A stretch of 63,363 nucleotides of DNA, counting the filler, from Candidatus Woesearchaeota archaeon (lineage in GTDB: Archaea > Nanobdellota > Nanobdellia > Woesearchaeales > B72-G16), in NCBI GenBank assembly GCA_003650545.1. It is 3 parts of 3 records of this genome, joined end to end, with 100 filler letters (N's around TTAATTAATTAA, not from the genome) between each part and the next. Parts side by side here need not be neighbours in the genome. Positions count along the whole stretch, not along the records: positions 45,308 to 63,363 come from QMQO01000026.1; 2 more parts are not named here. One strand, given 5' to 3'. How positions within the stretch are numbered: the stretch's first letter is position 1; the number at the start of each line of letters is the position of its first letter. Positions 1-63,363 of this stretch are shown piece after piece. The position numbers and the translations under genes are program-made. Under the pieces are notes generated by a model. That model was not told the DNA's origin, did not search any database, and saw only the letters and a list, made by a program, of their open reading frames with translations.

Positions 1-86
1 CTTTAATGGTTGAAAGGATTGTGTTGTGATTGTCCAAGGTGGTAACTTAATATTTTACATCATATTTTTATTTTATCGGTGGTTTA

Positions 87-1781
87 GTGGTTAGGATTGC
101 CTATGTTTCTGTAGCACCATTCTGTAAGTCTGGGTATGGTAGGTGTACTGCTGAGCTTGTTTATAGACTTTTGAAGTGGTTTGAAGTTGATATTTTTGCT
201 TATCACGGTCTTCAATCTGGAGAGATAGATATTGTACTTTCTGGTTCTGAAGGTGATAGGGTAGTTAAGGTTATTGGTGGTGACGGTACTATAAACCACC
301 CGAAGCTACCCAAGAAAGCTCCAGAATATGACATAATCTTCTTTCACTACGATACATGGCTATTCTACACAGATAGGAGTAAGGATGTTGGTTTTACTGA
401 TTTTGTCAGGGGTTTACAAATTCATTGGCTAGTTGGTGATCAAATACCTGTACCACACCCATACAGGAAACTACTAAATTGTAGGTATGTGTACTGTGGT
501 GTTCCAATGACGAATTGGTTTAGAAACGTATTATTGAAATGCCCAGACATTCCAAAGGAAAAGGTTGGTCCTGTAATATATCACGGTGTAGACCCTAGGT
601 ATTGGTTTCCAGTATACTCACCAAAGCTTGAAGAGTTGGGTTTGCCAAAAGGTGAGTTTACGGTATTTACAATCGCTCCAAACGTTAGTATTAGAGAGAA
701 TATCCCAAATTGTATCGAGGGGTTTGCAATTTTCCTAAAGAAGTATAGGGTAGATGCATACTACATAATTAGAACGAATGTTGAGCCTGTACCTGGTGGT
801 TACTACCTAAAGGAGATTGTCAAGTCTATAGAAGAGATTTATGATGTAGATCTTTCAGACCGTATTGTGTTTATTACAGAGTTTGTTGATGATAGTGTTT
901 TAAGGGTTATCTACTCTCAAGTTGATGTTCTTTTAAATCCATTTACAGGAAGTTTTGAACTACCAATCCTAGAAGCAGCACTTTGTGATACACCAACCAT
1001 AGGTATTGACTTTGGTGGTGTAGCTGAGGTTCTTGGGTATGGTGAGAGGGGTTTGCTTGTTAAGGGATACCCACTTTGGGCCAACCTAACAAGTACAAAA
1101 ACCTACCTACCAGATCCAGAATCTATTGCTGAAGCACTCTATACATACTACGTAGATAAAAACCTAAGGAAAAAACATACAGCAAAATTAAGGAGTTGGA
1201 TTTTAAAGAATGCAACTTGGGATGTTGTTGCACAAAAGTTTAAGGAGTTGTTTGAGTGTGTCTATGAGGAAAAGATAAGCTACGGTAGAGCATACTACGT
1301 ATCGAGACACATAGACACTACAGAGTGGACCCACTTCAACTCTGTAAGAGGTAGGGTACTTGAGGTTGGTTGTGGTACAGGAGAGTTACTTTCATACTTA
1401 AGGGATAGGAATTGCTATGTTGTTGGAATTGACATTTCAAAGTATGCAGTTAAAAAGTGTAGGGAGTTTGATCACGATGTTGTTCTTGCTAGTGCTACAC
1501 ACATACCATTTAAAAACAACGCCTTTAACTATGTTGTAAGTCAACATACGCTAGAGCATGTTGGCAATTACTTTAAGGTTCTTGATGAGTGTTTGAGAGT
1601 AGCTAAAAAGCAAATACATGTACTACCAGGTCATAGGAGTACAGACCCTACACACAAGATAAATCACTTTACTGAAAAGGAAATCAATGAGATTGTGCTT
1701 AAGTACATGAACATGGGAGTAAAAGTTAAGGTTTACCCAGAGGGTTATCCTAGAGATTGGGTTTTAATAATTGAGAGATGA
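87..1781 (+). CDS. GT4 glycosyltransferase fused to C-terminal class I SAM methyltransferase
   Basis: SGYG, IYHGVD, SFELPILEAALC (GT-B); VLEVGCGTG, GIDIS, HTLEHV (MTase). Confidence 0.85.
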   Translation: MVRIAYVSVAPFCKSGYGRCTAELVYRLLKWFEVDIFAYHGLQSGEIDIVLSGSEGDRVVKVIGGDGTINHPKLPKKAPEYDIIFFHYDTWLFYTDRSKDVGFTDFVRGLQIHWLVGDQIPVPHPYRKLLNCRYVYCGVPMTNWFRNVLLKCPDIPKEKVGPVIYHGVDPRYWFPVYSPKLEELGLPKGEFTVFTIAPNVSIRENIPNCIEGFAIFLKKYRVDAYYIIRTNVEPVPGGYYLKEIVKSIEEIYDVDLSDRIVFITEFVDDSVLRVIYSQVDVLLNPFTGSFELPILEAALCDTPTIGIDFGGVAEVLGYGERGLLVKGYPLWANLTSTKTYLPDPESIAEALYTYYVDKNLRKKHTAKLRSWILKNATWDVVAQKFKELFECVYEEKISYGRAYYVSRHIDTTEWTHFNSVRGRVLEVGCGTGELLSYLRDRNCYVVGIDISKYAVKKCREFDHDVVLASATHIPFKNNAFNYVVSQHTLEHVGNYFKVLDECLRVAKKQIHVLPGHRSTDPTHKINHFTEKEINEIVLKYMNMGVKVKVYPEGYPRDWVLIIER

Positions 1782-2512
1782 TTGTCATGGATTTGAAAAA
1801 AGTTGAACATTCAATAAACCTAATTCGAGATTTCATAGAAAGTTACAATAGAGTAGCAGTTTGTTTTTCCGGAGGTAAGGATAGTTTAGTTCTAACATAC
1901 TTAACATTAAAAGCATTAAGTGAGGTAAAATCGAGTCCAAAGATTTGGTTTATAGTATGCGACCCAATACCAATTGAGGAAAACAGAGGTTTTTGCCAAT
2001 ACATTGTTGATAAATGGAATTTAAATGATTATGGTGAAATTATTTGGTATGAAGACTTAGTTAAAAAATACTCTAAAATTGATTTTGAAATTGCAAAAGA
2101 TAAGATAAGATGTTGTATGGAATTAAAGGTAAAACCATTGCGAAAATTCATTAGAGATGAAAATATTGAAGTTTTAATAACCGCAATAAGAGGTGATGAA
2201 CATCATGAAAGAGCTAAAGAAAGTGAAATATCGCCTAGGGAGGACCACATTAGGTTACACCCACTATTAAATTGGTCTCTTATCGATGTTTGGAGTTTTA
2301 TAAAGGAAAACAACCTACCCGTAAACCCACTGTACTTTAAAGGTTATTTAAGTCTCGGTTGTAAACCATGTACAAAACCTGTAACAAGCGGTTTCAAAAG
2401 TGTTGATGAGATAATAGAGTTTTTAAGGAGGGGCGGTGTTCATGAGCGTGCTGGTAGAGATATAGATAAGGAGCGTGTTATGGAAATACTAAGGTCGTTG
2501 GGGTACTTCTAA
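1778..2512 (+). CDS. PAPS reductase / sulfate adenylyltransferase subunit 2 family protein
   Basis: FSGGKDS PP-loop, RCCMELKVKPL, AIRGDE, HPLLNWS, GYLSLGCKPCT. Confidence 0.85.
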   Translation: MIVMDLKKVEHSINLIRDFIESYNRVAVCFSGGKDSLVLTYLTLKALSEVKSSPKIWFIVCDPIPIEENRGFCQYIVDKWNLNDYGEIIWYEDLVKKYSKIDFEIAKDKIRCCMELKVKPLRKFIRDENIEVLITAIRGDEHHERAKESEISPREDHIRLHPLLNWSLIDVWSFIKENNLPVNPLYFKGYLSLGCKPCTKPVTSGFKSVDEIIEFLRRGGVHERAGRDIDKERVMEILRSLGYF

Positions 2513-3270
2513 TGAAGGAACAACTCAAACTTTTAAGTAAGGACCTTGAACATTGTGATATAGTCATAATATTAGATGCGTGTAGGTGTGACTACTTTAG
2601 AAAGTACTCTAAAATAGATTGTGAGTGTGTCATATCACCAGCATCATATACCTTAGGTTGGTTGAAGGTTGTCTCACCTCTATTTCAAAGGTATGAGTTT
2701 GTAGCAATTTCGTCCCACCCATACATTAACTCTAAAGGTGATGTCCTTGGTCATGGGTATGATGCTAGACCGTACTTTAAATACATTGTCGATCTATGGA
2801 ATTTCTACTACGATAAGAGTATAGGTACTGTACATCCAGTACATGTTTACAATACGTTTAAGAAAATGTTTAATATGTTAAAAAAGTTCAAGATGTTGAT
2901 ATGGTTTTTACAGCCACACCTACCTCCAGCAACAAGAAGTTTATACCAATACTTCAAATGTGATTACAATGATATAGATATTGTAAAGTTGATTGAAAGG
3001 GGGGTGTTGAAGGATAGTGATTATGTTGAAATGTACATTGAAAACCTACAGCTTGTACTAGATTACACCTACAAAATCCTTGACTACTGTAGGGATAGAA
3101 AGGAGGTTGTAGGTAAGAGGGAAATTAATGTTTTAATAACTTCAGATCACGGTGAGTTTCTTGGTGAGGAAATTGAGCTTAATGGTAAGAAGGTGAAGGT
3201 ATTTTCACACCCTGGAAATATTTCACATCCAATACTTAGGACGGTACCCTACGCATTAGTTTCATTGTGA
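2512..3270 (+). CDS. alkaline phosphatase/sulfatase superfamily protein
   Basis: IILDACRCD, SPASYT, QPH, ITSDHGEFLGE, H...VP motifs. Confidence 0.75.
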   Translation: MKEQLKLLSKDLEHCDIVIILDACRCDYFRKYSKIDCECVISPASYTLGWLKVVSPLFQRYEFVAISSHPYINSKGDVLGHGYDARPYFKYIVDLWNFYYDKSIGTVHPVHVYNTFKKMFNMLKKFKMLIWFLQPHLPPATRSLYQYFKCDYNDIDIVKLIERGVLKDSDYVEMYIENLQLVLDYTYKILDYCRDRKEVVGKREINVLITSDHGEFLGEEIELNGKKVKVFSHPGNISHPILRTVPYALVSL

Positions 3271-3321
3271 TTGTTAGAAATTGTTTTATTTCTAAACACA
3301 ACCTCTATACTGTAGATAAGC

Positions 3322-3999
3322 ATGGTATTGAGCAATCCTGTTAAGGTTCATGTCAAGAGGGCGTATGAAGAAACAACATGTACTGTTACACAGTTAACAA
3401 AGTCTGCTAGACCGTGTGTTGAAACTTCTGTTTTCAAAATAACAATCTACAATGCAGATATCGACTATCTATACTGTGATATCTATGTTACAGATGTAAA
3501 GACGAATAAGAGGGTTTATGAAAAAACTGGCATTCCAATACCTGGACTTTCGACAGAGGATATTACAGTTAAGATCCACTTTACAGAGGATTTACTTGGA
3601 AAGAGAGAGTTGAAATTAGAAGTTTGGGGTGAAGTATATGTTTGGCCCACCTCAATGAGGTGGAAATTACATGAAGATACATATTATGTTGAGGTTAAGC
3701 CTAGCGACCTAAGTGTTACTGTCGAAAATGTAAGTGCGTGTATTAAATGTTCACAAGAGGTTGAGGTTAATGTTGGTCAAAAGATAGTTATTGACTTTAC
3801 AATCAAGCTTAGTGAGTCTGTACCATGTGATAGTTATGTCAATGCTAGATTGATTATAAACAATAGTGTTGTAAAGACAAAGAAGGTTGAAGTACCAGTA
3901 AACTCGAACATGGCAAAAGGTAGTTTTGAACATACGTTCACAAGTGTTGGTGATTATACAGTTTATGTTGATGTTGATGACTATACAATACCTAAATGA
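3322..3999 (+). CDS. two Ig-like domain protein with N-terminal SNPVxVHV strand
   Basis: beta-rich; starts MVLSNPVKVHV; ends GDYTVYVDVD-like F strand. Confidence 0.6.
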   Translation: MVLSNPVKVHVKRAYEETTCTVTQLTKSARPCVETSVFKITIYNADIDYLYCDIYVTDVKTNKRVYEKTGIPIPGLSTEDITVKIHFTEDLLGKRELKLEVWGEVYVWPTSMRWKLHEDTYYVEVKPSDLSVTVENVSACIKCSQEVEVNVGQKIVIDFTIKLSESVPCDSYVNARLIINNSVVKTKKVEVPVNSNMAKGSFEHTFTSVGDYTVYVDVDDYTIPK

Positions 4000-4349
4000 T
4001 GGTTATGACAGTCTTAATTTCAAATCCAGTATACGTACATGTTAGAGATGTAATCTCATACGCAGACCTTACTGTCGATGGTAGGAAGTACGTTGAAGTT
4101 TACATTAACACACCAGTTACGTTAGAGTTGAGGATTAGACTGTTAAAGTCATTACCATTCCCAATAAAGGCTGTGATACCGCTAGAAGTTAGGGGTCCCA
4201 AATCGTTTGTTATTGAAAATGCATTTACACTAAACTTCAATGTTGGTGAGGTTGAAAAGATGGGTAGGTTTACAATTTCATTCGATACTCCAGGAAAGTA
4301 CGTTTGTAGAGCATTGGTTGGTGAGGTCAATATTAGTGTAGTTGGTTAA
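3996..4349 (+). CDS. single Ig-like domain protein with N-terminal SNPVYVHV strand
   Basis: ISNPVYVHVRD; FDTPGKYVCRA Tyr-corner motif. Confidence 0.6.
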   Translation: MMVMTVLISNPVYVHVRDVISYADLTVDGRKYVEVYINTPVTLELRIRLLKSLPFPIKAVIPLEVRGPKSFVIENAFTLNFNVGEVEKMGRFTISFDTPGKYVCRALVGEVNISVVG

Positions 4350-4352
4350 GCA

Positions 4353-5105
4353 TTACTCAATCAATTCAGCGTATACGGTATAGAAGTTTTCTGGTATGTC
4401 AAATCTCAACTTGCCTTCAGCATACCCATGATAAATTGCTCCTTTTTCTATTGTTTTAAAGTGCTGTAGTGTTATTACAATGTTATCCTTGAGGGTGTGT
4501 GTTCCCTTCTCACCTATGGCGATTATCCTGAATTTCTTACTTACTGGCCTACAGGATTCTATTGGTTGTATCAAAGCTTCAACGTTTATCCTATACGGGA
4601 CTTCCTCGCCAATGTAGTACTCAAGTATGTCTGGTCTACCAACCATATACCTCTTCTTTAGAAAGTCAAGTTCTATACTTGTCATAGCGATTGTCTTGGG
4701 TGGGACAGTACATACTTCTAAGTAGCATTTATCTCTAATGAAGATTATCTCTTCTTTTGTATTCTCAATTTTTCTCACTTCTACACTCGCTATTACGTAG
4801 TGGCTATACCAATATGTTGGTATTTTCGTTTCTAATGTAAGAGTTTTTTGCTCCCTAGTTACCTCGACAATCCATTCATCATATAGGTAACCACCTTCAT
4901 CATGTAGTAAAACATGTACTACCTGGTGGTAAACTTCTTCAGGTACTAAATTCCAGTCTAGATAAACAATGACCTTGGCATTAACGTGGTATTCCTTTGG
5001 AACAACAGTCTTTCCTCTTCTGTCATTTACATAAAGTTCTACTTTTGATATTGGTGGGAAGTACCAAACAACCATCTTATCAATTATTTCACCTAGAACA
5101 AACAT
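4353..5105 (-). CDS. Ig-like beta-sandwich protein
   Basis: beta-rich; ends FDIPENFYTVYAELIE. Confidence 0.5.
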   Translation of the reverse strand: MFVLGEIIDKMVVWYFPPISKVELYVNDRRGKTVVPKEYHVNAKVIVYLDWNLVPEEVYHQVVHVLLHDEGGYLYDEWIVEVTREQKTLTLETKIPTYWYSHYVIASVEVRKIENTKEEIIFIRDKCYLEVCTVPPKTIAMTSIELDFLKKRYMVGRPDILEYYIGEEVPYRINVEALIQPIESCRPVSKKFRIIAIGEKGTHTLKDNIVITLQHFKTIEKGAIYHGYAEGKLRFDIPENFYTVYAELIE

Positions 5106-5142
5106 TAAATATTTTTCCTAAGAATTACTCTCTAGTGATAAA

Positions 5143-5304
5143 ATGGTTGTTAGGAGCAATCCAGTTTACGTTCACGTTAGGGAAAAAGTACCTGCTGTAG
5201 CACCTACTGTTAAACCGATAAAAATACCTAGTTCACTTGTGTTGTTCGGTCTATTCTTCATGTTCATACTATTCTTAGCTGCTATTGTTAAGAGGAGGAA
5301 GTAG
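5143..5304 (+). CDS. 53-aa membrane-anchored peptide with N-terminal SNPVYVHV strand (not in ORF track)
   Basis: MVVRSNPVYVHVREKVPAVAPTVKPIKIPSSLVLFGLFFMFILFLAAIVKRRK: shared motif, Pro linker, TM helix, basic tail. Confidence 0.75.
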   Translation: MVVRSNPVYVHVREKVPAVAPTVKPIKIPSSLVLFGLFFMFILFLAAIVKRRK

Positions 5305-5364
5305 TAATGTAGATGTCTTAAGTAAAGAATAAAATAAATTGTTTTTATTTTAACCGTAGAGAAC

Positions 5365-6045
5365 ATGTTTGACATACTAAGTTTTTCAATTGGTTTGGTA
5401 GCAGGCTTTATTGTCAGTGTAATACTATTAGCGACGTACTTGGTGCTATTCCCTGGAGTTAGAAGGTTGGCATCAGTATTGAAAAGGATTTTTGAAATGA
5501 TTTCAAACTACATTTCAAAGATCATCAATGTTTTAGATGCTTTAAAGAGAGTTGTACCTCAACAATATGTAAAGTTCATTGACTTTGCAATTAATGTTCT
5601 TAAGATATTAAAGGCAATTATTGAAAAAGCAAAGCAAATATGTGAGCTTATCGAGACTGGAGTATTGAAGGTTAAAGAAGCTATCAAAAGATTTGAAGCA
5701 TTGATAAGAGAAGGAGAAACAGCATATAAGACAATACAGGAAGGACCACCACCACTACCTGCTACTGTCTATGGAGATTTATTAGTGAATGACCAGCCGT
5801 ACAAAGCATCTAAGGATGAATTTAAGATTGAGGTTTTCGAGAATAAGGAAAACGTACAGGGTGTTGACATCTATACTGAGGCAGGTGTTTACGCAATAAC
5901 ATTCACATTGAAAGAACCTTTGGCCATAGGTGTAAAGCTATACTTTAGAGATTACATGTTCTACAATGGATATTTAAGACCTGGGGATTTGAAGAGAGTT
6001 GACATACACTATAGAACAGTTGAATCAAAATCATGTTGGATGTAA
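5365..6045 (+). CDS. membrane protein: N-terminal TM, helical stalk, C-terminal beta domain
   Basis: hydrophobic N-terminus; PPPLPATVYGDLLVN start of a beta domain. Confidence 0.55.
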   Translation: MFDILSFSIGLVAGFIVSVILLATYLVLFPGVRRLASVLKRIFEMISNYISKIINVLDALKRVVPQQYVKFIDFAINVLKILKAIIEKAKQICELIETGVLKVKEAIKRFEALIREGETAYKTIQEGPPPLPATVYGDLLVNDQPYKASKDEFKIEVFENKENVQGVDIYTEAGVYAITFTLKEPLAIGVKLYFRDYMFYNGYLRPGDLKRVDIHYRTVESKSCWM

Positions 6046-6097
6046 CGAGTAAAAACTAAAATTCTCTTTTTTACTTTTTACTTTTGGTGTTTAAAGT

Positions 6098-7144
6098 ATG
6101 GAACTTATAACTAAGAAGGAAAAGAAGGTGTTAGATGCATTAATTGTAAAGCATAGGAAAGATGGTGTTTTAGGCTATTCCAACATTAAACATGATGGTA
6201 AGATTAGAATTTATGTTAGTTCTGAAGATGTTACACCGCATGTACTTGCTTTCTGTACAGCAAAAGGTATTGACAATATAGAAATTGTTGTTATTGGTGA
6301 GGTTAAGGCTTTAGGTAGTTTTTTCCCAATAACATCAACAACACCAGAAAAGACAAAGAAAATTAGACCTTTAGTTATTGGCACAAGTGTCGGTCATAAA
6401 AACATAACGGCAGGCACTATCGGTCTTTTTGTAAAGGATGAATATGGTAACGAGTGTATTTTAAGTAATGCACATGTACTACATCCAAACCCACTATCAA
6501 GCTATTTACCAGTTGATAAAACCATTTGCCAACCTGGACCCTATGATTTCAATTTTGATATGTCAAAGGTTGATGAGTATAGGGTTGGTCAATTGTTAAA
6601 GCACATTCCATTGATTGGAATGTACAGTGGTTCTCAATGTAACCTAGCAATCTTTATTGAAAAGATGTTAAACGTAATAGCAAAGGCTTTTAGAAGGAGG
6701 ACTAGGTTTATTGCTGTGGCACAAGTTCCAAACTATGCCGATGCAGCAATAGCAAAGATTGACGAGGGTATAAAGTACATCCCAGATAAGACGTTTAGTT
6801 GTAAGATAAGTGCAAATACTCATAAGTGGATTGGATTGTTATTTGCAGGAAGTTCAAACGGAAAATATGCAGTAATGTGTAAGGCAAAATATATTATTGA
6901 GGGGTTGAGAATAACACCAATAGCCTTTGAGGTTCTTCACGATTTAAAAATTGGTATGATTGTTGAAAAAGATGGTAGAAGTTCGTGTTATACAAAAGGA
7001 AGGTTAATCGATGTTTCAGCTAGTATAACAGTATCCTACGGCATCGATAATGTCTGGTTTGATGATGTCTGTATTGTTGAAGCAATAGATAATGTAATGT
7101 GCCTACCTGGAGATAGTGGTAGCTCAATGTTTGTAAGAATTTAA
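6098..7144 (+). CDS. trypsin-like (S1, Nal1-like) serine protease
   Basis: AGTIG, LSNAHVL (His), ADAAIA (Asp), PGDSGS (Ser). Confidence 0.85.
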   Translation: MELITKKEKKVLDALIVKHRKDGVLGYSNIKHDGKIRIYVSSEDVTPHVLAFCTAKGIDNIEIVVIGEVKALGSFFPITSTTPEKTKKIRPLVIGTSVGHKNITAGTIGLFVKDEYGNECILSNAHVLHPNPLSSYLPVDKTICQPGPYDFNFDMSKVDEYRVGQLLKHIPLIGMYSGSQCNLAIFIEKMLNVIAKAFRRRTRFIAVAQVPNYADAAIAKIDEGIKYIPDKTFSCKISANTHKWIGLLFAGSSNGKYAVMCKAKYIIEGLRITPIAFEVLHDLKIGMIVEKDGRSSCYTKGRLIDVSASITVSYGIDNVWFDDVCIVEAIDNVMCLPGDSGSSMFVRI

Positions 7145-7566
7145 ATTATTTCGTGAGAAAATTGATTTTCAAATTTATTAGTAATCATGTTGTACGCTAC
7201 AGCTAATTTAATAGCAACAACCATTTCAGCAGATAGAAATTCATCGAGAATTTGAATAACAGTACTATCCTTTTCTAAATCCCTCCCACATTTTTTACTT
7301 TCCTGTATGAGGTAGTGTAAGAAATATGCCATCATATTAAATGTAAGACCAATCATTGAAATACCATTTATTTTAAATCCACATTTCTTTGCTAAGAGAC
7401 TGCCTAGTAATCCCATTGTCAATGCAATTTTTTCAACGTCAGATATTTTTTGAGAAGATACTTGTAAACACCCTTCTCTTATCAATTCCTCAGCAATTTT
7501 TACCAACTCCCCTTTCAAATCATCAATTATTTTTTGAACAACATCCTTACTATTCATTTTAATCAC
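7141..7566 (-). CDS. hypothetical protein
   Basis: 141-aa ORF filling gap. Confidence 0.5.
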   Translation of the reverse strand: MIKMNSKDVVQKIIDDLKGELVKIAEELIREGCLQVSSQKISDVEKIALTMGLLGSLLAKKCGFKINGISMIGLTFNMMAYFLHYLIQESKKCGRDLEKDSTVIQILDEFLSAEMVVAIKLAVAYNMITNKFENQFSHEII

Positions 7567-7614
7567 AACGTTGGTTGTTTGATGCTAGTTAATATTCCTA
7601 ATCGTTAAATTATC

Positions 7615-8742
7615 TCAGTACTTTCTTAACAGGATGTATGAATTCCATCCACACTTGATATATTCCTGTGCTGGTGGTGTAGGTATTTCCTCGGGGAGTT
7701 TTATAATTGTTAGATAGTCCTTCAATATCTCTGCTAGTTCACCCTCCTCTTCAGTTAGTTTTCTATATGTGATCTCGATTGGTTTTACCCAGTCTGGAGC
7801 AAGGTAGTTGATATACTCATTAACTATCTTTACTGCCATGTCAACTCTCTTATCTGCTATGGTTGTTTTTACTATATCTTCAATACCTTGTAATATGTTT
7901 GGTTTTTCAAATCTAATAAATCCGTAAATGATGTTTAATGGTCCTGGCTTTACAAGTCTATCTTCAATATCCAACATTTTGTATATAACCCTCTTAAGTG
8001 TGTAAACTAGTATTCTAAGCATCATCCTTCTAAAGTCTTTAAATTCCTCTTTTCCTGCTGATCTAAATCTTGCGGGACCAAACATCATTATTGGTCCTAC
8101 CCACTCTTTAAAGTACATTTCAAAGCCACGTTTGATATCTACATTTTCTTTAAAAACCTCAACTTCAAGTACATTCGGTTCTCTATTCATTGAGAATCTT
8201 AGTGAATTGTATAGGGTAGGTGCTTCAAGAAGTAGTATCTTAAACATTTCGAACATGTCTAAGTACAACGATGATTTTAACTCATCTCTAAAACACTCAT
8301 CAAATGCTTTCGATAATTTATCTTTCAACTCTATTTCATCTATTTCTCCACGAAGATACTCTCTTACAAACTCAATAAGCTCTGTGTAAGTACTTTCGGT
8401 AATGTTGAGAAAGATTATCCTCCCAAGTTTTAACTCAACAACGTCCTTTACATGATATAACTCATGAAATATTTCACCTTTTACGTAGTATATCAATCTC
8501 CTAGGGTCTTCTTTTAAATAATCCATCAACTCATCATATATTTCTACTTTAGTTGGGAATAAGATTATTGCTTTAGGTTTACATTCTGGATGAGAAATTA
8601 TGATTTTTGTTGAAGGTATGAACACATCTCTAGTTACTTTAACCTCAATTTCAACATCTTTTGGAACGCCTATTTCACGTCTATACCTTTCAACCCAATA
8701 CCTAATTTCCTCTTCAAGTCCTTCGTAACTAATGATAGGCAT
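7615..8742 (-). CDS. hypothetical protein with HExxH (possible zincin metallopeptidase)
   Basis: EIFHELYHVKD. Confidence 0.45.
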   Translation of the reverse strand: MPIISYEGLEEEIRYWVERYRREIGVPKDVEIEVKVTRDVFIPSTKIIISHPECKPKAIILFPTKVEIYDELMDYLKEDPRRLIYYVKGEIFHELYHVKDVVELKLGRIIFLNITESTYTELIEFVREYLRGEIDEIELKDKLSKAFDECFRDELKSSLYLDMFEMFKILLLEAPTLYNSLRFSMNREPNVLEVEVFKENVDIKRGFEMYFKEWVGPIMMFGPARFRSAGKEEFKDFRRMMLRILVYTLKRVIYKMLDIEDRLVKPGPLNIIYGFIRFEKPNILQGIEDIVKTTIADKRVDMAVKIVNEYINYLAPDWVKPIEITYRKLTEEEGELAEILKDYLTIIKLPEEIPTPPAQEYIKCGWNSYILLRKY

Positions 8743-8853
8743 GTGAGAAATGTTGTGTGTAAAATAAATAAAGATTTTTTACTCGTTATCTTATTATGTC
8801 GTCTACAATCTGTAGGAACTCTGGTTTCTGGGTGTCAAAATGTAGGTAAGATA

Positions 8854-10680
8854 CTATTTTGTAAAAAACCTGTATATTTCGTTGGTGTTGAATTGAATGT
8901 GGTTTTTAGGTATTTTCAACATTTTTCTTATCCTTTCATTTTTTGCTCTCTTGTCTAGCACAATGAATATTGCTTTATCTCTTTCACTTCTTATTGCTCT
9001 TCCAAATGCTTGTCTTGTCTTTACTATTGCAGGTACTATGAATGTAAAGTAAAATGCTCTTTCATCTCCATATCTAACCCTTAGGTAATCAAAGATTTTT
9101 TGTGTATAGTCGTTAGGTTCTGGGTATGGTAGTCCTGCAATTACTACACAACCAATCTTTGATTTTTTATTAACAACAATTTCAATTCCCTCCGAGATTT
9201 TACCTCCAGCAACTGCATGTATTACAACGTTATTGTTTTCTATAGCCTGTTTTATAACATCGTCAATCCTCAACCTCTCGGTTTCAACAATGTCAAATGT
9301 TTCCTTAGGTATTTTCTCGTAGTGTTTAAGAATGTTCTTCATAAATTCATAGCTTGGGTATACAACCAATACAACATACTTTTCAGGTATTGAACGTCTA
9401 ATTTCAACTATTTTCTGTGCGTATCTCCTATACATTGACTCACTCCTTAGTTCGTACTTCGACGTTAGTTCATCATCTATTACATACAGTCTGTTTTTTC
9501 TTGGGAATATGTTTGGGACCTCAATATACTCTAAATCTCTTTTTATACCGTAGACGTACTTTAGGAATGACTTTGGCGGTAGTGTTCCTGACATCATGAT
9601 TACACTATATGCCTTGTTTATCCTCTTCATTATGTATGTATAGTCGATGCATTTTATTGCTATACCGTTTTCAGAAACGAATAGGTCCATGTACTCAGTT
9701 TCGAGGTTTAAGACATTGTCTATAAAGTTCATTATGTGTTTAATGTATGTTCTAGCATTTACACCAAATATCTTCCTCTTTATTTTGTAAATTGTAGAGT
9801 GTAGGTTGTTTAGTGCCATTAAAAACATGTCACTGAAAATATCTGGGAATTCAGTCATGAATTGTTGTAGTCCTACATACTTCAATGACTTACCTTCATG
9901 TTTTAATATGAAGTTTAGTAGGTTGTTAAGTGTTGTCTGTACTATTTGCTTTTCAACTTCAAGACCTTGCCTTACATACCTATCAATTTCATGTAATGTC
10001 ATTCTGATTAATTCCTTTGTTAGAGAAAGCTCTATGTTTGCTGCAATTGCCTCTATGTTGTGAGCCTCATCTAGTATCAATATTGAACTACCAATGTCTA
10101 TATCGTAAACGTCTCTAACGAGGTTGTATATTCTTGGATTGAAAATGTATGGGTATGTTAAGACAACAACCTTGCAATCGCTTAGACTTAAGAGGCTGTT
10201 GTAGTATGGACAAACACCTTTTTTAACACACCTCATTATGTAATCGCTAATACACTTAAATTCCTTGAACTTTATCTTCCTTATATTGCATTGGCCAGAA
10301 TTTCTCAATTCGTTACAGGTTGTATAAAAATCAAGATTTTCCTCAATTTCGTTTTGTTGTAAGTTTCTAGTATTTATGTGATAACACATTTCCATTTTAT
10401 TTATAACAAAAGTGTATTGTGGTAGTGAATTAACCTTGTATAGTCTATACAATTCTCGAATTGGTGGATTTACTTCTGATTTAGTTCTTACCAGGTAAAG
10501 AATTTTCAGGTAATCCTTATCTAAAGAATGTAGTAGTGCTGAATATAGTGCGACAATTGTTTTTCCAAATCCTGTAGGTGCTGATAATGCTACAACTTTG
10601 TTATCTTCAATTGCTTTTAGAATTTTAGCTATAGTTTGTTTTTGATATTTTCTAAACTCATAAGGGAATTGAAATTTCAC
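8854..10680 (-). CDS. XPD/Rad3/DinG-family Fe-S DNA helicase
   Basis: APTGFGKT, four Cys ending GVCPYY, ILDEAHN, MSGTL, SEGI, QAFGRAIR. Confidence 0.9.
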   Translation of the reverse strand: MKFQFPYEFRKYQKQTIAKILKAIEDNKVVALSAPTGFGKTIVALYSALLHSLDKDYLKILYLVRTKSEVNPPIRELYRLYKVNSLPQYTFVINKMEMCYHINTRNLQQNEIEENLDFYTTCNELRNSGQCNIRKIKFKEFKCISDYIMRCVKKGVCPYYNSLLSLSDCKVVVLTYPYIFNPRIYNLVRDVYDIDIGSSILILDEAHNIEAIAANIELSLTKELIRMTLHEIDRYVRQGLEVEKQIVQTTLNNLLNFILKHEGKSLKYVGLQQFMTEFPDIFSDMFLMALNNLHSTIYKIKRKIFGVNARTYIKHIMNFIDNVLNLETEYMDLFVSENGIAIKCIDYTYIMKRINKAYSVIMMSGTLPPKSFLKYVYGIKRDLEYIEVPNIFPRKNRLYVIDDELTSKYELRSESMYRRYAQKIVEIRRSIPEKYVVLVVYPSYEFMKNILKHYEKIPKETFDIVETERLRIDDVIKQAIENNNVVIHAVAGGKISEGIEIVVNKKSKIGCVVIAGLPYPEPNDYTQKIFDYLRVRYGDERAFYFTFIVPAIVKTRQAFGRAIRSERDKAIFIVLDKRAKNERIRKMLKIPKNHIQFNTNEIYRFFTK

Positions 10681-11048
10681 ATTATCTTCAACTTCCTATA
10701 GATTTCCTGTAATATTTCTTTTTTCGTACTTTCAGACATCATCATGAAGATTGTCTTAACTAGTTCACAAATGTCTTTATCAGACATTTCAGGAAAGTAA
10801 TTCATTAGTGTAAATGCAATTGCATATGCTACCTTCTTATCATCTGGCTGATCTACAATAATGTACTTTGCCTTCGATATTAGTTTTGGTATGTTATTTA
10901 GAACGTCCTCAATAAACTCATCACTTACCCTGTAGATATAGCCTGCATCTGAAACATACTTTTTAACAATACCCTTCTTAAACAGAAAGTAAAATGGATT
11001 AGTCGTACCTAAACTCATAATCTGGTCCTTTACTTTCCCTAACCTCAA
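10677..11048 (-). CDS. hypothetical protein
   Basis: ORF overlapping helicase start, operon-like. Confidence 0.5.
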   Translation of the reverse strand: MRLGKVKDQIMSLGTTNPFYFLFKKGIVKKYVSDAGYIYRVSDEFIEDVLNNIPKLISKAKYIIVDQPDDKKVAYAIAFTLMNYFPEMSDKDICELVKTIFMMMSESTKKEILQEIYRKLKIM

Positions 11049-11334
11049 AGTACTTCTCTATGTAGTTTACATATGGTAGGAGCAGCACTGTAATTATGTT
11101 GTTTGGAATGACAACTTCAAACTCAATTGCAATCCCCTTGTAAATCCTTATAGCCCTTAATTTGCAATATCTTTCCGCTTCAGCATATGTTACCTTCACT
11201 AACTTATCGATGATGTGGTGATAGAGACATTGCCAATACTCTTTCTTATCGTAAAGACATTCATGTATTAAGATTGGGTATGGTATGTCATAGAAGCTAT
11301 CGTATAGGTAGATTATCCTGTAGATGTCTATCAT
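10999..11334 (-). CDS. hypothetical protein
   Basis: ORF in minus-strand run. Confidence 0.45.
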   Translation of the reverse strand: MIDIYRIIYLYDSFYDIPYPILIHECLYDKKEYWQCLYHHIIDKLVKVTYAEAERYCKLRAIRIYKGIAIEFEVVIPNNIITVLLLPYVNYIEKYFEVRESKGPDYEFRYD

Positions 11335-11338
11335 AATT

Positions 11339-11764
11339 TCACAATTGTCTTTTTGCTATAAATGTGAATTTATTTGTATCGCTCATTTTAGATACCTCCT
11401 TCATTGTAAGTCTTACAACATATGTAAAGACCTTGATTATCGTTTTAATTAATATCATCTTCAACTCCTCATCGTTTGTACTATCCTTTATTCTAAACAT
11501 CTCCTCTATCATATCCTTTAACGAGTTTGCATCTGTGATCTTGTCGAAAACATCACGATACTTTCTCCTGTGTTGGGAGAGTATGTCAGAGACCTTCCTC
11601 TTAATGTACTTCCTCCTATACTGCGACCTTTCGATAAAGTCTATTGCTTCATCGAAGTGCTCCTTTATGTAGTGTAACGCTAATTTCGTTACTACATCTC
11701 TCTTAGACTTTGATGTTACGGTATATGAACAGAAACCGCATTTATACGCTAGTCCTGACATCAA
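11339..11764 (-). CDS. C2H2 zinc-finger protein
   Basis: YKCGFC...LALHYIKEH. Confidence 0.65.
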   Translation of the reverse strand: MMSGLAYKCGFCSYTVTSKSKRDVVTKLALHYIKEHFDEAIDFIERSQYRRKYIKRKVSDILSQHRRKYRDVFDKITDANSLKDMIEEMFRIKDSTNDEELKMILIKTIIKVFTYVVRLTMKEVSKMSDTNKFTFIAKRQL

Positions 11765-11811
11765 AGAAAATATTTATTTTCTAGTTTTAAACCTTAGATG
11801 TAGTGGTAATC

Positions 11812-11940
11812 ATGAGTAAACTCATTAAGTACCTACTAATTTCAGTTACACTATCGATGATTGGAGGTTTGTGTGGAGCATTTGCTGCAATCTACTTTAG
11901 CAAATTTGTTTCAGAACTTAGAAAAACGTTGAAAGAATGA
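11812..11940 (+). CDS. small single-TM protein (not in ORF track)
   Basis: MSKLIKYLLISVTLSMIGGLCGAFAAIYFSK...; ATGA overlap with next ORF. Confidence 0.5.
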   Translation: MSKLIKYLLISVTLSMIGGLCGAFAAIYFSKFVSELRKTLKE

Positions 11941-12185
11941 TAAAAATCTTTGATGTAGTTTTAACTTTAGAACCAAGGAAATTAAATGTGGGTAAGAAGA
12001 GGGTTAAAGTTTCTGAAAGGGTTAGGTATTGGCGAGTTTTAATTCCATTTGATTACGGTATTATAACTCAGGAGATTATAGTTAGATTTAATGTTGATAG
12101 AAATGAATTTTGTATTGACTACTCAATCTTAAATACATACGATGATAAAAAGGATTTTGTAATTAGGTTTGAGCTTCTTGTTTAG
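11937..12185 (+). CDS. hypothetical protein
   Basis: 82-aa ORF. Confidence 0.45.
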   Translation: MIKIFDVVLTLEPRKLNVGKKRVKVSERVRYWRVLIPFDYGIITQEIIVRFNVDRNEFCIDYSILNTYDDKKDFVIRFELLV

Positions 12186-12188
12186 TGT

Positions 12189-13238
12189 TTACCAAATTAC
12201 AAATATTGTGTAGTCCCTATCTTTTTCAAGTGTTGTATTTAGTTCAACGATTTTTTCAGTCTCAACTTCATTTTCCTTAAATTCAATGTCTATTGGTTGC
12301 CAATACACAAAGAATTGTTCTTCAAGTTTTGTTGAGTAGTCTGTGTGTATACCTTCAAATACCTTTGCATGTACCTGGTAGGTAACTGGTCTGTTGAGTT
12401 TAATTGATTGTTTTGCCTTTACCTTAATCTTAGGTTTTTCTAAGTGTGTTATCGTACCTTCAACAACCTGTTTTGTATCGATAACTAGATAGCTTTCTAA
12501 AGCAATTAACTTTGGTTTTACAACTGTAACATATACTGGGTTTGACTTTATGTTACCGTATTGAGCATATATTTCATACCTACCCTCTAGTAATAGCTTG
12601 CAATCTCTTAAGAATGCTTCTCCACAATCGCTACCACTTGGTATTTCAACTGTTACCTCCCAACCTCTAAATGTATATCCTGTTGGACTTACAACATAAA
12701 TGTCTACAGTATACCTTCTACCTTCAATTGTTGGACCAGTTAATTTTGCAATTACCTTTAGATCGAAAGTCTCAATGTACTCTGGTCTATCGATAACAAC
12801 AACTGTTTTTTCCTGTGCTGCATCTACTTTCAATTCAAGACTTTGTAGTATAGGTACTTCTGTTGGTAGTATCTCAAGTGTTAGTGTTTTTTCAGCCGTG
12901 CCGTAGTAATCAACATAGCAAACAACTCTTACCTCGTGTACTCCAGGACCAACAATGTCGTGTGGTTTTGAAATTGTTATATAAATTGGAGAGCCAGTAT
13001 ACCTACCAATTACTCTACACCAATTTGAAAAGTATCCAACATACTTTCTATTTACAACTAACTTATCATTAATGTATATTGAGATGTAGGCGTTTGCTCT
13101 AGATATACCTGCTTGTTCTGGGTATGGGTAGACCCAAATTTCAACTTCGACTCTAACATCTTCATTTTTATAGATCTTTATGTGTTCCCCCCTTCTTTCA
13201 GCACACTCAAGTACTGCAATTAACTTGTCAATCCTCAA
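12189..13238 (-). CDS. multi Ig-like domain protein
   Basis: internal EGRYEIYAQYGNIKSNPVYVTV (F+G strands); ends DRDYTIFVIW. Confidence 0.6.
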   Translation of the reverse strand: MRIDKLIAVLECAERRGEHIKIYKNEDVRVEVEIWVYPYPEQAGISRANAYISIYINDKLVVNRKYVGYFSNWCRVIGRYTGSPIYITISKPHDIVGPGVHEVRVVCYVDYYGTAEKTLTLEILPTEVPILQSLELKVDAAQEKTVVVIDRPEYIETFDLKVIAKLTGPTIEGRRYTVDIYVVSPTGYTFRGWEVTVEIPSGSDCGEAFLRDCKLLLEGRYEIYAQYGNIKSNPVYVTVVKPKLIALESYLVIDTKQVVEGTITHLEKPKIKVKAKQSIKLNRPVTYQVHAKVFEGIHTDYSTKLEEQFFVYWQPIDIEFKENEVETEKIVELNTTLEKDRDYTIFVIW

Positions 13239-13309
13239 GTTTACACCAAAGATATTACTAACTAAAAATCTTTATATTTTCTTTCTACAATTTTCATGTT
13301 GGTGTTGTT

Positions 13310-13639
13310 ATGGCTGAAGTATATGAGAGGCTTTTGAAAGAAGCACTTACCTGGGTAGGTATAGGGCTTGGGATTGGTATTCCAGTGTTTATTGCAGCAA
13401 TACTGATATTCCTAAAGTTTAAGGATAGGAGGAGGTTCTACAGTATACCACTCTTCCTATTTGGTGGTGGTTTAATGGCTATTGGATTTAGTGCTTTGAA
13501 AGATTACTTCGAGATAAAGGCTAGGATGGGTGGGTCCCAAACGCACTCTTCAAACCCACAGAAACTACCTAGTGAGATTGAAAAGAAGATTTCTGAATTG
13601 ATTAAGAGGCTTGAGGAGTTGAGAGCAAGGTTAAGATGA
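13310..13639 (+). CDS. two-TM membrane protein with C-terminal coiled coil
   Basis: two hydrophobic segments. Confidence 0.6.
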   Translation: MAEVYERLLKEALTWVGIGLGIGIPVFIAAILIFLKFKDRRRFYSIPLFLFGGGLMAIGFSALKDYFEIKARMGGSQTHSSNPQKLPSEIEKKISELIKRLEELRARLR

Positions 13640-14205
13640 TGGGGCTAGGTAGGTGTTTCGACAATTTTAGAATGGGGTATGCACTAGTTCACTATGCATT
13701 ACTAACAGCCTCAGCCCTATATCCAGAACCTGACTTTGAAGTAGCACTATATGGTTTTGGTCTGTACACAGACATTTTACTTCAATTAATTGATGAGGGT
13801 AAGTTACCGAGAGGCTTTACAAGGTATATTCATGATTTTGCTATGGCTTTAAAGGAAATGGACCTTATAAGATTGGCAACGATAATGAATAGACTTGTTC
13901 ATGATGTAGCAACAAGACCAGAAATACCAACGACATTGAGACATGCAGTACAAATTTCAAGGATGGTACATGAAATTGAGGCTTTGATAGATGTTGATGA
14001 GGTTGATGAGGCATTAAATAGATTGAACGACCTTATAAACTACATAAGTGAACACAAAAGTGAAATTCTAAAGTGTGTTCCAGAAGATGTGATCGATAGG
14101 ATATTAGGTAGGTTGAAAGAGGTTTTAGAGTTACTAGGTAAGACACCACTACCTAAAGACGAGATATTTGCTAGGTTTGTTGAAATACATCAGGAATTCC
14201 TTTAA
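13636..14205 (+). CDS. hypothetical helical protein
   Basis: 189-aa ORF coupled to upstream gene. Confidence 0.55.
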   Translation: MMGLGRCFDNFRMGYALVHYALLTASALYPEPDFEVALYGFGLYTDILLQLIDEGKLPRGFTRYIHDFAMALKEMDLIRLATIMNRLVHDVATRPEIPTTLRHAVQISRMVHEIEALIDVDEVDEALNRLNDLINYISEHKSEILKCVPEDVIDRILGRLKEVLELLGKTPLPKDEIFARFVEIHQEFL

Positions 14206-14529
14206 ATTAAACAATTATTTTTTATTGTCCCTCCCAATCCATTACCTGTGGGATATTGAAGCACAACATAATTTTTACATACAAGTTCAAGCACATGCTC
14301 TATTGTACAGAATTTCCAGATTTTGGTTTTCAATTCTTTCTATTGGTAACATTAAAGGCTAGTGATAGGCTTGATTGTGCTCAAGCTGAAGAGCTTGAAA
14401 AACATGTTGAAGAGTGTTGGGAAGTACATAAAATACTATGCAAAACCGCTAGGAAAAAGGAAAGACAGTTCTACAAGCTCCTATGTAAGAATGAGGTAGA
14501 TGAGGATTACTTGGTGGACCCGCAAATGA

Positions 14530-15321
14530 TCAATAGTTTTTAAGTAGGATGTATGTTAAACCTTCTTTTTTATGACTTGTATTTAACGTGAACTTTACAT
14601 CAATTCTCTTAAAACCACGTTTTTCTAGTTCGAGCAATGGTTTATCTTGTAAACTTGCTTTAACCAAGATTTTTGCTCTTGGATTTTCTAAATACCTGGC
14701 TAGTTTATGTAGGTTCACATTTTCTACCCTATAGTAGTGCTTACCTGTATGTGGTGGATCAATGTAAATTAAGACATCATCATTGTTAATGTACTTTTCG
14801 AGAATTTCCTTGTAATCACAATTATAGATTTCAACATTTTGAAGTAACTGATGGTATTTAAAGAGGTATTTATATATTGATTTGTACCTATCAGGAAAAT
14901 CAACCCATCTTAGCATTGGCCCAGATCTCCAGCAATGACATGCATGGTAGTAAACTATCGTCCAAATACCTTTCTTAACAATATCTTTTACAATTCCTTT
15001 ATCTAGTGCATACCTTATTTTTTGAAGCATCTTCTTTACTTTAATCCTCTCATCCTTTTCAATAAACCTTGAAATGCTATTGAGGATTTTTTGAATGGTC
15101 CAAATTTGTTCTGGGTAGTATTTTACAACATAGAATGCTGCATAAATTAAATCATCAAGGTCATTCCAAATTATTTTATTTGCCAACCTATTTTCTGCAA
15201 CATACAATGTTGCTGTACCTGCACCACCGAAAAGCTCAATAAAGATGTTTGATTTAACCAGGTAGTTTTTCAAAACCTTGATGAACTGACCATCACCACC
15301 AATGTATGGGAATAAACCCAT
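14530..15321 (-). CDS. Dam-like (D12 class) DNA adenine methyltransferase
   Basis: FPYIGG, ELFGGAG, WNDLD, YIDPPH. Confidence 0.8.
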   Translation of the reverse strand: MGLFPYIGGDGQFIKVLKNYLVKSNIFIELFGGAGTATLYVAENRLANKIIWNDLDDLIYAAFYVVKYYPEQIWTIQKILNSISRFIEKDERIKVKKMLQKIRYALDKGIVKDIVKKGIWTIVYYHACHCWRSGPMLRWVDFPDRYKSIYKYLFKYHQLLQNVEIYNCDYKEILEKYINNDDVLIYIDPPHTGKHYYRVENVNLHKLARYLENPRAKILVKASLQDKPLLELEKRGFKRIDVKFTLNTSHKKEGLTYILLKNY

Positions 15322-15397
15322 TTTTTCACTATACCACTTTATCTTGAATTTATAAACTTAATAGTTAAGTAAAGATTTTCAATGGTAAATTTATGAA

Positions 15398-16162
15398 TTA
15401 ACCAGTAGATACTTCTTCCTTCATATAACCACAATAGTGGCACCTCCAAATCTTTTTCAACGGCGTAGAATATGGCTCTAGTTCCATAGTGTGAAAGCAT
15501 CGGGGACATTCATTTTCTTTTAATTTGATAACCCCATGTTTAACAAGAATTTTTCTTATCATGTATAGTGAAAGTCCTGTTATCTCTGAAATCCTCCTAA
15601 GTGGTAGTCCCATCATGTATAGTTTAACCACAGTTTCTTTTACATTATCTGCAATGTCTGTATAGAGTTTGAACCCTCGTTTCCTCATACTATCCTTTAT
15701 CTTCTCTCTAACATCTTCTCTTCGCATTACAGTCCTCGTTCTCTCCCTAATCAATTGTAACTCCATTGATGATACAAAGGAAAGTACTGATAACAGGAAA
15801 TGATACATGATTGGGTTTTGTGTCGCAAGATCGAATAAGTATGCTTCTCTAATTGAGTACACCATTATGTTCTTTTCGAAAAGTAGCCTTAGTGTATTAA
15901 AGACTTCATTTACAGACAATCTAATCAATCTATCTAAAGCATAGACGACTACTATACCACCCACATCTTTAAGCTGATTGTATAATTTTGAAAATGATGG
16001 TCTTTCTAGAAGTGGTGTATCGCCCGAAACATCTTTATCAACAAAAATTTCCTTTAACTCCCATCCCTTGTTATTGCAAAAATCTTTTATAATATTGATT
16101 TGCTCCTCAATACTGAGAGTTTGCTCTCCTGTTGATACTCTAACATAACCGACAATTTGCAT
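15398..16162 (-). CDS. serine recombinase (resolvase) with HTH and C-terminal Zn ribbon
   Basis: GYVRVST, DVSG, LDRL, IRERT; CPRC..CHYC. Confidence 0.85.
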   Translation of the reverse strand: MQIVGYVRVSTGEQTLSIEEQINIIKDFCNNKGWELKEIFVDKDVSGDTPLLERPSFSKLYNQLKDVGGIVVVYALDRLIRLSVNEVFNTLRLLFEKNIMVYSIREAYLFDLATQNPIMYHFLLSVLSFVSSMELQLIRERTRTVMRREDVREKIKDSMRKRGFKLYTDIADNVKETVVKLYMMGLPLRRISEITGLSLYMIRKILVKHGVIKLKENECPRCFHTMELEPYSTPLKKIWRCHYCGYMKEEVSTG

Positions 16163-16383
16163 GTTATTGTTTGAGTATCAACAAAACTTAAACATTTTGA
16201 TGACCCCCCGCATCAAACACGGTTGTACATACATGTTGGGTGAAAGTGTTAGTCCCAAGACAAAATGTGTATGCTTGAGTTAAAATAAATAGTTAAAATT
16301 TTACTTTCACTCACCCCCACGCAAAATAACTATCTTAAATTAAAAAATTAAGATAAATATTGTATATACGCTATAACTACTGT

Positions 16384-17214
16384 ATGGTTTTGCTAAGACA
16401 TAACTACTACAGCGACCTAAAGTTTAAGCTATTTATCCAGGAACTGGGTAGTCACATTCTATATGATACCAATGGATTATGTTTAAAGGCAATTAAGATG
16501 TTTGCTAGAGAGGTTTTTATTGACAATGGTGTTTTTCACCTAATCAAAACTAGAAAGTGCCTGGATGTTAAAGAGCTTGTAAAGTATGGTCATAAAAACC
16601 TAAAGAGAGCAATAAGCTACCTACCATCGAAAGATTATGAAAACATCTACATTGTAATTCCTGACTATCCATATTCTGCTGAAGTAAATAAGAAGGCGTA
16701 TGATGTTTTTATGAAAGAATACGGTCTTTACTATAGGGGGATTGGTTGTAAGTTTGTATATGTCTTACATGGATATTGGAGTGCTGTAATAGATGGTGTT
16801 AATGCAGATTTAATAGCAATACCATTCAATACAATAACGACAATACCTGTTAGGGAATTGGAATTTAAGAAGTGTTGGAAGTTAGATGCACTAACGTTGA
16901 AGTATGTTGTTACTAAGACGGTTGAGTATGCAAAGGATTTTGGTTATAATCAATTTCACCTACTGGGTACTACAGCAAAGACATTGCAAAAACTTTTTGG
17001 GCCAGTAAAATCAAAGATTGAGCTTATTGATGGAACTACGATTTCGGATGATTTCTTTAAGTACATTGTTAGTTTTGATACATCATCATATCATTACAAT
17101 CAGGATAGTAAAAGTAGTGGTTACTATTTAATTCAAAGACACGATTTTAATACAGTTAAGGAATTTTTTATGAAGTGGATCAAAAACCAACCATTTACAA
17201 TAATTGAATGGTAA
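16384..17214 (+). CDS. tRNA-guanine transglycosylase-like (DpdA-like) protein
   Basis: FIDNGVF, PDYP, YVLHG, HLLGT, SFDTSSY follow TGT motif order; start chosen by match to paralog MVILQH. Confidence 0.65.
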   Translation: MVLLRHNYYSDLKFKLFIQELGSHILYDTNGLCLKAIKMFAREVFIDNGVFHLIKTRKCLDVKELVKYGHKNLKRAISYLPSKDYENIYIVIPDYPYSAEVNKKAYDVFMKEYGLYYRGIGCKFVYVLHGYWSAVIDGVNADLIAIPFNTITTIPVRELEFKKCWKLDALTLKYVVTKTVEYAKDFGYNQFHLLGTTAKTLQKLFGPVKSKIELIDGTTISDDFFKYIVSFDTSSYHYNQDSKSSGYYLIQRHDFNTVKEFFMKWIKNQPFTIIEW

Positions 17215-18071
17215 TTCTTATGGCTAGGACCATTTACGATTTAATTAATAAGGACCATATTGTTGTAGTTAATTTTTCAGGTGGTAAGGATAGCACCTGT
17301 ACTTTATTGAAAGTTCTTGAAATGAAAATTCCTATTCATAAAATTGTTTATATGAAAGTTGTAGGTAATACATATCCAAAGATAGAAGATTATCTAAAAG
17401 GTATTTTGAAAATCATTGATAAGTACTATCCAGGAACACTAAAGCTCTTCGAGATTATTGAATGTAAAACAAAATGTAGAATGCATAATTGTTTTGAAGA
17501 TTTTTGGGAGTATGCACTAAGATATGCAGGCTTTCCTGTTCCACACGTTGGTCTTTGGTGTTTAACACATTTTAAGCTAGAGGGATATCATAGATGGATT
17601 AAGGAAAAGCTAAAGGTTGAATATCACAAGGTAATAAGTGTTGTTGGGATAAAGAAGGGTGATAGTCATTGGAGAAAAAGATGGTTATCTGAACATGGTG
17701 AGTTAGTACCTCCAAACACAACAGATGTTAGAATAACAAAGACTTGGAAGTGGTTTCCAATTATGAGTATGACTAATGAAGAGCTTTGGTCCTACCTTAA
17801 AGAAAATTACCCAGAAGTATATGATTACTTATGGAGTGAAAATTATGGAAAGAGAATTTCTTTAAGTCAATGCTTACTTTGTCCATACAGAAGTAAGGGT
17901 GAGGTTCAGGCACTAGCCAGGTTAGGATTTAGAGGTTGGATGCTTGAAAAGATAGATATGCTGCTTCAAAATGAGAAGGGGTATAGACTTTCAAAACAAA
18001 TCCTACTTAGAATAAAAAGATGGATTTTAGAGACAAGTCATGAAATAACAAAGTGGATTGAATTTACCTAA
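17208..18071 (+). CDS. PAPS reductase-family PP-loop ATPase
   Basis: NFSGGKDS, WCLTHFK, VGIKKGDS, CLLCPY. Confidence 0.8.
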   Translation: MVILMARTIYDLINKDHIVVVNFSGGKDSTCTLLKVLEMKIPIHKIVYMKVVGNTYPKIEDYLKGILKIIDKYYPGTLKLFEIIECKTKCRMHNCFEDFWEYALRYAGFPVPHVGLWCLTHFKLEGYHRWIKEKLKVEYHKVISVVGIKKGDSHWRKRWLSEHGELVPPNTTDVRITKTWKWFPIMSMTNEELWSYLKENYPEVYDYLWSENYGKRISLSQCLLCPYRSKGEVQALARLGFRGWMLEKIDMLLQNEKGYRLSKQILLRIKRWILETSHEITKWIEFT

Positions 18072-18336
18072 AAATTTCTTCTGGATTAAATACTACAAAA
18101 TCTTTATTACCACAGTTGAAACAAAGAAAGTGAATGTGCATGTAGTTTTTCGATGTTAATGCTGATTGCCAAACCATTTGCATATCACATTTCTTACATT
18201 TTGCAATAACTGTAAACTCTTTGTTGTTACACTTAGGACAGGTAAGGCGAATAAACGTAAGGTTTTCTTTCTGTTTAACCAATTCTACATACATTGCTTC
18301 TCCACACCTATCACACTTTACCTCAAGAGGTTTCAT
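18064..18336 (-). CDS. double Zn-ribbon protein
   Basis: four CxxC pairs. Confidence 0.6.
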   Translation of the reverse strand: MKPLEVKCDRCGEAMYVELVKQKENLTFIRLTCPKCNNKEFTVIAKCKKCDMQMVWQSALTSKNYMHIHFLCFNCGNKDFVVFNPEEIFR

Positions 18337-18468
18337 CTTAATCCCAGGGCTATACTACAAAATATGGTGTAACAACCTAATAGCTCTTAACTTTGATTGA
18401 CTGTAAAAGGATTTTTATGAGTAATCTCATTTTAAACTATAGGTTTTTATAGGATGATGTAGAAGATA

Positions 18469-18774
18469 GTGATAATGTCTCTACAAAAGTTTAAAAGATT
18501 GTTTGGATTTAATGAAAAGAAGAAGCGAATTAAAGAGTTAGAGAGAGAGATTAAGGGGTTGTTTTCTAAACTTCAGGATGAAAGTATATCAGATGATGAA
18601 CTTCTATACTTACTCAAGATGTGTGATGAATATCTAAAATTGGTTGATGAAATGTTTGGTGGTAGGGTGGATTATGTATGGAAGTACATTCTAGTTTCAT
18701 TGATTAAGTTATCAGCTTACCTCGAAAAATCAAAAAGAGAGTTTAGAAGAAAAGTATTGGGTATATCTACATAA
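18469..18774 (+). CDS. hypothetical protein
   Basis: 101-aa ORF. Confidence 0.5.
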   Translation: MIMSLQKFKRLFGFNEKKKRIKELEREIKGLFSKLQDESISDDELLYLLKMCDEYLKLVDEMFGGRVDYVWKYILVSLIKLSAYLEKSKREFRRKVLGIST

Positions 18775-19555
18775 GCTTGAATGGTAGACCCTTAATCCAC
18801 TCATTAAACCATTTTTCAAAAATTTCAGGATGTGTCCCTATCATGTACTTTCCATTTTGTTCTTTCTTTATCTCTAAATTGGGTGCTAAGTGCCATGCTG
18901 TTGTATCAATTGAATGAATGTTCTTGTAAAGACCATACTCATAACATGATATTTCTCCAAATATTGCCTGTAAGGTCCTTTTTGTAGTACCTAAGAGATG
19001 TATTTTACAGCCAGGTACTGTACTTACAATATGCTCTACCGTCTTGTTTAAGATGTGTTTTATTGTTGGTCTACCCAATCTACATACACTTTTTCCAGAA
19101 AGTCCTGGTTCATCAATTGTCGATAATTTATTGAATGGAATTGCTACAATTTGAACATCCTCTGGTATTTTAGAGCTGTAATAACCGTGAGCTACATAAC
19201 AAACTACATGGTTCTTAAAAATAAATGGGTATTCCTTTTTAAATTGTTGATAGAACTGATAATTTACATTAACATCAAATGGATAGTCTGGTGCTATGAT
19301 GTAGATGTTACTGTCTTTCCTAACCTTTTGAAGTCTTTGAAGTATCTTCTTAACAGCTAATTTGTATACTCTCTTTGGATCTCCAATACCGTACTTTCTA
19401 AGTATTGCATATACATCGTTGTCTATTAAGAATGATGTTGATTTTTTATAAAATTCTTCAGGATTTTCAAACCTTGAAACTAACAGGTGAGGTGGTAGTG
19501 TTGTAAATAGAATAACTTTAAGATCTTTGTATCGAATGTGTTGTAGAATTACCAT
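18767..19555 (-). CDS. second TGT/DpdA-like protein
   Basis: LIDNDVY, APDYP, YVAHG, AIPFN, HLLGTT, SIDTTAW; paralog of 16384-17214. Confidence 0.65.
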   Translation of the reverse strand: MVILQHIRYKDLKVILFTTLPPHLLVSRFENPEEFYKKSTSFLIDNDVYAILRKYGIGDPKRVYKLAVKKILQRLQKVRKDSNIYIIAPDYPFDVNVNYQFYQQFKKEYPFIFKNHVVCYVAHGYYSSKIPEDVQIVAIPFNKLSTIDEPGLSGKSVCRLGRPTIKHILNKTVEHIVSTVPGCKIHLLGTTKRTLQAIFGEISCYEYGLYKNIHSIDTTAWHLAPNLEIKKEQNGKYMIGTHPEIFEKWFNEWIKGLPFKLM

Positions 19556-19741
19556 AGGGTCCCCAACTAAACTTTCTTTTCAAGAACTTCCTGTTTGTAC
19601 TTTACAATTAACCAAACCATTACTTTATCAAAACACTTTTCATAAAGGTAGATTTCCTTTTTATTATCTTTAATACCGTAAAAATAACAGCGAATATCCG
19701 TCATAATCTCTAAATTTCATTTTTCATGAGATAGAATTTTA

Positions 19742-20008
19742 ATGTATTGTTTAATTTCTTTTAATTGTATGTCACTAGTTGAAAAGTTAATGAAAAAGTT
19801 TGATGAGTTAATCGAGGAAATGAAAAAAGAAATTGAAAAGGAGATTGATGAAATGTTTGATAAAGCGATAAATGAGCTTAAGCAATTAACGAAATCAACA
19901 ATTGAAAAAACAACACAGGAAATAATTTCGAAAGGAAAGATGTGGTTTACAGAATTTGTTGTTACAGACAGGGAAAAGAGGTTGAGGTATCACGAGGTTG
20001 AATGGTAA
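19742..20008 (+). CDS. hypothetical coiled-coil protein
   Basis: E/K-rich heptads. Confidence 0.45.
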   Translation: MYCLISFNCMSLVEKLMKKFDELIEEMKKEIEKEIDEMFDKAINELKQLTKSTIEKTTQEIISKGKMWFTEFVVTDREKRLRYHEVEW

Positions 20009-20088
20009 TTAAAAGCCTTCAACTAATGATGAACGCTCTAAATATGATTGGTGATTGTGGGACCTGCGTCTGATGTAGGTGAAACTTA

Positions 20089-20289
20089 GTGCCAATTTTC
20101 TTTTATTGTAAAAATTGTGGTCAAAAATTATTCCCAATCGATAAGTTAAAGGATGTTAGCATAATTGTTTCAGCTAGAGAGATAGCTGAATTTTACAATT
20201 TCAAATGCCCTAACTGTGGTAGTGAGTTATCTCCAAAACCCGTCAAGATAGTGTATAAACCGATAAAGTCTGTAAAAAGGAAAAGATAG
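20089..20289 (+). CDS. Zn-ribbon protein
   Basis: CKNC..CPNC. Confidence 0.6.
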   Translation: MPIFFYCKNCGQKLFPIDKLKDVSIIVSAREIAEFYNFKCPNCGSELSPKPVKIVYKPIKSVKRKR

Positions 20290-20338
20290 TTTTCCCTCAA
20301 AATCACTTTTTTATTTCACTTAAGCGTATTAATATGTC

Positions 20339-20752
20339 ATGAATAGAGAACGTATTTTAACTGAATATCGCTTTTACGAATATGTTAAATTGCAGGATAA
20401 GATTTTGCTGCTCGGTAAGATAATTGAGTTCTTACAGAAAAAGAAAATTCCATACAAGGTAATATTCAAGCACTACTTTGAAATAAATAAGCAATTTTTC
20501 AATGTTAAAATACCTTTTAGAATTAATGGAGCAAAGTTCCTCATAGAGTTTAATGCAGATTTTGTAACATTAATTTATGAGTACTGTAAATCCAGGGTTT
20601 GTGAGGTGATTAAGAGGGAACTTGATGAGATTGTCAAGTCTATAGAAGAGATAATTAGTATGTACGGTGAAAAAGCAATTCAATATGTTGAAGAGATTAA
20701 GATTGAGAAGAAAGAGGTTAAACTTATGAAGAGACCAGAAGTTGGAATTTAA
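20339..20752 (+). CDS. hypothetical protein
   Basis: 137-aa ORF. Confidence 0.5.
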   Translation: MNRERILTEYRFYEYVKLQDKILLLGKIIEFLQKKKIPYKVIFKHYFEINKQFFNVKIPFRINGAKFLIEFNADFVTLIYEYCKSRVCEVIKRELDEIVKSIEEIISMYGEKAIQYVEEIKIEKKEVKLMKRPEVGI

Positions 20753-20928
20753 TCCTCCCTCAATTTTTGTATTGTCTTTAACTCCATTTCATTTCCTTTA
20801 ACTTCATAAATCCTATGACATTTTCTACAATAAAAGTAGATCTTTCCTGATAGTGCATCCATTAGAACTTCCATATATGCAGCACAAAATGGGCAGTTTC
20901 TTGAGTATTTAAACTTCTGACTTCTCAT
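20749..20928 (-). CDS. 59-aa Zn-ribbon protein (not in ORF track)
   Basis: MRSQKFKYSRNCPFC...FYCRKC; ATGA overlap with upstream PAPS-reductase gene. Confidence 0.55.
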   Translation of the reverse strand: MRSQKFKYSRNCPFCAAYMEVLMDALSGKIYFYCRKCHRIYEVKGNEMELKTIQKLRED

Positions 20929-21794
20929 ATTGGAATTTCAAGGTTTGGAGCTTTAAGTATTTTCATCCACCTTTCCTTCACCTTTCTAGACTGTTCTTTC
21001 TTAGGTTCGATCTTAGATAGTTTCTCAAGTAAAAACCTTCTTATATCGTCGTGTCTTGCATGTTTTTGTATTGTTGATTTGTCTTTGAATGGACAGAAGA
21101 TGCAATTTAATGTATCTCCATATTCATCATACACCCTCTTTAATTCATTGTATAGTTCTGGTACTACAATTTTTAAGTAAGACCATATTTCACTTGTCGT
21201 ATATTCTAAAATTGGTATTGCAAAGTAGCCGTATGGTACCCACTCGTGGGACTGTATTGCTCCAGGCATTAACTTACCAACATACTCTTGATATCGAGAT
21301 TTTCTAAACTTACTATCAGACAGCTTTATGCCGGCAATCGTCACTATCTTTCTTTTTGGCCACTTCATCTCCTCAATAAACTCTCCCAGGTAGTTGAACT
21401 TCATTTTGTACATACACCATCTTGCTTTGTGGCAATACGGTATTTCTGCATGTCTTTGCATGTAAGTCCAAAAATCTTCTATTTCCCTATGCTCATGACA
21501 GTAACATCCAGGTTTTTTAATGTGAACAAACTTTTCCTTAACATCAAAGAAGTTGTTGTAATAGTCGATTATCTTGTGAACAAGCTCTACATTTAACTGG
21601 TGTGTATTTCCTGGAACTTCAATGTAGACAATAGCATCAATATTCTTTGGTCCTAAATACCTAAGACAAAGATCTAGTAAGAAGGTACTATCCTTTCCTC
21701 CAGAAATGTTTACAATAACCTTGAAATCCCTTTGTTTTTTCTTTAAGACTTCCCTAAAGGTTTCTATTGTTGATTGCTTGATAAGGATTGTCAT
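20925..21794 (-). CDS. PAPS reductase-family PP-loop ATPase (paralog of 17208-18071)
   Basis: NISGGKDS, GNT, EDFW, RWCMYKMK, GIKLSDS, CIFCPF. Confidence 0.8.
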   Translation of the reverse strand: MTILIKQSTIETFREVLKKKQRDFKVIVNISGGKDSTFLLDLCLRYLGPKNIDAIVYIEVPGNTHQLNVELVHKIIDYYNNFFDVKEKFVHIKKPGCYCHEHREIEDFWTYMQRHAEIPYCHKARWCMYKMKFNYLGEFIEEMKWPKRKIVTIAGIKLSDSKFRKSRYQEYVGKLMPGAIQSHEWVPYGYFAIPILEYTTSEIWSYLKIVVPELYNELKRVYDEYGDTLNCIFCPFKDKSTIQKHARHDDIRRFLLEKLSKIEPKKEQSRKVKERWMKILKAPNLEIPI

Positions 21795-21867
21795 TTTATA
21801 ACCTCATCCTTAAGGTATTGACTTGGGACGTTTATGTTGTGAGACATGGTTTCCCCCAGAAAGTAAT

Positions 21868-22200
21868 TTATACATCTTCAAAAAATTCCTCGTAAAGTCT
21901 ATTTGTTAGCTCGCTAATTTTATTCGATAGTTCATGTATTTTCTGGAGTACCTTATCTAGCTCTTCATCTACAGGTATTGCTTTATGTTTGTTCGATGTT
22001 AATCCCTCACCTGAAATAACAATAACCTTATCTCCAGCTATAAATGCCACGATTGGGTGTGGTGATTTAACTTCATACCTCTTAAGTACTTTCTGAAGGA
22101 ATTTTGTGTATAGTGGTTCAGGATCCAGAATTAACATGTGTTTCTTAGTCTTATGCATTTCACCAGTAAGAACATTACCATAAACAAACTCAGTAGTCAT
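21868..22200 (-). CDS. hypothetical protein
   Basis: 110-aa ORF. Confidence 0.5.
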   Translation of the reverse strand: MTTEFVYGNVLTGEMHKTKKHMLILDPEPLYTKFLQKVLKRYEVKSPHPIVAFIAGDKVIVISGEGLTSNKHKAIPVDEELDKVLQKIHELSNKISELTNRLYEEFFEDV

Positions 22201-22208
22201 CTCTTACT

Positions 22209-22604
22209 TCACCATTCATCTACTACTACATATATTTCATGATTGTAAACTTCAACCTTGAGTTTTTGATAGATCTTTTCGAGCCTTCCATGATATAACC
22301 ATCTATAGATGCCATCTGTAATTACTATTCTCCAGGGCTTGTAGATGAAGGCGAGGATGTTGTACTTAACATTGTAAGTATGAAAGACTTGGTGAAACCT
22401 CTTGAAGTATCTACACTTTATGTAGTCGAGAAGTAATATTGGTTTATACCTTAACATTGCTTCTGGAAAGATGCTTAGATGTTCCGACTTACAATATTCA
22501 TCTTTAGAGTATATGAAAACACTTTTGGCCTCGAAACCATCAAGAAGTTTCTTAAGTCTAGCAACATCTTTTAGTGTCTTGACATGGATTGTTATAATAC
22601 TCAA
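22209..22604 (-). CDS. hypothetical protein
   Basis: 131-aa ORF. Confidence 0.45.
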   Translation of the reverse strand: MSIITIHVKTLKDVARLKKLLDGFEAKSVFIYSKDEYCKSEHLSIFPEAMLRYKPILLLDYIKCRYFKRFHQVFHTYNVKYNILAFIYKPWRIVITDGIYRWLYHGRLEKIYQKLKVEVYNHEIYVVVDEW

Positions 22605-22670
22605 TTTTTCACCTTGTGGTGTATGTGTTGTTGTGTGTAATTGATGTCTTAGGTTTTATATTGGTAGTGT

Positions 22671-23498
22671 TTATTTATTAAAACAAAGACCTTGAAGTTC
22701 AATTACATGTGAATTTCTTACTGCTGGAAATTCTTCTTTCTTTCTCGTGTATTTTGGTAGGGACCACCCCAATACCTTAAATCTCCTACCAGATGTTGCT
22801 ACACATGTTTTTGTTGTAAATCTTACCTTACCGTTGAATTTCCTCCAAATCCTTGTTCCGTAGTCCCAATCCTCTTGTGTCACCAACTCTTCATTATATC
22901 CACCTATTGAGTAGTGAACAAACCTGTAAGTACAAATTGCTCTTCCTGATGTTAGCCAGGGTGTGAAAATACCTTTACTTAAATGTGATAGTAGAAAGAC
23001 AATCTTATCTATTGTAAGACAGTCGTAGAGGACGTTTAGACAGTGTGTACAAACTACATCTGAATTTTCTAGTTCGTTTACAAGTACTTCAACTGTATTG
23101 TGTTTGAAAATGCAATCTGCGTCAGTCCTAATTATTATTTTTCCTGTAGATGCATCTACTGCTTTATTACATGCATATGCAATCCCTGGTCTGTCAATAC
23201 TCAATACTTTAAACCCAAACTCACGAACTATATCTTCCGTCTTTGGTGAGTTGTAGCATGCTACTACAACCTCGATATTGTCATACGTTTGATTTTCAAT
23301 TGATTTTAAGAGGTTTGAAATATACATTTCCTCTCTAAAAGCTGGAATTACTATGCTAACCTTTGGGCCAGTTACTTTGTAAGGTGGCTTCTCTCTTATC
23401 GTTCTCATACACTCCTCTACTAAAACATCATTGTATACAATCAATGTTGATAATACACTCGTCGGTAGTGAACCTGCTAGGAAATGTACTAACCTCAT
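22671..23498 (-). CDS. GT2 glycosyltransferase
   Basis: SIVIPAFREE, NQTY, TDAD, GGYNE, QEDWD. Confidence 0.85.
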   Translation of the reverse strand: MRLVHFLAGSLPTSVLSTLIVYNDVLVEECMRTIREKPPYKVTGPKVSIVIPAFREEMYISNLLKSIENQTYDNIEVVVACYNSPKTEDIVREFGFKVLSIDRPGIAYACNKAVDASTGKIIIRTDADCIFKHNTVEVLVNELENSDVVCTHCLNVLYDCLTIDKIVFLLSHLSKGIFTPWLTSGRAICTYRFVHYSIGGYNEELVTQEDWDYGTRIWRKFNGKVRFTTKTCVATSGRRFKVLGWSLPKYTRKKEEFPAVRNSHVIELQGLCFNK

Positions 23499-23944
23499 CT
23501 TCTCCTAATTTTAACAAAGAACATTCCTCGAAATAACTCTTCCTCTACAACCCCATCATCGATCAATTTCCTATAGTATATTTCATAGTTTTCACCAACA
23601 ACATCCTTTAAGAAGTCTATAATCATTGTCTTTGGTATTATATCATCACCAAACTTTTCATACAACCTCTTCTTAACCTCTTCATAAACCTCCTTGAAAT
23701 TTGCTAAACTTTTAGATACATGCTTGTGAGCTTCAATTGCTGCTTCAACTCTTTTCTTTGGTTTTACATAGAATTTTCCTGTATTGATGTCGTACTCCCA
23801 ATCAAGTACGTCCCTTGTTTTTTCATATAATGCTAAGATGAAGTCAAGGTCTAGGCTAGACCTTTCAGTCCTTATTACCTCATCTAGTGCAATCCTACCT
23901 CTTACACTTTCAACCAACTTTTTAACAATATTCTCAATCAACAT
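23495..23944 (-). CDS. hypothetical protein (possible C-terminal wHTH)
   Basis: KLIDDGVVEE wing-like end. Confidence 0.45.
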   Translation of the reverse strand: MLIENIVKKLVESVRGRIALDEVIRTERSSLDLDFILALYEKTRDVLDWEYDINTGKFYVKPKKRVEAAIEAHKHVSKSLANFKEVYEEVKKRLYEKFGDDIIPKTMIIDFLKDVVGENYEIYYRKLIDDGVVEEELFRGMFFVKIRRR

Positions 23945-24318
23945 ATGATAGGTATTTTATCTAGGAGTTTTAAACAGGAATCTACATCTAGTTTAACATC
24001 ATCACTAATGTTTTTTGTCATGAGTTTTTCAAAAAGTCTTTTGAGTATGCTTCTCTCACCCCAAATCCTGATTCTACCACCTATCATCCAAATCACAAGG
24101 TTTGGCCAAGCCTTTACGTTTAACACTAATTCACCTCTATTGTCTTTAAGTTCAAGTTCTATCATTGGTTTTCCAACTTCTTCCCTTATCACATCTATTA
24201 GATGTGGGTAAACTGATGTTATTGCAATGTACTTACCACGCTCTTCAAAGTATAGAACATCCTTGATAATTTTAAGGATGTTTAATGCTGTAAAATACTC
24301 ACTATCTCCATAACCCAT
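23938..24318 (-). CDS. hypothetical protein (may be 5' truncated)
   Basis: ORF at contig edge. Confidence 0.4.
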   Translation of the reverse strand: MGYGDSEYFTALNILKIIKDVLYFEERGKYIAITSVYPHLIDVIREEVGKPMIELELKDNRGELVLNVKAWPNLVIWMIGGRIRIWGERSILKRLFEKLMTKNISDDVKLDVDSCLKLLDKIPIIC

Positions 24319-24321
24319 ACA

Positions 24322-24421
24322 NNNNNNNNNNNNNNNNNNNNNNNNNNNNNNNNNNNNNNNNNNNNTTAATTAATTAANNNNNNNNNNNNNNNNNNNNNNN
24401 NNNNNNNNNNNNNNNNNNNNN
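24322..24421. other. artificial contig spacer
   Basis: N-run flanking TTAATTAATTAA (stops in six frames). Confidence 0.97.
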
Positions 24422-24423
24422 AA

Positions 24424-24696
24424 GAAATAGAAAATAAAAATATAAATATAAAAATTATCAGTTGGATTAAAAGAGGGAAACAAAGAAGAAATATTATAAA
24501 ATATATCAAAGAAGAGGATACGCCATCTGAAATAGCAAACAAATCTGGCTATTCTTTAAATAACACTAGCAGAGTTTTAAATGAGTTTAAAAAAATTGGA
24601 ATAGTGCGATGCTTAAATCCTAAAGAAAAAACAGGGAGACTGTATAAACTTACAAAAAAAGGAAAATTAATTAGAGATAAACTAAGTAAAACATAA
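24424..24696 (+). CDS. winged-HTH transcription regulator, 5' truncated (not in ORF track)
   Basis: TPSEIANKSGYSLNNTSRVLNEFKKIGIVRC...GRLYKLTKKG. Confidence 0.75.
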   Translation, partial: EIENKNINIKIISWIKRGKQRRNIIKYIKEEDTPSEIANKSGYSLNNTSRVLNEFKKIGIVRCLNPKEKTGRLYKLTKKGKLIRDKLSKT

Positions 24697-25359
24697 ATTC
24701 TTTTCTTTAAAACTGAAATAAAAATTGCTTCCTATGATAACATGATCTAAAACTGTTATTCCTAGAATCTCTCCTGCGCTTATCATCTGTTTTGTGATGT
24801 TTATATCATCGTCGCTAGGTGAGGGGTCGCCTGATGGATGATTATGCAAGAGTATGACAGCAGCTGCAGAGAGTGCGATAGCTGGCTGAAAAATCTCTCT
24901 TGGATGAACAATGCTCATGTCAAGAGTACCAATGGAAATGGTCTCTTCTTTAATAAGACAATTTCTTGAATTTATATATAAACATTTAAAATGTTCTTTT
25001 TTTAGATTTCTTATGCGATTTTTAAATAGACGAAAAACATCGTCTGCTGAATCTAATCTCTGCTGTGGATTTTCTTTGAATGATGCTAATCTTTTTGCTA
25101 ATTCAAAACATGCAACTATCTGACAGGCTTTTACACTGCCAATGCCTTTTATCCTTTTTAATTCATGTACTTGCTTATTTGATAAACATAAAAGTGTGTT
25201 TTCTTTTAAAATTTTATTTGCAAGAGTGATTATGTTATTTCTTTTTGTTCCATTATTTAATAGAATTGCTAACAGCTCTGAATTACTTAGAGCCATAGCA
25301 CCATGCCTTAATAGACGCTCTCTTGGACGGTTCTCTGAAGCAATGTCTTTTATTAGCAT
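24682..25359 (-). CDS. radC: RadC/JAB domain protein
   Basis: RPRERL, ELLAILL, VHPREIF, HNHPSGDPSPS..D, LDHVII. Confidence 0.93.
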   Translation of the reverse strand: MLIKDIASENRPRERLLRHGAMALSNSELLAILLNNGTKRNNIITLANKILKENTLLCLSNKQVHELKRIKGIGSVKACQIVACFELAKRLASFKENPQQRLDSADDVFRLFKNRIRNLKKEHFKCLYINSRNCLIKEETISIGTLDMSIVHPREIFQPAIALSAAAVILLHNHPSGDPSPSDDDINITKQMISAGEILGITVLDHVIIGSNFYFSFKEKNLCFT

Positions 25360-25547
25360 GTTTGTTATATAACTAATAATTCTTTTTAAAATTTATGTGT
25401 AGATGTCTAGTGTCCAATGAAAACATTTTTTAGAAATATATATTTATTACATTTGTTATAATTTTTTTAAATTATTATTTATAATTTTTTTAAATTAATA
25501 TAATTATCTTAATATCTATATTTTATTTAATATCTATATTTTAATTT

Positions 25548-26123
25548 TTATCTTGCTTCAATAACCTCGTCTATCTCTTCTAGATGAATTAGTTCTTCTA
25601 AGTTTTCAAGGCCATCATCCCACAATCGAATGAGCTCTTTTCTTTTATCACTCGGAAGCTGCTCTATTGCTTCTCGGGCACGCCAGCCATTATACCATTC
25701 TGGATTTCTTACGATGTCTTTTATCGGTTTATATGTATAAGATGTGTAAAAACATGTTTTTATAAACCTCTTTAATCTTGATGAATGTAAAAATGATTCT
25801 AGTTTGTTCTCTTTGAAATTTGTAAAACTGATATCCTTATACGCGCCACCCATCCACATCTTGTGGACAAACATCAGTGGCATAGGATTCACAATTGGAT
25901 TGAGGATTCCAGATACTATATCTAGTAGATATTCGTCAAGTAATGATCTATTTTCTTGATCGCAATACCAATCTTTGCATGCTTTTGGTTTATTGGAATG
26001 GATGTCACAGATAGCTAATCCATCTTCAGCATTTAAATGTTTACACACGGTGTGTTGCTCTGTTATGTTCTTCACATCATAGTATATACAACAAATTCCA
26101 CATTGTTTACAATAATTTCCCAT
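25548..26123 (-). CDS. YkgJ-like CxxCxxCC cysteine-cluster protein
   Basis: CKQCGICC...C..L...C.IH..KPKAC. Confidence 0.65.
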   Translation of the reverse strand: MGNYCKQCGICCIYYDVKNITEQHTVCKHLNAEDGLAICDIHSNKPKACKDWYCDQENRSLLDEYLLDIVSGILNPIVNPMPLMFVHKMWMGGAYKDISFTNFKENKLESFLHSSRLKRFIKTCFYTSYTYKPIKDIVRNPEWYNGWRAREAIEQLPSDKRKELIRLWDDGLENLEELIHLEEIDEVIEAR

Positions 26124-26262
26124 AGCTCTATTAGAGAGTGGTGCTATTAATAAATCTTTCTATTCTTTCTATAATTCTGAGGATGGGCTCAAGACCCTTA
26201 AACCCGAAAATTTTAAATAAAGAAGTAAAATCAGTAATATCATCAAACACGAGGTGATTTAT

Positions 26263-26436
26263 ATGGCATCTGATCTAATTGTGGTTAAAAGTAAAATAAA
26301 AGAGATGGTTGGGGAATATAATGTTTCTTCTGATTTTGTTGCTGCACTCGATGCAAAGACAAAACAATTGTTAAATGACGCTCTTGAGCGAATGAAAGCT
26401 AACGGTAGGAGAACTGTCATGGGAAAGGATGTTTAA
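26263..26436 (+). CDS. small histone-fold protein (DUF1931-like)
   Basis: VVKSKIKE...VSSDF..AL...A..R.KANGRRTVMGKDV; GAGGTGA SD. Confidence 0.75.
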   Translation: MASDLIVVKSKIKEMVGEYNVSSDFVAALDAKTKQLLNDALERMKANGRRTVMGKDV

Positions 26437-26607
26437 ATTTTTATTTGTGGCTTGTTATTAGCTGACGGACTGATAAAAATTTAGCTGAACACATCTGTAA
26501 CTTTTGATCTTATATCAGATGTTGTTTTGTTTGTTTGGATTTTTATTGTTTTGTTTACTCCTTTCCAATTGAGAATTAGTTTTTTGTCTTTTTATTTGAC
26601 TTCTTTT

Positions 26608-28119
26608 TTACTTTTTTCTTAATGTTCTTTTTTTCTTTTTGGATACCTTCTTAATCTTAGTAACTTCTTTCTTTTTCTTGAGTTCTTTAGTTTCTTTTTT
26701 TGTCGTTTGTGTTTGTTTTTCTTGCTGAGGTACTTTTTCTCGTTCTTTTCTAACTGGCTTTAATGGTTCTAGTGGCTTTAGTGGTTTAAATTTAAATGGT
26801 TTAAACTGAGACCTAATTTCAGGTTCTGGTTCTTCTTTCATTGGTTTTGATATAGAGGATAGTTTTGGCTCTTCTTCTGTTGACCATAATGGTTTTAATT
26901 TTGGTAATGGTTTCTCTTTTGCTCTCATTGTTTCCAGCTCAAGGTCTAATTTTTTATGGATTTTTGGTTTAAAATGGAACAAACGTGCGAAGAATCCTAG
27001 TTTTTCAGAAGGCTTTTCAATCTGCGGTAATGGAAATATTGGCTTTTTAACCTTTACCTTCTTTAATTTTGGCAATATAGGTAATTCTTTTTCTTTTGAT
27101 ATAGGCATGATCTTTTCTTTAATTTTTCTTTGTTTTATTAATGGCTCTGGCGCTTCCAACAAGTGTTCTGGTTCTGCTGCGAGGGTCTTTTTACGTCTAA
27201 ATATAAGCTTTTTTTCTTTTTTTGGTTTTATTTTCTTCTTTAGCTCTTTTTTAAGGTATGGTTTTGGAACAAACTCTTCTAACGGGCGTAGAGTTGGATG
27301 TTCGCCCATTGTAGGCTCTGGTGTTTTTAGCAAATCGTAATCAAAGAACTTAGATGGTTTTTCTTTTTTGATTATAGGAATTTCTTCCATTTTTTTTAGA
27401 ATTGGTGTTGGTCCTGGTGAAGTAGGAATAGGTCTAACAGGACGTTCTCTTGCACTTAATATGTCGGTTGGAATCGGTATTTTTTCTTTCTCAGGTCTGA
27501 CTGCTGTGATCTTGGCTAATGCTGATTTTTGTTTTAGTTCATAGATCTTCTTAGCTATTGCTTCTAAACGAGCATGATCAGCGTCTTCTCTTGCTTGATA
27601 GTCCTGATAGAGTTCTTCTAGCCTCTCTATCTGATGTTCTATCTTGAAGATTTCGTCTAGATTGACGCGCTGGCTTCTTGTTACTTTTTCTTCTAATTCT
27701 CTAACGCGACGATCATGAGCTGTCTGTTGTTCAAAAAACCGGTCAAACTTTGTTGTGAGTTTTAGCATCTGCTCTTCTAGGCGGTCCATTCTTCTTTGCT
27801 CACGTAGAGAAGCCTCAATCAAATCTAGTTTTTCTTCAAATTCATCTATCTTGTTATAGATATCCTGTTGCTTTATCTGAGTAAGAAGTTGTCCATCTTC
27901 TATTCTTTTTTCTTCATCAATGATAAACTTTATCTGTTGTTCTAACTTTAGAAGTTCTTTTTGAATATCAACCTTTTTTGTTTTTTTGCTACGAGCAGCA
28001 GTCTTTATTTTTTTTAACTGCTTGCGAATTTCGCTTTTCACCTGTTTTGCTTCTTGGAGTGATTGTTGTGCTTTGGCAATGTGCGTCAGAAAGCGTTGAG
28101 CAGCTCTTATTTCTTGCAT
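26608..28119 (-). CDS. coiled-coil / Lys-Pro-rich hypothetical protein
   Basis: 503-aa ORF with low-complexity C-terminal half. Confidence 0.6.
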   Translation of the reverse strand: MQEIRAAQRFLTHIAKAQQSLQEAKQVKSEIRKQLKKIKTAARSKKTKKVDIQKELLKLEQQIKFIIDEEKRIEDGQLLTQIKQQDIYNKIDEFEEKLDLIEASLREQRRMDRLEEQMLKLTTKFDRFFEQQTAHDRRVRELEEKVTRSQRVNLDEIFKIEHQIERLEELYQDYQAREDADHARLEAIAKKIYELKQKSALAKITAVRPEKEKIPIPTDILSARERPVRPIPTSPGPTPILKKMEEIPIIKKEKPSKFFDYDLLKTPEPTMGEHPTLRPLEEFVPKPYLKKELKKKIKPKKEKKLIFRRKKTLAAEPEHLLEAPEPLIKQRKIKEKIMPISKEKELPILPKLKKVKVKKPIFPLPQIEKPSEKLGFFARLFHFKPKIHKKLDLELETMRAKEKPLPKLKPLWSTEEEPKLSSISKPMKEEPEPEIRSQFKPFKFKPLKPLEPLKPVRKEREKVPQQEKQTQTTKKETKELKKKKEVTKIKKVSKKKKRTLRKK

Positions 28120-28121
28120 TT

Positions 28122-28736
28122 TTATTTAAAAGCCTCAAACAAGCTTCTTTTCTTTTTTGGAGGAAGAGGCATTCCTGGTGGTGGCATTTGTTTTGGCGGT
28201 TGTGCTTGTGACGGAGGCATTGGAGGTGGAGAGGGCGGAGGAACTGGTTTTGTGGGTTGCGATATCTGTGATGTTTCTGGTCTTTCGGGAAATGTTGGTT
28301 GCGCCATTGGAATGTAGGTTGGTGTTTTTTTGCTTGCTTTTATTTCATCAATAGCTTTTTTTAATTCTTCTTGTTGTTTTTTTGCATCTGCCACAAAACC
28401 ATTTACTAAATCAACAACAGTTAAAATTGCGTTAGCTATTTTGTGATTTTGATCTATAACTGTGTCAAGCTTGTTTGCAATAGGCTCTAATTGTTTGGCA
28501 ATGTCCTCTCCAAGATCTTCTTCTTTCATCTCTTCTACAGCAGCTTTGAAGAGTTTATTCATTTCTTGTATGGAATCTGCTAATTCTTCCATCGACACAG
28601 ACATTGCAGAAGTAGGAACCTGGCTGCGTAAACGTGCGATCTCTTCGCGCATTTTAGCAAGCTCTGAATGAGACATTAACTCGTAATCCTTCTCTTTTTT
28701 CATAGTACCACCTTTTAGCAATCTTGTTAAATGCAA
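28122..28736 (-). CDS. coiled-coil protein with Pro-rich tail
   Basis: heptads then PPPSPPPMPP. Confidence 0.6.
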   Translation of the reverse strand: MHLTRLLKGGTMKKEKDYELMSHSELAKMREEIARLRSQVPTSAMSVSMEELADSIQEMNKLFKAAVEEMKEEDLGEDIAKQLEPIANKLDTVIDQNHKIANAILTVVDLVNGFVADAKKQQEELKKAIDEIKASKKTPTYIPMAQPTFPERPETSQISQPTKPVPPPSPPPMPPSQAQPPKQMPPPGMPLPPKKKRSLFEAFK

Positions 28737-28912
28737 TGATTGATTTATTTATAAAGTTTTTGGATTATTTATTAAGAAATAGGAGCATTTTTAGGGGGTG
28801 AAAAAAAATCAGTTCGTAGCTACATGTTTCATACAAAATGTTTCATTACAAAATTTAAATTAAAAAAATCAATAGAATAATTCTTCATATCAAATAAAAA
28901 CAATTCAACTCA

Positions 28913-30553
28913 TTACATCTCTGGTGGCATCATCGCCCCAGAACGACCTTGAGGCATTCCCGGTTGTTGTGGTTGTTCACCTGATGCAATCACATCATCT
29001 ATTCTTAGTATCATGATCGCAACATCAGATGCAGAACTTACTGCTTGTGTTTTTATTGTCAAAGGTTCTAAAATTCCAGTTCTCCAGGAATTCATAACCT
29101 TACCTGTAAATACATTGATGCCTGCCCACTTTTCTTTCTTATTATGTGCTGACTTTAGTTCTGCTAAAACATCGATCGGATCAAGGCCAGCATTTTCTGC
29201 CAAAGTTCTTGGAATGATTTCTAGTGCATCTGCAAATGAAGCAACTGCTAATTGCTCTCTACCAGATAAGGAATTTGCAAATCTTCTAAGTTGCGATGCT
29301 AATTCCATTTCTGCTGCGCCTGCACCTGCAACGATTTTTCCTGATCTAATTGCAGAACTAACAACCCCGATTGCATCGTGCAGTGAGCGTTCAATTTCAG
29401 CAGCAACATGCTCTGTTCCACCTCTTACTAAGATGGTGACAGATTTTGCTTTTTTGCATTCGCGGACATAAGTCATCATCTCATCGCCAACCTTAACTTC
29501 CTCTACAATGCCTGCTTTTCCTAAGTCTTTATCATTAAGATCGTCCAAATTAGTTATTATTTTTGCTGCTGTTGCTCTTGCTAGTTTTTCCATGTCTGAC
29601 TTTTTTACCCTGCGCACTGCATATATCCCCTTCTTTGCAAGATAATGCTGAGCAACATCATCGATTCCTTTCTGACAGAATACAACATTTGCTCCACTTG
29701 CAGCAACCTTCTCCACCATTGCTTTTAGCATCTTCTCTTCTTGTTCTAGAAAAGCCTGCATTTGCTGAGGTGCTGTAATCTGAATCTTAGCGTCTATTTC
29801 TGTGTTTTTGATTTCAAGTGCAGAATCTATCAATGCAATCTTTGCTGAATCAACAAATTTAGGCATTCCTGAGTGAACGCGTTCTTTATCAAGGATGATA
29901 CCTTCAACAAGTTCGGTGTCTTCAACAGAACCGCCCACCTTTTTCTCGATCTTAATGTTATCTGTATCTAATGAGAATTCATCGTCCATTACATCAATAA
30001 CAGCTTTAACTGCTTTAACAACCAAGGCAGATAGCTCTTCTTTATTTGCTTCTGCAGATCTTCCGTTCATTGCTGTCTGTGCTATTTTTTTTAAAACTGT
30101 CTCATCGCCAATCTTAATCTCCTCAGCCATCTTTTCAAGGATTTCGTTGGCTTTCTCAGCTGCAATTCTAAAACCGCGAGCAAGAACAGATGGATGAACC
30201 TCCTGATCTAGTAGAGTTTCAGCTTGTTTTAATAGCTCGCCTGCTAAAACAACAGCTGTTGTTGTACCATCACCAACCTCATTTTCTTGTGTTTTGGCGA
30301 CTTCGACAAGCATCTTTGCTGCTGGGTGTTCTATGTTCATCTCTTCTAGGATGGTGACTCCATCATTTGTGACAGTTACATCGCCAACTGTATCAACTAG
30401 CATTTTGTCCATCCCTTTTGGACCTAATGTTGTTCTAACTGTTTCTGCTACTAGCTTAGCTGCAAGAATGTTGTTGCGCTGCGCTGTTCTACCCTGAGAG
30501 CGCTGCGTACCTTCTGACATTATAAATATTGGTTGTACTGGTTGATTAGTCAT
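28913..30553 (-). CDS. ths: thermosome (group II chaperonin) subunit
   Basis: [26 protein letters not shown]. Confidence 0.96.
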
Positions 30554-30804
30554 GATTCTCCCCCTCCTATTTAGTAGTTAATATTTTTCTCTTTGGTTTT
30601 AATTTTAGGGTTGTATATAAAGATTGTGGTATTTTTTTTAATTTTGTGCTATATAGTAAAAATAAAATTATGGATGTGGTAGCATTGTGTTTTAATTATG
30701 CAGTGGTAAAAAAAGAGAAATATTTAAATACTAGTGATTTTAAGTTGTATTTTAAGAATATTAAAATTATATAATAGATATATCATTTATGTTGGTGTGG
30801 GCAA

Positions 30805-30957
30805 ATGGTTGAATTTATACTAACCAAAAAAATTAGCAAGCAAGGAGCGCAAAACTTGATCATCATCCCTTCTTTTCTTAGAGATAAACTAAAACCAAAG
30901 ACTTTGGTAGAAGTAAAAATAAAAATATTAGATAGTGGAGATAAAAATGACAATTAA
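30805..30957 (+). CDS. 50-aa AbrB/MazE-like DNA-binding protein (not in ORF track)
   Basis: MVEFILTKKISKQGAQNLIIIPSFLRDKLKPKTLVEVKIKIL; overlaps ATPase start. Confidence 0.6.
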   Translation: MVEFILTKKISKQGAQNLIIIPSFLRDKLKPKTLVEVKIKILDSGDKNDN

Positions 30958-32233
30958 AGAAACCTTAAAAAAATTGGATAATGGTGAATATAAAAACTCG
31001 AGAGAGGTTGTCTTAGGTGGTGTTTCTTATTCTGTTCGAGAGATTCTGATAAAAGCGCCGCTATTAGCAGGGATTAATGTGTACCTTGTTGGTGGAACAG
31101 GCGAGGGTAAAACACAGTTAGCTCATGATTTGATTGGGTATCTTGGGGATAATTCTTGTTATATGATGGGAAGACCTGATTTTGAGCCAAGTGAGCTTCT
31201 TCGTCAGGTTAGGCTAGATAAGCTCAACAAAGTGAAATCTGACAAAGAACTAGTTGAATTAACACAGAATGTTAAAAAAATATTGTTTTATTCAGACGAA
31301 ATAAACAGAGCTCCCCCAATCGTTCAAAACTATTTTTTTGATTTTATGGATGGTAAATTTGTGTACAACGGTAAAATTTATTCATTGGGTAGCAGAGGTT
31401 ATACACTTGGTTATGCTACAGGTAACTTGGGGAATGACGAATATGTGGGGGTTTCTGATTCTGACAGAGCTTTACTCGATAGGATGCATATGATTATTAA
31501 ATTAGATTATCCAGATTTTTCTACAACCGAACTTGATGATTATGAAATCTTTGGTGGAAAAAAAGATCCGCGAGCTAGTTTGCCAAATATAGTAACAGAT
31601 ATTTCTCAGGAGATTGTTTCTATGCATGATGAATTTAATAAAATAGAGGTTAATTTACTTCTTCCTGTATTAGGTGTTTATTTTCATAAAGGTTTAGATT
31701 ATCTGGAAAATACTGCAAAGCACAGCAAACGTGCTCTGAATCATCACTGGGCTGAAGCAGAAGGAGTAAGAACAGACAATGATGAAAATAAGATATATCC
31801 TTTATCCAAAAGAGCAATTTTTAGTTCAATTTGTTTAACAACTGCTTTAGACCTTATTGCGAGGGAAAAAGGAGAGAAGCCTGACACTACAAGATTATTT
31901 CTTGATAGTTTAAGGTTGATTGTGCCTTATTCTGGTGTTATAAATCTTTCTTACATTAACATGGAACATGATGGAGATGTTTACAGCGCTTTTGACTCAA
32001 TCTTTTCTAGAATTAGGGAAGATATTTCAGAGAGAATTGAATTGCTAGAAGAAGCTTGCATTCTTGCTGAGTCTGGTAGAAAAGATGACAGATTATTTAA
32101 TAAGATTTCTCCTTATGAGGGAAGGTGGGACTCTGTAAAAAATAGTCTTTCAATGTATGCTGATAAAATGGCAAATAATCCTTCTAAGAAAGGGTTAAAA
32201 ATAAAGGATTTTTTAGATAAAGCGCATGATTAA
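30947..32233 (+). CDS. MoxR-like AAA+ ATPase
   Basis: GGTGEGKT, DEINRAPP..QN, ATGN, DRALLDR. Confidence 0.85.
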   Translation: MTIKETLKKLDNGEYKNSREVVLGGVSYSVREILIKAPLLAGINVYLVGGTGEGKTQLAHDLIGYLGDNSCYMMGRPDFEPSELLRQVRLDKLNKVKSDKELVELTQNVKKILFYSDEINRAPPIVQNYFFDFMDGKFVYNGKIYSLGSRGYTLGYATGNLGNDEYVGVSDSDRALLDRMHMIIKLDYPDFSTTELDDYEIFGGKKDPRASLPNIVTDISQEIVSMHDEFNKIEVNLLLPVLGVYFHKGLDYLENTAKHSKRALNHHWAEAEGVRTDNDENKIYPLSKRAIFSSICLTTALDLIAREKGEKPDTTRLFLDSLRLIVPYSGVINLSYINMEHDGDVYSAFDSIFSRIREDISERIELLEEACILAESGRKDDRLFNKISPYEGRWDSVKNSLSMYADKMANNPSKKGLKIKDFLDKAHD

Positions 32234-33170
32234 AATGAGCAGAGATGAATTATCTGAATATGAAAAAGCAATACTTAGAAGATATCTAAAAAGGAAAAAT
32301 GAAGACGAAAGTAATAGCAAAAATGAAGATGATGAGAGCAAGAGCAAGAGTACACAAACTTTTGCTGGGAATAAACTGAATAAAGTTTCAGTTAATATTG
32401 ATGATTTAATAAACTATGGAAAAACTTTTTACAGCAAAGAAAAGAAAGATGGCAAATATATCGGAGTTGCTGTGGCTTTGCAACAAGCATTAGATTTTGC
32501 TGGGCCTAATGGTTATGTTGCTACCATGCCAGAGCTTATTGCTGCTAAACTTAAAGCTGATAGTCATGATTTCTGGAAAAAATGGTATGCAGTCCATACT
32601 GAAGAAAACATCGGAATAGATAAAAAAGGAAGGTTTTACAGCAGAGGAGAGCCTGTGTTAGTTATTGTTAATGGCGGTGGCATTTTAACTCCAGAGAGAA
32701 TCAGAAAAGCGTATGACGAAGGCTTGATTAATGGAAGTGCTAAGTATCGTGATGAAGAATTTAATGATCTTCTTGATGGAAAATTGCCTGATGGAACTTC
32801 AATTGAATTATACAGGTTTAGAGAAATTAAAAAAGGCATATCAAATCTGCCTCACAGGTTTGGCGTAGTAATGCCTTATTCTATGGCGCAGAACACTAAA
32901 TCAGATTATCATCAAAAGAAAGAGTTTATGGAAAATCCTTTGGTAATAGCAAGAGCAGGAGGAATTGAATATTTAGATGCTTACTTTGAAAAAGCGAAAC
33001 GTTTAGAGAACAAAGTTGGGAGTTTGCATTCTTTTTCAGGCAGAGATGCTTCAACTCCTCAGGGCCGTGTGCTCTTCCTCGGTATTAGTTGTGACGGCCT
33101 GGGTGGTAGCATTCTCGATAGCGATGCACGTTTCGTCGGGGTGGAGGTGAGGAGCAGCGCGCGAAAATAG
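32226..33170 (+). CDS. DGR-type variable protein paralog 1 (CLec-like C-terminus)
   Basis: MPELI; C-terminal GRVLFL-x5-GL-x4-L-x4-RFVGV. Confidence 0.7.
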   Translation: MIKMSRDELSEYEKAILRRYLKRKNEDESNSKNEDDESKSKSTQTFAGNKLNKVSVNIDDLINYGKTFYSKEKKDGKYIGVAVALQQALDFAGPNGYVATMPELIAAKLKADSHDFWKKWYAVHTEENIGIDKKGRFYSRGEPVLVIVNGGGILTPERIRKAYDEGLINGSAKYRDEEFNDLLDGKLPDGTSIELYRFREIKKGISNLPHRFGVVMPYSMAQNTKSDYHQKKEFMENPLVIARAGGIEYLDAYFEKAKRLENKVGSLHSFSGRDASTPQGRVLFLGISCDGLGGSILDSDARFVGVEVRSSARK

Positions 33171-33323
33171 ATATTGAAAAACCTAAGAAAGCATAGCTTT
33201 CTGGGTACCAAAAACCAGAGGTTTTTGAGTATGAATAGCATATTTGCTTTTAAATCAAACAGAACAAGAATGGCTGGTGAGGTTCACCGAGATTTTACTA
33301 TTACAAAGAATAGAGGTCTGTAA

Positions 33324-34268
33324 ATGAGCAGAGATGAATTATCTGAATATGAAAAAGCAATACTTAGAAGATATCTAAAAAGGAAAAATGAAGACGAAAG
33401 TAAGAGCAAAAATGAAGATGATGAGAGCAAGAATACACAAACTTCTGCTGGAAATAAACTGAATAAAGTTTCAGTTAATATTGATGATTTAATAAACTAT
33501 GGAAAAACTTTTTACAGCGAGGAAATGAAAAGAATAATGCATATCGGAGTTGCTGTGGCTTTGCAACAAGCATTAGACTTTGCTGGGCCTAATGGTTATG
33601 TTGCTACAATGCCTGAACTTATTGCTGCTAGACTTAAAGTAGATGAGAATCATGATTTTTGGCAGAATTGGTACACGGTTCATACTGAAGAAAATATTGG
33701 AATAGACAGCAAAGGAAGATTTTACAGCAGAGGAGAGCCTATGTTAGTTGTTGTTAATGGCGGTGGCATTTTAACTCCAGAGAGAATTATGAAGGCGTAT
33801 GACGAAGGGTTGATTAAGGGAAGTGTTAAGTATCATTATGAAGAATTTAATGATCTTCTTGATGGAAAATTGCCTGATGGAACTTCAATTGAATTATACA
33901 GGTTTAGAGAAATTAAAAAAGGCATATCAAATCTGCCTCACAGGTTTGGCGTTGTCATGCCTTATTCTATGGCGCAGAATACTAAATCAGGTTATCATAA
34001 AAAGAAAGAGTTTATGGAAAATCCTTTGGTAATAGCAAGAGCAGGAGGGATTGAGAACCTAGAATCATATTATGAAATGGCTAAAGCATCAGATGGTGAA
34101 TTAGGTAATTATCATCCGTTTGAAAGAAGAGATGCTTCGACTCCTCAGGGCCGTGTGCTCTTCCTCGATTATGATTTTTACGGCCTGGATGGCTGCATTC
34201 TTTATAACTATGGCCGTTTCGTCGGGGTATGTCGGGGTAGCGAGGTGAGGAGCAAGGGGTCTGTGTAA
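33324..34268 (+). CDS. DGR-type variable protein paralog 2
   Basis: highly similar to paralogs 1/3; variable C-terminal region. Confidence 0.7.
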   Translation: MSRDELSEYEKAILRRYLKRKNEDESKSKNEDDESKNTQTSAGNKLNKVSVNIDDLINYGKTFYSEEMKRIMHIGVAVALQQALDFAGPNGYVATMPELIAARLKVDENHDFWQNWYTVHTEENIGIDSKGRFYSRGEPMLVVVNGGGILTPERIMKAYDEGLIKGSVKYHYEEFNDLLDGKLPDGTSIELYRFREIKKGISNLPHRFGVVMPYSMAQNTKSGYHKKKEFMENPLVIARAGGIENLESYYEMAKASDGELGNYHPFERRDASTPQGRVLFLDYDFYGLDGCILYNYGRFVGVCRGSEVRSKGSV

Positions 34269-34269
34269 A

Positions 34270-36000
34270 ATGACGCTTTTAGAACTTCGTAAAAAACTTG
34301 AATCAAGAAAAAACCAAATAGGACTAATTGGTATAAGATTAGATCTTTCTGAAAGTCCTGGTAATAGTGTCTCGGCAGCTCTAACATCTGATTGGAAAAT
34401 AATTTCTATTAAATATGGTAAAAATTTAGACCTAGTTCCTGACTCAGAAACACTTCGATATGTTCGTAAGAGAGATATCGATGACCCAAAACTTAAGCTC
34501 AGTTTGGATTTACTTGAGCATGAATCGAGCCACAGAGAAAATCCTTCTGGAACGCGGTTTGGTTGTCCTTATACTGTTGAAATGCACGATATAATCAAAG
34601 AAGCTATTCATAAAGTCTTGAGTGTGAAAGGGAAAGCTGGCCTTGAAGATTATGTGACTAATGCTTTTGAGGATATCTTAGACAATGTGAATTGTAGGAA
34701 ACATACAGATTTTGCTGGACAGGCATTGTTCTGGAATAATCAAGGGTTGGTTAATTCTAAAAATGAAAAATATTCACCATTTTATGAAGCATTTGTACAG
34801 ATTAATTTGGTTTTGGGTGGATCTGTTAAAGAGTACACACTCTTAAGAAGATTCTATACAAATGATAGGAAAGTTAAAAAAGCAACGAAAGGATTTTTAG
34901 ATGACATGCGGTCAATATTGGGTGTTGAAAAGCTTGTTAGAATTCACGAAAAACCTGCATTCAAAACTATTTTTACAAGGGATCTTCAACAGAGAGAAAA
35001 ATTGTGGACAGATTTAGCACATAGTTTTGCTATGCACACTGCTGATTTATTAGAACAAATGCCACCAGAAATGATGTTTGGTTCTAGCGAGAATCCTTTT
35101 GATAAAGAAATGCGTCAGCCTAGAGTTAAACAAGAAATCGCCTTCAACAGATATAAAAGAGGTAAAGGACCTGCAGGTCATAGAGATTTACAAGAACAAT
35201 TGTACGATCTATACAAGAGGATCTCAAAAGAGATACGAGTAGAAACATCATTTTATTCAGAAAGTCAAAAAATCCCCCCTGTTCATTATGGCAAACGGTT
35301 TATTAAAAAGGACGAACAAAAATTTAGATATAAAGGTATCGGATTCAAGCAAGACGGATCAATTGGTTTAAGAACAACAAGATATTCTGAGCTGTACCCT
35401 GTTTCATATAAGGTTCATCTCAGTAAATTCCCAAAGTTTAAACTTATTCTTATAGACAGATCTTCAAGTATGAAGTATAATTGTGATAACGAATCTGATG
35501 TAGGCGATAAATCGTTTATTCCGTGGGGCGATAAAAGCAAATATCACTTTGCATTAAAAGGTTATTTTGGTATCGATAACTTTCTTGAAAGACAAGGTAT
35601 AAGCAACTATGTACAGAATTGTGTACTTGGGTTTTCGGGCGAAAATGCGATAAGAGGTAAATCAAAAAAAGTTGCAAAAGCATTGCTTACAATGCCTTCA
35701 GGAGGAACATCGTTTGATATAGATCGTCTAGAAAGTGAACTTTCAGATGAAAATTTTGTTCTTTCGATTTCTGATGGCGAATTTGAGCTTACTGAGGATA
35801 TAAAAAAAAGGCTTGAACAAAAAATTAAACAAGTAAAAGTTGATTATGCACACATCCAAATTGGAGAAGACACAGATTTTTCTAGCTACCTAAAAAAAAT
35901 AGACGTACCTGTGTTTAAAGTGAGGGGTGATGATGACTTAGCAAAAACAATGATATCTTTTGTCTCAAGCTATTACAGAAGAATAGAGGTCTGTAAATGA
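34270..36000 (+). CDS. HExxH metallopeptidase-like + vWA domain protein
   Basis: LLEHESSH..NAFED; MIDAS LIDRSSSM, SGGT, ISDGE. Confidence 0.8.
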   Translation: MTLLELRKKLESRKNQIGLIGIRLDLSESPGNSVSAALTSDWKIISIKYGKNLDLVPDSETLRYVRKRDIDDPKLKLSLDLLEHESSHRENPSGTRFGCPYTVEMHDIIKEAIHKVLSVKGKAGLEDYVTNAFEDILDNVNCRKHTDFAGQALFWNNQGLVNSKNEKYSPFYEAFVQINLVLGGSVKEYTLLRRFYTNDRKVKKATKGFLDDMRSILGVEKLVRIHEKPAFKTIFTRDLQQREKLWTDLAHSFAMHTADLLEQMPPEMMFGSSENPFDKEMRQPRVKQEIAFNRYKRGKGPAGHRDLQEQLYDLYKRISKEIRVETSFYSESQKIPPVHYGKRFIKKDEQKFRYKGIGFKQDGSIGLRTTRYSELYPVSYKVHLSKFPKFKLILIDRSSSMKYNCDNESDVGDKSFIPWGDKSKYHFALKGYFGIDNFLERQGISNYVQNCVLGFSGENAIRGKSKKVAKALLTMPSGGTSFDIDRLESELSDENFVLSISDGEFELTEDIKKRLEQKIKQVKVDYAHIQIGEDTDFSSYLKKIDVPVFKVRGDDDLAKTMISFVSSYYRRIEVCK

Positions 36001-36908
36001 GCAGAGATGAATTATCTGAATATGAAAAAGCAATACTTAGAAGATATCTAAAAAAGAAAAATGAAGACGAAAGTAAGAGCAAAAATGAAGATGATGAGAG
36101 TAAGAGTACACAAACTTCTGCTGGGGATAAACTAAATAAAGTTTCAGTTAATATTGATGATTTAATAAACTATGGAAAAACTTTTTACAGCGAGGAAAAG
36201 AAAGGAAAAATGCATATCGGAGTTGCTGTGGCTTTGCAACAAGCATTAGATTTTGCTGGGCCTAATGGTTATGTTGCTACCATGCCAGAGCTTATTGCTG
36301 CTAAACTTAAAGTAGATGAGAGTCATGATTTTTGGCAGAATTGGTACACGGTTCATACTGAAGAAAATATTGGAATAGACAGCAAAGGAAGATTTTACAG
36401 TAGAGGAGAACCTGTGTTAGTTGTTGTTAATGGCGGTGGAATTTTAACTCCTGAGAGAATTATGAGGGCTTATGACGAAGGGTCGATTAGCAGCGCAAAA
36501 TACCACCAGAGAGAGTTTGATGATCTTTTAGATGGAAAATTGCCTGATGGAACTTCAATTGAATTATACAGGTTTAGAGAAATTAAAAAAGGCATATCAA
36601 ATCTGCCTCACAGGTTTGGCATTGTTATGCCTTATTCTATGGCGCAGAACACTAAATCAGGTTTTCATCAAAAGAAAGAGTTTATGGAGAATCCATTGGT
36701 AATAGCAAGAGCAGGAGGAATTGAGAACATAGAATCATATTATGAAATGGCTAAAGCACCAGATGGTAACTTAAGTAATTACCATCCGTTTAAAAGAAGA
36801 GATGCTTCAACTCCTCACGGCTGTGTGCTTTTCCTCGATAGTAGTTATAACGGCCTGGTTGACCTAAATCTTTATGGGGAGGCCCGTTTCGTCGGGGTAG
36901 CAAGGTGA
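35997..36908 (+). CDS. DGR-type variable protein paralog 3
   Basis: highly similar to paralogs 1/2; ends ARFVGVAR. Confidence 0.7.
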   Translation: MSRDELSEYEKAILRRYLKKKNEDESKSKNEDDESKSTQTSAGDKLNKVSVNIDDLINYGKTFYSEEKKGKMHIGVAVALQQALDFAGPNGYVATMPELIAAKLKVDESHDFWQNWYTVHTEENIGIDSKGRFYSRGEPVLVVVNGGGILTPERIMRAYDEGSISSAKYHQREFDDLLDGKLPDGTSIELYRFREIKKGISNLPHRFGIVMPYSMAQNTKSGFHQKKEFMENPLVIARAGGIENIESYYEMAKAPDGNLSNYHPFKRRDASTPHGCVLFLDSSYNGLVDLNLYGEARFVGVAR

Positions 36909-37061
36909 GCAACGCGATAATAGCTTCTGAAGCAAAATTTTCCAATAGGTTTTTATATAACTTCTATTTATGAATTTATTAAATAAATTTTTCAGCTATT
37001 TATCCTCTAAATGAGGCTGTGTATAAAGTTAAGCTGTACCTAAAAAATATCTGAAAGGTTC

Positions 37062-38009
37062 TTGGTTAACATGACCATCACAAGCGAAAAAAAATTCATC
37101 ACTGGTATAATTGGAGAAAATCCTTCAACATATAGTAAATCGAGAATAATGTGGAACTTTTGTTTTGCAGTTCTTGGGATAGATGCAGAATATATACCCT
37201 GGGATATAAATAAAGAAGAACTTGAAGAGTTTATAAAAGAACTAACAAAAAACAAAAAAGTGCGAGGCTTCAACATTACAAACCCTTACAAGGTCGAAGC
37301 TGCTAAATTTTTTAAAGATAGCTTAGACGATGCTGCAAAAGCTATCGGGGGTATTAACACTGTAGTCATGAGAAATGGAGTGAAAGCATATTCAACAGAT
37401 GGCTATGGAGCAATAACATGTATCACTGAGAAAAGTATAAATGTAGAAGGCAAACATCTACTAGTTATAGGTGCTGGAGGTGCAGGAGTAGCTGTCGCTG
37501 TCGAAGCAGTCAAACAGGGTGCTAAGGTTTCTGTTGCAAACAGAACACACAAAAAAGCTGTTGATTTGCAAACAAGGATCAAGCAGTTTCTAGGACAAAA
37601 TATAAACGCGATTCCTCTTTATGAGGATAGTAATCTATCTACTGAATTCAATGACGCATTCAGAAATGCAGACATAATCGTTAACACTGTTGACTACGAG
37701 AAGAAGAAAGGAGAACCTCTATTTCCCGAATCTATGTATAAAAACTTAACAGGAAATGTTGTTTTTATGGATGCTGTGTATGGCCATAAAAGCTTCATTC
37801 TGGAGTTTGCAGACAAATATGGTCATATTGCAATTCCAGGAGAAAACATGCTTGTACACCAAGCAGTTCTTGGATTCCATTATATGTTTGATACTGAAGT
37901 GGAGACTGTAGAGAAGTTAATGAAGTATGCTATAAAAAGATTTGAGTTCAACGCAGCAAATAAAGAGATTGAAGATGAAGCTGCTCGTTATAAATCAGGA
38001 TCTGCTTAA
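37062..38009 (+). CDS. aroE: shikimate dehydrogenase
   Basis: SKS..MWN, GFNITNPYK, AIGGINT, STDGYG, IGAGGAG, MLVHQA. Confidence 0.85.
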   Translation: MVNMTITSEKKFITGIIGENPSTYSKSRIMWNFCFAVLGIDAEYIPWDINKEELEEFIKELTKNKKVRGFNITNPYKVEAAKFFKDSLDDAAKAIGGINTVVMRNGVKAYSTDGYGAITCITEKSINVEGKHLLVIGAGGAGVAVAVEAVKQGAKVSVANRTHKKAVDLQTRIKQFLGQNINAIPLYEDSNLSTEFNDAFRNADIIVNTVDYEKKKGEPLFPESMYKNLTGNVVFMDAVYGHKSFILEFADKYGHIAIPGENMLVHQAVLGFHYMFDTEVETVEKLMKYAIKRFEFNAANKEIEDEAARYKSGSA

Positions 38010-38340
38010 ATTTTTGGCAAGCTTCGCAGCATTTTTCTACTTAAATCGTTAAAAGTGCTATTCCTAACCTTTTCTAAAAGTAGATTTGCGCACACTAGTT
38101 CTTTGCAAGGTCCAGTTTTTTGACTTTTTGTTTGAGAATCAATAAGAAAACCTGATTCATCTTCAAGTGTGTGGTCTAAATCGGCAACGATGCTATGATA
38201 TTTTGGGACTGTCTTGGCGATTTATTTTGCATTTCTAACAAAAGATGGATTCTGTTATATAATTACTGTTATTAATAATTTATATTTATTGTTTTATTAT
38301 ACCAAAAACTATATTAAACAAATAAATTTGAAAAATAATA

Positions 38341-38889
38341 ATGATAATAACGATTGCGGGGAAGCCTGGTAGTGGTAAAAGTACTGTCGGTAGGATGATT
38401 GCTAAGAAGCTAGGTTATAAGTTTTATTCTACAGGAGATCTTCGCGGGAAGATTGCAATGGATCTTGGCATGACCATAGACGAGTTGAATGAGATTGGTG
38501 TAAAAGAGGATTGGACAGACAAACTTATTGATGCCAAGACCGAAAAGATCGGCAAAGAAAAAGATAACTTTGTGATTGACTCATGGATGGCGTGGCATTT
38601 TATCCCAAAATCAGTAAAGATCTACCTTGATGTTGATCCAAGAATTGGTGCAGAACGTATTTTTAGAGAACAAAGACCTGATGAAGAGAAAAAAGAAACA
38701 GTAGAAGAAGTAATGGAAACTATTCAGAAGAGGCTAAAGGATAGTGCAGCGCGTTATAAGAAATATTATGGTGTCGATATTCTAGACCTGACAAATTTTG
38801 ACCTTGTGATCGATACATCTGCGATTACGGCTGAAGAGGTTACTGAGAAAATTCTAAGATTCATAAAAAAATTTCAAATTAAACCATGA
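38341..38889 (+). CDS. cmk: archaeal cytidylate kinase
   Basis: ITIAGKPGSGKST, RYKKYYGVD, FDLVIDTS. Confidence 0.9.
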   Translation: MIITIAGKPGSGKSTVGRMIAKKLGYKFYSTGDLRGKIAMDLGMTIDELNEIGVKEDWTDKLIDAKTEKIGKEKDNFVIDSWMAWHFIPKSVKIYLDVDPRIGAERIFREQRPDEEKKETVEEVMETIQKRLKDSAARYKKYYGVDILDLTNFDLVIDTSAITAEEVTEKILRFIKKFQIKP

Positions 38890-39092
38890 TAAATTATGTT
38901 GGTAATTTGATGTCTGTTGATACTGTTGATATATACTTAGTTATGACTTAGTTATGTTGATATTCTTAGTATAATTAATTGATAGATGTTCTGGTTAGGT
39001 AATTTTTGAGGTAATTGTTTTGATGATAATTGTTTTGAAAATAATAATATTTATAAATCCACTATAATAATTCTAATCCACGGAGGTTTTTA

Positions 39093-39740
39093 ATGGTTAT
39101 CAAAGATAAAGACTTTATAGAGATCGAGTACACAGGGAGCTATAAGGCAGACGGTACTGTGTTTGACACAACAGATAAAAAAATAGCACAAGAAGAAGAC
39201 ATCTATAATGAGAATGCAACTTATGGCCCTAAAATAGTTTGCATTGGTGAAAAAAACATAATCAAGGGAATAGACGATTTTCTAAAAGGTAAAGAACCTG
39301 GAATCTATGAACTAGATGTTAAGCCTGAAGATGCATTTGGTAAAAAAGATCCAAAACTTTTGAAGATTGTGCCGACAAAGGCTTTTACAAGCAATGAGAT
39401 AAAACCATTCCCTGGACTGCAGGTTAACATAGACGGAATGATTGGTGTTATCAAAACGGTTTCTGGCGGAAGGACAATTGTAGACTTTAATCATCCTTTA
39501 GCAGGACACGAGCTTCACTATAAGATTAAGGTAAACAAGATTATTGAAGATGACGATCTGAAACTAAAAACTTGCTTACAGGTGATGCTCGGTGAGAAAG
39601 AGCCTAGATACGAGAATAAGGACGGGATTGTAGAAGTCAGGTTCAAGCAAGAGATGCCTGCAGAAGCAAGCAAACTAATTGCAGATAAAATAAAATCTTT
39701 AGTTCCTTCTGTTAAAGATGTCAAGTTTGTAAAAGGATAA
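39093..39740 (+). CDS. slyD: FKBP-type peptidyl-prolyl isomerase (SlyD-like)
   Basis: IEYTG..DGTVFDTT, PEDAFG, VDFNHPLAG. Confidence 0.9.
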   Translation: MVIKDKDFIEIEYTGSYKADGTVFDTTDKKIAQEEDIYNENATYGPKIVCIGEKNIIKGIDDFLKGKEPGIYELDVKPEDAFGKKDPKLLKIVPTKAFTSNEIKPFPGLQVNIDGMIGVIKTVSGGRTIVDFNHPLAGHELHYKIKVNKIIEDDDLKLKTCLQVMLGEKEPRYENKDGIVEVRFKQEMPAEASKLIADKIKSLVPSVKDVKFVKG

Positions 39741-39994
39741 AACTATAAAACTAGAAATTGTTGAAATAGTTATTCTATCATTAAAAATATAATTAAAAAT
39801 ATATTTAATTATATTAAAACATATATTACATAGATAAAACAGAGATTAAAACACTTAAATTTTTAATCACTTGTGAGTTGAAATAAATACAAAAGAGTAA
39901 GAACGCTAGTTCACTATTTTAGAATAGATAAATATATAAATGAGTGTTATATTTTAAATTTAAGCCTTTTTAAAAAAAGCGAGGGATAGTTAAA

Positions 39995-41137
39995 ATGGAG
40001 TATGATGATTATTCTGATGAACAAAGTAATCAAGAAACTTATTCTCATTCTGAACCAGAAGAAATAAAATCGCAGGTTGTCAATCAATCAACAACAGATG
40101 TTGATGCTGAGCTAGAAAGCATGCTTGCAAAACAACGTGCTAGTATAAAAGTGGTTGGCACCGGAGGTGGTGGCAATAACACAATCAATAGAATAACCGA
40201 AATTGGGATTGAAGGAGCAGAAACTATCGCTATCAATACTGATGCACAGGACTTGTTGTATACAACATCTGATAAGAAAATCATGATTGGTAGAGAGACA
40301 ACGCGAGGCATGGGTGCTGGCTCGATGCCAAAGCTAGGCGAAGAGGCTGCTAAGGAGTCTGAGCTTGAGATTAAAAAAGCAATAACTGGAGCAGACATGG
40401 TTTTTATTACATGTGGTCTTGGTGGAGGGACTGGAACAGGATCAGCGCCTATAATTGCAGAGATATCTAAAAAAACAGGCGCATTAACAGTAGCGATCGT
40501 AACAATGCCATTTGCAATGGAAGGTAACAGAAGATATGAAAATGCTGTTTTCGGTTTAGAACGCTTAGAGAAAATTGTTGACACATTGATCGTTATACCT
40601 AACGATAAACTATTAGAGCTAGCACCTGATCTACCATTGCACACCGCGTTCAAGGTTGCAGATGAAATTTTGACAAATGCTGTTAAAGGGATTGCTGAAT
40701 TAATCACAAAAGCAGGGCTAGTTAATCTAGATTTTGCAGATATCAAAGCAGTGATGAATGATGGTGGTGTTGCTTTAATTGGGATGGGTGAAAGCGACAG
40801 TGAAAATAGAGCAGACGAAGCTGTTGAAAAAGCCATTAATAACCCTCTGCTGGATGTTGATATTTCTGGCGCATCTGGTGCGTTGATTAATATTGTTGGT
40901 GGAGAAGATATGACTCTTGAGGAAGCCAAGAGAGTTGTTGAGATTGTTGCTGAACGCCTAGATGAAGATGCGCGTGTTATCTGGGGTGCATTGATTTCTG
41001 AAGATATGGCAAAAACGATAAGGGTTATGCTGATTGTGACAGGGGTTAGGAGTGCACAAATTCTAGGGAAAAAAGATAGAAGTAAAGAAAAAATTAAAGA
41101 AATTGAGGACGAACTAGGGATTGAGTTTGTTGAGTAA
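39995..41137 (+). CDS. ftsZ: cell division protein FtsZ
   Basis: [28 protein letters not shown]. Confidence 0.97.
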
Positions 41138-41173
41138 GTTTTAAATAATAAGAATAACTACTTTTCTTTTATA

Positions 41174-41548
41174 ATGATATACACTCCGTCAGAACACCCC
41201 TCGCAAGCATTTATTTTGATAACATTAATTGTTATTGCTGGAATACTTGGGACATTGCTGTGGAGCGTATATTTCTTGATTGTTGCGCTTTTGTTTTGGG
41301 TGCAATATACTGCGATTCTATCGTATCTGCAGTTTAGAAAAAAAAGAAGGTTTCCATACAAAGGATTCACGCAGATATTGCTGCATCCACAGGTCAGGTT
41401 TTTTGTGTTTGAGTTTCTAGCTGTTCTTGGTATTGGGACTTACTTTGTTTTTAGAATGCCTTATGTTGGTATAGTCGCTCTTGCAGCTTGGTGGCTTTTC
41501 TCCTTGAATTTCTATCGCTATTATGAAGAGTTTAAAATATACGAATAA
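41174..41548 (+). CDS. multi-pass membrane protein
   Basis: about four hydrophobic segments. Confidence 0.6.
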   Translation: MIYTPSEHPSQAFILITLIVIAGILGTLLWSVYFLIVALLFWVQYTAILSYLQFRKKRRFPYKGFTQILLHPQVRFFVFEFLAVLGIGTYFVFRMPYVGIVALAAWWLFSLNFYRYYEEFKIYE

Positions 41549-41785
41549 TAAAAGGAAAAAAAAAGAAAAAAAAGAAAAGCTTTATAAATAAATAATTAAA
41601 TCTCTACTGTACCTGATTCTCTATTCTAATAGGGAACAGTTGAAAACATAAAACCTTAAAACAATAAAACATTCAAAAAGAATAAATAAGATTGTTAATA
41701 ACAAAGATAAAAAGAACCAAAAGACAAAAATAAGAATCATCTGGGCTAAAGCCTGAAGATAGCCTTAAAGTAATAAAACATCAAA

Positions 41786-41992
41786 ATGGAACAAGTGAAA
41801 AAAACTTTGTGGAAAAGGTTTGGAGCATTTACTAGGGAATGCTGGCGCGTTTTAAGAGTTACAAAAAGACCAGACTGGCTAGAGTTTAAGACAATTGTTC
41901 AGGTGGCTGGTTTGGGAATGCTGATAATAGGCGCAATTGGCTTCATACTACAGATGATTAAGATAGTGTTCTTTGTAAAAGGGGGAATATAA
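41786..41992 (+). CDS. secE: protein translocase SecE/Sec61-gamma
   Basis: RVLRVTKRPD..EF...GLG..IIGAIGF; ftsZ-secE-spt5-rpl11 order. Confidence 0.92.
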   Translation: MEQVKKTLWKRFGAFTRECWRVLRVTKRPDWLEFKTIVQVAGLGMLIIGAIGFILQMIKIVFFVKGGI

Positions 41993-42465
41993 TGACAGAA
42001 CCACAAATCTATGCTGTCAGGACAACTGCTAATAGAGAAGATCAAGTTATGGACTTCATGAGCTCTAATATCGTAAAGAAAAAGCTCAAAGTTTACGCGA
42101 TAGTAAGACCGCATGGAATGCGCGGTTATATATTTGTTGAGGCTGAAACTAGATCAGATGCAGAGCAAGCAGCATTCAACATCCCTTATGCTCGCGGATT
42201 GCTGCCTAATGTTGTTGATTTTGAAGAGATCAGTCATATGCTTGAAGAAGTCAAGATTGCAATGACTATCAAGAAAAATGATATTGTTGAAATCATATCA
42301 GGACCATTTAAACGGGAGAAAGCAAAGATAACCAGGATTGATAAAACAAAAGAGGAGGTTGTTGTTGAACTTTTGGAAGCAGCAGTGCCTATCCCTATCA
42401 CATTAAAGATGGATGCTGTTAGAGTTATAAGGAGAGAAGGAGAAAAACCCACAGATGAAGATTAA
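41992..42465 (+). CDS. spt5: transcription elongation factor Spt5/NusG
   Basis: RGYIFVE, KOW DIVEIISGPFK, VPIPITL. Confidence 0.95.
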   Translation: MTEPQIYAVRTTANREDQVMDFMSSNIVKKKLKVYAIVRPHGMRGYIFVEAETRSDAEQAAFNIPYARGLLPNVVDFEEISHMLEEVKIAMTIKKNDIVEIISGPFKREKAKITRIDKTKEEVVVELLEAAVPIPITLKMDAVRVIRREGEKPTDED

Positions 42466-42519
42466 AAATCAGCATTATAGGTTCAAAAGAATTACGATTC
42501 AAATTATGAGGTAGATAAC

Positions 42520-43261
42520 ATGACCAAAGAAACGGTCGAAGCTCTCATTAATGGTGGCCAGGCTTCTGCAGCCCCACCATTGGGCCCCGCTTTTTAGTTT
42601 CTAGGCGAGAGGGCCTCTGGGAGTCAACATCGGCCAAGTTGTAGCTGAAATAAATAAAAAGACAGCTGATTTCAAAGGAATGCAGGTGCCAGTTAAGGTT
42701 ACTGTTGACACTGAAACAAAAAAGTTTGAAATTTCTGTTGGAACACCACCTGCAACTGCATTGATCAAGAAAGAAGCTGGAATAGAAAAAGCAGCGTCAA
42801 ATCCTAAAGAAGAAGTTGTCGCTGATCTTGCTATTGAGCAGGTTATTAAGATTGCAAAGATGAAAGAGGATGTTCTACTTGGTAGAGATAATGTTGCCAA
42901 GGTAAAAGAGATAATTGGCACATGCCAGAGCATGGGTGTGATGGTCGAGGGCAAGCCTGCTTCTGAAATATTGAAAGATATTGAAGCAGGAAAATTTAAG
43001 AGAGAGATTGAAGCTGGCAAAACTGAGTTAACAGAAGAAGAAAAAAAGGAGCTAGAAGAAGAAAAGAAAAAACTCGCAGAGGAATTAAAAGCTAAACGCG
43101 AACAGTATGTTGCCATGGCAAAAGACATAATGAAACAAATGGAAGGTAAGGAAGAAAGAGAATTAAAGAAAAAAATGATGGAAGCAAAAATTCCTTTGAC
43201 AATTATTAATGAATTGGTTGGTGCTGGTGAAAAGAAGTCTGAAGCTGGAGAAAAAAAATAA
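42520..43261 (+). CDS. rpl11: 50S ribosomal protein L11 (uL11), join(42520..42593,42610..43261)
   Basis: MTKETVEALINGGQASAAPPLGPA joins LGPLGVNIGQVV only after removing 16 nt; 241 aa after splicing. Confidence 0.9.
42594..42609 (+). other. 16-nt bulge-helix-bulge pre-mRNA intron
   Basis: GGCCC-CGCT-[TTT]-TAG-TTT-CTA-GGCG-[AGA]-GGGCC; cuts TT^T and AG^A restore GCT TTA GGG CCT. Confidence 0.85.
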
Positions 43262-43456
43262 TTATCTGCGTGAGTAATAAAAATTTTAAAAATATTAATA
43301 AAACAAATTAATCCAAATTATAAGCGATTTATAATTTATACAATTATACAAATATTTTAGAAAAAAAATTTGGTTCTTTAGAAACTTTTGTTCTTTGAAA
43401 ATAAAAAAAAGGATTGAAAATAAAAAAAAGGAGAAAAGGCTACAAAAATAGATAAA

Positions 43457-44281
43457 TTATTTTGACAGGTTTTTATATCTAACATACTTCACATTCATAT
43501 GGTCTAATAACTGGACAATCTTTTTTTTGTGGGGTCCTAGCCCCTTCCAATCAAGTATAACCAGATCGACTTTTTCCATAGTCTTGTTAATGGCTTGATT
43601 AAGCAGATCGTTGTTTAAATATCCTAACATGTGCTTTGCGCAAATATGACTCACTGCATATTCGGTTTTTAACATCACTTTAGTCACAACTTGGTTATAA
43701 TGGCCACCACCTAAAACTATTGCAGTTTTATATTTAGGGATGTTTCCAGAAAACATACTTGTTATGGTTCTGGCTATGATCTCACCAGCTTTTTTGTTTG
43801 TCCACTGCTTTTCAGTGCTGCCTATTTCAATAAACATAACAGGTTTTTCAAGATATGGACCATGATGGGTTTGCTCTAAAGTAACTTCAAACTCTGTGTT
43901 TTTCCCAAGCTCGTTTAGTTTCAGCAATGCTAATTTAAGATATGTAGCAGGGGCTATGCAAAGCTGATACGGCCTTCCGCCATGGCTATTGTCGTCACTC
44001 CAGTTACCTGGCGAATGTACTGATAAAGAGGGTACTTCTTGCTTTGATCTATGCTTTGTTGCAAAAACAAATAAGTCTGCTTCTATTTCTTTATCAATAT
44101 CTTCATTATAGATAGACTCCTTTTCTAGAGTGTAGATTTTTAATGTGCTGCTGTAAAGTTGTTTTTCAAACACTCTTTCTCCATGAAATGTTTCATCTGT
44201 TTCTTTAAATTCAAGAAGTAAATGCTCCTTTATATTCATTCCTGCTTTATCTGGCTTACAGCAGATTATTGCGATTTTCAT
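43457..44281 (-). CDS. dtdA: D-aminoacyl-tRNA deacylase (DTD2/DtdA)
   Basis: KHRS, SLSVHSPGN, EQTHHGP, FIEIGS, GGGHY. Confidence 0.9.
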   Translation of the reverse strand: MKIAIICCKPDKAGMNIKEHLLLEFKETDETFHGERVFEKQLYSSTLKIYTLEKESIYNEDIDKEIEADLFVFATKHRSKQEVPSLSVHSPGNWSDDNSHGGRPYQLCIAPATYLKLALLKLNELGKNTEFEVTLEQTHHGPYLEKPVMFIEIGSTEKQWTNKKAGEIIARTITSMFSGNIPKYKTAIVLGGGHYNQVVTKVMLKTEYAVSHICAKHMLGYLNNDLLNQAINKTMEKVDLVILDWKGLGPHKKKIVQLLDHMNVKYVRYKNLSK

Positions 44282-44363
44282 TTTAATTCAAATTTAATTT
44301 AGATATATAAATATAATCAAATAAAAAAAAGAAAAAATATTCACCTTTCATTGCTGTTTATAT

Positions 44364-44558
44364 TTACCTTTTAACTAGGTAATAGATTGTGTATAGACCT
44401 GCTACACCAAATATGATGTTCAATATCTTTAACACTACTGGTACGCTAGAAAAAATTGCACCAAGAATGTTATAATTAGCGACACCAGCTATACCTAGAT
44501 TCACGCCTGCAATGATAAGCAGAATCAAGGCAATAAGATCCAAAATCTTTGTGTCCAT
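44364..44558 (-). CDS. DUF378-like small membrane protein
   Basis: LLIIAGVNLG..G...NILGAIF...FGVAGLY. Confidence 0.7.
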   Translation of the reverse strand: MDTKILDLIALILLIIAGVNLGIAGVANYNILGAIFSSVPVVLKILNIIFGVAGLYTIYYLVKR

Positions 44559-44699
44559 TATAAATCACCTCTTAATTTTTTCATAGATAATTAGATGTCA
44601 TTTATATATCTTTCTGATGTTTTAAGGGGATTGAGGGATGGCTAGATTTTTATAGTTGATATAGCTAGTTTTTTATAGTTGATACAAAATGCTATTTTC

Positions 44700-45182
44700 A
44701 TGAAATACACAGAAGCTGATCTTTGTCAGCTTGGCCAAGGATGCTTTGGCTGCTGTGGTCGCAACTATAAAAGTAAGAAAGAGATAGAGAAAGCCTTAGT
44801 TGAAAATATTAGTGATTTTCATAAAATTGTGAAAAATGGTACAATCGAAGAACTTAAGAGGTTTAGAGACAGACATGATAAAAACGATCTTCATGCATGC
44901 GGTATTTGCTATAACTTGATTATAATCAATGGCAAGCTTGGTTGTCCTCTACATCCTAAGGTCTGCGGACAAGAGTTAAGGGAAGATCATTGTGATATTC
45001 TGCATCTATGCAGAGCTGCAAAGATGTTTTCAATGTTTGATGACGATAAAAAAGCTGAATTTATTGAGTTTCTTCTTAAGAAAAAGTTAGATTGGTATGA
45101 GTTTTCAATGGGGATGGATAATGATAACTTATTGAAAGAGTTCTTAAGAGAAAATAAAAATAAAATAAATAATAATAAATGA
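44700..45182 (+). CDS. Cys-rich hypothetical protein
   Basis: GCFGCCG, C.NL, GCPLHP. Confidence 0.6.
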   Translation: MKYTEADLCQLGQGCFGCCGRNYKSKKEIEKALVENISDFHKIVKNGTIEELKRFRDRHDKNDLHACGICYNLIIINGKLGCPLHPKVCGQELREDHCDILHLCRAAKMFSMFDDDKKAEFIEFLLKKKLDWYEFSMGMDNDNLLKEFLRENKNKINNNK

Positions 45183-45207
45183 AAGAATTTCTTAAGAGAG
45201 AATAAAA

Positions 45208-45307
45208 NNNNNNNNNNNNNNNNNNNNNNNNNNNNNNNNNNNNNNNNNNNNTTAATTAATTAANNNNNNNNNNNNNNNNNNNNNNNNNNNNNNNNNNNNN
45301 NNNNNNN
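45208..45307. other. artificial contig spacer
   Basis: N-run flanking TTAATTAATTAA. Confidence 0.97.
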
Positions 45308-45359
45308 GAGTTTTCCTTCCTATAATTTTACCTCTCTTCATGGTAATACCTCCTTTGGG

Positions 45360-45680
45360 TTATTGCAGCAACTGCACCGCGGGCTCAAGACCCCCGATAA
45401 TCGTATCGAGCTTCACCCGCACATCATCGATCTCACCAGCCTCTAACGAAGCTTTGAGTTCTTTCAGACGCAATACAGCTTCCTTTATGGTTTCTGTATA
45501 GTCGTCCACCTCAGCTTCGAGCTCTCCAATGCGATCATCAAGCCTGTCTATCGTATCGTATGCATCATCTGCTCTGTCTGTTGCATCAGAGAGTTCATTC
45601 TCAAGCTCGGAGATGTATTTTTCGTATTCATCTACTGATTCGTGGATGGCAAATATCTCTTTATTGGACATCTTAGACAT
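45360..45680 (-). CDS. acidic coiled-coil protein
   Basis: heptad pattern; AAAGGAGG SD upstream. Confidence 0.55.
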   Translation of the reverse strand: MSKMSNKEIFAIHESVDEYEKYISELENELSDATDRADDAYDTIDRLDDRIGELEAEVDDYTETIKEAVLRLKELKASLEAGEIDDVRVKLDTIIGGLEPAVQLLQ

Positions 45681-46253
45681 ATATAAAACCTCCTTTATTT
45701 ATTTTACCCTGGCCGAACCCGGGTTCAGCACACCCCCTGACATGCCGTCAGACGCACAGAAATGCCCCTAGAATCCATTTTCTCATGCGGGGGTATACCT
45801 ATATATGGGTTCGATCAGTATGGGTTACGGTGTACTAAAAGGTACACCAGACTTATTTTAATTACGACAACGAAAATTGAAGGAAACAGTTTATGAAGAC
45901 TAAAAGTGTAACGTCACATCACTCACCAAATTTCGCATCAGACGCACAGAAATGGGTCTAGAATCCATTTTGTGTAATTTTTACCCATATAAAAAGGATA
46001 TGTCGAAAGTTCGACAGCAGATACATGCATACGATGCATGCATATATTGAACACTTTCGGAGTGATCACCCCCCTGGCCCCCGGAGGGGGGTCTTAGCAC
46101 CCCAAAATGTTCCCTTCTCTCCCCTTCTTCTCCCTTCCTTCTTCCCTTCTCTTATATATCTCATCCTATTAACTATCCCTTATTATCCCCTCTTATCCTT
46201 CATATTAATCGTGCATCATTGCCTTCGATATATATATATAGAGTGTTTTCTTC

Positions 46254-46304
46254 GTAATATATAATTACAGTCTTCGTTTCACTTCGACTGTAATTATATA
46301 TTAC
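46254..46304. repeat. perfect 19-bp inverted repeat
   Basis: GTAATATATAATTACAGTC-13nt-GACTGTAATTATATATTAC. Confidence 0.9.
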
Positions 46305-46417
46305 TTATACTATTAATATCTAACACAGAGCTTCGATCGAAGGCATTTTTACGCGAAGAAAGAGGGTGAAGACGGGGATATTTCGCGCAAAAGTGTCTAA
46401 TTTCGCGAGGGAAAAGT

Positions 46418-46479
46418 TCAGGGTATATATATTAATACATCAATAATAGATTATTAATATATTAATATATATACCCTGA
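46418..46479. repeat. 62-bp near-perfect AT-rich palindrome
   Basis: 20-bp perfect arms TCAGGGTATATATATTAATA / TATTAATATATATACCCTGA with further inner pairing. Confidence 0.9.
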
Positions 46480-47098
46480 GGCGCACTTTACAAGGTTCAC
46501 AGACGGGGACAACCACTGCTGCACTGCGCTGACCCTTGAGGGGTCAGCGCTGCTACGCAAGCCGGCGGTTAGTGTGTATAGCCGGGAGTGTATGCATGCA
46601 CTTCCGGGGGGAAGCATATTTACCCTCATCTGAGAGAAGAGTTTCCCCAAAGCTTCCTCCATAGATCCTTCGTGTAACTATTACAGTAAGGTGCATTTTG
46701 GCACGGTACTTGCGCACATCCCTTCGACAAGCTCGGGGGATGAGCTACTGCCCCCTGACCCCCGGAGGGGGGTTCAGGTTACACATCTGACATGCCGTCA
46801 GACGCACGTAAAGGGGTCTAGAATCCATTTACTCATGCGGGGGTATACTATAGTATACCCCGACTCCGAAAATGCAATACAGCGAAACCTCGTGCGTCTG
46901 AGAGCATTTTAGCGTCTATACGATGGAGCAGCCATCATGCATTTCGAAAAAATTTCGATATTATGCACCCCCCGCCCCCCGGAGGGGGGCAAAAAAAAAG
47001 AAAAGAAGTAAAGTATAGTTCCCATGTATATCGAAAAAATTTCGTTGTTCTCCGGCAGGGCTCACACATGGCAAGCCCTACCGGAGTAACGTTTATTT

Positions 47099-47515
47099 TC
47101 AGAATGTCTCTTCAGCTTTGGTGTCAGTGGCTGGAGTTACCTCCGATTCCACTGCCACCTCGGCCTCTGCTTCGGGCTCGGCTTCGGAGCGTGGTCGTGG
47201 CCCGAACGTTACGTTCTGCGCGACCACTTCGGTTATATATCTCCGTTGGCCGTTGCTCTCATACGAGCGACTGGCCAAGCGTCCCTCTACAGTTATGCTC
47301 CGGCCTTTGCCGAGATACTCGGCGATGTTCTCTGCCTGTTTTCCCCACGCGACCACGCGCAGGAAATCGGCAGACTTTACCAAGTCGCCGCTGGCAGTCC
47401 GATACTGCCTGTTAACGGCGATCGTAAAGTTCGCCACCGGGCGTCCGGACTGCGTGTAACGCAGTTCGGGATCCCGCACTAAATTCCCGCTTAAAATTAC
47501 ACGATTGATATTCAT
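47099..47515 (-). CDS. ssb: single-stranded DNA-binding protein
   Basis: NRVILSGNLVRDPELRYT, AWGKQAE, VEGRL, acidic tail. Confidence 0.95.
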   Translation of the reverse strand: MNINRVILSGNLVRDPELRYTQSGRPVANFTIAVNRQYRTASGDLVKSADFLRVVAWGKQAENIAEYLGKGRSITVEGRLASRSYESNGQRRYITEVVAQNVTFGPRPRSEAEPEAEAEVAVESEVTPATDTKAEETF

Positions 47516-48731
47516 TATTCTACCTCCTTTTCTACGACGTTTTCAGCCAATGTGGCTTCTACGTCGTCTTTTGTTGTGTTAATAACAGCTTTCCTTTCGC
47601 CCTCCAGCTTGTCTGCTAAAGAGCGAACTAACTTTGCCGCCGTGCCTCTGTTCTGCTCGACGGCTTTCCCGATCTCAGACCTGATGTCTGATGCTAATTT
47701 CATCAGGTCAGCAATTATTATATTCATACTAATTCCTCCTTTTCGATGATGATCTCGTCGACCACCTTGTTGAAGGCAGCCTCGGTCTCATCCTTCTCTT
47801 TGGCCGCGCTCTCATTTATCATCCCTGCTGCAGCCAGAAACAGGGTGATAATATCAGAAGCCATCCTTTCCAGTTTGGCTTCCTCGTTTTTATCTAAATT
47901 TTCTGGAAATATTATATTCATCTTTTACCTCCTTCCAGGGATGCGAACCAGTCCCATTTTCTCCAGCATCCACAGTAGCTTCACACTGGGATGCTCGGAG
48001 ACTGATGGACATCCCTTCTTGAGCCGAATCAGCGACCTGACCCGGCTTATAACATAATTTTTCTCGTCGTCCGTCGGACTGAGGATGACGTCCTCTTCCC
48101 TGCGACGAGAGTCTCTAACCACGATGGATATCGGCATGATGAGGGCATTGCCATCCTCATCGCACCGATATCCATTTATCACTCTATCTCCCCTTTCTTC
48201 GAGCTCGGTCCTATTGAGATCTAAATTCATCGATCTCCTCCAGGAGCTTCCTGAGTGCCTCGTCGCCGCCTTCGCGCCATGCTCTGCGGAGGATGCACTC
48301 ATGAGCGAGCTCTGCTAATTCATCGAACTCACTCTTTTCTTCTGCGGCGACGGGGAGAAGATCGCCACAGATGCACTCCCCATACTGACGACCATCGGAC
48401 AGTGTCCTGATGGTGTCATCGGGGGCATTAATCTCTTTGCCGCCACAAAAGACGCATGGAGTAGCGGCATATACCTTTTTTCTACGCATAAAAAATCACC
48501 TCCTTATGCGTACTTATCCTCGATTTCTTTCTCCACGACACCAGCGGCATCGTAGATGTCGAGGATATCATCCATTGACAATTTTATGCCCTTTTTCTTC
48601 AGTACGTGAATTATGTCACGTAACTGTGACGGCTTTATTAGATGTTCTTTTACGATTATTTTCTTCTTCATTGTTTCCTCCTTTCGGGGCTCTGTGCAAG
48701 CCCCAATTGATATATCTCTAATGGGAGCCAT
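47515..48731 (-). CDS. run of small hypothetical phage genes (47515-47727, 47724-47921, 47925-48230, 48211-48489, 48504-48671)
   Basis: overlapping stop/start, SD sequences; 48211-48489 has Cys pairs. Confidence 0.55.
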
Positions 48732-48816
48732 GCAAGCACCACTCGGCGCTTCCCAGCACAGCTCCCATGTACTTCCACACCGATCTTGGGTTCCAGAGAG
48801 TTAGATCAGAGTCTTT

Positions 48817-49161
48817 TTACCTTACGTAGACGATGATCTTCCCTCTCAGTTCACCCAGGGTGAAGGCATATACCTTTACCCGTTTGCTTCCCTCTCCTAC
48901 ACCACCGAAGAGGGAGCGGATAAAGGCATATTTCTCTCCCTCGTTAAGTTCTCTGAGGGAAGAGTCCTCGCCCAGAAGAGCCTTTTCAAGCTCATCAGCG
49001 AAGGACGCCTTCGTCTCCCATGTATCTAGCACGAGAGACTCCGCTGGGTGAATGAAATCCAGGATCCTCTTACCTGTCGAATAAGACAGGTATCCTGACG
49101 GGATAACTTTAGTCCCATCAGGAATGATCCTGAACTCCATACCCAAGACCGAGAATGTCAT
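48817..49161 (-). CDS. hypothetical protein, paralog of 51660-51998
   Basis: shared FRIIPDGT..VPSGYLSYSTG.RILDFI.P. Confidence 0.75.
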   Translation of the reverse strand: MTFSVLGMEFRIIPDGTKVIPSGYLSYSTGKRILDFIHPAESLVLDTWETKASFADELEKALLGEDSSLRELNEGEKYAFIRSLFGGVGEGSKRVKVYAFTLGELRGKIIVYVR

Positions 49162-49217
49162 TTAGTTATCACCTCCTTTTCTATTTTCTAATGGTCATAT
49201 TGTCTGCGAATTTATTC

Positions 49218-49568
49218 TTACTTCATATCACTGAAGAAGAATACTCGCAGTTTCCCATTTTTGTCTGGTTTGATCATCCCCGTGATTTGGGCTCCTTTGA
49301 ATCCATACTCATTGTCCGAGGATACAATCTCTTCCAATGTGATGTATACCATAGAGCAATTTGGATCCACTTTCTCTGGATTACCCTGTACAACTCTGAT
49401 GTTGCACTTCAGTTCCGTAGGATAATCTAGCATGGTCAGGTCGCCATTTTTGGACTTAGATACTATTACATTGGATCCCTCCTTAGGCTCTCTTTCCCCA
49501 TGGACTATTTCATGCGCGGCCTTTGCGATACTATTCATCTTCGAATTTGCACTAAAGAACTTAGCCAT
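49218..49568 (-). CDS. hypothetical protein
   Basis: AAAGGAGG SD. Confidence 0.6.
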   Translation of the reverse strand: MAKFFSANSKMNSIAKAAHEIVHGEREPKEGSNVIVSKSKNGDLTMLDYPTELKCNIRVVQGNPEKVDPNCSMVYITLEEIVSSDNEYGFKGAQITGMIKPDKNGKLRVFFFSDMK

Positions 49569-49632
49569 TTTACTACCTCCTTTCTCGGGGCCAAGCCCAG
49601 TAGGCGTGACCCCGAAATGAAAAAAGAAAGAA

Positions 49633-50121
49633 CTACTTTATCTTCCTCGGATCCAGGACTATGATCTCCAGCTTGCTCTTGCAAGCCTCGATCATCCTCC
49701 TTGTTCCTCCCGGCAGTCCGGCATATACTGCCAGGAGGACGGACCCTTCCTCCTCGAGCAGCCAATCCTTCATGGCTGCATTTCTCTTTTCCATGCAGCC
49801 ACGAAAGTATGGCTTCGAGGAGACCATTCGTACTTCGTGTGCAGCTTCCAGAAGCCGCTTGTATAGTGCTTGCGACTTTGGAGGCCATACTCTGTCCTGG
49901 CCCGCACAGGGCACGAATGCCACATATGGCACTTGTGTCTCTACACAGGCCAGACAGAATAACTGGTCAACGCCCAGCGCCATCCCTGTGCAGCCAACGG
50001 ATGGCTTCAATTCATGAAGTCTCTCCGTCAGCCACCGCAGGATGGCTTTATTCGCCGGGTGATCCAGGTTATACCCACCCGGCAGAGCACGTGGGCGATG
50101 CCCAGTTACTCCGATCCTCAT
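49633..50121 (-). CDS. DUF1273/YspA SLOG-family protein
   Basis: GVTGHRP, GMALGVDQ, RNAAM, GGT. Confidence 0.85.
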   Translation of the reverse strand: MRIGVTGHRPRALPGGYNLDHPANKAILRWLTERLHELKPSVGCTGMALGVDQLFCLACVETQVPYVAFVPCAGQDRVWPPKSQALYKRLLEAAHEVRMVSSKPYFRGCMEKRNAAMKDWLLEEEGSVLLAVYAGLPGGTRRMIEACKSKLEIIVLDPRKIK

Positions 50122-50321
50122 ACTTTTTCACCTCCTTCCATTGTGTCCAGGCCCTTTCGGTCATCCATGGCTTCCAGGGCTTCCTTCAGATACACCTCGA
50201 AAGGCTTCCTTTCCTTTCGGGGGCCTCTCCTGCTCCCATGTGACCCATGTTGCTGTCGTCCCCATGGGAACAGAAGAGGCTGACAACACTTAATTTTCAT
50301 TTTTCCCTTATCACCTCCTTT

Positions 50322-50868
50322 TTACCGAAGGACAATATTATCATCCGGCAACGATACGTGCAACGTTGCAGAGAGGTTGTCCTTCCAGAACCGGAAGTCC
50401 TCCTTGACTCCCTTCCCCTCTACTATAACAAGGGGACCCTTATTGCTGTAATAAAGTAGAGTAAGGGTCATCCCTTCCAGTTCGATGACCGTCCGGTCAT
50501 CGAACTCTTTGATTTCTACTTTTGTCTTTCTCATTTTTACCTCCTTTCTGGACGGCTTATCCCATCCACTTGCCGTCCATGATCAACCACCACCTTTTCT
50601 GGATCTTCCACGGTGGGATGACCCAGAGAATGGCGTGGCCCTCTCGAGCCAGCCGGGCATATCGGCTGTCTTTATATTTATTTTGTTCAATAAACGTAAA
50701 GACGCCGACTCCGGGCTTTCTCACCTGGATCCCCCGACACTTGCCGCCGGAGAATCCAATTACGGGGAAGCCAAGGATCTTGTCCCCTCGTTTTGCTTCG
50801 GGTAACTCTTTGGCTACCCGAAGAGCGAAGTCTTTCAACTTCGCCATATTAACTTTGTTCTTATCCAT
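50322..50868 (-). CDS. two small hypothetical genes (50322-50534, 50557-50868)
   Basis: each with AAAGGAGG SD. Confidence 0.55.
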
Positions 50869-50895
50869 TCTATTTTACCTCCTTTCTCGCCTGGC

Positions 50896-51237
50896 CTATA
50901 TTTTGGCCAGGCTTTTGCACCCAACGATCCGACCCGCATCATCGCGGATCGTCTCGTCGACGACATATATGTCGTCTCGGATGCTGTCAGAGGCCTTTAC
51001 AGCCTCGGCAACAACCCGGGAGACGATATATGCCGTCCCGGGTGCTGGATCGGGCAGGCCGGTTACCTCGCCCATCACAGAGCGATTTACCGGCACATCC
51101 ATCCCATCTATTGGGATGGACCCAATCCGTTCGCGGGTCACCCCGCATCTGGCTATGCCAGACGAGGGGATAACCCGCTCTTCATCCCCCACGATCCTGA
51201 TTTCGTGGGGGGTCAAATTTATGACTCTTTTATTCAT
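50896..51237 (-). CDS. conserved viral hypothetical protein (NLTPH family)
   Basis: INLTPH, PSSG.AR, GLPDP, YIVS, VGC..L. Confidence 0.7.
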   Translation of the reverse strand: MNKRVINLTPHEIRIVGDEERVIPSSGIARCGVTRERIGSIPIDGMDVPVNRSVMGEVTGLPDPAPGTAYIVSRVVAEAVKASDSIRDDIYVVDETIRDDAGRIVGCKSLAKI

Positions 51238-51254
51238 TGTCTATTCCCCTTTTC

Positions 51255-51446
51255 TTATTCTGCTCCACAGAACAGATATCTGTCCTCTACCCAATTAAAG
51301 AGGAGGATGTCTATTGTTTCCCCTCTGGCAACAACGTGTGCTGCCATAACATATCCTCTCTCTTCAAAGAGGACTTCGATATTTACCGAAGCAAAAATGC
51401 TTCGGACATACTTATCAACTTCTCCTAAATTTTTCAGCTTCTCCAT
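51255..51446 (-). CDS. small hypothetical protein
   Basis: AAAGGAGG SD. Confidence 0.55.
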   Translation of the reverse strand: MEKLKNLGEVDKYVRSIFASVNIEVLFEERGYVMAAHVVARGETIDILLFNWVEDRYLFCGAE

Positions 51447-51503
51447 CTCCTACCTCCTTTCTTTTGCCTCGGCCCGAGATGGGATGCTTCCACCGAGGGA
51501 GGA

Positions 51504-51589
51504 TGTTATGCAGCCCGGAAGACGGTGGCTGCTGAGCCGACTCCTTTAACCAACAGCTCTCATGTGTCGGCTCTGTCCATGGAAGCTGT
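51504..51589 (-). ncRNA. pseudoknotted RNA motif, copy B (unclassified)
   Basis: hairpin loop GAGCCGAC pairs with downstream GUCGGCUC; hairpin GCAGCC/GGCUGC. Confidence 0.65.
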
Positions 51590-51596
51590 ATACAGT

Positions 51597-51653
51597 AGGA
51601 GCTCTTGGCGTTACCCAGGGCGGACCACGCGGAGGTGGCTCCCGTACCGCCCC
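51597..51653 (-). ncRNA. minimal HDV-like ribozyme, copy B
   Basis: P1 GGGGCGG/CCGCCCU, P2 GGGAGC/GCUCCU, P3 ACC/GGU, L3 UCCGCGU, GG, J4/2 GCCAA. Confidence 0.85.
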
Positions 51654-51659
51654 AATGTA

Positions 51660-51998
51660 TTAGTAAAGGATCACCTTTCCCGTGATCCCTTTCCTGGCAA
51701 AGGCATATACCTTTACCCGTTCCGATCCTTTACCGACACCTCCGAAGAGGTTCCGGATAAATCGGAACTTTTCACCCTCATCCAGTGCAACAAGGGACGA
51801 TGCCTGGCCACTGAGAGCCTTTTCGAGCTCTTCAGCGAACCATTGGCGCTCGTCCCATGCTGCCAGGACGAGGGACTGCCCCGGATATATAAAGTCCAGG
51901 ATCCTCCTACCTGTCGAATAGGACAGGTAACCTGACGGAACAACACGGGTCCCATCAGGTATGATCCTGAACTCATGGCCCAGGACAGCTCCTATCAC
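51660..51998 (-). CDS. hypothetical protein, paralog of 48817-49161
   Basis: sequence similarity; SD. Confidence 0.75.
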   Translation of the reverse strand: MIGAVLGHEFRIIPDGTRVVPSGYLSYSTGRRILDFIYPGQSLVLAAWDERQWFAEELEKALSGQASSLVALDEGEKFRFIRNLFGGVGKGSERVKVYAFARKGITGKVILY

Positions 51999-52042
51999 TT
52001 TTTGTCACCTCCTTTCTGGGATACAATCCCTGATAAAGGAAA

Positions 52043-52228
52043 CTATTTTCTAGCTTCCTCCATCATAAGCCGATGAGTTTTCCTCATCAGCTTGTTGAGC
52101 TGACTGATCCTAGCCAGCTCCCTCTGGGAATAGAATCCCCGAACTTTCGCCCGGGCATCTATTCCCTTTATCTCCCGCAGGAGATCTTTCTTAAGTTCTC
52201 CTGCAAGGAGCAGACTTTTCAAATTCAT
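52043..52228 (-). CDS. small basic hypothetical protein
   Basis: AAGGAGGTGA SD. Confidence 0.55.
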   Translation of the reverse strand: MNLKSLLLAGELKKDLLREIKGIDARAKVRGFYSQRELARISQLNKLMRKTHRLMMEEARK

Positions 52229-52376
52229 CTATTTCACCTCCTTCCTTCGAGGCCTTTTATGGCCTCTTTCAAAAACTCCGAAAAAGGCTTTTTGGCCTTC
52301 TTCGAAGTTCTCCTGCTCCCATGTGGAGCCCGTTTCCTGGGTCCACGTGGGAACAGGACTTTTCCCATGGGGGCTA

Positions 52377-52799
52377 TCAATGTCCCCTAAGAAGGGCCTC
52401 GAAAGGCCTGTTCTTCGGGGTTGCTTCTCGCAACCTCCTGATACAGGCTTTCATCTCGGCCTTCTTTCTAGCCTTCTCAGCTTTCGCCTTGAAGGCTGCC
52501 TCCCTCTTGAGGAGGTCTTTATAGTACTCCTCAAGAGAGAGAGACAGGACGATCCCTGTCTCTCTTGCCAGCCTCTCGGCCTTCCTAACGAGCCGATTGG
52601 CTTCCTTTCGGGCCTCCCTGGTCCAGGGGACCCGATTGACGGCCCTTTCGGCCTCTGCGATGGCCTTCTTGGCCATCTTTTTCTGCCGCTTTTTGGCGGC
52701 AGCCTCTTTGGCGGCTTTACGCCGCCTTAGATCCTCCTCCAGGAGGATCGCAAACGGAGTTTCAATCCCTTTTACAACTAATCCTTTTTGGTCCATCAT
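52377..52799 (-). CDS. Ala/Lys/Arg-rich helical protein
   Basis: start moved to SD-supported ATG (MMDQK). Confidence 0.6.
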   Translation of the reverse strand: MMDQKGLVVKGIETPFAILLEEDLRRRKAAKEAAAKKRQKKMAKKAIAEAERAVNRVPWTREARKEANRLVRKAERLARETGIVLSLSLEEYYKDLLKREAAFKAKAEKARKKAEMKACIRRLREATPKNRPFEALLRGH

Positions 52800-52842
52800 T
52801 TTGGACCTCCTTTCTGGGGCTGAAAAGAAATAATCACGACAT

Positions 52843-52927
52843 GCTGCATGCAGCTCCTCCATACAGCTGCCGGAGCCGATTTCCATCTACAGCAGCTCCC
52901 ATGCATCGGCTCAAAAATGAGAGCTGT
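52843..52927 (-). ncRNA. pseudoknotted RNA motif, copy A (unclassified)
   Basis: loop GAGCCGAU pairs with AUCGGCUC; hairpin GCAGCU/AGCUGC; covaries with copy B. Confidence 0.65.
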
Positions 52928-52933
52928 TCCATT

Positions 52934-52989
52934 GGGAGCTCTTGGCGTTACCCAGCCCGAACCACGTGGAGGTGGCTCCCTCTCGGGCC
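52934..52989 (-). ncRNA. minimal HDV-like ribozyme, copy A
   Basis: P1 GGCCCGA/UCGGGCU, P2 GGGAGC/GCUCCC, P3 ACC/GGU, L3 UCCACGU, GG, J4/2 GCCAA. Confidence 0.85.
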
Positions 52990-53579
52990 ATCGCTGAGCA
53001 CTACTGTTTGCTCAGTAGGCGTTGGTCACCCGGACGCACTCCCCGGGTAAAAAAAGAAAATGTTTTATTTTGACCCCCTTTACCTGATGAACCACGTAAC
53101 TGGTCAGAGGTGTCTAACCAGTCCGGGCTCATCAGGCAGCCTCATCTGAGGAGAAGGGAAATTAATCTCTTCCCCTCAGATGAGCCTTCAGGTTCCTCCT
53201 CCTCCTCACGGAGAAGGGAACCCGAAGGTCCGGAGAGGTCTCCTTCCTCCGGAGATATACCAATCCCCTTTGGACGAAGACCTCTCCTTGGCATTGGAGA
53301 AGGTCGAGTCGGTCTTGTGAGACCAATCCGACCTTCCCGATGCAAGAAACGTCTCTCATCTCTTTCACCTCCTTTCGGATTATTGTTTTATGCAAAATGC
53401 AAGGGATTAATCCACTTATCCCATTCCTGCAATCACGCTAAGGACCGGAACCAGCCCCGAGGAACATATCCCATATATATTCCTCGATTCTCATCTAGGC
53501 ATCCCCCTTCATGCTCCTCCGGATAACTTCGACGGAGAAGAACATGAAGGTTTCAGCCTTCGACCGACTGACTCTCATC

Positions 53580-53762
53580 CTATGAGAGCCAGTCGATCTC
53601 CTCTTCCTCCCTCTTAAGGAAGGAGAGTATCTCTTCCTTGAGATACTCTTTTCCTTCCCAATCGAGGGAATGGAGGACTTCATGTAGCAATTTTCTTGCT
53701 ACAATTATCCTCCATCCCTCGGAGGAGGAGGAAGAGGGATTAACACGAGGATAATCCCTCAT
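53580..53762 (-). CDS. small hypothetical protein
   Basis: AAAGGAGGTGA SD. Confidence 0.45.
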   Translation of the reverse strand: MRDYPRVNPSSSSSEGWRIIVARKLLHEVLHSLDWEGKEYLKEEILSFLKREEEEIDWLS

Positions 53763-53898
53763 GGGCGATCACCTCCTTTCTTCCTCCCAATAGGACCGCC
53801 CCTGCTATTGGGAGGTTATTTTTTCGAGGTCCCATGTATCACGCTCTCCCATAAGACTGGGGGGCGTGAAACAAAGAACCCCGAATAAAAAAATACAT

Positions 53899-54118
53899 AC
53901 CATTCCCCGTGAAAATTGGAACCCATTTTTGTTCCACACAAACCATTCCCCGTGAAAATTGCAACAAAAAATTGCTGCACGTAAGATATTCCCCGCGAAA
54001 AATAGTAGAAAAATCTGTCATACATAAGCCTCTCCCTTGCAAACCATCCCGCGTAGAATTTACGTTTGTGTTAGTAAAGAAATCCATCCCGCGTAAACCA
54101 TTCCCCGTGAAAATTGCA
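53899..54118. repeat. iteron/operator-like direct repeats
   Basis: CCATTCCCCGTGAAAATTG x3 (about 53900, 53943, 54098) plus CCATCCCGCGTA x2. Confidence 0.8.
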
Positions 54119-54178
54119 CCAGAAAATTGCAGCAAATAATTGCAGTAAAAAATAATGGTGTTTAGTATGTTTTTGTAC

Positions 54179-54207
54179 TTGACTGCGGGGAGGTGGTGTG
54201 GTATAAT
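54179..54207 (+). promoter_or_regulatory. sigma70/sigmaA promoter with extended -10
   Basis: TTGACT-17nt-TATAAT with TG at -15/-14, heading the plus-strand arm. Confidence 0.8.
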
Positions 54208-54395
54208 GATAGTAGGATGACAAATAAAATAAATCTTCTTTTTTAGCCGCCGTTTTTTTGGGAGCTGAGCAAGGGGGTATTGCTTACTTTACAGTTCTAC
54301 TAATTAGGGTCCGGGTCACATCGAAGCTGCCGTGGTTCCCGCCCGTGTCTGCGGGGCTTCGATGGACCCGGCTAAAAAGTATGGGAGGTGTCAAG

Positions 54396-54764
54396 ATGGA
54401 AGATAAATCAACCAGACGCAAGAGACGCAAAAAATACTTTTTGAGGGCACTTGCTGCAGCAGCCGGCATAGTTATACTCGGAATATTAATGTTCGGCCTC
54501 GAATATACCGCTTTGATGTGGAACAAATTTTTTGGTCCCCGTAAAGAAAGTGTGAGGAGAACAGTATTTAAAGCAACCAGATCCTATAACGAAGCTAAAC
54601 TCCAGGATCTCACAAGGTATCGGCTCCAGTATCTGAGAGCAACTACAGAGGAAGAAAAAAATGCCCTGGCCTCGACTATAAGACATCAGTTTGCTGAGTA
54701 TGATGAAAATAAATTGCCGCCGGAGCTTAGGGACTTTTTGAGGAATATCAAATATGGAGGCTAG
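54396..54764 (+). CDS. single-TM phage protein
   Basis: GGAGGTG SD before MEDK; basic N-terminus then TM. Confidence 0.65.
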   Translation: MEDKSTRRKRRKKYFLRALAAAAGIVILGILMFGLEYTALMWNKFFGPRKESVRRTVFKATRSYNEAKLQDLTRYRLQYLRATTEEEKNALASTIRHQFAEYDENKLPPELRDFLRNIKYGG

Positions 54765-54804
54765 AGGAAGTAAGAGGGATAAAATAAGAAGGAGGTGAGA
54801 GTAA

Positions 54805-55317
54805 ATGAAGGAACTTAAGCTGAAAAAACTTCTAGCAGCTGTTCTGATTACTGGAACAGCATTTGGGTTATTGGGTTGCAGAATACCTGATAGAGACGCA
54901 GAAAAAATAATGAATAAAAGAACTAAGGAGGCCATGAAAGAAGCTTATGCCCAAATAGGTATGCCGGCTATTAAGAACTTCCAGGAACGAAAATTAGCCA
55001 AGATGATCTTCGAGCTGAGAGATCGCGAAGACCTTATTTGTTACGCATACCTTAAAAGCGATTATACGGGGAAGCTTGTTTACCTTGGGAAATGTATAGG
55101 CTATGGTCTTCCCTACTCAGTGCAGTATACTAATCCAATGCAAGTAGTGCGATTAATTGGCGGAAAATATGGTACAATTCCACAAGCAGATCCTAATGGA
55201 CTATATATGCCCACCGGATTGTCTGCTACATGGTTGATGATGCTAGATAAAGATGGTAATCCGAGGCCGGTATATATAGAACCGGAGATAGTTGTGTCGC
55301 CGTTTCCATTGCACTGA
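54805..55317 (+). CDS. phage lipoprotein
   Basis: lipobox LLGC; GYGLPYSVQYTNP, QADPNGLY. Confidence 0.7.
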   Translation: MKELKLKKLLAAVLITGTAFGLLGCRIPDRDAEKIMNKRTKEAMKEAYAQIGMPAIKNFQERKLAKMIFELRDREDLICYAYLKSDYTGKLVYLGKCIGYGLPYSVQYTNPMQVVRLIGGKYGTIPQADPNGLYMPTGLSATWLMMLDKDGNPRPVYIEPEIVVSPFPLH

Positions 55318-55375
55318 GGCTGTAAAACGTGTATTTTAGTCCAAAAAAAATAATCATTATAAGGAGGTTTTTATT

Positions 55376-55588
55376 ATGCCTAATAGCTATACTAATCCTA
55401 AGGGTGTTACCTATTATTTCCACAAAGTGGGACATTTGAAATTCTTTTCCAAGGATGAATACTACAAGGGCAGGCCGCCCGATGAGATACCGAAAGATTG
55501 CATAATAGTGGTTAATAAAAAAACCGGCCTTCCCTTCGTGAAGAAGCTCAAAGAGGTCAAGCAGAATGACGATAAGGGTGTTACGTGA
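55376..55588 (+). CDS. small hypothetical protein
   Basis: AAGGAGG SD; NKKTGLPFVKK. Confidence 0.6.
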   Translation: MPNSYTNPKGVTYYFHKVGHLKFFSKDEYYKGRPPDEIPKDCIIVVNKKTGLPFVKKLKEVKQNDDKGVT

Positions 55589-55650
55589 GCCGCGTAGTGC
55601 AAACACGTGGTGCAATAAAGTCTAAATAATTCAAAAAAAGCTATCGGAGG

Positions 55651-56454
55651 ATGGATGGTATGACGGTTAGGCCTTATTACGAAAAAGGAAACTTTAAACT
55701 GTATCACGGTGACTGTGTAGACGTAATGAAATCTTTTCCCGCCGAAAGTTTCGATATGATTTTCGCTGATCCGCCATACCATCTGTCCAACGGCGGCTTT
55801 ACCTGCCACGGAGGGAAGAGAGTGTCTGTTAATAAAGGAGAGTGGGATAGAAGCATGGGTGCAGCCGATGACTTTAACTTCCATTTGAGGTGGATCAAAG
55901 CATGCAGAAGAGTTCTGAAGAAAAACGGAACTATCTGGATCAGCGGTACCTATCACTCTATCTATGCATGCGGATTTGCTCTCCAGCTTGCAGGATACAG
56001 GATCCTTAATGACATAACATGGTATAAACCCAATGCGTCTCCCAATCTGGGATGCAGATGTTTCACTGCAAGTCATGAGTCACTGATCTGGGCATCGAAA
56101 GATCCAGATGCCAGACACACGTTCAATTATGATGCGATGAAAAATGGTAACTGGCACGAGAGGGATATGTTGAAAAAACAGGGGAAACAGATGCGTTCTG
56201 TCTGGTCCATTGCTACACCTAAACAGAGTGAAAAAAAGTCTGGTAAACATCCGGCGCAGAAGCCTGAAGAGTTGCTGAGGAGGATTATTCTGGCCGCCAC
56301 TGATGAGGGTGACTTGATCCTTGATCCGTTTACGGGAAGCTCAACAACCGGCATGGTCGCCTGTATGCACTGTAGAGGGTTCGTTGGTGTAGATACCGAA
56401 AAAGACTACCTCGACCTGTCTGTCAGACGGTTTGAGTCTGTTTTTTGTGTATAG
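55651..56454 (+). CDS. beta-class N6/N4 DNA methyltransferase (DpnB-like)
   Basis: FADPPY..SNGG...VSVNKGEWD before HPAQKP and DPFTGSSTT. Confidence 0.9.
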   Translation: MDGMTVRPYYEKGNFKLYHGDCVDVMKSFPAESFDMIFADPPYHLSNGGFTCHGGKRVSVNKGEWDRSMGAADDFNFHLRWIKACRRVLKKNGTIWISGTYHSIYACGFALQLAGYRILNDITWYKPNASPNLGCRCFTASHESLIWASKDPDARHTFNYDAMKNGNWHERDMLKKQGKQMRSVWSIATPKQSEKKSGKHPAQKPEELLRRIILAATDEGDLILDPFTGSSTTGMVACMHCRGFVGVDTEKDYLDLSVRRFESVFCV

Positions 56455-56506
56455 TTCTCCGAACCTGTTTACAAGACGATGCTTCGTAATACTGGAGGTG
56501 ATTTAG

Positions 56507-56845
56507 TTGGATATTGGGAGTTTTCCCGATGTTTTCGATATTACTGCTGCAGTTGTAAATACCATAGCTCATCAGAAAGGATGGTGGGATGTTCCTAGAG
56601 AGGATGGAACAGCTGTAGCATTGATGCACAGTGAATTGTCAGAGGCATTGGACTATATGAGGAATGGAAATCCTCCCTCCGACCATATACCTGAATACAG
56701 TGGCGTGGAAGAAGAATTAGCTGATGTCATAATAAGGATAATGGATTATGCCGCGGAGAAGGGTTATGATGTCGGTAGGGCCTTGTTGGCTAAGATTGAA
56801 TATAATGCGCAAAGGGAGTATCGCCATGGGGGTAAGATATTTTAG
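56507..56845 (+). CDS. MazG-like NTP pyrophosphohydrolase
   Basis: LMHSELSEALD, EEELADVIIRIMD, K..YN..R. Confidence 0.8.
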   Translation: MDIGSFPDVFDITAAVVNTIAHQKGWWDVPREDGTAVALMHSELSEALDYMRNGNPPSDHIPEYSGVEEELADVIIRIMDYAAEKGYDVGRALLAKIEYNAQREYRHGGKIF

Positions 56846-56962
56846 ACTTGCAAGGGGGTGCTGACAATGAAGTATGGATTGGACAGTTTTCTTCTTGGTG
56901 CGACTTTGCTAACGATTTTTGCATGGGTGACATATCTGTTGATAATATGGATGTGATGTATC

Positions 56963-57187
56963 ATGCCGACTTATGTATATTACTGTGAAAACTGTAAAAA
57001 AGAATTTGAGGTTTTTCAGGGGATTAACGATCCTCCGCTTAAAAAGTGCCCCAAGTGTGGCACAAAGCCCGAGCGGCTGATAGGAACAGGCGGCGGCATC
57101 ATATTCAAAGGGAAGGGGTTTTATGCAACCGATTATAGAAGCGAAGAATACAAAGCAAAAAAAAGTAAAGAGCGGACAGAAGGATAA
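56963..57187 (+). CDS. FmdB-family Zn-ribbon protein
   Basis: MPTYVYYCENC..CPKC..IFKGKGFYATDY. Confidence 0.9.
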   Translation: MPTYVYYCENCKKEFEVFQGINDPPLKKCPKCGTKPERLIGTGGGIIFKGKGFYATDYRSEEYKAKKSKERTEG

Positions 57188-57212
57188 ATATCGCAGAGGT
57201 ATAGAATACCTC

Positions 57213-58151
57213 ATGAACTGTGTAACCACCCAGTGGATTATCCTTACTGAGAATAATTCCTCTGTCCGCAGTTTTGTGGATGCGAACTGGCAGAAATGGG
57301 TTATAGATCCGGAGGCGCTGATTGCTGTTACTCTGCTTGTAGGAAGGTTCTCTCCGCCGCTGTTTGACAGGGCCCTTAGATGGATAGTGAAAAATGGTTC
57401 GTCTGTCTCTGTTCCCCGTCTTTTGAAGGTAATGAAAATATTTCCCCCGCTTATCGATGCAAGGATCGCGGGAGGTATATCTGATTATGTGTGTGAATTT
57501 GGAAGTCTCGGAGATGATGCCATGGATGACTGGATTTACATGGGTTCTGTTGCAAGAGAATGTATAGAGAGGTCTTCAAGGAAAGATGCAAGTGTTGCAT
57601 TTTTTCTTGGAGTTGATGAATATATTGACGCTGAAGGAGCATTCCCGGATGCTTCCGCAGGCGGCAGAAATGCTGATCCGATATTTGAGAGATGGGGAGT
57701 TATTAGACATAGGTTCTCTGCCGGCTTTCATACTATTGGCAATAGTTCCGTTCCTGCCGGCATAAGGATCAGAATCGGGGAGAAACTGGATTCGAGAGTT
57801 CTTGGTGATATAATTGCGTATATCGGTATAGCAAAAAGCCGCCATTTTGGTACATCCAGAAGCCTGGCAGAAAATCTCTATTATCCTCGCGATAGAATAT
57901 CAGACGCTGTTGAGGATGGCATAGACAGAGGGTTACTGCGCAAGGGCAGGAACGATTATTTTTCTCTGTCTGATTCAGGGTTTGACCTTCTGGCCGAGGA
58001 GGGGTGTGAGGATGCACTGTGGAATACTGACTGGGTAATCACATATTCGGGTCTTTCGTTCGGATTGTCGTTTGTTTCTGGATACTTTGATGAAGAGATG
58101 GATATGCTCTATACTGAGCTGTGTAATCTGCTTGAAGGAGGTGACAAATGA
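57213..58151 (+). CDS. hypothetical protein with C-terminal wHTH-like segment
   Basis: IDPEAL..R.SP.LFD.AL.W...NG. Confidence 0.5.
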   Translation: MNCVTTQWIILTENNSSVRSFVDANWQKWVIDPEALIAVTLLVGRFSPPLFDRALRWIVKNGSSVSVPRLLKVMKIFPPLIDARIAGGISDYVCEFGSLGDDAMDDWIYMGSVARECIERSSRKDASVAFFLGVDEYIDAEGAFPDASAGGRNADPIFERWGVIRHRFSAGFHTIGNSSVPAGIRIRIGEKLDSRVLGDIIAYIGIAKSRHFGTSRSLAENLYYPRDRISDAVEDGIDRGLLRKGRNDYFSLSDSGFDLLAEEGCEDALWNTDWVITYSGLSFGLSFVSGYFDEEMDMLYTELCNLLEGGDK

Positions 58152-58429
58152 TGAAAGAGACAGGAGACGTTGATATAGTGAAATGCGCTAAATGCGGTTC
58201 GCTGGATATTGTTGCAAAGATAAGAGAGACGAGATATGTCATGCTTTCGTATATGAAGCTTGATTCAGGAGAAATAGTAAGAGGCTTTGAAAGTGTTTCT
58301 ATTGGAGACAGCGGGGGTTTGTCGGCGGATGTAGAAATAATTGAATATATAGGGTGCAATAAATGCAATTCCAGAGATATTGTTCCGGCTACCGCCGATG
58401 ATGTAGATGCGGACTCGATAGATGCATAG
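58148..58429 (+). CDS. Zn-ribbon protein
   Basis: CAKC..CNKC. Confidence 0.55.
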   Translation: MMKETGDVDIVKCAKCGSLDIVAKIRETRYVMLSYMKLDSGEIVRGFESVSIGDSGGLSADVEIIEYIGCNKCNSRDIVPATADDVDADSIDA

Positions 58430-58458
58430 TAAATCGGGAAGACTATAAGGAGATCAAA

Positions 58459-58968
58459 ATGACCAGAGATGATATTTTTAAGATACGGGATATAATAGAG
58501 GCCAGACTTCCTGATTGTTATCCTCCTATTACTATAGTTCTGGAAGAAGATCTCCCATCCATGGTGAATATCATAGTTCTGGAACAAATGGGGGGTGACT
58601 ATGATGTAAAGACATATGATACAATTTACAAGGAATTGGATGGGGTTGCAGATGATGTATTGAAAAGAACGGTAGGGATTGCTGAATGGGATGTTGGTTC
58701 AAGTGATGGAAGGTATATAGTCCATTTCAATTATGATGCATTAAAAGATGAGTCACCTCCCGTTGTGGCATTCTATATCCTCCATGAAATATATCATGGA
58801 TATCAAGGTGAGTATATGCCCGAATTGGTGGCTCGAGTATCTGATCACACATGGCTTGAGTATTTGGAAGATGAGGCTGACAGATTTGCTTCGAAATGGA
58901 TTGATAAAATGCTTGATGAGGGACTGTTGCCGATAGATGGTTCACTTGAAGACTTTGGAAGTAATTAA
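58459..58968 (+). CDS. ImmA/IrrE-like metallopeptidase
   Basis: ILHEIYH...EDEADRFA. Confidence 0.7.
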   Translation: MTRDDIFKIRDIIEARLPDCYPPITIVLEEDLPSMVNIIVLEQMGGDYDVKTYDTIYKELDGVADDVLKRTVGIAEWDVGSSDGRYIVHFNYDALKDESPPVVAFYILHEIYHGYQGEYMPELVARVSDHTWLEYLEDEADRFASKWIDKMLDEGLLPIDGSLEDFGSN

Positions 58969-59208
58969 GGGGGTATAATTATGATTAGAGATTATAATGT
59001 TCCTGTGTCTTTGAGTTGTGATGGATCGTGTGAGAACTGTAATAACTTTGATGATGACGATAATATTGGATGCTGTGTTAATCTTCTTAAGGTTATTGAA
59101 GGAAACACCGATCCTGTTCCCGATGATGTTCGGAATATTTATGATGATCAGATTACCTACACTTGAGAAAAAGTGTAGGTAATTTGATCATTTAGTTTTG
59201 CAAAGGGT

Positions 59209-59436
59209 GTGATCATAGTGCCAATTAAATGTTTAAGATGTGATGATGTTTTGCCCTCCAATACCATGGGAATGCCTCTTCAGTGTATTTGCGGCGCTAT
59301 AACTGTTGTTGGAGATGATCTTCAACTGAGGGTATTTCGAACATTTGGTGATGGCCCAGGAGAAGGGTATGAATTTGTTACAGAGGATGAAGCGGAGAAA
59401 GCAAGAAGAAAAGGTAAACTGAGAGGAAAGGAGTGA
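59209..59436 (+). CDS. small Cys-containing protein
   Basis: IKCLRCDD..CICGAI.V.G. Confidence 0.5.
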   Translation: MIIVPIKCLRCDDVLPSNTMGMPLQCICGAITVVGDDLQLRVFRTFGDGPGEGYEFVTEDEAEKARRKGKLRGKE

Positions 59437-59445
59437 ATTAGAGTA

Positions 59446-61476
59446 ATGTCTTTCCCCGATTTTATGACTGACCGCGCGAAATTTGTTTTGAACCAGAGAT
59501 ATCTTCTGACTGTGGATGGTATAAAGGAAGAATGGAGCGATTTATGCGGCCGTGTTGCGCGGTGTGTAGGAAATACTGTAGATGAGGTTGATGTATTCTA
59601 TGACATGATGTACAATCTTAGATTTCTCCCGAACAGTCCGACGCTGTTCAATGCAGGGAAGAAAGACGGGCAGCTGTTTGCCTGTTTTTTCCTTCCTCTT
59701 GAAGATAACATGGAAAGTATAATGGATACTCTTAAATATTCCGTTATGATATATAAAAGCGGAGGGGGAGTAGGCATTAATTTTTCTTCACTAAGGCCGG
59801 CTGGATCGCCGGTGAAAGGAACCAATGGTATAGCTTCCGGCGTTGTTTCTTTCATGAGAGCATATGACAGTATGATTTCAGAAATAAAATCAGGCGGCGT
59901 GAGAAGGGGGGCGGCCATAGGTATACTGGATGTTGATCATCCGGAGGTTTTAAATTTTATAAAAGCAAAAACGAAGGAAGGGGAGATATCTAATTTTAAT
60001 ATATCTGTTGCTGTAACTGATAGCTTTATGTCAGATGTTATAGGGGGCAGGCTTGCAAAATCTGTGGGTTCTGGTGCAACGGGGGAAATATGGGATGCCA
60101 TAGTTACCAATGCATGGCGTAATGGCGAGCCGGGACTTCTTTTTATGGACACTATCAACAGAATGAATCCTATAAAAAAATATGGTCCTTTGAAAGGATG
60201 CAATCCGTGCGGTGAGCTGCCCCTTCATCCGTGGGGATCATGCTGTCTGGGATCTATAAATCTTTCTCTTTTTGTCAGGGATGGCGAGTTTCTATACGAT
60301 AAGTTTGAAAAAACGGTCAGAGACAGCGTACTTTTCCTGGACAGAGTGATAGATGCAACTGTTTATCCGTATCCGCAGATAGAGAGAGTGTCAAAGGAGA
60401 CCAGGAAAATAGGTCTGGGTGTGATGGGGTTTGCAGACATGTTGCTGAAGATGAAGATTACCTATGGCAGCAATGAATCTTTTGATGTGGCAGAAGATAT
60501 TGTTTCTGTAATGAGAAAGATTGCTGAAGATGAATCTGTAAAGCTGGCTGAACTTTATGGGACATGCAAGGCGGTTGATGATGAAGGAATTATGCCTCCC
60601 AGAAGGAACTCCACTCTGCTTACTATGGCGCCCACTGGAAGTCTTAGTTTGATTGCAGGATGTTCCCCCGGAATAGAGCCGAATTTTGCCTTTTCTGAAA
60701 AGAGGAATCTGAAAGAGTCACTTGGTGCTGATCTGGTATGGAGACATCCTCTGGCGGCAGAATATGAAACTCTTCCTCCATATTTTGTCACAGCGCATGA
60801 TGTTGCTCCTCTTGATCATGTCAGGATGCAGAGTGTTTTCCAGAAATATGTTGATAACAGTATTTCCAAGACCGTAAATATGCCAAGTGAGTCTTCCATA
60901 GAAGATGTTGCTGACGTCTATAAAAAAGCATTTGAGTGGGGGTGCAAGGGAATAACCATATACAGGGACGGAAGCAGGAAATTGCAGATAATGGAAGATG
61001 CGGTGAAACCAAAGGATACAACCAGGTTTATGGAGCCGAGAGAGAGACCTGAAATGACGATGGGTGTTACGGAATGTATACATACAGGGTGTGGAAAGAT
61101 GTATGTTACAGTTAACAGAGATGAGGAGGGCATATGTGAAGTTTTTGCCAAGCTGGGGAAAAGCGGAGGCTGTGTATCCGGATTTATGGATGCGCTTAGC
61201 AGAATTATCAGCATGGCATTAAGAGCGGGAGTAGACCCCGTAGTTTTGGTGGATCAGCTGAAAGATACAAGATGTCCTAATCCATACGGATTTGGTGATT
61301 CGCAGATATTCAGTTGTCAGGATGGAATAGCAAAAGCGATGATGAAATTTCTGTCTGTTAATCCATCAGGCAAGGATGAGCCATCTATTCAGGGGTTGTG
61401 TCCTGTATGTTCATCTGAGTTGCTGCTTAACGGACGGTGTATCTACTGCCCTGTCTGTGGTGTTTCTAAATGCTGA
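59446..61476 (+). CDS. nrdJ: class II (B12-dependent) ribonucleotide reductase with TSCPD domain
   Basis: PNSPTLFNAG, RRGA, NPCGE, CCLGSIN, APTGS, KGITIYRDGS, C-terminal Zn ribbon. Confidence 0.92.
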   Translation: MSFPDFMTDRAKFVLNQRYLLTVDGIKEEWSDLCGRVARCVGNTVDEVDVFYDMMYNLRFLPNSPTLFNAGKKDGQLFACFFLPLEDNMESIMDTLKYSVMIYKSGGGVGINFSSLRPAGSPVKGTNGIASGVVSFMRAYDSMISEIKSGGVRRGAAIGILDVDHPEVLNFIKAKTKEGEISNFNISVAVTDSFMSDVIGGRLAKSVGSGATGEIWDAIVTNAWRNGEPGLLFMDTINRMNPIKKYGPLKGCNPCGELPLHPWGSCCLGSINLSLFVRDGEFLYDKFEKTVRDSVLFLDRVIDATVYPYPQIERVSKETRKIGLGVMGFADMLLKMKITYGSNESFDVAEDIVSVMRKIAEDESVKLAELYGTCKAVDDEGIMPPRRNSTLLTMAPTGSLSLIAGCSPGIEPNFAFSEKRNLKESLGADLVWRHPLAAEYETLPPYFVTAHDVAPLDHVRMQSVFQKYVDNSISKTVNMPSESSIEDVADVYKKAFEWGCKGITIYRDGSRKLQIMEDAVKPKDTTRFMEPRERPEMTMGVTECIHTGCGKMYVTVNRDEEGICEVFAKLGKSGGCVSGFMDALSRIISMALRAGVDPVVLVDQLKDTRCPNPYGFGDSQIFSCQDGIAKAMMKFLSVNPSGKDEPSIQGLCPVCSSELLLNGRCIYCPVCGVSKC

Positions 61477-61669
61477 TGGGTTTTTGAAGGATTGTTGGTT
61501 GTTTTTTGTGTTTTTTTGTGGTATAATAAGAAATAGAGGGAAAGCTCGTTTTGGGATTGTGGGATAACGATGGCTTGACATCTGCGCGATGATGCCTTCG
61601 CGGTGAGCGGTTCAGAGTAGTTTTAGCCAATCTTATCCCCGTCCCGTAGAAAATTGATCAAGGGGGGGT

Positions 61670-61924
61670 ATGATGGAGGATCCTACATCTAATCCTGTTG
61701 CTGTTGCGATGCACAGGATTTATGTTCTTTTGTATCATATAGTCAGTGATCTGTCTTCTGATGAAAAGTTTGAGAATTTGAAGTATTTCATAGATAATCT
61801 CGGTGAAGATTGTCCTTATGTTTATTCCGCCGCATCTTTGTTTTTTGATTCTCCTATTAACGGAAAACTGAAAGAGTTAGCTGATGCTGTAGCGGAAGGG
61901 AAGGTGTATATGAGAAGTGAGTGA
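61670..61924 (+). CDS. hypothetical protein
   Basis: 84-aa ORF coupled to next gene. Confidence 0.5.
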   Translation: MMEDPTSNPVAVAMHRIYVLLYHIVSDLSSDEKFENLKYFIDNLGEDCPYVYSAASLFFDSPINGKLKELADAVAEGKVYMRSE

Positions 61925-62669
61925 TACAGATAATTTTGATGATTGTCAACTGATACCCATAAAGGAGTTTCCAATAGAGGCTGTTCGGAAACTGGCCAAA
62001 AACTATTTTCCTGTCGGTTTTTTTGATGATTATAAGATAACAAAGAAGCAGGGAGAAGAGCTTGCCAAGTTTCTTACAAAAGCCAAACGCGGGGTTCAAG
62101 TTTACGGAGCTCTTCTGTGTGCCGGGCCTAAATGTAGATATGCATCGAAGTGTAAACTTCAAAAATGGGGCAAAGCGCCTCTTGGTGCAGATTGTCCCAT
62201 AGAGCTTATGTTGATTGATATGTGGATTGCTGATTATTGTGAAGCGCTGGATATAAGCCTCCATGAGCTGGATCTTCCCTCCAATAAGCTGGATAGAACT
62301 CTCATAGTAGACCTTGTGTTGTGTGATATAAAGATAATGCGGCTTGAGGCGGAGCTATCTCTTCATTCGTTTGAGATGACCAAGTATATAAAATCGGGCC
62401 GGGATGTTGTTGAGACTGTTGAGCCGAGTATTGCACTGAGTGCTTTGGAGAAGGCACATTCCAGGAAAGATAAACTTTTGAAGCAGCTGATGGGAACAAG
62501 AGAAGCCAGAGCCAAAGCTCAGGCCGAGGCGTCCAAATCCATGAAGGATGTTGCTCAATATATGTCTGATCTGGTTGCCAAGGCAGAGAAGGCTCAGAAA
62601 TCCATAGAGATAGACAATGCTGAATATACTGAAGTGGATAGTGAAGATATACTGATTGCCGGAGGATGA
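61917..62669 (+). CDS. Cys-motif phage protein (possible terminase small subunit-like)
   Basis: C...C....C......P.G..CPIE then helical region. Confidence 0.4.
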   Translation: MSDTDNFDDCQLIPIKEFPIEAVRKLAKNYFPVGFFDDYKITKKQGEELAKFLTKAKRGVQVYGALLCAGPKCRYASKCKLQKWGKAPLGADCPIELMLIDMWIADYCEALDISLHELDLPSNKLDRTLIVDLVLCDIKIMRLEAELSLHSFEMTKYIKSGRDVVETVEPSIALSALEKAHSRKDKLLKQLMGTREARAKAQAEASKSMKDVAQYMSDLVAKAEKAQKSIEIDNAEYTEVDSEDILIAGG

Positions 62670-63363
62670 TTTGTCAAATGTGGAAAGAAAGGATAGAGAA
62701 TGAGCCCAGAACCATAAAGGAATGGGCTAATTATTTTACCCGCATGGTTCATTATACCAACAGAAATACAACATGGGCAAATATACCTCCGGAACTTGAG
62801 CGCCAATATCATTATGGTGCTGATACATTAGCGGCAAGGATAATGGCAAGGGGACGGAGTCCTCTGTCAACAGGTTTTGTTGTTGTGGATCTTGAGACGA
62901 CGTTCACGTCGGCCAACGAACCATCTGAAATACGGAGTATAGGATACGTTGAAGTTCCCCCCGGCTTTCCTGAGATTCGTTCAGTTAAAGATTATCTTTT
63001 GGCGCCGAATAAATGGGAGGTAAAGGAAATACCCATTAAGGTTAAGGATGTTCCTCAGTTAAGGTTGGCGCTGAAAGGAAAGGATATATCTGTTTGGAGG
63101 AAATATTTTGCTAATCTCGATGATGTGGAAGATCTTGATGAATCAAGGATGGAGAGGCTAGTAAAGGGGATGCATCCTCTTATGGACCAACCTCTTAGAT
63201 TCAGAAGGGAACTCAAGGAAGCAAAGGATGTAATAAAGAAACTTTACGATGATACCGTTGCAAAGGGCAAACCGATAGCGACTTTTAATACAGCGTTCGA
63301 TATAGGTCAACTTAAACGAATCGATGATCGATTTGCATCTATACCGGAGGGCAAATTATATGA
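62666..63363 (+). CDS. DEDDh 3'-5' exonuclease-domain protein, 3' truncated (not in ORF track)
   Basis: open frame to window end with VVVDLETT and TFNTAFDI. Confidence 0.7.
   Translation, partial: MICQMWKERIENEPRTIKEWANYFTRMVHYTNRNTTWANIPPELERQYHYGADTLAARIMARGRSPLSTGFVVVDLETTFTSANEPSEIRSIGYVEVPPGFPEIRSVKDYLLAPNKWEVKEIPIKVKDVPQLRLALKGKDISVWRKYFANLDDVEDLDESRMERLVKGMHPLMDQPLRFRRELKEAKDVIKKLYDDTVAKGKPIATFNTAFDIGQLKRIDDRFASIPEGKLY

Follow-up and report, generated by a model that had tools for sequence, protein, structure and literature searches.

The window, a 63,363-nt stretch of DNA joining three parts of the genome of a Candidatus Woesearchaeota archaeon, contains five ORFs of interest here, each called by its lower coordinate. 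ORF 3322 (3322..3999, plus strand) encodes 225 amino acids, a putative donor strand followed by two Ig-like domains. Its motif SNPVKVHV is at 3331-3354 (plus strand, residues 4-11), with the NPV part 7 codons after an in-frame stop. Domain 1 (about residues 14-126) is a complete Ig-like domain, and the C-terminal Ig-like domain (residues 127-225, both sets of limits being set by eye) ends on an F-type strand, GDYTVYVDV, plus 7 residues; the F-type core YTVYV (3955..3969, plus strand) is 14 codons before the stop. The 7 residues, DDYTIPK, could make a short last strand of their own. ORF 3996 (3996..4349, plus strand; 117 amino acids) carries SNPVYVHV at 4020-4043 (plus strand, residues 9-16), followed by one Ig-like domain whose last strand, GKYVCRALVGEVNISVVG, is retained. 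The stop of ORF 3322 and the start of ORF 3996 overlap by 4 nt (ATGA). A programmed frameshift joining the two was rejected, as no slippery heptamer was seen by eye and the one relative of ORF 3322, P0001, ends at the same place.

ORF 4353 (4353..5105, minus strand) encodes 250 amino acids in two Ig-like domains and has no donor motif. Its true start is most likely the 11th codon, at window position 5075, which would give 240 amino acids, since the single relative also starts at this codon and ORF 5143 has a matching start context. Domain 2 (about residues 136-250, limits by eye) ends NFYTVYAELIE, directly followed by the stop, with the F-type core at 4382-4368 (minus strand), 9 codons before the stop. 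The divergent ORF 5143 (5143..5304, plus strand) encodes 53 amino acids: the motif SNPVYVHV (5155-5178, plus strand, residues 5-12), a Pro-rich linker (EKVPAVAPTVKPIKIPS), a hydrophobic segment (5233-5289, plus strand, residues 31-49, Kyte-Doolittle (KD) hydropathy 2.88) and, directly after it, KRRK (5290-5301, plus strand) and the stop, the composition that an earlier, sequence-only reading of this DNA had given. With no signal peptide, a single segment at residues 31-49 of 53 and 4 residues after it, the protein is built like a tail anchor. A sorting signal was considered for it and rejected: no NCBIfam family, sorting signals included, matched at E up to 10, and it departs from archaeosortase/PGF-CTERM-type proteins in having neither a model match nor an N-terminal signal. 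By eye, a TATA-like A/T-rich box precedes ORF 5143 (5101-5117, plus strand) and an oligo-T run lies past it (5340-5352, plus strand). The divergent genes 4353 and 5143 begin MVVW... and MVVR..., and a 19-nt inverted repeat (5064-5082 / 5136-5154) carries the start context TGATAA[A/G]ATGGTTGTT common to both.

ORF 12189 (12189..13238, minus strand; 349 amino acids) has three Ig-like domains. Domain 2 holds both strands in cis, GRYEIYAQY-GNIK-SNPVYVTVVKP (12578-12522), with the internal motif SNPVYVTV at 12545-12522 (minus strand). Domain 3 (about residues 243-349, limits by eye) ends RDYTIFVIW and then the stop, with the F-type core at 12212-12198 (minus strand), 7 codons before the stop. By a crude KD scan and by eye, the Ig-like ORFs 3322, 3996, 4353 and 12189 have no hydrophobic N-terminal segment and so no signal peptide.

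This split pattern is real and far beyond chance. A six-frame scan of the whole window with SNP[VIL].[VIL].[VIL] gave 4 matches, where 200 dinucleotide shuffles of bases 1-45000 averaged 0.2 and never exceeded 2 for the SNPVxVxV-type motif, and the looser [ST]NP[VIL].[VIL].[VIL] gave 1 match in 1.18 Mb from 80 unrelated loci, counting stop-to-stop frames of more than 60 codons only. The scan located the same strand at the opening of three ORFs, as the sequence-only reading had it (SNPVKVHV in 3322, SNPVYVHV in 3996 and 5143), and an in-frame stop lies 7, 10 and 13 codons before the NPV part of these copies, making upstream extension of the three ORFs impossible. The partner strand, Y[TE][VIL][YFW][VAI], gave 5 six-frame matches (shuffles: mean 1.16, maximum 5), one of which falls in a 27-codon stop-to-stop frame and is noise, leaving 4 at real ORF positions. 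Three of these 4 are 14, 9 and 7 codons before the ends of ORFs 3322, 4353 and 12189, and the remaining one (12578-12564) is followed by the 4 residues GNIK and then by the internal SNPVYVTV; here too the earlier reading, that three ORFs stop shortly after the partner strand and that ORF 12189 has the motif internally right behind it, was borne out. The tally is 3 orphan N-terminal last-strand motifs, 3 domains ending on the preceding strand and 1 cis joining of both, where "Tyr-corner" and "last strand of an Ig fold" are by-eye readings of the sequence rather than the result of a tool.

Codons within the motif vary synonymously (Ser AGC/TCA, Pro CCT/CCA, Val GTT/GTA/GTC, His CAT/CAC), and between the ORF 3996 and ORF 5143 copies 6 of 24 bases are changed but 0 amino acids, indicating that it is the peptide, not the DNA, that is conserved; the N-termini of these two proteins match each other in sequence at E 3.7e-4. 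The alternating motif positions are V, V, V in all 4 copies (12/12) and the intervening ones vary (K/Y/Y/Y and H/H/H/T), as expected of a strand with one buried face.

Relatives of the five proteins are few. In a search of 1.84 billion representatives, ORF 4353 had one relative (P0123, 87% identity, from residue 11); ORF 3322 also had one (P0001, 92% identity), and ORF 12189 had none beyond itself. The termini are the most conserved parts in these single relatives: P0001 is identical to ORF 3322 throughout its first 45 and its last 24 residues, and P0123 leaves the last 15 residues of ORF 4353 unchanged. None of the five ORFs matched a family in Pfam, NCBIfam or PHROG, nor did ORF 5143 match one in PADLOC. 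An Ig/CARDB-like character of the proteins is supported by Atlas comparisons: ORF 3322 has a feature score of 0.90 to a cluster with CARDB in 40% of its members and TM of 0.48-0.58 to tandem CARDB/DUF11 models (model pLDDT 0.80), and the neighbours of ORF 12189 (model pLDDT 0.80) include CARDB and Big_13 multi-Ig clusters. Residues 127-225 of ORF 3322 stayed below the Pfam gathering scores for CARDB (PF07705; 11.5 bits against 22.7, best E 0.36) and PKD (PF00801; 14.4 bits against 23.5, best E 0.038). These sub-threshold matches (E 0.04-0.36) cover profile positions 48-67 of 80 in PKD, 49-70 of 85 in PKD_4 and 37-85 of 101 in CARDB, and their ending before the profiles end would favour a missing last strand, as a lead only. 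In hhalign, the acceptor domains did not align significantly with each other or with domain 2 of ORF 12189 (probabilities 0.1-0.4), and phmmer of that domain against the PDB gave a chance match only (E 0.38).

The sequence-only reading had looked to AlphaFold models of single proteins and of pairs. The AF2 monomers of ORF 3322 (2-row alignment, pLDDT 49.9, residues 1-46 below 50) and ORF 12189 (single sequence, pLDDT 45.9, domain 2 below 50) give no indication, at these values, of whether the grooves are open or of where the N-terminal strand lies; the low-confidence 3322 model has strands at 144-218 and past 218 only a one-residue bridge. Foldseek of this model against the PDB returned generic two-sandwich matches (arrestin, VPS26, FN3 pairs; TMq at most 0.33), which were rejected as a sign of relationship, being meaningless at the model's confidence. 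A co-fold of 3322 residues 127-225 with ORF 3996 scored 0.45, 0.47 and 0.63 (median 0.47) versus a best of 0.00 in the controls (n=3), with runs agreeing in at least 65% of contacts, a pLDDT of 81-83 for the partner 3996, and an acceptor-domain pLDDT of 73-75 versus 54-58 with unrelated partners. Among solved complexes 116 of 157 reach the mark for this score, and among mismatched pairs 2 of 215, counts that hold only roughly here because our own 2-row alignment was used; scores of 0.60 or below take in only 18 of the 157 solved complexes but both passing mismatches. Passes are more often wrong than right unless the pairing is likely beforehand, halves of split folds can pass because they resemble solved structures, and a blind trial of 44 neighbour pairs gave 7 passes. 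The co-fold covers one of the nine possible donor-acceptor pairs and its output is a score, with no contacts. It weakly supports a pairing of the 3322 C-terminal domain with ORF 3996; an open groove or inserted strand appears in none of the models, that is, the low-pLDDT monomers and the contact-free co-fold.

The five ORFs look like orphans on a mobile-element-like archaeal island, which also carries genes for a DNA-invertase-like serine recombinase (15398-16162; phrog_125, E 2.8e-32), a D12 methylase, a DinG-type helicase, three PAPS-reductase/DndC-like proteins and a trypsin-like S1 protease with GDSGS (6098..7144, plus strand; phrog_20754, E 9.5e-23). PHROG profiles recognised in 38 ORFs only a glycosyltransferase, methyltransferases, PAPS reductases, the protease, the helicase, the recombinase and a RadC-like DNA repair protein. 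The archaeal virus-like element that had been proposed is not borne out: no capsid, portal or packaging gene was recognised on the island, tblastn of ORFs 3322, 4353 and 12189 against 50,697 phage and virus records gave no match, blastn of 2600-10500 (7901 nt) gave none in plasmids or phages, and the only viral relative of the protease is Aeropyrum coil-shaped virus (ACV) ORF 25-326 (25.6% identity, E 1e-17). Archaeal-virus capsid proteins are often unrecognisable, and their absence is weak evidence. Kinship with ACV was rejected, the protease alone being in common. The protease has 551 relatives, some with PF13365, and a protease-based synteny search (6-row alignment) reached 80 mostly bacterial loci, none above 35% identity and none with a related module; these are the loci, 1.18 Mb in all, that held the single chance motif match. 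As a candidate member of the system, the protease could process N-terminal leaders. Membership is uncertain for the neighbouring 226-aa protein (5365..6045, plus strand), which matched no family and has an N-terminal hydrophobic segment (11-29), a helical stretch and a beta-rich C-terminus.

Taken together, we put at about even the chances that these genes specify a chaperone-free, heteromeric Ig rod completed by donor strands, with each F|G hairpin split between two proteins. The five ORFs would be pieces of one modular rod of Ig/CARDB-like domains in which the polypeptide breaks one strand upstream of the domain boundaries: the C-terminal domains of ORFs 3322, 4353 and 12189 would stop on the F strand, xYT[VI][YF][VA], and the missing G strand, SNPV[YK]VHV, would come in trans from the N-terminus of another subunit, with no chaperone or usher. 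In the donor proteins, the own first domain, or in ORF 5143 the linker and membrane segment, follows about 5 residues past the donor strand, a spacing by which insertion in trans would continue the rod like a covalent tandem array. ORFs 12189 (three domains) and 4353 (two domains) would be acceptor-only distal tips, ORF 3322 (two domains) an adaptor that is both acceptor and donor, ORF 3996 a donor-only cap with a complete domain, and ORF 5143, with its donor strand on a Pro-rich stalk and its C-terminal membrane segment, a tail-anchor-like peg fixing the rod to the membrane. The strand assignment, the groove, the pairing partners, the membrane topology and the biological role, which may be adhesion or receptor binding, are given here as we infer them. 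As the Ig subunits lack signal peptides, assembly would most simply be cytoplasmic, either at the membrane's cytoplasmic face or on some particle or vesicle that the mobile element produces. This conflicts with KRRK behind the membrane segment, which under the positive-inside rule would put the donor strand outside the cell. Also counting against the rod, six-stranded sandwiches can be stable alone. Of the earlier reading, donor-strand complementation of Ig domains is kept in part, with the split pattern, the Ig/CARDB-like character and the one co-fold pair (0.47 versus 0.00) in its favour and the groove seen in no model; its polymeric fibre with a repeating shaft is not supported, a short, defined hetero-oligomer fitting the inventory at least as well.

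Other explanations account for parts of these data. It is unlikely that the common N-terminal M-V-x-SNPVxVHV-[KR] is instead a docking, targeting or processing tag for a single further partner, which could be a capsid or vesicle hub, the 5365 membrane protein or the S1 protease (as a cleavage or packaging signal), possibly by beta-augmentation, though not into the C-terminal Ig domains. Some 13-22 N-terminal residues are common to three unrelated proteins, the protease gene is 0.8 kb downstream, and the co-fold, as a score without contacts, does not give the touching surfaces; a tag, however, leaves unexplained three domains that end exactly on an F-type strand and the cis occurrence of the peptide right after such a strand in ORF 12189, and no hub protein was identified. 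We consider it distinctly unlikely that no strand is exchanged at all, so that each C-terminal domain is a complete and stable sandwich, each N-terminal strand adds an edge to the first domain of the same protein, the N-termini are alike through duplicated 5′ gene ends, and ORF 5143 is either unexpressed or a small membrane protein unrelated to the others. The alike DNA of the start contexts of ORFs 3322, 4353 and 5143, GATAA[AG](C)ATGGT, the 7-residue tail after the 3322 F strand and monomer models that leave the groove undecided speak for this, but the 53-aa protein offers no domain that its strand could pack onto, the motif peptide has been kept through synonymous codon divergence, the 3+3+1 tally of F and G strands would have to be coincidental, and the co-fold scored 0.47 versus 0.00 in its controls.

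Decay or DNA rearrangement is less likely still. The usual C-terminal anchor of archaeal surface proteins combines a Pro-rich stalk with a transmembrane segment and basic tail. Speaking for decay, the pieces together do read as a tandem Ig array with just such an ending, and they lie on both strands. That the ORFs are decayed pseudogene fragments of one or two giant Ig-repeat surface-protein genes is nonetheless very unlikely, given that all three breaks are at the same F|G junction, every piece has its own ATG, with TATA-like boxes at 3322 and 5143, the relatives P0001 and P0123, at 87-92% identity, have the same termini, internal stops are absent, and no canonical slippery site was seen by eye at the 3322/3996 overlap. 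It is hardly credible that the 24-nt stretch is a shufflon- or invertase-like recombination site at which the recombinase (15398-16162) swaps gene heads or tails: a DNA-invertase-like enzyme is present, and ORF 4353 runs opposite to its neighbours, and flipping it would place its end directly before ORF 5143, but the 4 motif copies differ at many synonymous positions with no conserved crossover core, 4353-5105 has no flanking inverted repeats (12 nt in the best pair), and each ORF has its own start codon ahead of the motif.

The sequence-only reading knew of no description of such a system, a statement that has to be narrowed, as chaperone-free archaeal donor-strand filaments, a donor-only cap (Saci_0405) and a nucleator and anchor (TapA) have been published. 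According to the part of the thread report used here (PMC9715654), the N-terminal strand of Saci_0406 in the threads of Sulfolobus acidocaldarius completes the neighbour's beta-sheet domain with no chaperone or usher known, and the putative cap Saci_0405, adjacent and co-transcribed, has a donor strand without an acceptor site and is not predicted to be Sec-secreted. ORF 3996 resembles Saci_0405 in having a donor strand and no acceptor site; as far as that part goes, threads are homopolymers of a Sec-secreted, glycosylated subunit with isopeptide bonds (PMC9715654), whereas the five ORFs encode several different multi-domain, signal-less proteins with a separate peg. TapA of Bacillus subtilis has an N-terminus that mimics a donor strand and is proposed to be both first strand and anchor of TasA fibres, and ORF 5143 would be conceptually like it; in the portion of that work drawn on, TasA is a secreted jelly-roll and TapA a large secreted protein (PMC9674648), whereas ORF 5143 is a 53-residue strand plus transmembrane segment. 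No TasA-like family was found by Pfam among the 54 ORFs scanned.

In chaperone-usher and type V pili, as an excerpted account has it, Ig-like subunits without a last strand are completed by the next subunit's N-terminal extension, adaptor, tip and terminator differ in donor, acceptor or both, and the single-domain, secreted subunits need a periplasmic chaperone and usher, or lipoprotein export and proteolysis (10.1101/2024.12.30.630787); the five ORFs differ in that these requirements and subunit traits are absent, as far as that account describes them. Pfam scans of 54 ORFs (87-45680) and 25 ORFs (46963-63361) found no PapD-like chaperone or usher. Cannulae (CanA/CanX), bundling pili and Tat-dependent "tafi" polymerise by chaperone-free donor-strand exchange in archaea, which from the sections relied on would indicate that the principle works without helpers at high temperature (10.1101/2024.12.30.630787, PMC12337348, PMC11821415). 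In those sections they are Sec- or Tat-secreted and homopolymeric or of few subunit types, with cannulae calcium-dependent, and the descriptions there include no membrane-peg subunit like ORF 5143. Judged from its sequence, ORF 3322 has donor and acceptor elements as the major subunit of archaeal donor-strand filaments has, whereas the secretion signal (Sec/Tat) of such filaments, as those same sections describe it, is absent from the signal-less ORFs here. No family or PDB match to the subunits of known archaeal donor-strand filaments was found for the five ORFs by profile searches and phmmer of 12189 domain 2. The nearest fold class to ORFs 3322 and 12189 is the tandem CARDB/PKD-type Ig arrays of archaeal surface proteins, which ordinarily are single polypeptides with a signal peptide, whereas the five ORFs are split and signal-less. 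In split CnaB domains of the SpyTag/SpyCatcher type, the last Ig-like strand on a separate peptide rebuilds the domain and joins two proteins; these are man-made and isopeptide-locked.

A further step, which we put forward tentatively and consider doubtful, is that these are plug-and-socket rods inside the cell, where a universal SNPVxVHV connector would join the interchangeable tips 12189 and 4353 to ORFs 3322, 3996 or 5143 with no chaperone, usher, sortase or secretion step, giving membrane-tethered spikes of combinatorial make-up that a virion, vesicle or envelope of an archaeal mobile element would carry. If true, it would be the first donor-strand system that is heteromeric and assembled in the cytoplasm, and also the first to have a dedicated anchor made of a strand plus a transmembrane segment. 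A split rod of this kind would mean donor-strand complementation between different multi-domain proteins without export signals or helpers, and a minimal membrane anchor of little beyond the donated strand, widening the known range of the mechanism and offering a natural thermostable counterpart to engineered split-domain connectors. It would also provide a search rule, domains ending on an F strand together with orphan N-terminal G strands, for picking out such split assemblies from the many Ig-like orphans that archaeal mobile elements and viruses carry.

Four copies of the eight-residue motif S-N-P-V-x-V-x-V were found in the 63,363-base window with an ORF listing and a six-frame motif scan, confirming the observation made in the sequence-only reading. 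Three are on the plus strand at the start of orphan ORFs, as MVL-SNPVKVHV (3331-3354) in ORF 3322-3999, MMVMTVLI-SNPVYVHV (4020-4043) in ORF 3996-4349 and MVVR-SNPVYVHV (5155-5178) in ORF 5143-5304, and the fourth, SNPVYVTV (12545-12522, minus strand), is internal to ORF 12189-13238. In-frame stops lie 7, 10 and 13 codons before the start of NPV in ORFs 3322, 3996 and 5143, respectively, so that the motif is necessarily at the extreme N-terminus of any translated product. This count is far above chance by both controls, as 200 dinucleotide shuffles of bases 1-45000 averaged 0.2 motifs and never exceeded 2, and a looser pattern turned up a single time in 80 unrelated loci totalling 1.18 Mb, scanned in stop-to-stop frames longer than 60 codons. 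The motif codons vary (Ser AGC/TCA, Pro CCT/CCA, Val GTT/GTA/GTC, His CAT/CAC), and between the copies of ORFs 3996 and 5143, 6 of the 24 bases have changed with no effect on the amino acids; the copies are thus not a DNA repeat, and selection acts on the peptide. The alternating positions are valine in all 12 of 12 cases while the positions between them vary, a pattern characteristic of a strand that buries one face, here called the G-type or donor strand.

A scan of the window for the F-type strand, which comes before the motif in ORF 12189, with the pattern Y[TE][VIL][YFW][VAI] gave five matches compared to a shuffle mean of 1.16. One match was discarded as noise since it sits in a stop-to-stop frame of 27 codons, and the remaining four are all inside Ig-like ORFs. 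In ORF 12189, GRYEIYAQY is followed by GNIK and then by SNPVYVTV, and the other three lie close to the ends of their proteins: GDYTVYVDV 14 codons upstream of the stop in ORF 3322, NFYTVYAEL 9 codons upstream in ORF 4353 and RDYTIFVIW 7 codons upstream in ORF 12189. F and G thus meet once in cis as a hairpin, leaving three F strands without a successor and three G strands without a predecessor, and with domain limits and strand names read by eye from the sequence, independently of any tool output, this bookkeeping is exact. Because acceptor and donor counts match, the observation is stronger than was stated in the sequence-only reading. Other domains appear by eye to keep their own last strand (...YYVEVKP in 3322, ...YLEVCTVPP in 4353, ...TLTLEILP in 12189 and ...EVNISVVG in 3996), indicating that only the C-terminal domains are truncated. 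These acceptor domains span residues 127-225 of 3322, 136-250 of 4353 and 243-349 of 12189.

For all five ORFs, Pfam, PHROGs, NCBIfam and PADLOC yielded no family match. ESM Atlas models of ORFs 12189 and 3322 have a pLDDT of 0.80 each, and their nearest Atlas structures, taken as leads only, include CARDB and Big_13 multi-Ig clusters for 12189 and tandem CARDB/DUF11/DUF7507 clusters for 3322. A further lead is the feature score of 0.90 (179 shared features) of ORF 3322 against a cluster with CARDB in 40% of its members. Sub-threshold Pfam matches of the 3322 C-terminal domain (PKD 48-67/80, PKD_4 49-70/85 and CARDB 37-85/101; E 0.04-0.36) all end 13-16 profile positions short of the profile end, consistent with a missing last strand although not significant. 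These proteins are almost without relatives. P0001, the single relative of ORF 3322 (92% identity), is unchanged over the N-terminal 45 and the C-terminal 24 residues, and P0123, the single relative of ORF 4353 (87% identity, among 1.84 billion representatives), starts at residue 11 of ORF 4353 and leaves its last 15 residues unchanged. For ORF 12189, the search for relatives returned only the protein itself. No hydrophobic N-terminal segment was present in any Ig ORF, and ORF 5143 has a single hydrophobic segment, which spans residues 31-49 of 53 and has KRRK after it.

AlphaFold2 monomers of ORFs 3322 and 12189 were of low confidence (49.9 and 45.9) and speak neither for nor against the reading, and Foldseek with the 3322 model gave only generic two-sandwich matches. 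The pair judged beforehand most likely to interact, 3322 residues 127-225 with its translationally coupled neighbour 3996 (start and 3322 stop overlapping in ATGA), was co-folded with ESMFold2. Scores were 0.45, 0.47 and 0.63 (median 0.47), compared to 0.00 for the best of three controls; the runs shared at least 65% of contacts and partner pLDDT was at least 81. Of 157 solved complexes, 116 reached the mark, as did 2 of 215 mismatched pairs; scores of 0.60 or below account for only 18 of the 157 and for both passing mismatches. These counts apply only roughly to the present pair, for which a two-row alignment of our own was used. The predicted co-fold lends weak support to the pairing. Its output consists of scores and does not display contacts or the interface geometry that is the crux of the reading, and a split Ig fold may pass through its likeness to solved Ig domains. 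Incidentally, with 3996 the acceptor domain itself reached a pLDDT of 73-75, compared to 54-58 next to unrelated partners, a predicted rise that fits completion of the domain.

We consider donor-strand complementation, proposed earlier for these genes, to be the best available explanation and give it about an even chance, on the basis of the matching F/G pattern and the one weak co-fold result. Shared N-terminal peptides could instead be a common docking or processing tag for another partner, which we regard as unlikely since it leaves the three F-type endings and the cis example unexplained. Somewhat less likely again is that strand exchange does not occur and that the 5′ gene ends were simply duplicated, given that the strand of the 53-residue protein would then be left without a sheet and the 3 + 3 + 1 pattern would become coincidence. 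That the ORFs are decayed fragments of a giant surface-protein gene is improbable, as all three breaks fall at one junction, each piece has a start codon of its own and the ends are conserved in relatives, and the idea that the motif is a recombination site for an invertase is least credible of all, as its codons differ and flanking repeats are absent.

The low-GC part of the window is archaeal, carrying thermosome, FtsZ, Spt5, L11 and DtdA genes, and bases 1 to ~25,000 have the appearance of an island of mobile or defence type, with a glycosyltransferase-methyltransferase fusion, a serine recombinase (15398-16162), RadC and a D12 methylase (14530-15321). Three PAPS-reductase-like paralogues (1778-2512, 17208-18071 and 20925-21794; phrog_424, PADLOC DndC/BrxP/SspD-like), together with the methylase and recombinase, suggest a function in DNA modification or in defence or anti-defence. 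A 608-residue XPD/DinG-family helicase (8854-10680, minus strand) gave a full-length match to PADLOC typeIV_DinG (CAS-IV-A associated; E 1e-81) and matched NCBIfam rad3 at 173.6 bits, under the model cut-off of 246.95 bits; no further Cas-like proteins were recognised near it. An S1 protease (6098-7144, plus strand, GDSGS) has 551 relatives, some with PF13365, PF25608 or PF25819, the closest (35-41% identity) coming from archaeal metagenome bins. In 50,697 phage and virus records, the protease matched only ORF 25-326 of Aeropyrum coil-shaped virus, itself a putative protease (25.6% identity, E 1e-17), and the island has nothing further in common with that virus. No capsid or packaging gene was recognised, so that the proposed virus-like element is no more than possible.

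The candidate tip genes 4353 and 12189, both on the minus strand, each converge on a small beta-rich plus-strand gene with a 3-nt gap between stops (3996/4353 at 4347-4355 and 11937-12185/12189 at 12183-12191); the 82-residue product of ORF 11937, which may or may not be a further partner, has no SNPV motif. The divergent ORFs 4353 and 5143 both begin M-V-V in an almost identical start context, TGATAA[A/G]ATGGTTGTT (5064-5154), forming a 19-nt inverted repeat with arms 53 nt apart, and that of ORF 3322 is GATAAGCATGGT; this may serve as a shared element for initiation or regulation. Directly upstream of 3322, ORFs 87-3270 lie on one strand in a tight block (glycosyltransferase-methyltransferase, PAPS reductase and ORF 2512) that might modify the Ig proteins. 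By eye, ORF 2512-3270 (plus strand) contains ...ITSDHGE..., which resembles a motif of the alkaline-phosphatase/sulfatase superfamily, and ORF 7615-8742 (minus strand) has HELYH (HExxH); neither had a significant family match.

Bases 45700-63363 have a GC content of 0.40-0.52, compared to 0.29-0.38 elsewhere. This region looks phage-like, with small minus-strand genes that include a bacterial-type SSB (47099-47515; PF00436, E 3.9e-36) and a YpsA/SLOG protein (49633-50121), followed by a CcrM-like N6/N4 methylase (55651-56454) and a B12-dependent ribonucleotide reductase (59446-61476). An integrated element and a chimeric join beside archaeal housekeeping genes are both possible origins. No Rfam family or tRNA was found in it. 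Bases 50000-50299, overlapping the start of the YpsA-like gene, have long perfect hairpins, and either strand folds much more stably than its shuffles (z -4.0 and -4.2).

The donor-strand principle itself is already known, archaea included. The N-terminal tail of thread subunit n complements subunit n-1, and the adjoining Saci_0405 has a donor strand without an acceptor site and no predicted Sec secretion (PMC9715654); cannulae are chaperone-free and calcium-primed (10.1101/2024.12.30.630787); bundling pili and Tat-dependent fimbriae are further archaeal instances (PMC12337348, PMC11821415); and Bacillus TapA, with an N-terminus similar to the donor strand of TasA, is proposed both to supply the first strand and to anchor the fibre (PMC9674648). 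Their lack of signal peptides separates the present ORFs from every published donor-strand filament. Tested on helper genes, signal peptides and sequence family, the ORFs do not qualify as chaperone-usher pili, threads, bundling pili, cannulae or a sortase-type system, and our claim is that the ORFs work like known donor-strand systems, not that they belong to one. Neither a heteromeric donor-strand system of multi-domain subunits without export signals nor a strand-plus-transmembrane anchor was found in the open-access literature searched.

Seven-stranded Ig-like domains have N- and C-termini at opposite poles, with the G strand running towards the next domain. Given this topology and the ~5 residues between the donor strand and the first strand of its own domain in 3322 and 3996, the donor strand should be unable to complete the C-terminal domain of the same chain in an extended array. 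Inserted in trans, it would lead straight into the donor's first domain, resulting in a continuous tandem array with the chain break shifted one strand upstream; in ORF 5143, it would lead into a Pro-rich stalk, membrane segment and basic tail. Acceptor-only 12189 and 4353 would be tips, 3322, with donor and acceptor, an adaptor, 3996, donor only with a complete domain, a cap, and 5143, donor with a membrane segment, a peg. Donors may be interchangeable, given identical buried residues, and a long homopolymeric shaft would be possible via 3322 only. The absence of signal peptides argues for cytoplasmic assembly, for example on a particle or vesicle membrane. By the positive-inside rule, the peg would have KRRK in the cytoplasm and its strand outside, and by tail-anchored insertion, the strand would be inside together with its partners.

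What the first reader, a model, noticed from the sequence alone, without database searches (positions are those of the whole stretch)
30805..36908. MoxR-vWA operon with three DGR-type hypervariable proteins but no RT or template repeat in view
Seen: at 33060-33143, 34146-34229 and 36816-36899 the invariant codons contain no adenine (GGC CGT GTG CTC TTC CTC, GGC CTG, CGT TTC GTC GGG GT) despite AT-rich gene bodies. Variable codons differ mostly at positions 1-2 with a retained pyrimidine (ATT/TAT/AGT, AGT/GAT/AGT, TGT/TTT/TAT, GAC/TAC/AAC). Known: this is the signature of DGR A-to-N mutagenesis of AAY codons in CLec-fold targets. Inference: remote targets of a trans-acting DGR feed diversified sensors into an AbrB-regulated MoxR/HExxH-vWA complex, a possible host-recognition or conflict system in DPANN. 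A few non-A changes suggest drift as well.
Basis: partly seen in the sequence, partly recalled or inferred. Interest (0 to 1): 0.8.

Follow-up and report, generated by a model that had tools for sequence, protein, structure and literature searches.

The report
Orphaned archaeal DGR target cassette
Three lectin-fold binding proteins in a small archaeon still carry the mark of a self-mutating retroelement, but the enzyme, its template and the DNA hairpins it needs are gone, so their once-variable tips now look frozen.

Summary
The three genes at 32226-33170, 33324-34268 and 35997-36908 belong to the AvpA family, the solved C-type-lectin-fold variable protein of nanoarchaeal diversity-generating retroelements (DGRs). 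The profile matches PDB 5IOO at E 3.7e-16 and the model matches it at E 1.4e-13. Their 81-nt variable regions carry an adenine-mutagenesis signature: 30 of 33 codons are NNY, against 414 of 828 in the gene bodies.

In related loci the same operon (small ORF, AAA_5 ATPase, AvpA, HExxH/vWA protein, AvpA) lies between a divergent reverse transcriptase and a template repeat placed 218-406 nt after the last target. Here those two slots hold a thermosome gene and a shikimate dehydrogenase gene.

The 85%-complete bin has no RT, no template repeat and no RT-16 RNA. The GC hairpin found after 34 of 34 relatives' variable regions is missing from all three copies. Non-adenine columns vary at 10 of 56, against 0-2 of 57 in nine related loci.

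The best reading is an orphaned, frozen DGR target array whose genes are still under purifying selection. A trans-acting DGR is unlikely but not excluded. The AbrB label has no support. This scan has flagged the same cassette type before on other genomes.

The parts
30554..30804 (.). Intergenic stretch between the thermosome gene (28913-30553, minus strand) and the cassette. In relatives this slot holds the divergent DGR reverse transcriptase.
   Evidence: RT lies directly upstream of the small ORF/ATPase and on the opposite strand in L001/L002, L003, L004, L008, L009, L012 and L018, with a partial copy in L021. No RT similarity anywhere in G000.
30805..30957 (+). Conserved 50-aa leader ORF of the cassette. 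Its family is unknown.
   Evidence: 64-76% identical copies stand at the head of the cassette in 9 loci. No Pfam family at E<=10 for it or five homologues.
30935..32233 (+). AAA+ ATPase of the AAA_5 (MoxR/McrB/dynein-related) type, 432 aa.
   Evidence: Pfam AAA_5 E 7.3e-10, 39.4 bits against a cut-off of 22. Walker A and Walker B residues are invariant in 11 homologues. GvpN E 1.3e-6, far below its cut-off. 64% identical to the ATPase of L010.
32226..33170 (+). AvpA-family variable protein T1, 314 aa.
   Evidence: Profile against PDB 5IOO E 3.7e-16. Model pLDDT 82.9, Foldseek 5ioo_A E 1.4e-13, target-normalised TM 0.85.
33063..33143 (+). Variable region VR1, 27 codons.
33144..33170 (+). Decayed 3' tail of T1, at the place where relatives carry the GCGCC-GGA-GGCGC hairpin.
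   Evidence: No GC hairpin. DNA folding energy of the first 40 nt is -1.2 kcal/mol, against -5.4 to -11.8 in relatives.
33324..34268 (+). AvpA-family variable protein T2, 314 aa.
   Evidence: 193 homologues at E<=0.001; the named ones are mostly Woesearchaeota or Nanoarchaeota. Alignment A2.
34149..34229 (+). Variable region VR2, 27 codons.
34230..34268 (+). Decayed tail of T2, with a repeated copy of GTCGGGGTA and no hairpin.
34270..36000 (+). 576-aa protein with an N-terminal HExxH region and a C-terminal vWA domain carrying a DxSxS (MIDAS) motif.
   Evidence: H84, E85, H88, D396, S398 and S400 are invariant in 14 homologues. Residues about 384-575 match vWA folds: VIA-align Z 14.9 with rmsd 3.0 over 170 residues (4wfq_A), and Z 13.0 for the NorD VWA domain; 78 Foldseek matches at E<=0.001. 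No Pfam or PDB sequence match. The whole model is poor (pLDDT 58.3).
35997..36908 (+). AvpA-family variable protein T3, 303 aa, with a frameshifted and shortened tail (RFVGVAR then stop).
   Evidence: A read-through TGA was flagged.
36819..36899 (+). Variable region VR3, 27 codons, the most drifted copy.
   Evidence: All three non-NNY codons (CTA, GGG, GAG) and the TGT and CTT changes are in this copy.
36909..37061 (.). Intergenic stretch before the shikimate dehydrogenase gene (37062-38009). In relatives this slot holds the RT-16 RNA and the template repeat.
   Evidence: The TR starts 218-406 nt after the last VR in 11 of 12 loci printed (the 12th, L013, has an unrecognised target copy in between), and full-length TR hits occur in 14 loci. 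This stretch has no similarity to the relatives' spacer+TR (z<=2.1 against shuffles). An independent Logan contig runs from T3 into the flank (record 8).

Best explanation
This is the target half of an AvpA-type archaeal DGR cassette that has lost its diversifying machinery.

The ancestral cassette, still intact in relatives, reads: reverse transcriptase (divergent strand), then small ORF, AAA_5/MoxR-like ATPase, one to three AvpA-like variable proteins, an HExxH+vWA protein, one more AvpA-like protein, then the RT-16 RNA and the template repeat. In that state the RT copies the template RNA with errors at adenines. The cDNA replaces the last 28 or so codons of each AvpA gene, guided by the shared 3' end and a GC hairpin just after each variable region.

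In this genome the RT and the template/RT-16 RNA are absent and the hairpins have decayed. The three variable tips keep the amino-acid repertoire written by past adenine mutagenesis, but now evolve only by ordinary mutation.

The five larger genes are intact, and the three AvpA bodies are under purifying selection. The operon therefore probably still works with three fixed specificities. My inference is that the AvpA proteins act as cytoplasmic binding modules handed to the vWA adaptor and the ATPase through their shared N-terminal segment.

Shown: family membership, the signature, the cis architecture in relatives, absence of RT/TR/hairpin, and drift. Inferred: the order of events, continued function, and docking to the vWA/ATPase pair.
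For: 1. Family. The profile of 29 homologues hits AvpA 5IOO at E 3.7e-16, with the VR motifs aligned. The T1 model (pLDDT 82.9) has 5ioo_A as its only Foldseek match at E<=0.001 (E 1.4e-13).

2. Relatives run an active, classical DGR. In 23 VR-TR pairs of equal length, 273 of 615 template adenines differ, against 6 of 1317 other bases. Three further pairs of unequal length were dropped.

3. Cis architecture. The RT lies next to the cassette in L001/L002, L003, L004, L008, L009, L012, L018, L017, L019 and L020, with a partial copy in L021. A full-length TR is present in 14 loci. Four of five relatives' genomes hold exactly one RVT_1 match, and in three of them it lies beside the cassette.

4. 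Absence here. There is no RVT_1 match in G000. tblastn with three cassette RTs gives a best E of 4.7. The TR profile and the full DGR-RNA profile hit only the three VRs; the next hit has E 0.23. Rfam RT-16 is found in L001, L004 and L009 but not in G000 or in the window.

5. Hairpin. A 5-6 bp GC stem with a 3-nt loop follows 34 of 34 relatives' VRs in 18 loci. It has two compensatory variants: GCGTC/GACGC in 7 VRs and GTGCC/GGCAC in 1. It follows 0 of 3 VRs here. In Bordetella phage BPP-1 such a hairpin is needed for efficient retrohoming (PMC3240598, abstract read), and it is noted for AvpA (PMC5006420, passages read).

6. Drift. Non-adenine columns vary at 10 of 56 among the three VRs, against 0-2 of 57 in nine related loci. 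Synonymous divergence in the VRs (dS 0.13-0.41) is about that of the gene bodies (dS 0.18-0.35).

7. Decaying tails. T2 carries a repeated GTCGGGGTA, T3 has a frameshift and early stop, and T1 has lost sequence.

8. Selection. Body dN/dS is 0.26-0.30.

9. Flanks are housekeeping genes: thermosome, shikimate dehydrogenase, cytidylate kinase, FKBP, FtsZ, Spt5, L11.
Against: The bin is only 85% complete and has 133 contigs, so an RT/TR on an unbinned or unassembled contig cannot be excluded. I could not scan the source metagenome a second time.

Remote targets are documented for other DGRs (PMC5758913, passages read). Paul et al. left 'fossil or remote' open for RT-less nanoarchaeal VRs (PMC4372165, passages read).

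Only assembled Logan contigs of one run were available, not raw reads. They span all three VRs cleanly at depth 35-43, but contigs drop rare variants.

All three copies share the same derived, hairpin-less tail (AGGTGAG), yet their VRs differ at adenine columns. This needs either gene conversion of the tails after the loss, or a hairpin that was dispensable in this lineage. I have not resolved the order of events.

The hairpin requirement is shown experimentally only for the Bordetella phage.

The Logan contigs break at 30768-30782, inside the left junction. Only the contig in the window, which is identical to the one metagenome record found (L027), bridges that point.
Confidence: 0.75

Rival explanations
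1. The three genes are live remote targets. A DGR (RT plus a 27-codon TR) elsewhere in the genome, on a plasmid or virus, or on an unbinned contig still rewrites them in trans.
For: The bin is 85% complete and fragmented. Trans action and distant targets are known for other DGRs (PMC5758913, passages read; PMC4372165 leaves this open). All three VRs share the unusual 27-codon length, as if written from one template. The adenine-type signature is strong.
Against: Active homing resets non-adenine positions. Here 10 of 56 such columns differ among the VRs, against 0-2 of 57 in nine related loci, and VR dS is about the body dS. The hairpin conserved in 34 of 34 relatives' VRs is absent. In every relative where the flanks can be seen, RT and TR are cis parts of the cassette. 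No RT, TR or RT-16 RNA is in 1.64 Mb of bin. Assembled contigs of one run show one haplotype over each VR (weak evidence).
Confidence: 0.13
2. No retroelement was ever involved. The three paralogues diverged by ordinary mutation under diversifying selection on their binding-site residues.
For: Diversifying selection would also concentrate changes at codon positions 1-2 of the same binding-site codons. VR dN/dS reaches 2.7 for T2 against T3.
Against: 30 of 33 codons at these sites are NNY, against 50% in the bodies. That repertoire is the one expected from AAY templates. The family is homologous to a solved DGR variable protein. Relatives have templates with AAY at exactly these codons.
Confidence: 0.04
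3. The missing RT and TR are an assembly or binning artefact, for example a chimeric join at the cassette edges.
For: The Logan contigs break at 30768-30782, just upstream of the small ORF, with an adapter-like loose end at 30783. A low-depth (3.5) T3-to-T1 chimeric joint exists in the same run.
Against: An independent Logan contig runs from T3 through the right junction into the flank (record 8). Another runs from the thermosome side to within 38 nt of the small ORF (record 1). Depth is even at 29-35. The decay of hairpins and tails lies inside the genes and cannot come from a misjoin.
Confidence: 0.04

Closest known systems
AvpA and the nanoarchaeal DGRs (Paul et al. 2015, PMC4372165; Handa et al. 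2016, PMC5006420, PDB 5IOO)
   Same: The protein family and C-type-lectin fold are the same. So are the C-terminal VR of GRxLF.. to ..RFVGV type and the hairpin coded just after the VR in relatives. RT-less VR 'fragments' were already reported there as fossils or remote targets.
   Different: The copies here have lost the hairpin and show measurable post-homing drift, which decides in favour of 'fossil' for this locus. In the passages I read, those papers contain no mention of an ATPase or von Willebrand protein beside the targets (0 occurrences of 'ATPase' in either paper and of 'von Willebrand' in PMC4372165).
VMAP-ternary MoxR-vWA conflict systems with DGR-diversified FGS/C-type-lectin domains in cyanobacteria and gammaproteobacteria (Kaur et al. 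2020, PMC7159879; Dore et al. 2024, PMC10907252; passages read)
   Same: A MoxR-like AAA+ ATPase, a vWA/MIDAS protein and DGR-written lectin-fold modules lie in one neighbourhood. That arrangement suggests an ATP-gated sensor or effector machine.
   Different: In those systems the variable lectin domain is usually fused to the vWA protein and a VMAP protein is the third part. Here the variable proteins are separate small genes in two to four copies, the vWA protein carries an HExxH region, and I identified no VMAP component. The host is an archaeon. [quoted passage not shown]
MoxR-vWA chaperone pairs such as NorQ-NorD and RavA-ViaA (PMC9976466 and PMC13036017, search listing only)
   Same: An AAA_5-type ATPase gene is paired with a vWA/MIDAS gene. 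The NorD VWA domain is among the structural matches (Z 13.0).
   Different: There is no metalloenzyme client in the operon. The candidate clients are lectin-fold binding proteins. The ATPase is too divergent to place by sequence: its best curated family, GvpN, scores far below the cut-off.

Membership tests
AvpA-type DGR variable protein (C-type-lectin fold) | Sequence homology to AvpA | tested here: met
   hmmsearch of profile A2 against PDB: 5ioo_A E 3.7e-16, two stretches covering the body and the VR.
AvpA-type DGR variable protein (C-type-lectin fold) | C-type-lectin fold as in the solved structure | tested here: met
   AlphaFold2 model of T1, pLDDT 82.9. Foldseek 5ioo_A E 1.4e-13, TM 0.85 normalised to the target, rmsd 2.9. 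5IOO was released in 2016 and, from my recollection of AlphaFold2's training date, probably predates it, so part of the agreement may be learned.
AvpA-type DGR variable protein (C-type-lectin fold) | C-terminal VR with the codon repertoire of adenine mutagenesis (NNY from AAY) | tested here: met
   30 of 33 codons are NNY, against 414 of 828 in the bodies. 16 of 24 adenine columns vary, against 10 of 57 others.
Complete, active DGR | DGR-type reverse transcriptase in the genome | tested here: not met
   RVT_1 gives 0 matches in G000. tblastn with three cassette RTs gives best E 4.7. The bin is 85% complete, so absence from the organism is not proven.
Complete, active DGR | Template repeat matching the VR except at adenines | tested here: not met
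   blastn, nhmmer with a TR profile, nhmmer with a full DGR-RNA profile and Rfam RT-16 find only the three VRs or nothing. The control genomes gave no match anywhere; the positive control for RT-16 is.
Complete, active DGR | Non-adenine positions of the VRs kept identical by homing | tested here: not met
   10 of 56 non-adenine columns vary among the three VRs, against 0-2 of 57 in nine related loci. VR dS 0.13-0.41.
Complete, active DGR | Hairpin/cruciform just downstream of the VR | tested here: not met
   0 of 3 here, against 34 of 34 VRs in 18 related loci, with compensatory stem variants.
Complete, active DGR | Within-population variation confined to the VR | tested here: inconclusive
   Only assembled contigs of one run were available. 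They span each VR with 0 other letters, but contigs cannot show rare variants.
MoxR-class AAA+ ATPase | AAA_5 domain with Walker A and Walker B | tested here: met
   AAA_5 E 7.3e-10, above the cut-off. G53, T55, G56, G58, K59, D121 (nearly invariant) and E122 are conserved in 11 homologues.
MoxR-class AAA+ ATPase | Placement within the MoxR clade rather than McrB or other AAA_5 groups | tested here: inconclusive
   GvpN (a MoxR-type family by my recollection) scores E 1.3e-6 at 28 bits against a cut-off of 267. PDB profile hits are weak (ClpC Walker A, McrB E 0.007). No phylogeny was made.
MoxR-class AAA+ ATPase | Adjacent vWA partner gene | tested here: met
   The ATPase and the vWA protein co-occur in the cassette in the window and in L001, L004, L006, L008, L009, L010, L012, L018 and L021.
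vWA domain with MIDAS site | vWA (Rossmann-like) fold | tested here: met
   Residues 384-575: VIA-align Z 14.9 (rmsd 3.0, 170 aligned; 4wfq_A) and Z 14.5 (4fx5_A). Foldseek gives 78 matches at E<=0.001, and the top-ranked ones are vWA-domain proteins. Blockwise pLDDT across the domain is 40-87.
vWA domain with MIDAS site | DxSxS motif | tested here: met
   D396, S398 and S400 are invariant in 14 homologues.
vWA domain with MIDAS site | Match to a curated vWA sequence model | tested here: not met
   No Pfam or NCBIfam family for any of the 14 members at E<=1.
VMAP-ternary conflict system (Kaur et al. 2020) | A VMAP protein as the third component | not tested
   No model for VMAP was at hand. 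No further conserved gene is present in the cassette beyond the 50-aa ORF.
VMAP-ternary conflict system (Kaur et al. 2020) | Variable FGS/lectin domain fused to the vWA protein (the usual DGR-linked form) | tested here: not met
   The lectin-fold proteins are separate genes on both sides of the vWA gene.
   No Pfam family at E<=10 for the ORF or five homologues. At 50 aa it is too short for a firm negative. No structure was predicted.

The most novel reading that the evidence does not exclude
AvpA-type hypervariable lectins may not be surface adhesins. They may be cytoplasmic, N-terminally tagged binding modules that plug into a dedicated HExxH-vWA adaptor and MoxR-like ATPase. That would make the cassette an archaeal, split-gene counterpart of the DGR-coupled MoxR-vWA conflict systems of bacteria. 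On this reading the window holds a natural 'frozen' version, in which three specificities were fixed and kept by selection after the retroelement was lost. The same machine would then work with or without ongoing diversification.
Probability: 0.35. Interest if true: 0.65.

Novelty: new variant of a known kind. Interest (0 to 1): 0.4.

Why it matters
The function of AvpA, the only solved archaeal DGR variable protein, is unknown. The authors who solved it suggested a role in symbiont-host contact (PMC5006420).

Related loci show that AvpA genes are built into an operon with an AAA+ ATPase and an HExxH/vWA protein, and that the N-terminal segment of the variable proteins changes together with the ATPase/vWA subtype. 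Together with the lack of any signal-peptide-like N-terminus (my reading of the sequences, no predictor run), this points to an intracellular machine and gives a testable partner set.

This window adds a dated natural experiment. The diversifier is gone and its cis signals have decayed, yet all target and partner genes are kept and the target bodies are under purifying selection. That bears on how DGR-written specificities become fixed, and on how to tell fossil targets from remote ones: non-adenine drift, VR dS against body dS, and loss of the hairpin.

Tried and rejected
- Read-level test. Only one public run held the stretch, and only as assembled contigs. It shows no variant in the VRs, but it cannot show rare variants, so it decides nothing.
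Nothing was folded, and binding remains untested.
- A second scan of the metagenome collection for an unbinned RT/TR was not possible.
- Remnants of the TR/RT-16 RNA downstream of T3. Local alignment of 36909-37061 to 12 relatives' spacer+TR gave z<=2.1 against shuffles, so I dropped the idea. An apparent TATA-like box and 'CAGC...GGCTG' pieces seen by eye are not supported.
- The tblastn part was void, because the query file had not been written after the crash. It was repeated properly.
- A relatives-only hairpin alignment (A6) contained one misplaced row (L028, where I guessed the coordinates). I recounted by script instead.
- Pfam and NCBIfam give no family for the AvpA-like proteins, the 576-aa protein or the 50-aa ORF.
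- The N-terminal HExxH region of the 576-aa protein has no confident model (pLDDT mostly under 60). I make no claim about its fold or any protease activity.
- Same-order genomes: only 2 of 30 had weak AvpA-like matches (33% identity). There is no close relative to date the loss.
- Paul et al. 2017 (Nat Microbiol), the main survey of CPR/DPANN DGRs, is not held. It may already describe the ATPase/vWA neighbours. My statement that this is not in print rests only on searches and on the passages read.

Full report
WHAT THE WINDOW IS. The 63,363-base window is three contigs of one metagenome-assembled genome joined by runs of N: 1-24321, 24422-45207 and 45308-63363. The finding lies wholly on the middle contig (20,786 bases). 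The bin, G000, has 1.64 Mb in 133 contigs and is 85% complete with 3.9% contamination. The genes around the finding are archaeal housekeeping genes: thermosome, shikimate dehydrogenase, cytidylate kinase, FKBP, FtsZ, Spt5/NusG, L11, D-aminoacyl-tRNA deacylase and RadC. The host is therefore a DPANN-type archaeon.

THE OBSERVATION. The operon reads, all on the plus strand:
- a 50-aa ORF (30805-30957);
- a 432-aa ATPase (30935-32233);
- T1 (32226-33170);
- T2 (33324-34268);
- a 576-aa protein (34270-36000);
- T3 (35997-36908).

T1-T3 are 82-87% identical paralogues. Their last 27 or so codons before a shared RFVGV motif are far more variable at codon positions 1-2 than the rest of the genes. I set the variable-region (VR) cores at 33063-33143, 34149-34229 and 36819-36899.

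I judged the columns against the templates of relatives (below). Of the columns that are adenine in those templates, 16 of 24 vary among the three copies, against 10 of 57 other columns (Fisher p 4.2e-5). Of the codons at template AAY/GAY/TAY positions, 30 of 33 are NNY, against 414 of 828 in the gene bodies (p 7e-7). One correction: two of the 'invariant' codons do vary in T3 (CGT to TGT, CTC to CTT).

WHAT THE PROTEINS ARE. T2 has 193 homologues at E<=0.001. Almost all that carry a name are from Woesearchaeota or Nanoarchaeota, and none has a Pfam domain. An alignment of 29 of them (A2) shows a conserved body and a C-terminal block, GR(V/L)L(F/Y)L-x5-GL-x-G-x3-L-x3-GRFVGV. The x positions of that block are filled almost only with N, D, Y, S, G, C, F, I, V, L and H.

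A profile of this alignment matches AvpA (PDB 5IOO) at E 3.7e-16, with the variable blocks aligned. AvpA is the solved variable protein of a nanoarchaeal DGR. An AlphaFold2 model of T1 (pLDDT 82.9) has 5ioo_A as its only significant Foldseek match (E 1.4e-13, TM 0.85 on the target). T1-T3 are therefore AvpA-family, C-type-lectin-fold DGR variable proteins (PMC5006420 and PMC4372165, passages read).

The ATPase has a Pfam AAA_5 hit above the cut-off and invariant Walker motifs. Its nearest curated family, GvpN, scores far below threshold, so 'MoxR-like' describes its type and is not a tested clade placement.

The 576-aa protein matches no sequence family. H84-E85-x-x-H88 and D396-x-S398-x-S400 are invariant across 14 homologues of two very divergent subtypes. 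Residues 384-575 of a model that is otherwise poor (pLDDT 58.3) match vWA domains, among them the NorD VWA domain: Z 14.9 with rmsd 3.0 over 170 residues (4wfq_A), and 78 Foldseek matches at E<=0.001.

The 50-aa ORF is conserved at 64-76% identity at the head of the cassette. Neither it nor five homologues match any Pfam family even at E 10, so 'AbrB' is unsupported.

WHAT THE CASSETTE LOOKS LIKE WHEN IT IS WHOLE. I fetched 22 loci from one-genome-per-species contigs and one from viral contigs. The order small ORF, ATPase, T, (T), vWA protein, T recurs in them.

- Reverse transcriptase. A 523-573-aa RT lies directly upstream of the small ORF/ATPase on the other strand in L001/L002, L003, L004, L008, L009, L012 and L018, with a partial copy in L021. 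In a second arrangement it lies just past the template (L017, L019, L020). Four of five relatives' genomes searched hold exactly one RVT_1 match, and in three of them it is this one.
- Template repeat. A TR that would read GR.L..NNNYNGLNGNNNLNNNGRFVGI if translated lies 218-406 nt after the last target in 11 of 12 loci printed. In the 12th, L013, an unrecognised target copy lies in between. Full-length TR hits occur in 14 loci.
- RT-16 RNA. The roughly 150 nt before the TR are Rfam RF03019 (RT-16 RNA) in all three loci tested.
- Activity. In 23 VR-TR pairs of equal length, 273 of 615 template adenines differ, against 6 of 1317 other bases. Three pairs of unequal length were set aside, and L002 (a duplicate of L001) was not counted. 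This is a classical, active DGR.
- Hairpin. Each of 34 VRs in 18 loci is followed by a 5-6 bp GC stem with a 3-nt loop, within 0-3 nt (53 nt in L012). It is usually GCGCC-GGA-GGCGC. Two double, compensatory variants occur: GCGTC/GACGC in 7 VRs and GTGCC/GGCAC in 1. VRs that my peptide pattern did not find (for example in L007, L011, L015 and L022) were not examined. Such a hairpin/cruciform is required for efficient retrohoming in phage BPP-1 (PMC3240598, abstract read) and was noted after the AvpA VR (PMC5006420, passages read).

WHAT IS MISSING HERE. The RT slot holds 250 nt of AT-rich spacer and the thermosome gene. The TR slot holds 153 nt and the shikimate dehydrogenase gene.

- G000 has no RVT_1 match and no tblastn match to three cassette RTs better than E 4.7. 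The tblastn was void.
- blastn with the VRs, nhmmer with a TR profile and nhmmer with a full RT-16+TR profile find only the three VRs. The next hit has E 0.23.
- Rfam RT-16 is not found in G000 or in the window. The controls gave no match, and the positive control is.
- The spacer after T3 has no similarity to the relatives' spacer+TR.
- None of the three VRs is followed by the hairpin. Folding energies of the first 40 nt are -1.2 to -2.2 kcal/mol, against -5.4 to -11.8 in relatives.
- The tails that code for APEAxxARK in relatives have decayed in three different ways: sequence loss in T1, a repeated GTCGGGGTA in T2, and a frameshift with an early TGA in T3.

DRIFT. Homing resets every non-adenine base of a VR to the template. 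Among the VRs of one locus, non-adenine columns vary at 0-2 of 57 in nine related loci but at 10 of 56 here. Synonymous divergence inside the VRs (dS 0.13-0.41, on about 20 synonymous sites) is as large as in the gene bodies (dS 0.18-0.35). The bodies show dN/dS 0.26-0.30. The last homing event is therefore old, roughly as old as the divergence of the three copies, and the genes have stayed under purifying selection since. All three non-NNY codons are in T3.

READS. One public run holds the stretch, as assembled contigs only. Contigs of depth 35-43 span each VR without any other letter. One contig runs from T3 into the right flank. Another runs from the thermosome side to within 38 nt of the small ORF. 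There is a contig break at 30768-30782 with an adapter-like loose end. Two proteins in the collection, from other contigs of 12.8 and 14.5 kb, carry the T3 and T1 variable blocks unchanged (P0003 and P0004). This is weak, possibly non-independent, support for stable VRs.

MECHANISM.
- Shown: past adenine mutagenesis of three AvpA genes; the cis organisation of RT, RT-16/TR RNA and hairpins in relatives; the absence of all of these here; drift afterwards; intact genes, with purifying selection on the three AvpA bodies.
- Inferred: the cassette lost its two flanks and now works with three fixed specificities.
- Also inferred: the AvpA proteins act inside the cell with the vWA protein and the ATPase. 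Their N-termini are charged and do not look like signal peptides (sequences; no predictor was run). All T copies of one cassette share one N-terminal segment, and its type follows the ATPase/vWA subtype. 'M.(R/K)IIP...HLEW.PGQ' goes with the 516-536-aa ATPase and 651-674-aa vWA proteins. 'MS..ELS.Y.K.I..R.L.' goes with the 432-437-aa and 576-578-aa pair (window, L010). L006 and L017/L019/L020 have two further types. Related loci share labels by descent, so this is a lead and not a test. The complex predictor was unavailable.
- Unresolved: the three copies share the same derived hairpin-less tail, yet they differ at adenine columns. Paralogues of one locus cluster together in the family tree in several loci. 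Gene conversion after the loss is therefore a plausible way for the decayed tail to have spread, but I have not shown it.

COMPARISON WITH WHAT IS KNOWN. AvpA-type DGRs, their multiplicity and RT-less VR fragments ('fossils or remotely diversified') are published (PMC4372165). DGR-written lectin domains inside MoxR-vWA 'VMAP-ternary' systems are published for cyanobacteria and gammaproteobacteria, where the lectin domain is usually fused to the vWA protein (PMC7159879; PMC10907252). [quoted passage not shown] In the papers I could search and read, I found no description of the split AvpA/ATPase/HExxH-vWA cassette. The main DPANN survey (Paul et al. 2017) is not held and may contain one.

Earlier notes of this scan describe the same cassette type in at least six other genomes, including one orphaned array. 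They are unchecked AI notes and agree with what I found independently here.

VERDICT. This is an orphaned, frozen AvpA-type DGR target array embedded in a MoxR-like/vWA operon (confidence 0.75). A live trans-acting DGR is the main rival (0.13). It is a new variant of a known kind and of moderate interest. Its value lies in what the conserved partners say about the unknown function of AvpA, and in clear sequence criteria for telling fossil DGR targets from remote ones.

Noticed in passing
L001:13749-13892, L004:13718-13868, L009:10838-10972: The conserved, structured ~150 nt directly upstream of the template repeat in relatives is Rfam RF03019 (RT-16 RNA). That motif is therefore the 5' domain of the DGR template RNA of this cassette. 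A 'TCCCAGC' at its start can pair with 'GCTGGGA' just after the TR.
   Followed up: partly
window 46001-54000 (third contig, 45308-63363): GC content jumps to 0.48-0.51, against 0.29-0.38 on the other two contigs. There is no rRNA or other Rfam family there. This may be a mis-binned contig or foreign DNA.
   Followed up: no
window 32511 / 36259, and proteins P0003, P0004: A low-depth (3.5) contig joins T3 back to T1, and a 305-aa protein from another contig is a T1-head/T3-tail chimera. Recombination between the paralogues occurs in the population, or the assemblers collapse them.
   Followed up: no
window 33185-33235 (T1-T2 spacer); also L012:7760-7810 and the RT-16 loops of L005, L012, L013, L014: Pairs of short, perfect AT-rich hairpins (7-9 bp stems, 3-nt loops) sit after T1 here. 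Similar ones are inserted between VR and GC hairpin in L012, and within variable loops of the template RNA in several loci. They may be small mobile hairpin inserts or terminators.
   Followed up: no
L021:4435-5987: A second possibly degraded case: a truncated post-vWA AvpA copy followed by a short (about 500 nt) RT fragment and then the head of another cassette. No TR was found in this locus.
   Followed up: no
L005:2862-2942, L010:3726-3806, L008:6771-6857, L009:7803-7889: Single VRs in otherwise intact cassettes are one codon shorter or longer than their sister VRs or their template. Codon-scale indels therefore arise in VRs even where a TR is present.
   Followed up: no
window 30783: The public run's contig that starts here carries a 19-nt loose end that looks like a sequencing-library adapter (my recollection of the Nextera mosaic end). 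It is a likely technical cause of the contig break at 30768-30782.
   Followed up: no

Follow-up and report, generated by a model that had tools for sequence, protein, structure and literature searches.

A predicted bulge-helix-bulge intron within the ribosomal protein L11 reading frame of a Woesearchaeota archaeon

In a Candidatus Woesearchaeota archaeon (assembly GCA_003650545.1), the gene rpl11 is interrupted inside a conserved motif of ribosomal protein L11, which raises the question whether this gene is dead, whether ribosomes read across the break, or whether the interruption is removed from the mRNA. The first-pass annotation of the 63,363 nt of DNA analyzed here, filler included (hereafter the window), had favored the last of these and proposed a bulge-helix-bulge (BHB) intron. 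As it had described, the PPLGPALGPLG motif is broken by 16 nt with an in-frame TAG. Frame 0 from the ATG at 42520 reads MTKETVEALINGGQASAAPPLGPAF and is then closed by the TAG at 42595-97; the downstream L11 frame, offset by +1, carries a TAG at 42602-04 and is open from 42605 to the stop codon at 43259-61, so that each frame has its TAG within the insert. We infer that a Shine-Dalgarno-like GAGGT upstream of the ATG marks the true start of rpl11 (Table 1). By Pfam, the upstream 25 aa piece matches positions 2-19 of Ribosomal_L11_N and the downstream 218 aa piece covers positions 21-58 of the same model as well as the L11 RNA-binding domain in full. As the two pieces fall on adjoining model positions, they are halves of one gene that is split inside the N-terminal domain. 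The neighboring genes encode SecE (41786-41992), Spt5/NusG (41992-42465) and, on the strand opposite to rpl11, a D-aminoacyl-tRNA deacylase (43457-44281; all Pfam).

Excision of 42594..42609 generates a 241 aa ORF reading ...PPLGPALGPLGVN..., and translation of the joined ORF thereby confirmed both the ALGP junction and the protein length claimed for this cut. The restored PPLGPALGP is found in 118 of the 119 relatives listed, the single exception being PPLGPSLGP. Moving the 16 nt excision by one base in either direction introduced a stop codon or replaced Leu by Phe; the structure-predicted boundaries are therefore the sole working 16 nt excision. The closest proteins in a search of 5.8 billion clusters were L11 proteins of Woesearchaeota and Nanoarchaeota with 234-277 aa and 62-75% identity, and both L11 domains are present in all 119 relatives listed. 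The Woesearchaeota L11 proteins among these closest relatives bear out the assignment to a DPANN host. It had also been anticipated that annotators would call this gene truncated, and the database indeed holds only the 193 aa downstream ORF (P0003) for the L11 of the window.

Independently of the split, the C-terminus of this L11 is extended by about 80 Lys/Glu-rich aa (43020-43258, residues ~165-241), an extension that is present in 119 of the 119 relatives listed and ends in a conserved I-P-x-x-I-I-N-E-L-like patch with several invariant columns. For this extension, Pfam returned only a sub-threshold DUF7900 match. Judged from these sequences, the long tail is a lineage trait.

BHB motifs consist of two 3 nt bulges separated by one 4 nt helix, as set out in a passage of PMC5829648, and part of PMC4033280 describes their processing by the endonuclease EndA in archaeal tRNA, rRNA and mRNA. 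The window site can be folded accordingly (Table 1), with the bulges on opposite strands and each located 3' of its own strand of the 4 bp helix. All pairings and bulges of the fold proposed in the first-pass annotation are present in the sequence. In the minimum free energy (MFE) structure, the outer and central helices formed along with the AGA bulge, whereas the 3 bp inner UAG/CUA helix with its 3 nt loop was missing. As modelled, the window copy is borderline between the strict hBHBh' and the relaxed form.

Table 1. Coordinates and structural elements of the split rpl11 gene in the window and of the inserts in two related loci
Feature	Position	Strand	Description	Basis
rpl11	42520..43261	+	broken after 74 nt by 16 nt insert	
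Shine-Dalgarno-like GAGGT	42508..42512	+	7 nt 5' of rpl11 ATG (42520)	
rpl11 exon 1	42520..42593	+	24 codons plus TT of Leu codon	
rpl11 exon 2	42610..43261	+	Leu third base, 216 further codons, stop	
Predicted intron	42594..42609	+	16 nt; phase 2, within Leu codon of PALGP	
Putative bulge-helix-bulge motif	42583..42615	+		sequence, partial MFE, covariation with L008 and L009
Outer helix	42583-87 with 42611-15	+	GGCCC with GGGCC	read from sequence
Central helix	42588-91 with 42604-07	+	4 bp; CGCT with GGCG	read from sequence
Bulges	42592-94 (5'); 42608-10 (3')	+	3 nt each; TTT (5'), AGA (3')	read from sequence
Inner helix	42595-97 with 42601-03	+	TAG with CTA; loop 42598-42600	read from sequence
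L008 insert	2983-3005		23 nt; central helix AGCA/TGCT, bulges TTT and AGA	
L008 inner helix			TAGG/CCTA, loop 8 nt; inner helix 4-5 bp; outer helix 4 of 5	
L009 insert	2987-3005		19 nt; outer helix GGACC/GGTCC, central helix CGCA/TGCG	
L009 bulges and inner helix			bulges CTA and AGA; inner helix TAAA/TTTA, 4 bp, loop 4 nt	

Neither the motif pattern nor the folding energy singles out this site. A loose BHB pattern scan of the plus strand of the window with intron lengths of 10-200 nt gave 491 matches, and the pattern by itself is therefore no evidence. The folding energy of the window site was unremarkable (z = -0.93 and -1.26). Such z-scores are uninformative for the window and for the related locus L008 (z = -1.34) because the local sequence consists of GC-rich Gly/Pro codons. 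The requirement that the insert complement its flanks in register was more selective. Random 16-mers of local composition placed at the window site formed the 4 bp central helix in 1.0% of 200,000 trials, and random inserts completed a phased BHB (central helix together with three or more inner base pairs) in 0.066%, 0.061% and 0.036% of 200,000 trials per site at the three insert-bearing sites, the first value being that for the 16-mer of the window.

To place these three sites, related rpl11 loci were collected with search patterns lying both on and off the split motif. This yielded 554 loci, with one genome per species, and the best 80 of these 554 were examined. The gene was continuous across the site in 78 of the 80, for 72 of them as determined by script and for six, which had a variant motif or were missed by the regular expression, by direct reading. 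The two remaining Woesearchaeota loci, L008 and L009, carry inserts at the identical codon position. Applying the same cut rule returned A-L-G-P to each of them, the frame shift being 2 for L008 and 1 for L009, as needed, and for L008 too the predicted excision was the only one of its length (23 nt) giving A-L-G-P. The MFE folds of both loci are exact hBHBh' structures in the order outer helix, 3 nt bulge, 4 bp helix, 3 nt bulge, inner helix, and for L009 the z-score was -3.0. The epithet canonical in the first-pass annotation is thus fair for L008 and L009 with their strict MFE structure, but slightly generous for the 3 bp inner helix of the window. Furthermore, all three inserts place a stop codon at or across the 5' splice site (TAG, TAG and TAA in the window, L008 and L009, respectively), which overlaps the inner helix and is located at ~2984-86 in L008 and ~2986-88 in L009. 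Since the same arrangement recurs in two further species, the putative intron is not an accident of this assembly. The claim of a BHB intron in the rpl11 mRNA hence holds in silico and gains two species with non-identical, covarying inserts.

As to the names of these records, many with a Woesearchaeota-type L11 are titled "uncultured Methanosarcinales archaeon" (e.g. L002, L004 and L008), and one (L079) is titled "Campylobacterales bacterium". Such labels look unreliable for these bins.

When the window, L008 and L009 were aligned on the proposed structure, 94.9% of the 39 cells paired and five of the 13 pairs showed two-sided changes, a number reached by none of 500 shuffles; this support comes from three sequences, which may share ancestry. 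Sliding the partner strand by 1 to 3 columns reduced pairing to 16.7-46.2%. The exon strand of the central helix is formed by the third base of a Pro codon and the following Ala codon. It reads CGCT, AGCA and CGCA in the three loci, variants that are synonymous, and is matched in each case by the intron strand, GGCG, TGCT and TGCG. The BHB structure has been kept through compensatory change across these three sequences. The outer helix is weak evidence of selection at the RNA level because the Gly-Pro codons force four of its five pairs, and concordantly 73 of the 78 intron-less loci contain GGNCC...GGNCC. It does show that the rpl11 coding region itself supplies half a BHB at the insert site.

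The distribution of the insert does not follow the relationships among its hosts in a simple way. In a maximum likelihood tree of 81 exon-2 proteins the three carriers did not group together: L009 was sister to the intron-less L015 (SH-aLRT 99), and the window and L008 fell into a weakly supported group of eight of which six members are intron-less. On this tree the trait needs three changes, at least two of them forced by well-supported branches, and constraining the carriers together cost 75 log-likelihood units (AU p = 0.026), values which are soft as they rest on one short protein. Possible origins are one ancient acquisition that was precisely lost many times, recurrent acquisition at a site predisposed to it, and gene transfer. 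It is conceivable, though we consider it unlikely, that BHB mini-introns are still mobile in DPANN protein genes, that rpl11 has been hit repeatedly, and that the patchiness reflects independent gains. The repeated hits at one codon would then be explained because the Gly-Pro...Gly-Pro codons around Pro-Ala form the exon half of a BHB, and a short insert would need only to pair with four exon bases to become spliceable. In addition, the intron might have been recruited to couple L11 synthesis to the capacity of the EndA/RtcB machinery, which also matures rRNA and tRNA. Whether inherited or recurrently acquired, the intron appears from its sequence to be under selection for RNA structure.

Taken as a whole, the sequence data make it highly probable that the insert is a BHB intron within the rpl11 reading frame, which we predict to be spliced by EndA and RtcB, and carrier cells very probably must splice this mRNA to make L11. 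The primary transcript would fold such that the flanking Gly-Pro codons form the outer helix, while the last base of the Pro codon and the Ala codon would pair with four intron bases as the central helix, leaving the two 3 nt bulges to expose the splice sites. EndA cuts BHB motifs behind the second base of each bulge. Cleavage at these positions in the rpl11 transcript would release the intron of 16-23 nt, and an RtcB-type ligase would join the exons. The Leu codon would be assembled from two bases of exon 1 and one base of exon 2, restoring PPLGPALGP and the 241 aa L11. Full-length L11 would arise from spliced mRNA only, and unspliced RNA would give a peptide of 25-26 aa. The stop codon of the intron might prevent ribosomes from translating through the unspliced message. 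Coupled translation could compete with folding, the motif being located only 74 nt from the start codon. Pfam detected no EndA or RtcB family match among 84 scanned proteins of the window. An alpha4-type EndA with an extra loop is attributed to DPANN lineages, from a set with a Woesearchaeota genome among its members, in a passage of PMC5829648.

Could the split rpl11 instead be a dead or truncated gene, disrupted by a small DNA insertion or an error, with L11 supplied by another copy or, in shortened form, translated from the internal Met codon at 42680? The database entry limited to the downstream piece would be in line with this, rpl11 lies on one 20.8 kb contig of the genome such that a second copy is possible, and a passage of PMC2738675 mentions putative 12 bp insertions in archaeal virus genes whose splicing was undemonstrated. 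However, three independent assemblies bear different inserts at the same codon. Concerning ALTERNATIVES, these three different inserts in three records rule out a mistake of assembly or sequencing. Moreover, the protein encoded by exon 1 is conserved although synonymous sites have diverged: tblastn against the L11 of relatives gave 68-84% identity (e.g. 76% over 25 aa), and the eight codons 5' of the intron differ between the window and L008 by seven synonymous differences and no amino acid change. All 55 invariant columns of a 32-protein alignment (31 relatives and the exon-2 translation of the window) are retained in the window L11, and the exon-2 ORF, of 208-253 residues, is unbroken in 81 of 81 sequences. 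A 193 aa product would be devoid of most of the L11 N-terminal domain, and neither the L008 nor the L009 assembly contributed a further L11 locus to the best 80 of the 554 loci. We therefore regard a dead gene as very unlikely.

The predicted BHB could also be an EndA substrate whose cleavage chiefly serves to degrade the mRNA or lower its expression, or to yield a small circular RNA, with ligation being inefficient or incidental. Precedents exist, as EndA also processes the 5'-UTR of HVO_1309, where removal matters for expression (according to part of PMC7714728), and cleavage of mRNAs by the eukaryotic TSEN leads to decay (as stated in a section of PMC10485636). Yet L11 is a universal ribosomal protein, and the frame and the invariant motif are restored exactly in three species, which a decay signal would not need. 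This makes a primarily destructive role highly improbable compared with productive splicing of the intron.

Translational recoding, either by a frameshift or by a gene-60-style hop that starts at the Ala codon preceding the insert and lands on an Ala codon (GCG or GCT) near its end, is extremely unlikely. All three loci do have an Ala codon before the insert and an Ala codon in the new frame 16-23 nt downstream, a stop codon follows the take-off region in each of them, the frames of L008 and L009 overlap so that a simple shift is formally possible there, and the cbf5 introns were themselves once mistaken for frameshifting, as recounted in PMC2738675. In the window, however, frame 0 shuts at 42595-97 and the downstream frame opens only at 42605, which one frameshift could not bridge. 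A hop would produce P-A-R-G-P and lose a Leu that is kept in 119 of the 119 relatives listed, whereas shifting frame in L008 or L009 would lengthen an invariant loop by 6-7 residues. Recoding would also leave the compensatory changes of the central and inner helices and the constant geometry of 3 nt, 4 bp and 3 nt unexplained.

Two further candidates were rejected: self-splicing group I or group II introns have a core of hundreds of nucleotides versus inserts of only 16, 19 and 23 nt, with no Rfam match within the window, and TAG, which ends six of the 47 window ORFs of at least 150 aa, is therefore an ordinary stop codon here rather than a reassigned one.

The first-pass annotation had also suggested scanning the genome and relatives for BHB motifs at other frame breaks. 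In the window and the related loci this revealed the rpl11 genes of L008 and L009, but no other gene. In an all-against-all tblastn of 965 ORFs of at least 90 aa from the window and the loci, a screen blind to in-frame introns and to genes without a homologue among the loci, plus-strand frame splits were confined to the rpl11 carriers, recovered by 56 (window), 66 (L008) and 59 (L009) queries, and to L051. The latter case, an Spt5/NusG gene detected by 44 queries, was dismissed as a split gene since a 10-N assembly gap is located at 1094-1103. Three minus-strand sites were antisense images of the rpl11 inserts, and the other 34 were minus-strand matches to antisense ORFs with one or two queries each. 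Pfam indicated no other split gene among the 79 further ORFs of the window. A BHB scan combined with an ORF-fusion filter over the window and the 80 loci (531,892 bases) flagged 912 of 5805 candidates, mostly gene boundaries, and was discarded as non-discriminating. The window contains no tRNA genes; tRNAs in 60 of the 80 loci comprised two tRNA-Arg genes, both intron-less.

The remainder of the window shows some features of its own. It joins three contigs (1-24321, 24422-45207 with 20,786 bp, and 45308-63363), and each join (24322-24421 and 45208-45307) consists of 44 N, TTAATTAATTAA and another 44 N, which looks like a six-frame-stop linker. The third contig has a G+C content of 41-50% versus 31-37% in the other two, and most of its ORFs are without a Pfam match, exceptions being an N6/N4 DNA methylase at 55651-56451 and, at 59446-61473, a ribonucleotide reductase that carries a TSCPD domain. 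This contig could be a virus or mobile element, or it may stem from a different organism and have been placed in the wrong bin. On the first contig, a serine resolvase (15401-16162, minus strand) lies next to a fragment of a D12-class adenine methyltransferase (14533-15321, minus strand), set among many ORFs without a Pfam match, and this region (14533-16162) may likewise be a mobile element.

If the rpl11 intron is spliced as predicted, a second coding gene and, with DPANN, a second superphylum of archaea would join those with spliced protein genes, and introns down to 16 nt could occupy reading frames. The three alleles together with the empty site in the close relative L015 would offer a compact system for studying intron gain and loss. 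There are also practical consequences. Automated annotation gives a truncated L11 of 193 instead of 241 aa, and such calls could skew marker sets, completeness estimates and phylogenomic alignments that use L11. This suggests that other "frameshifted" DPANN genes merit a check for BHB motifs before they are labelled as pseudogenes.

BHB introns outside tRNA and rRNA have so far been few. In 2009, splicing was confirmed for cbf5 alone, introns in other genes being only predicted (as given in PMC2738675). The corresponding passage from 2020 lists a single BHB intron outside tRNA and rRNA, that of the cbf5 mRNA, and adds the 5'-UTR of HVO_1309 (PMC7714728), and a 2023 text considers that further EndA-processed archaeal mRNAs are likely still to be discovered (part of PMC10485636). 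Full-text literature searches, with most subscription journals and supplements outside their scope, returned no report of an intron in rpl11 or in a DPANN mRNA.

Pre-tRNA introns, at position 37/38 and at non-canonical positions, share with the rpl11 intron an identical motif and a small size (a section of PMC5829648), and presumably, by analogy, the processing enzymes. In pre-tRNA, however, the exon half of the motif is the anticodon stem, whereas in rpl11 it is made of codons (Gly-Pro, Pro-Ala) of a messenger. The 12 bp insertions in archaeal virus genes (Peng et al., as cited in PMC2738675) resemble the rpl11 inserts in being very small, located in coding regions and proposed as introns, but unlike these they are presented in the citing passage with no conserved, covarying BHB. 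HVO_1309 of Haloferax volcanii is likewise an mRNA substrate of EndA beyond tRNA and rRNA, according to parts of PMC7714728 and PMC10485636. Its intron is located in the untranslated leader, where no reading frame depends on it, in contrast to the rpl11 intron inside the coding region. In this euryarchaeon with a dimeric EndA, processing was verified in vivo and in vitro, whereas splicing of rpl11 is predicted.

The closest parallel is the cbf5 gene of Desulfurococcales and Sulfolobales (Watanabe 2002, Yoshinari 2006, Yokobori 2009), which like rpl11 contains a short intron in the coding region. A BHB-like structure encloses this intron, which EndA cuts (passages of PMC2738675 and PMC10485636), and for rpl11 the same cleavage is predicted. 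In Crenarchaeota its distribution is patchy and has been read as gain and lineage-specific loss, and it causes errors in gene prediction (so a passage of PMC2738675); patchiness and misannotation are features that the rpl11 intron shares. The rpl11 inserts were nevertheless rejected as members of the cbf5 intron family: although the elements are alike in kind, Pfam identifies the host gene as rpl11, and the genome is of Woesearchaeota type. One gene encodes a pseudouridine synthase of Crenarchaeota, the other the ribosomal protein L11 of DPANN Woesearchaeota. The cbf5 motif, as far as described in the sources cited, is relaxed (BHL) and linked to a heterotetrameric (alpha-beta)2 EndA; among the rpl11 introns, those of L008 and L009 have the strict BHB form. 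Splicing of cbf5 was shown experimentally, whereas that of the rpl11 introns of 16-23 nt is predicted. On this footing, the rpl11 intron would be the second coding-region BHB intron after that of crenarchaeal cbf5 and the first found in DPANN or in a ribosomal protein gene, and it would carry the cbf5-type mechanism over to another gene and another superphylum, at an unusually small size.

Follow-up and report, generated by a model that had tools for sequence, protein, structure and literature searches.

Beyond tRNA processing, what small self-cleaving ribozymes do in phages is for the most part obscure. The closest described relatives of the ribozymes considered here are the theta ribozymes, which Kienbeck et al. 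2024 (PMC10879173) present as HDV-like ribozymes without P4, located in non-coding regions of phages and oriented in sense to their neighbour genes. In their account, these ribozymes mainly cut immediately behind a tRNA, and no conserved pseudoknot downstream is described. The same text counts 526 minimal HDV-like matches that are not associated with tRNAs, 493 of them in non-coding regions, and gives their function as unknown.

A second system, this one engineered, is RiboJ, in which the sTRSV hammerhead ribozyme is followed by a 23-nt hairpin. PMC6206723 reports mRNA levels about 2-fold and protein levels 2-10-fold higher with this arrangement; its authors consider it possible that the hairpin stabilises the mRNA, and they mention the suggestion that exposure of the ribosome binding site (RBS) is aided by it. 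A third is the HDV-like ribozyme at the mRNA 5' end of L1Tc, for which PMC3185411 describes an activity set by the downstream fold, the sequence downstream of the ribozyme being able to inhibit it. Finally, pistol (RF02679; PMC4604425) and pseudoknot-hammerhead ribozymes (PMC11300833) share an order of helix strands in which the loop of one hairpin is paired to the segment that links the left shoulders of two other stems. The pseudoknot measures 6 bp in both, and the pseudoknot-hammerhead core comprises the loop C3-A9 and G12-A14, with 11 conserved nucleotides (PMC11300833). In pistol, P1 is described as short, and the cut falls in a P3/P2 dinucleotide whose length is strictly conserved (PMC4604425); ten of its nucleotides are highly conserved.

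Set against the first three systems, the locus described here resembles the theta ribozymes in that P4-less HDV-like ribozymes stand in a non-coding region of an apparent phage, in sense to the neighbour genes. It departs from their main context in that a tRNA is absent (none found by ARAGORN, no Rfam tRNA match) and in that the conserved partner lies downstream. As in RiboJ, a self-cleaving ribozyme and a folded add-on are placed ahead of an RBS, with a defined, structured 5' end predicted after cleavage. In contrast to the engineered combination of a hammerhead with a simple hairpin, the ribozyme is HDV-like and would be kept on the mRNA, and the add-on is a putative pseudoknot together with a hairpin. 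The resemblance to L1Tc lies in an HDV-like ribozyme at an mRNA 5' end whose activity may depend on the fold downstream. L1Tc, however, is a eukaryotic retrotransposon whose downstream sequence attenuates cleavage and has no homology to the element found here. A full-text literature search, of incomplete coverage and hence no proof of absence, returned no description of a cassette made of an HDV-like ribozyme and a downstream pseudoknot.

The window analysed, 63,363 nucleotides in full length including filler, joins three contigs of one metagenome-assembled genome of a Candidatus Woesearchaeota archaeon. Both cassettes of ribozyme plus element are located on the minus strand of the third contig, C26 (45308-63363, 18,056 bp), which looks like a phage fragment and whose DNA is present in one sediment metagenome run. 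Its genes encode SSB, an N6/N4 DNA methylase, ribonucleotide reductase, a SLOG-like protein and many small orphans. On the minus strand, a long operon of small genes that use GGAGG ribosome sites extends from ~53762 down to 45360, and a plus-strand operon begins opposite it, preceded by a near-consensus sigma-70-type promoter (54179-54207).

Cassette A is followed by a minus-strand gene for a 140-aa basic protein (52377..52799), whose strong Shine-Dalgarno (SD) site, AAAGGAGGU, lies ~35 nt past the element. Some public annotations hold a 169-aa version of this gene with a start at 52886, within the element itself. Behind cassette B is a gene for a 63-aa protein (51255..51446, minus strand), its SD site ~55 nt past the element; neither protein has a family match. 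A 112-aa orphan gene (51660..51998, minus strand), a paralogue of 48817-49161, ends just ahead of ribozyme B. Relatives of the neighbour proteins were found neither in viral contigs (0) nor in genomes of the same order (0/400), and among 5.8 billion proteins the matches were only the window's own two paralogues. The ESM Atlas gave nothing usable for the 112-aa protein. A protein cluster look-up placed the same neighbour proteins on one further contig (35,353 bp).

Ribozyme A (52934..52989, minus strand) is a minimal, P4-less HDV-like ribozyme that starts at its predicted cut 5' of G52989 and ends at C52934. Base-by-base inspection of its helices gives P1 as GGCCCGA/UCGGGCU, P2 as GGGAGC/GCUCCC and P3 as ACC/GGU, with the L3 loop UCCACGU followed by GGGUAACGCCAAGA. 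Ribozyme B (51597..51653, minus strand), of the same type, has the P1 GGGGCGG/CCGCCCU; its predicted cut 5' of G51653 falls 6 nt past the stop codon of the 112-aa gene, and it ends at U51597. Common to both are a 7-bp P1 opening with G1.U, a 6-bp P2, the P3 ACC/GGU and an L3 of UCC(A/G)CGU that again continues into GGGUAACGCCAAGA. The two score 33.3 and 27.3 bits with the HDV ribozyme model RF00094 and match it only at relaxed thresholds, the gathering score being 50. These low scores presumably reflect the missing P4.

A scan of viral contigs for the ribozyme core alone returned eight loci, five of them with a perfect 7/7 P1; in the other three, P1 paired at just 5-6 of 7 positions, and we regard these as chance. 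Together with ribozymes A and B, the five (L042, L043, L045, L048 and L049, from four contigs) form a family of seven from five contigs. Across these seven sequences, P1 and P2 covary, being all unlike and always complementary, with P2 5-6 bp long and present in five different sequences, around an unchanged core, ACC-UCCNCGN-GGU ... CUGGGUAACGC. The features of minimal or theta ribozymes, that is a 7-bp P1 with G1.U, P2, a 3-bp P3, a 7-nt L3, the P1.1 GG and a J4/2 from C, were present in 7/7. Divergent yet complementary helices around an invariant core make the identity of the ribozymes well supported, and their pattern of variation places A and B with the minimal HDV-like or theta ribozymes of phages.

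Seven nucleotides separate the P2 3' strand of each ribozyme from the first helix of an element of ~85 nt (AAUGGAA in A, ACUGUAU in B). The earlier note had placed such an element shortly after each ribozyme, with a hairpin of 10-12 bp, an 8-bp pairing of its loop and a second hairpin of 6 bp; the positions agree, and each of these helices was recovered base by base. In element A (52843..52927, minus strand), P1 pairs 52926-52917 with 52902-52893 (10 bp, one U.G), the pseudoknot helix (PK) joins the loop 52912-52905 to 52880-52873 (8 Watson-Crick bp), and P3 pairs 52870-52865 with 52855-52850 (6 bp). In element B (51504..51589, minus strand), the corresponding helices are 51589-51578 with 51564-51553 (12 positions, one C.A mismatch), 51573-51566 with 51541-51534 (8 bp) and 51532-51527 with 51515-51510 (6 bp). 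P1 is separated from the downstream PK strand by 12 nt in A and 11 nt in B, and P3 begins 1-2 nt past PK. Read as an H-type pseudoknot, the element has an L1 of 4 nt over the 8-bp stem and an L3 of 11-12 nt, purine/A-rich, over the 10-12-bp stem, lengths that appear sterically plausible for such a fold. The best description of the element's core is an H-type pseudoknot next to a 6-bp hairpin.

A fourth helix, P2, which the earlier note had drawn as a closing stem, is doubtful. Its pairs exist (52892-52888 with 52848-52844, 5 bp, in A; 51550-51547 with 51508-51505, 4 bp, in B), but the two stems occupy different alignment columns, and adding P2 to P1 and P3 changes the energy by -0.6 kcal/mol in A and +2.3 kcal/mol in B. 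In the RNAalifold prediction, which independently recovers PK and P3, P2 is absent. The point is of consequence for the resemblance to pistol pointed out in the earlier note, since the order of strands, a-b-a'-c-b'-d-d'-c', coincides with that of pistol and pseudoknot-hammerhead ribozymes provided P2 is accepted; otherwise the H-type pseudoknot and hairpin remain. Set beside pistol, both copies form P1, PK and P3, and P2 amounts to 4-5 bp on non-homologous columns, energetically neutral or unfavourable.

This order raises the question of whether the element is itself a self-cleaving ribozyme of a new class, with a connectivity like that of pistol or the pseudoknot-hammerhead, so that two cuts would release a ~150-nt RNA of ribozyme plus element. 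In phage DNA, as Weinberg et al. reportedly observed in 2015, self-cleaving ribozymes are often close neighbours, which would suit such a pair. The core of hammerhead ribozymes carries the motifs CUGANGA and GAA, and this core is missing in element B. The corresponding junction reads CUGUAGAUGGAA in A and UUGGUUAAAGGA in B, and the junction from PK to P3 is CG or A, not GAA. Models of pistol, hammerhead, twister, twister-sister and hatchet gave no match at E<=10, either over a 1.9-kb region or on the elements alone; we reject membership in pistol and in the pseudoknot-hammerheads. With P2 drawn as in the earlier note, one A makes up the P3/P2 junction in either copy, as opposed to the cut-bearing dinucleotide of strictly conserved length in pistol (PMC4604425). 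The element also differs from both classes in its 8-bp pseudoknot and in conserved core nucleotides that are apparently missing, and from pistol in its P1 of 10-12 bp. For the ten highly conserved pistol nucleotides, the lack of any model match speaks indirectly against their presence. With P2 weak and few unpaired bases kept between the copies, a second ribozyme is very improbable.

The element was also compared with the ribozyme that precedes it. As a decayed tandem copy of the ribozyme it was rejected, with 897, 44, 28 and 865 of 1000 shuffles scoring at least as high as observed in four comparisons. As an HDV-like ribozyme in its own right it was likewise rejected, lacking the nested double pseudoknot, G1.U, L3 UCC..CG, the P1.1 GG and the J4/2 catalytic C.

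Energies offer a further view of the fold. P1 plus P3 amount to -22.8 kcal/mol in A and -26.0 in B, and the PK duplex to -12.5 and -14.1, compared with -32.7 (A) and -27.3 (B) for the best nested fold of the element. On these calculated values, P1 and P3 together with the PK duplex would be competitive with the best nested fold. The P2 of the ribozyme and the P1 of the element both contain the sequence GGGAGC with its complement, and by modelling, alternative pairings between these two helices are possible. In nested folds of the whole leaders, which cannot represent the ribozyme's own pseudoknots, the P2 3' strand of ribozyme A pairs with the P1 3' strand of its element at a probability of ~1, and P1 of element B has a probability of 0.07.

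The strength of pairing would not convince alone. Dinucleotide shuffles matched the score for a hairpin with loop pairing in 6/2000 cases for A and 11/2000 for B, and the same score was attained in 29/2396 sliding 92-nt windows of C26, so that such pairing is uncommon yet not unique on this contig. The comparison of the two copies carries more detail. In a structure-guided alignment of the two (A4), the columns of P1, PK and P3 are identical at 41/48 positions (85%), as against 12/55 (22%) of the unpaired columns, the latter being close to random expectation; the conserved blocks are mutually complementary. In the seven altered helix columns, two pairs are cleanly compensatory (U-A to C-G, once in PK and once in P3), alongside one one-sided, wobble-compatible change and one U.G to C.A. 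The latter two fall in P1, where compensatory changes are zero. The suggestion in the earlier note that all helices covary was therefore too strong: covariation rests on two base pairs, in two related copies on one contig, and the shuffle control for it (170/500) is uninformative with two rows.

Local alignment of the two loci extends from the ribozyme to P3 (52980-52866 with 51643-51528), and the flanks and downstream genes are unrelated. The unit of similarity is ribozyme plus element. Since the unpaired columns have drifted to approximately random identity, the duplication of this cassette is old. Loop indels between the copies are not multiples of three, and protein-coding constraint is therefore not the cause of the conservation. 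The 169-aa start within element A, the one coding explanation at hand, has no equivalent in B, and the indels break every frame. We read the conserved complementary blocks as probable purifying selection on RNA structure.

One may still ask whether the element has any function, or survives from a duplicated segment, its complementarity being accidental or derived from palindromes at the DNA level (CAGCTG, GCATGC). There are just two copies on one contig that is rich in strong hairpins, P1 is without covariation, and for the elements in isolation the z-scores of the minimum free energy (MFE) are ordinary (-1.46 and -0.28). Against these points stand the gap between helix strands and unpaired positions, helix changes that are compensatory or isosteric, and module boundaries that match the structural boundaries. 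Absence of function is unlikely on this balance, and the element looks like a genuine RNA structure, conserved and not yet catalogued, that is joined to two minimal HDV-like ribozymes.

Comparison with Rfam, which the earlier note had proposed, is consistent with an uncatalogued structure. Rfam 15 at gathering thresholds gave no matches over the whole window, and each element alone, searched at E<=10 with lax filters, matched no family. A covariance model of the element (R2), also proposed in the earlier note, retrieved just the two copies from their own genome and nothing from related genomes (0/150); on 12 loci, no score exceeded 10.3 bits. Exact and degenerate patterns of ribozyme or element gave 0 matches in three scans of viral contigs; three loci from another such scan were judged by eye to be chance, the P1 partner not being seen. 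In metagenome contigs, which are under-searched because the spacing of the pattern was too rigid and would miss relatives of the L042 type, the one locus obtained (L011) had a best P1 of 5 of 7 and is attributed to chance. Genome contigs yielded 0 matches and then two loci with a P1 of 4-5 of 7, again chance. There were no blastn matches in 50,697 phage records; in 100 related genomes the best ones (L004 and L005) are apparently protein-coding and look like chance.

The earlier note had regarded the element as fused to each ribozyme. This holds for the two copies on C26 and fails for a third, decayed ribozyme-like remnant (48776-48721), which is without a downstream element. Similarly, the element does not occur behind the related ribozymes of other viral contigs (0/5), so that the idea of a new cassette of ribozyme plus pseudoknot retains the lack of an Rfam match and loses its generality. 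Absent behind five of five relatives and behind the decayed third copy, the element is therefore not required for this ribozyme family. It is lineage-specific, so far found in one phage only.

What follows the related ribozymes is varied. On a contig of a giant-virus MAG, an intron-containing tRNA gene begins 5 nt past the ribozyme (L042); behind L043 stand a hairpin and a U run, and L045 lies ~45 nt ahead of an SD and ATG. The two ribozyme copies L048 and L049, on one contig, are each followed by the same conserved AU-rich hairpin, which is an independent case of a ribozyme duplicated along with a downstream fold. The tRNA and the hairpin with U run of L042 and L043 would fit a role of ribozyme plus element as a stable, processed non-coding RNA of ~150 nt. 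At C26, however, neither copy shows a terminator or a second processing site past the element, and the strong SD of the next gene is reached within 35-55 nt. A small RNA is accordingly a highly unlikely product of this locus.

Our preferred reading, held tentatively at a probability of about 0.4, takes the element as an RNA structure that is specific to its lineage and under selection, and that belongs to a bipartite leader module in the early operon of a phage. The first part, the HDV-like ribozyme, would cleave the polycistronic transcript at the ribozyme 5' end and remain on the downstream RNA; cuts 5' of G52989 and G51653 would produce mRNAs with a 5'-OH, beginning with the ribozyme fold and continuing into the pseudoknot and hairpin. 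The second part, 7 nt past the ribozyme, would be the very stable H-type pseudoknot and the 6-bp hairpin beside it. Their fold may lock the sequence 3' of the ribozyme and so keep it from invading the ribozyme helices, and ribozyme and element together could form a compact mRNA 5' end, resistant to nucleases and to Rho, ahead of an exposed Shine-Dalgarno site. The analysis establishes which strands can pair, how far they are conserved, where the module begins and ends, to which family the ribozymes belong and that no database entry matches; we infer that the ribozymes cut in vivo, that the pseudoknot forms and that the module stabilises or insulates.

An insulating or stabilising leader is favoured by the inhibitory effect of sequence downstream of an HDV-like ribozyme and by the RiboJ precedent, as given in PMC3185411 and PMC6206723. 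The related ribozymes, too, appear to precede structure, as the hairpins after L048 and L049 suggest. Against the leader reading, the ribozyme fold alone already caps the 5' end, and it is not evident why a further stabiliser would be needed.

A leader could also serve regulation, the pseudoknot acting as an operator that binds a small ligand, or a protein of phage or host, and thereby co-regulates translation or decay of both downstream genes. The leader pseudoknot of phage T4 gene 32 and the pseudoknots of ribosomal-protein mRNAs are parallels for such a mechanism. One element ahead of two unrelated genes would be explained by it, and helix strands that are nearly unchanged in sequence (41/48), where free covariation might have been expected, suit sequence-specific recognition equally well as structure. 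Between the copies, however, only 6/21 junction columns are kept, a figure that speaks against a core for catalysis or ligand binding, and the P3 loops agree neither in length nor in sequence. Moreover, the element stops 35-55 nt short of the SD without conserved pairing to it, and no RNA-binding protein was recognised among the neighbour genes of the cassettes. We consider an operator rather doubtful.

The most far-reaching alternative is a new class of functional RNA working with the HDV-like ribozyme, namely a pistol-like pseudoknot that is self-cleaving or responds to a ligand or protein. The cassette would then release or switch an RNA of ~150 nt, or gate cleavage via the shared GGGAGC/GCUCCC strands. 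We hold this reading, its possible modes of action included, to be quite improbable.

Returning to the two-part leader, its interest is for now limited by the fact that the element comes so far from a single phage. A ribozyme duplicated together with a dedicated, highly stable pseudoknot ahead of unrelated genes nevertheless suggests that phages build modular leaders that first cut and then fold, a design invented synthetically as RiboJ. If confirmed, the cassette would represent a natural HDV-based part that both insulates and stabilises, and it would give a concrete function to minimal HDV-like ribozymes that are not associated with tRNAs.

A decayed, ribozyme-like remnant lies at 48721-48776 on the minus strand, directly 3' of a paralogous 114-aa gene (48817-49161). 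It retains GUAC..GGGAGC, CUGGGAAGCGCCGAG and GCUCCCAU, lacks the P1 and P3 helices and loop L3 of the ribozyme fold, and is not followed downstream by the pseudoknot element.

Upstream of ribozyme A, the minus strand displays strong structure over ~190 nt (53000-53190). This stretch includes a long, near-perfect hairpin at 53139-53186 (minus strand), which overlaps the end of a 65-aa ORF, as well as a nested CUGAUGA...UCAUCAG stem and a U run; a comparison of the structured stretch with Rfam returned no match. The gene downstream of cassette A (ribozyme A with its pseudoknot element) is given as 169 aa in some public annotations, with its start AUG at 52886 inside the element. The 140-aa form, preceded by a strong Shine-Dalgarno sequence at ~52810, agrees better than the 169-aa form with the remainder of the operon.

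The top pseudoknot scores of the contig fall in the regions of two small paralogous minus-strand ORFs, at 52234-52380 and 50118-50300, which have ..LFP.G..HGSRR..KPF..LKEA.. in common and are separated by synonymous third-position changes. Both harbor a long internal hairpin, CUGUUCCCA.../...UGGGAGCAG. Between divergent operons, a direct repeat (AAACCATTCCCCGTGAAAATTG..., unit of ~43-45 nt) occurs in five copies at 53897-54152, adjoining a near-consensus plus-strand promoter at 54179-54207; these repeats may serve as operators or iterons. The region 45737-46990, at the contig's far end, contains 62-nt repeated units at 45737-45798 and 46787-46848, and a GC-rich palindromic motif, CCCCCTGGCCCCCGGAGGGGGGT, is found there three times (46070, 46751 and 46968).

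Turning to loci from the scan of viral contigs, L042 (= L021) carries a ribozyme of the same subfamily at 283-341 on a giant-virus MAG contig, with an identical core, CUGGGUAACGCCAAGA. An apparent tRNA gene begins 5 nt downstream of this ribozyme and appears to contain an intron of ~130 nt; ARAGORN made no call for it.

Two further loci, L048 and L049 (285-341 in each), are nearly identical minimal HDV-like ribozymes spaced 892 nt apart on one viral contig. The same AU-rich hairpin, GUUUUUAAAAUACA...UAUUUAAAAAC, follows the ribozyme by 4-12 nt in both. This pair is a second instance of a ribozyme and its downstream fold being duplicated jointly.
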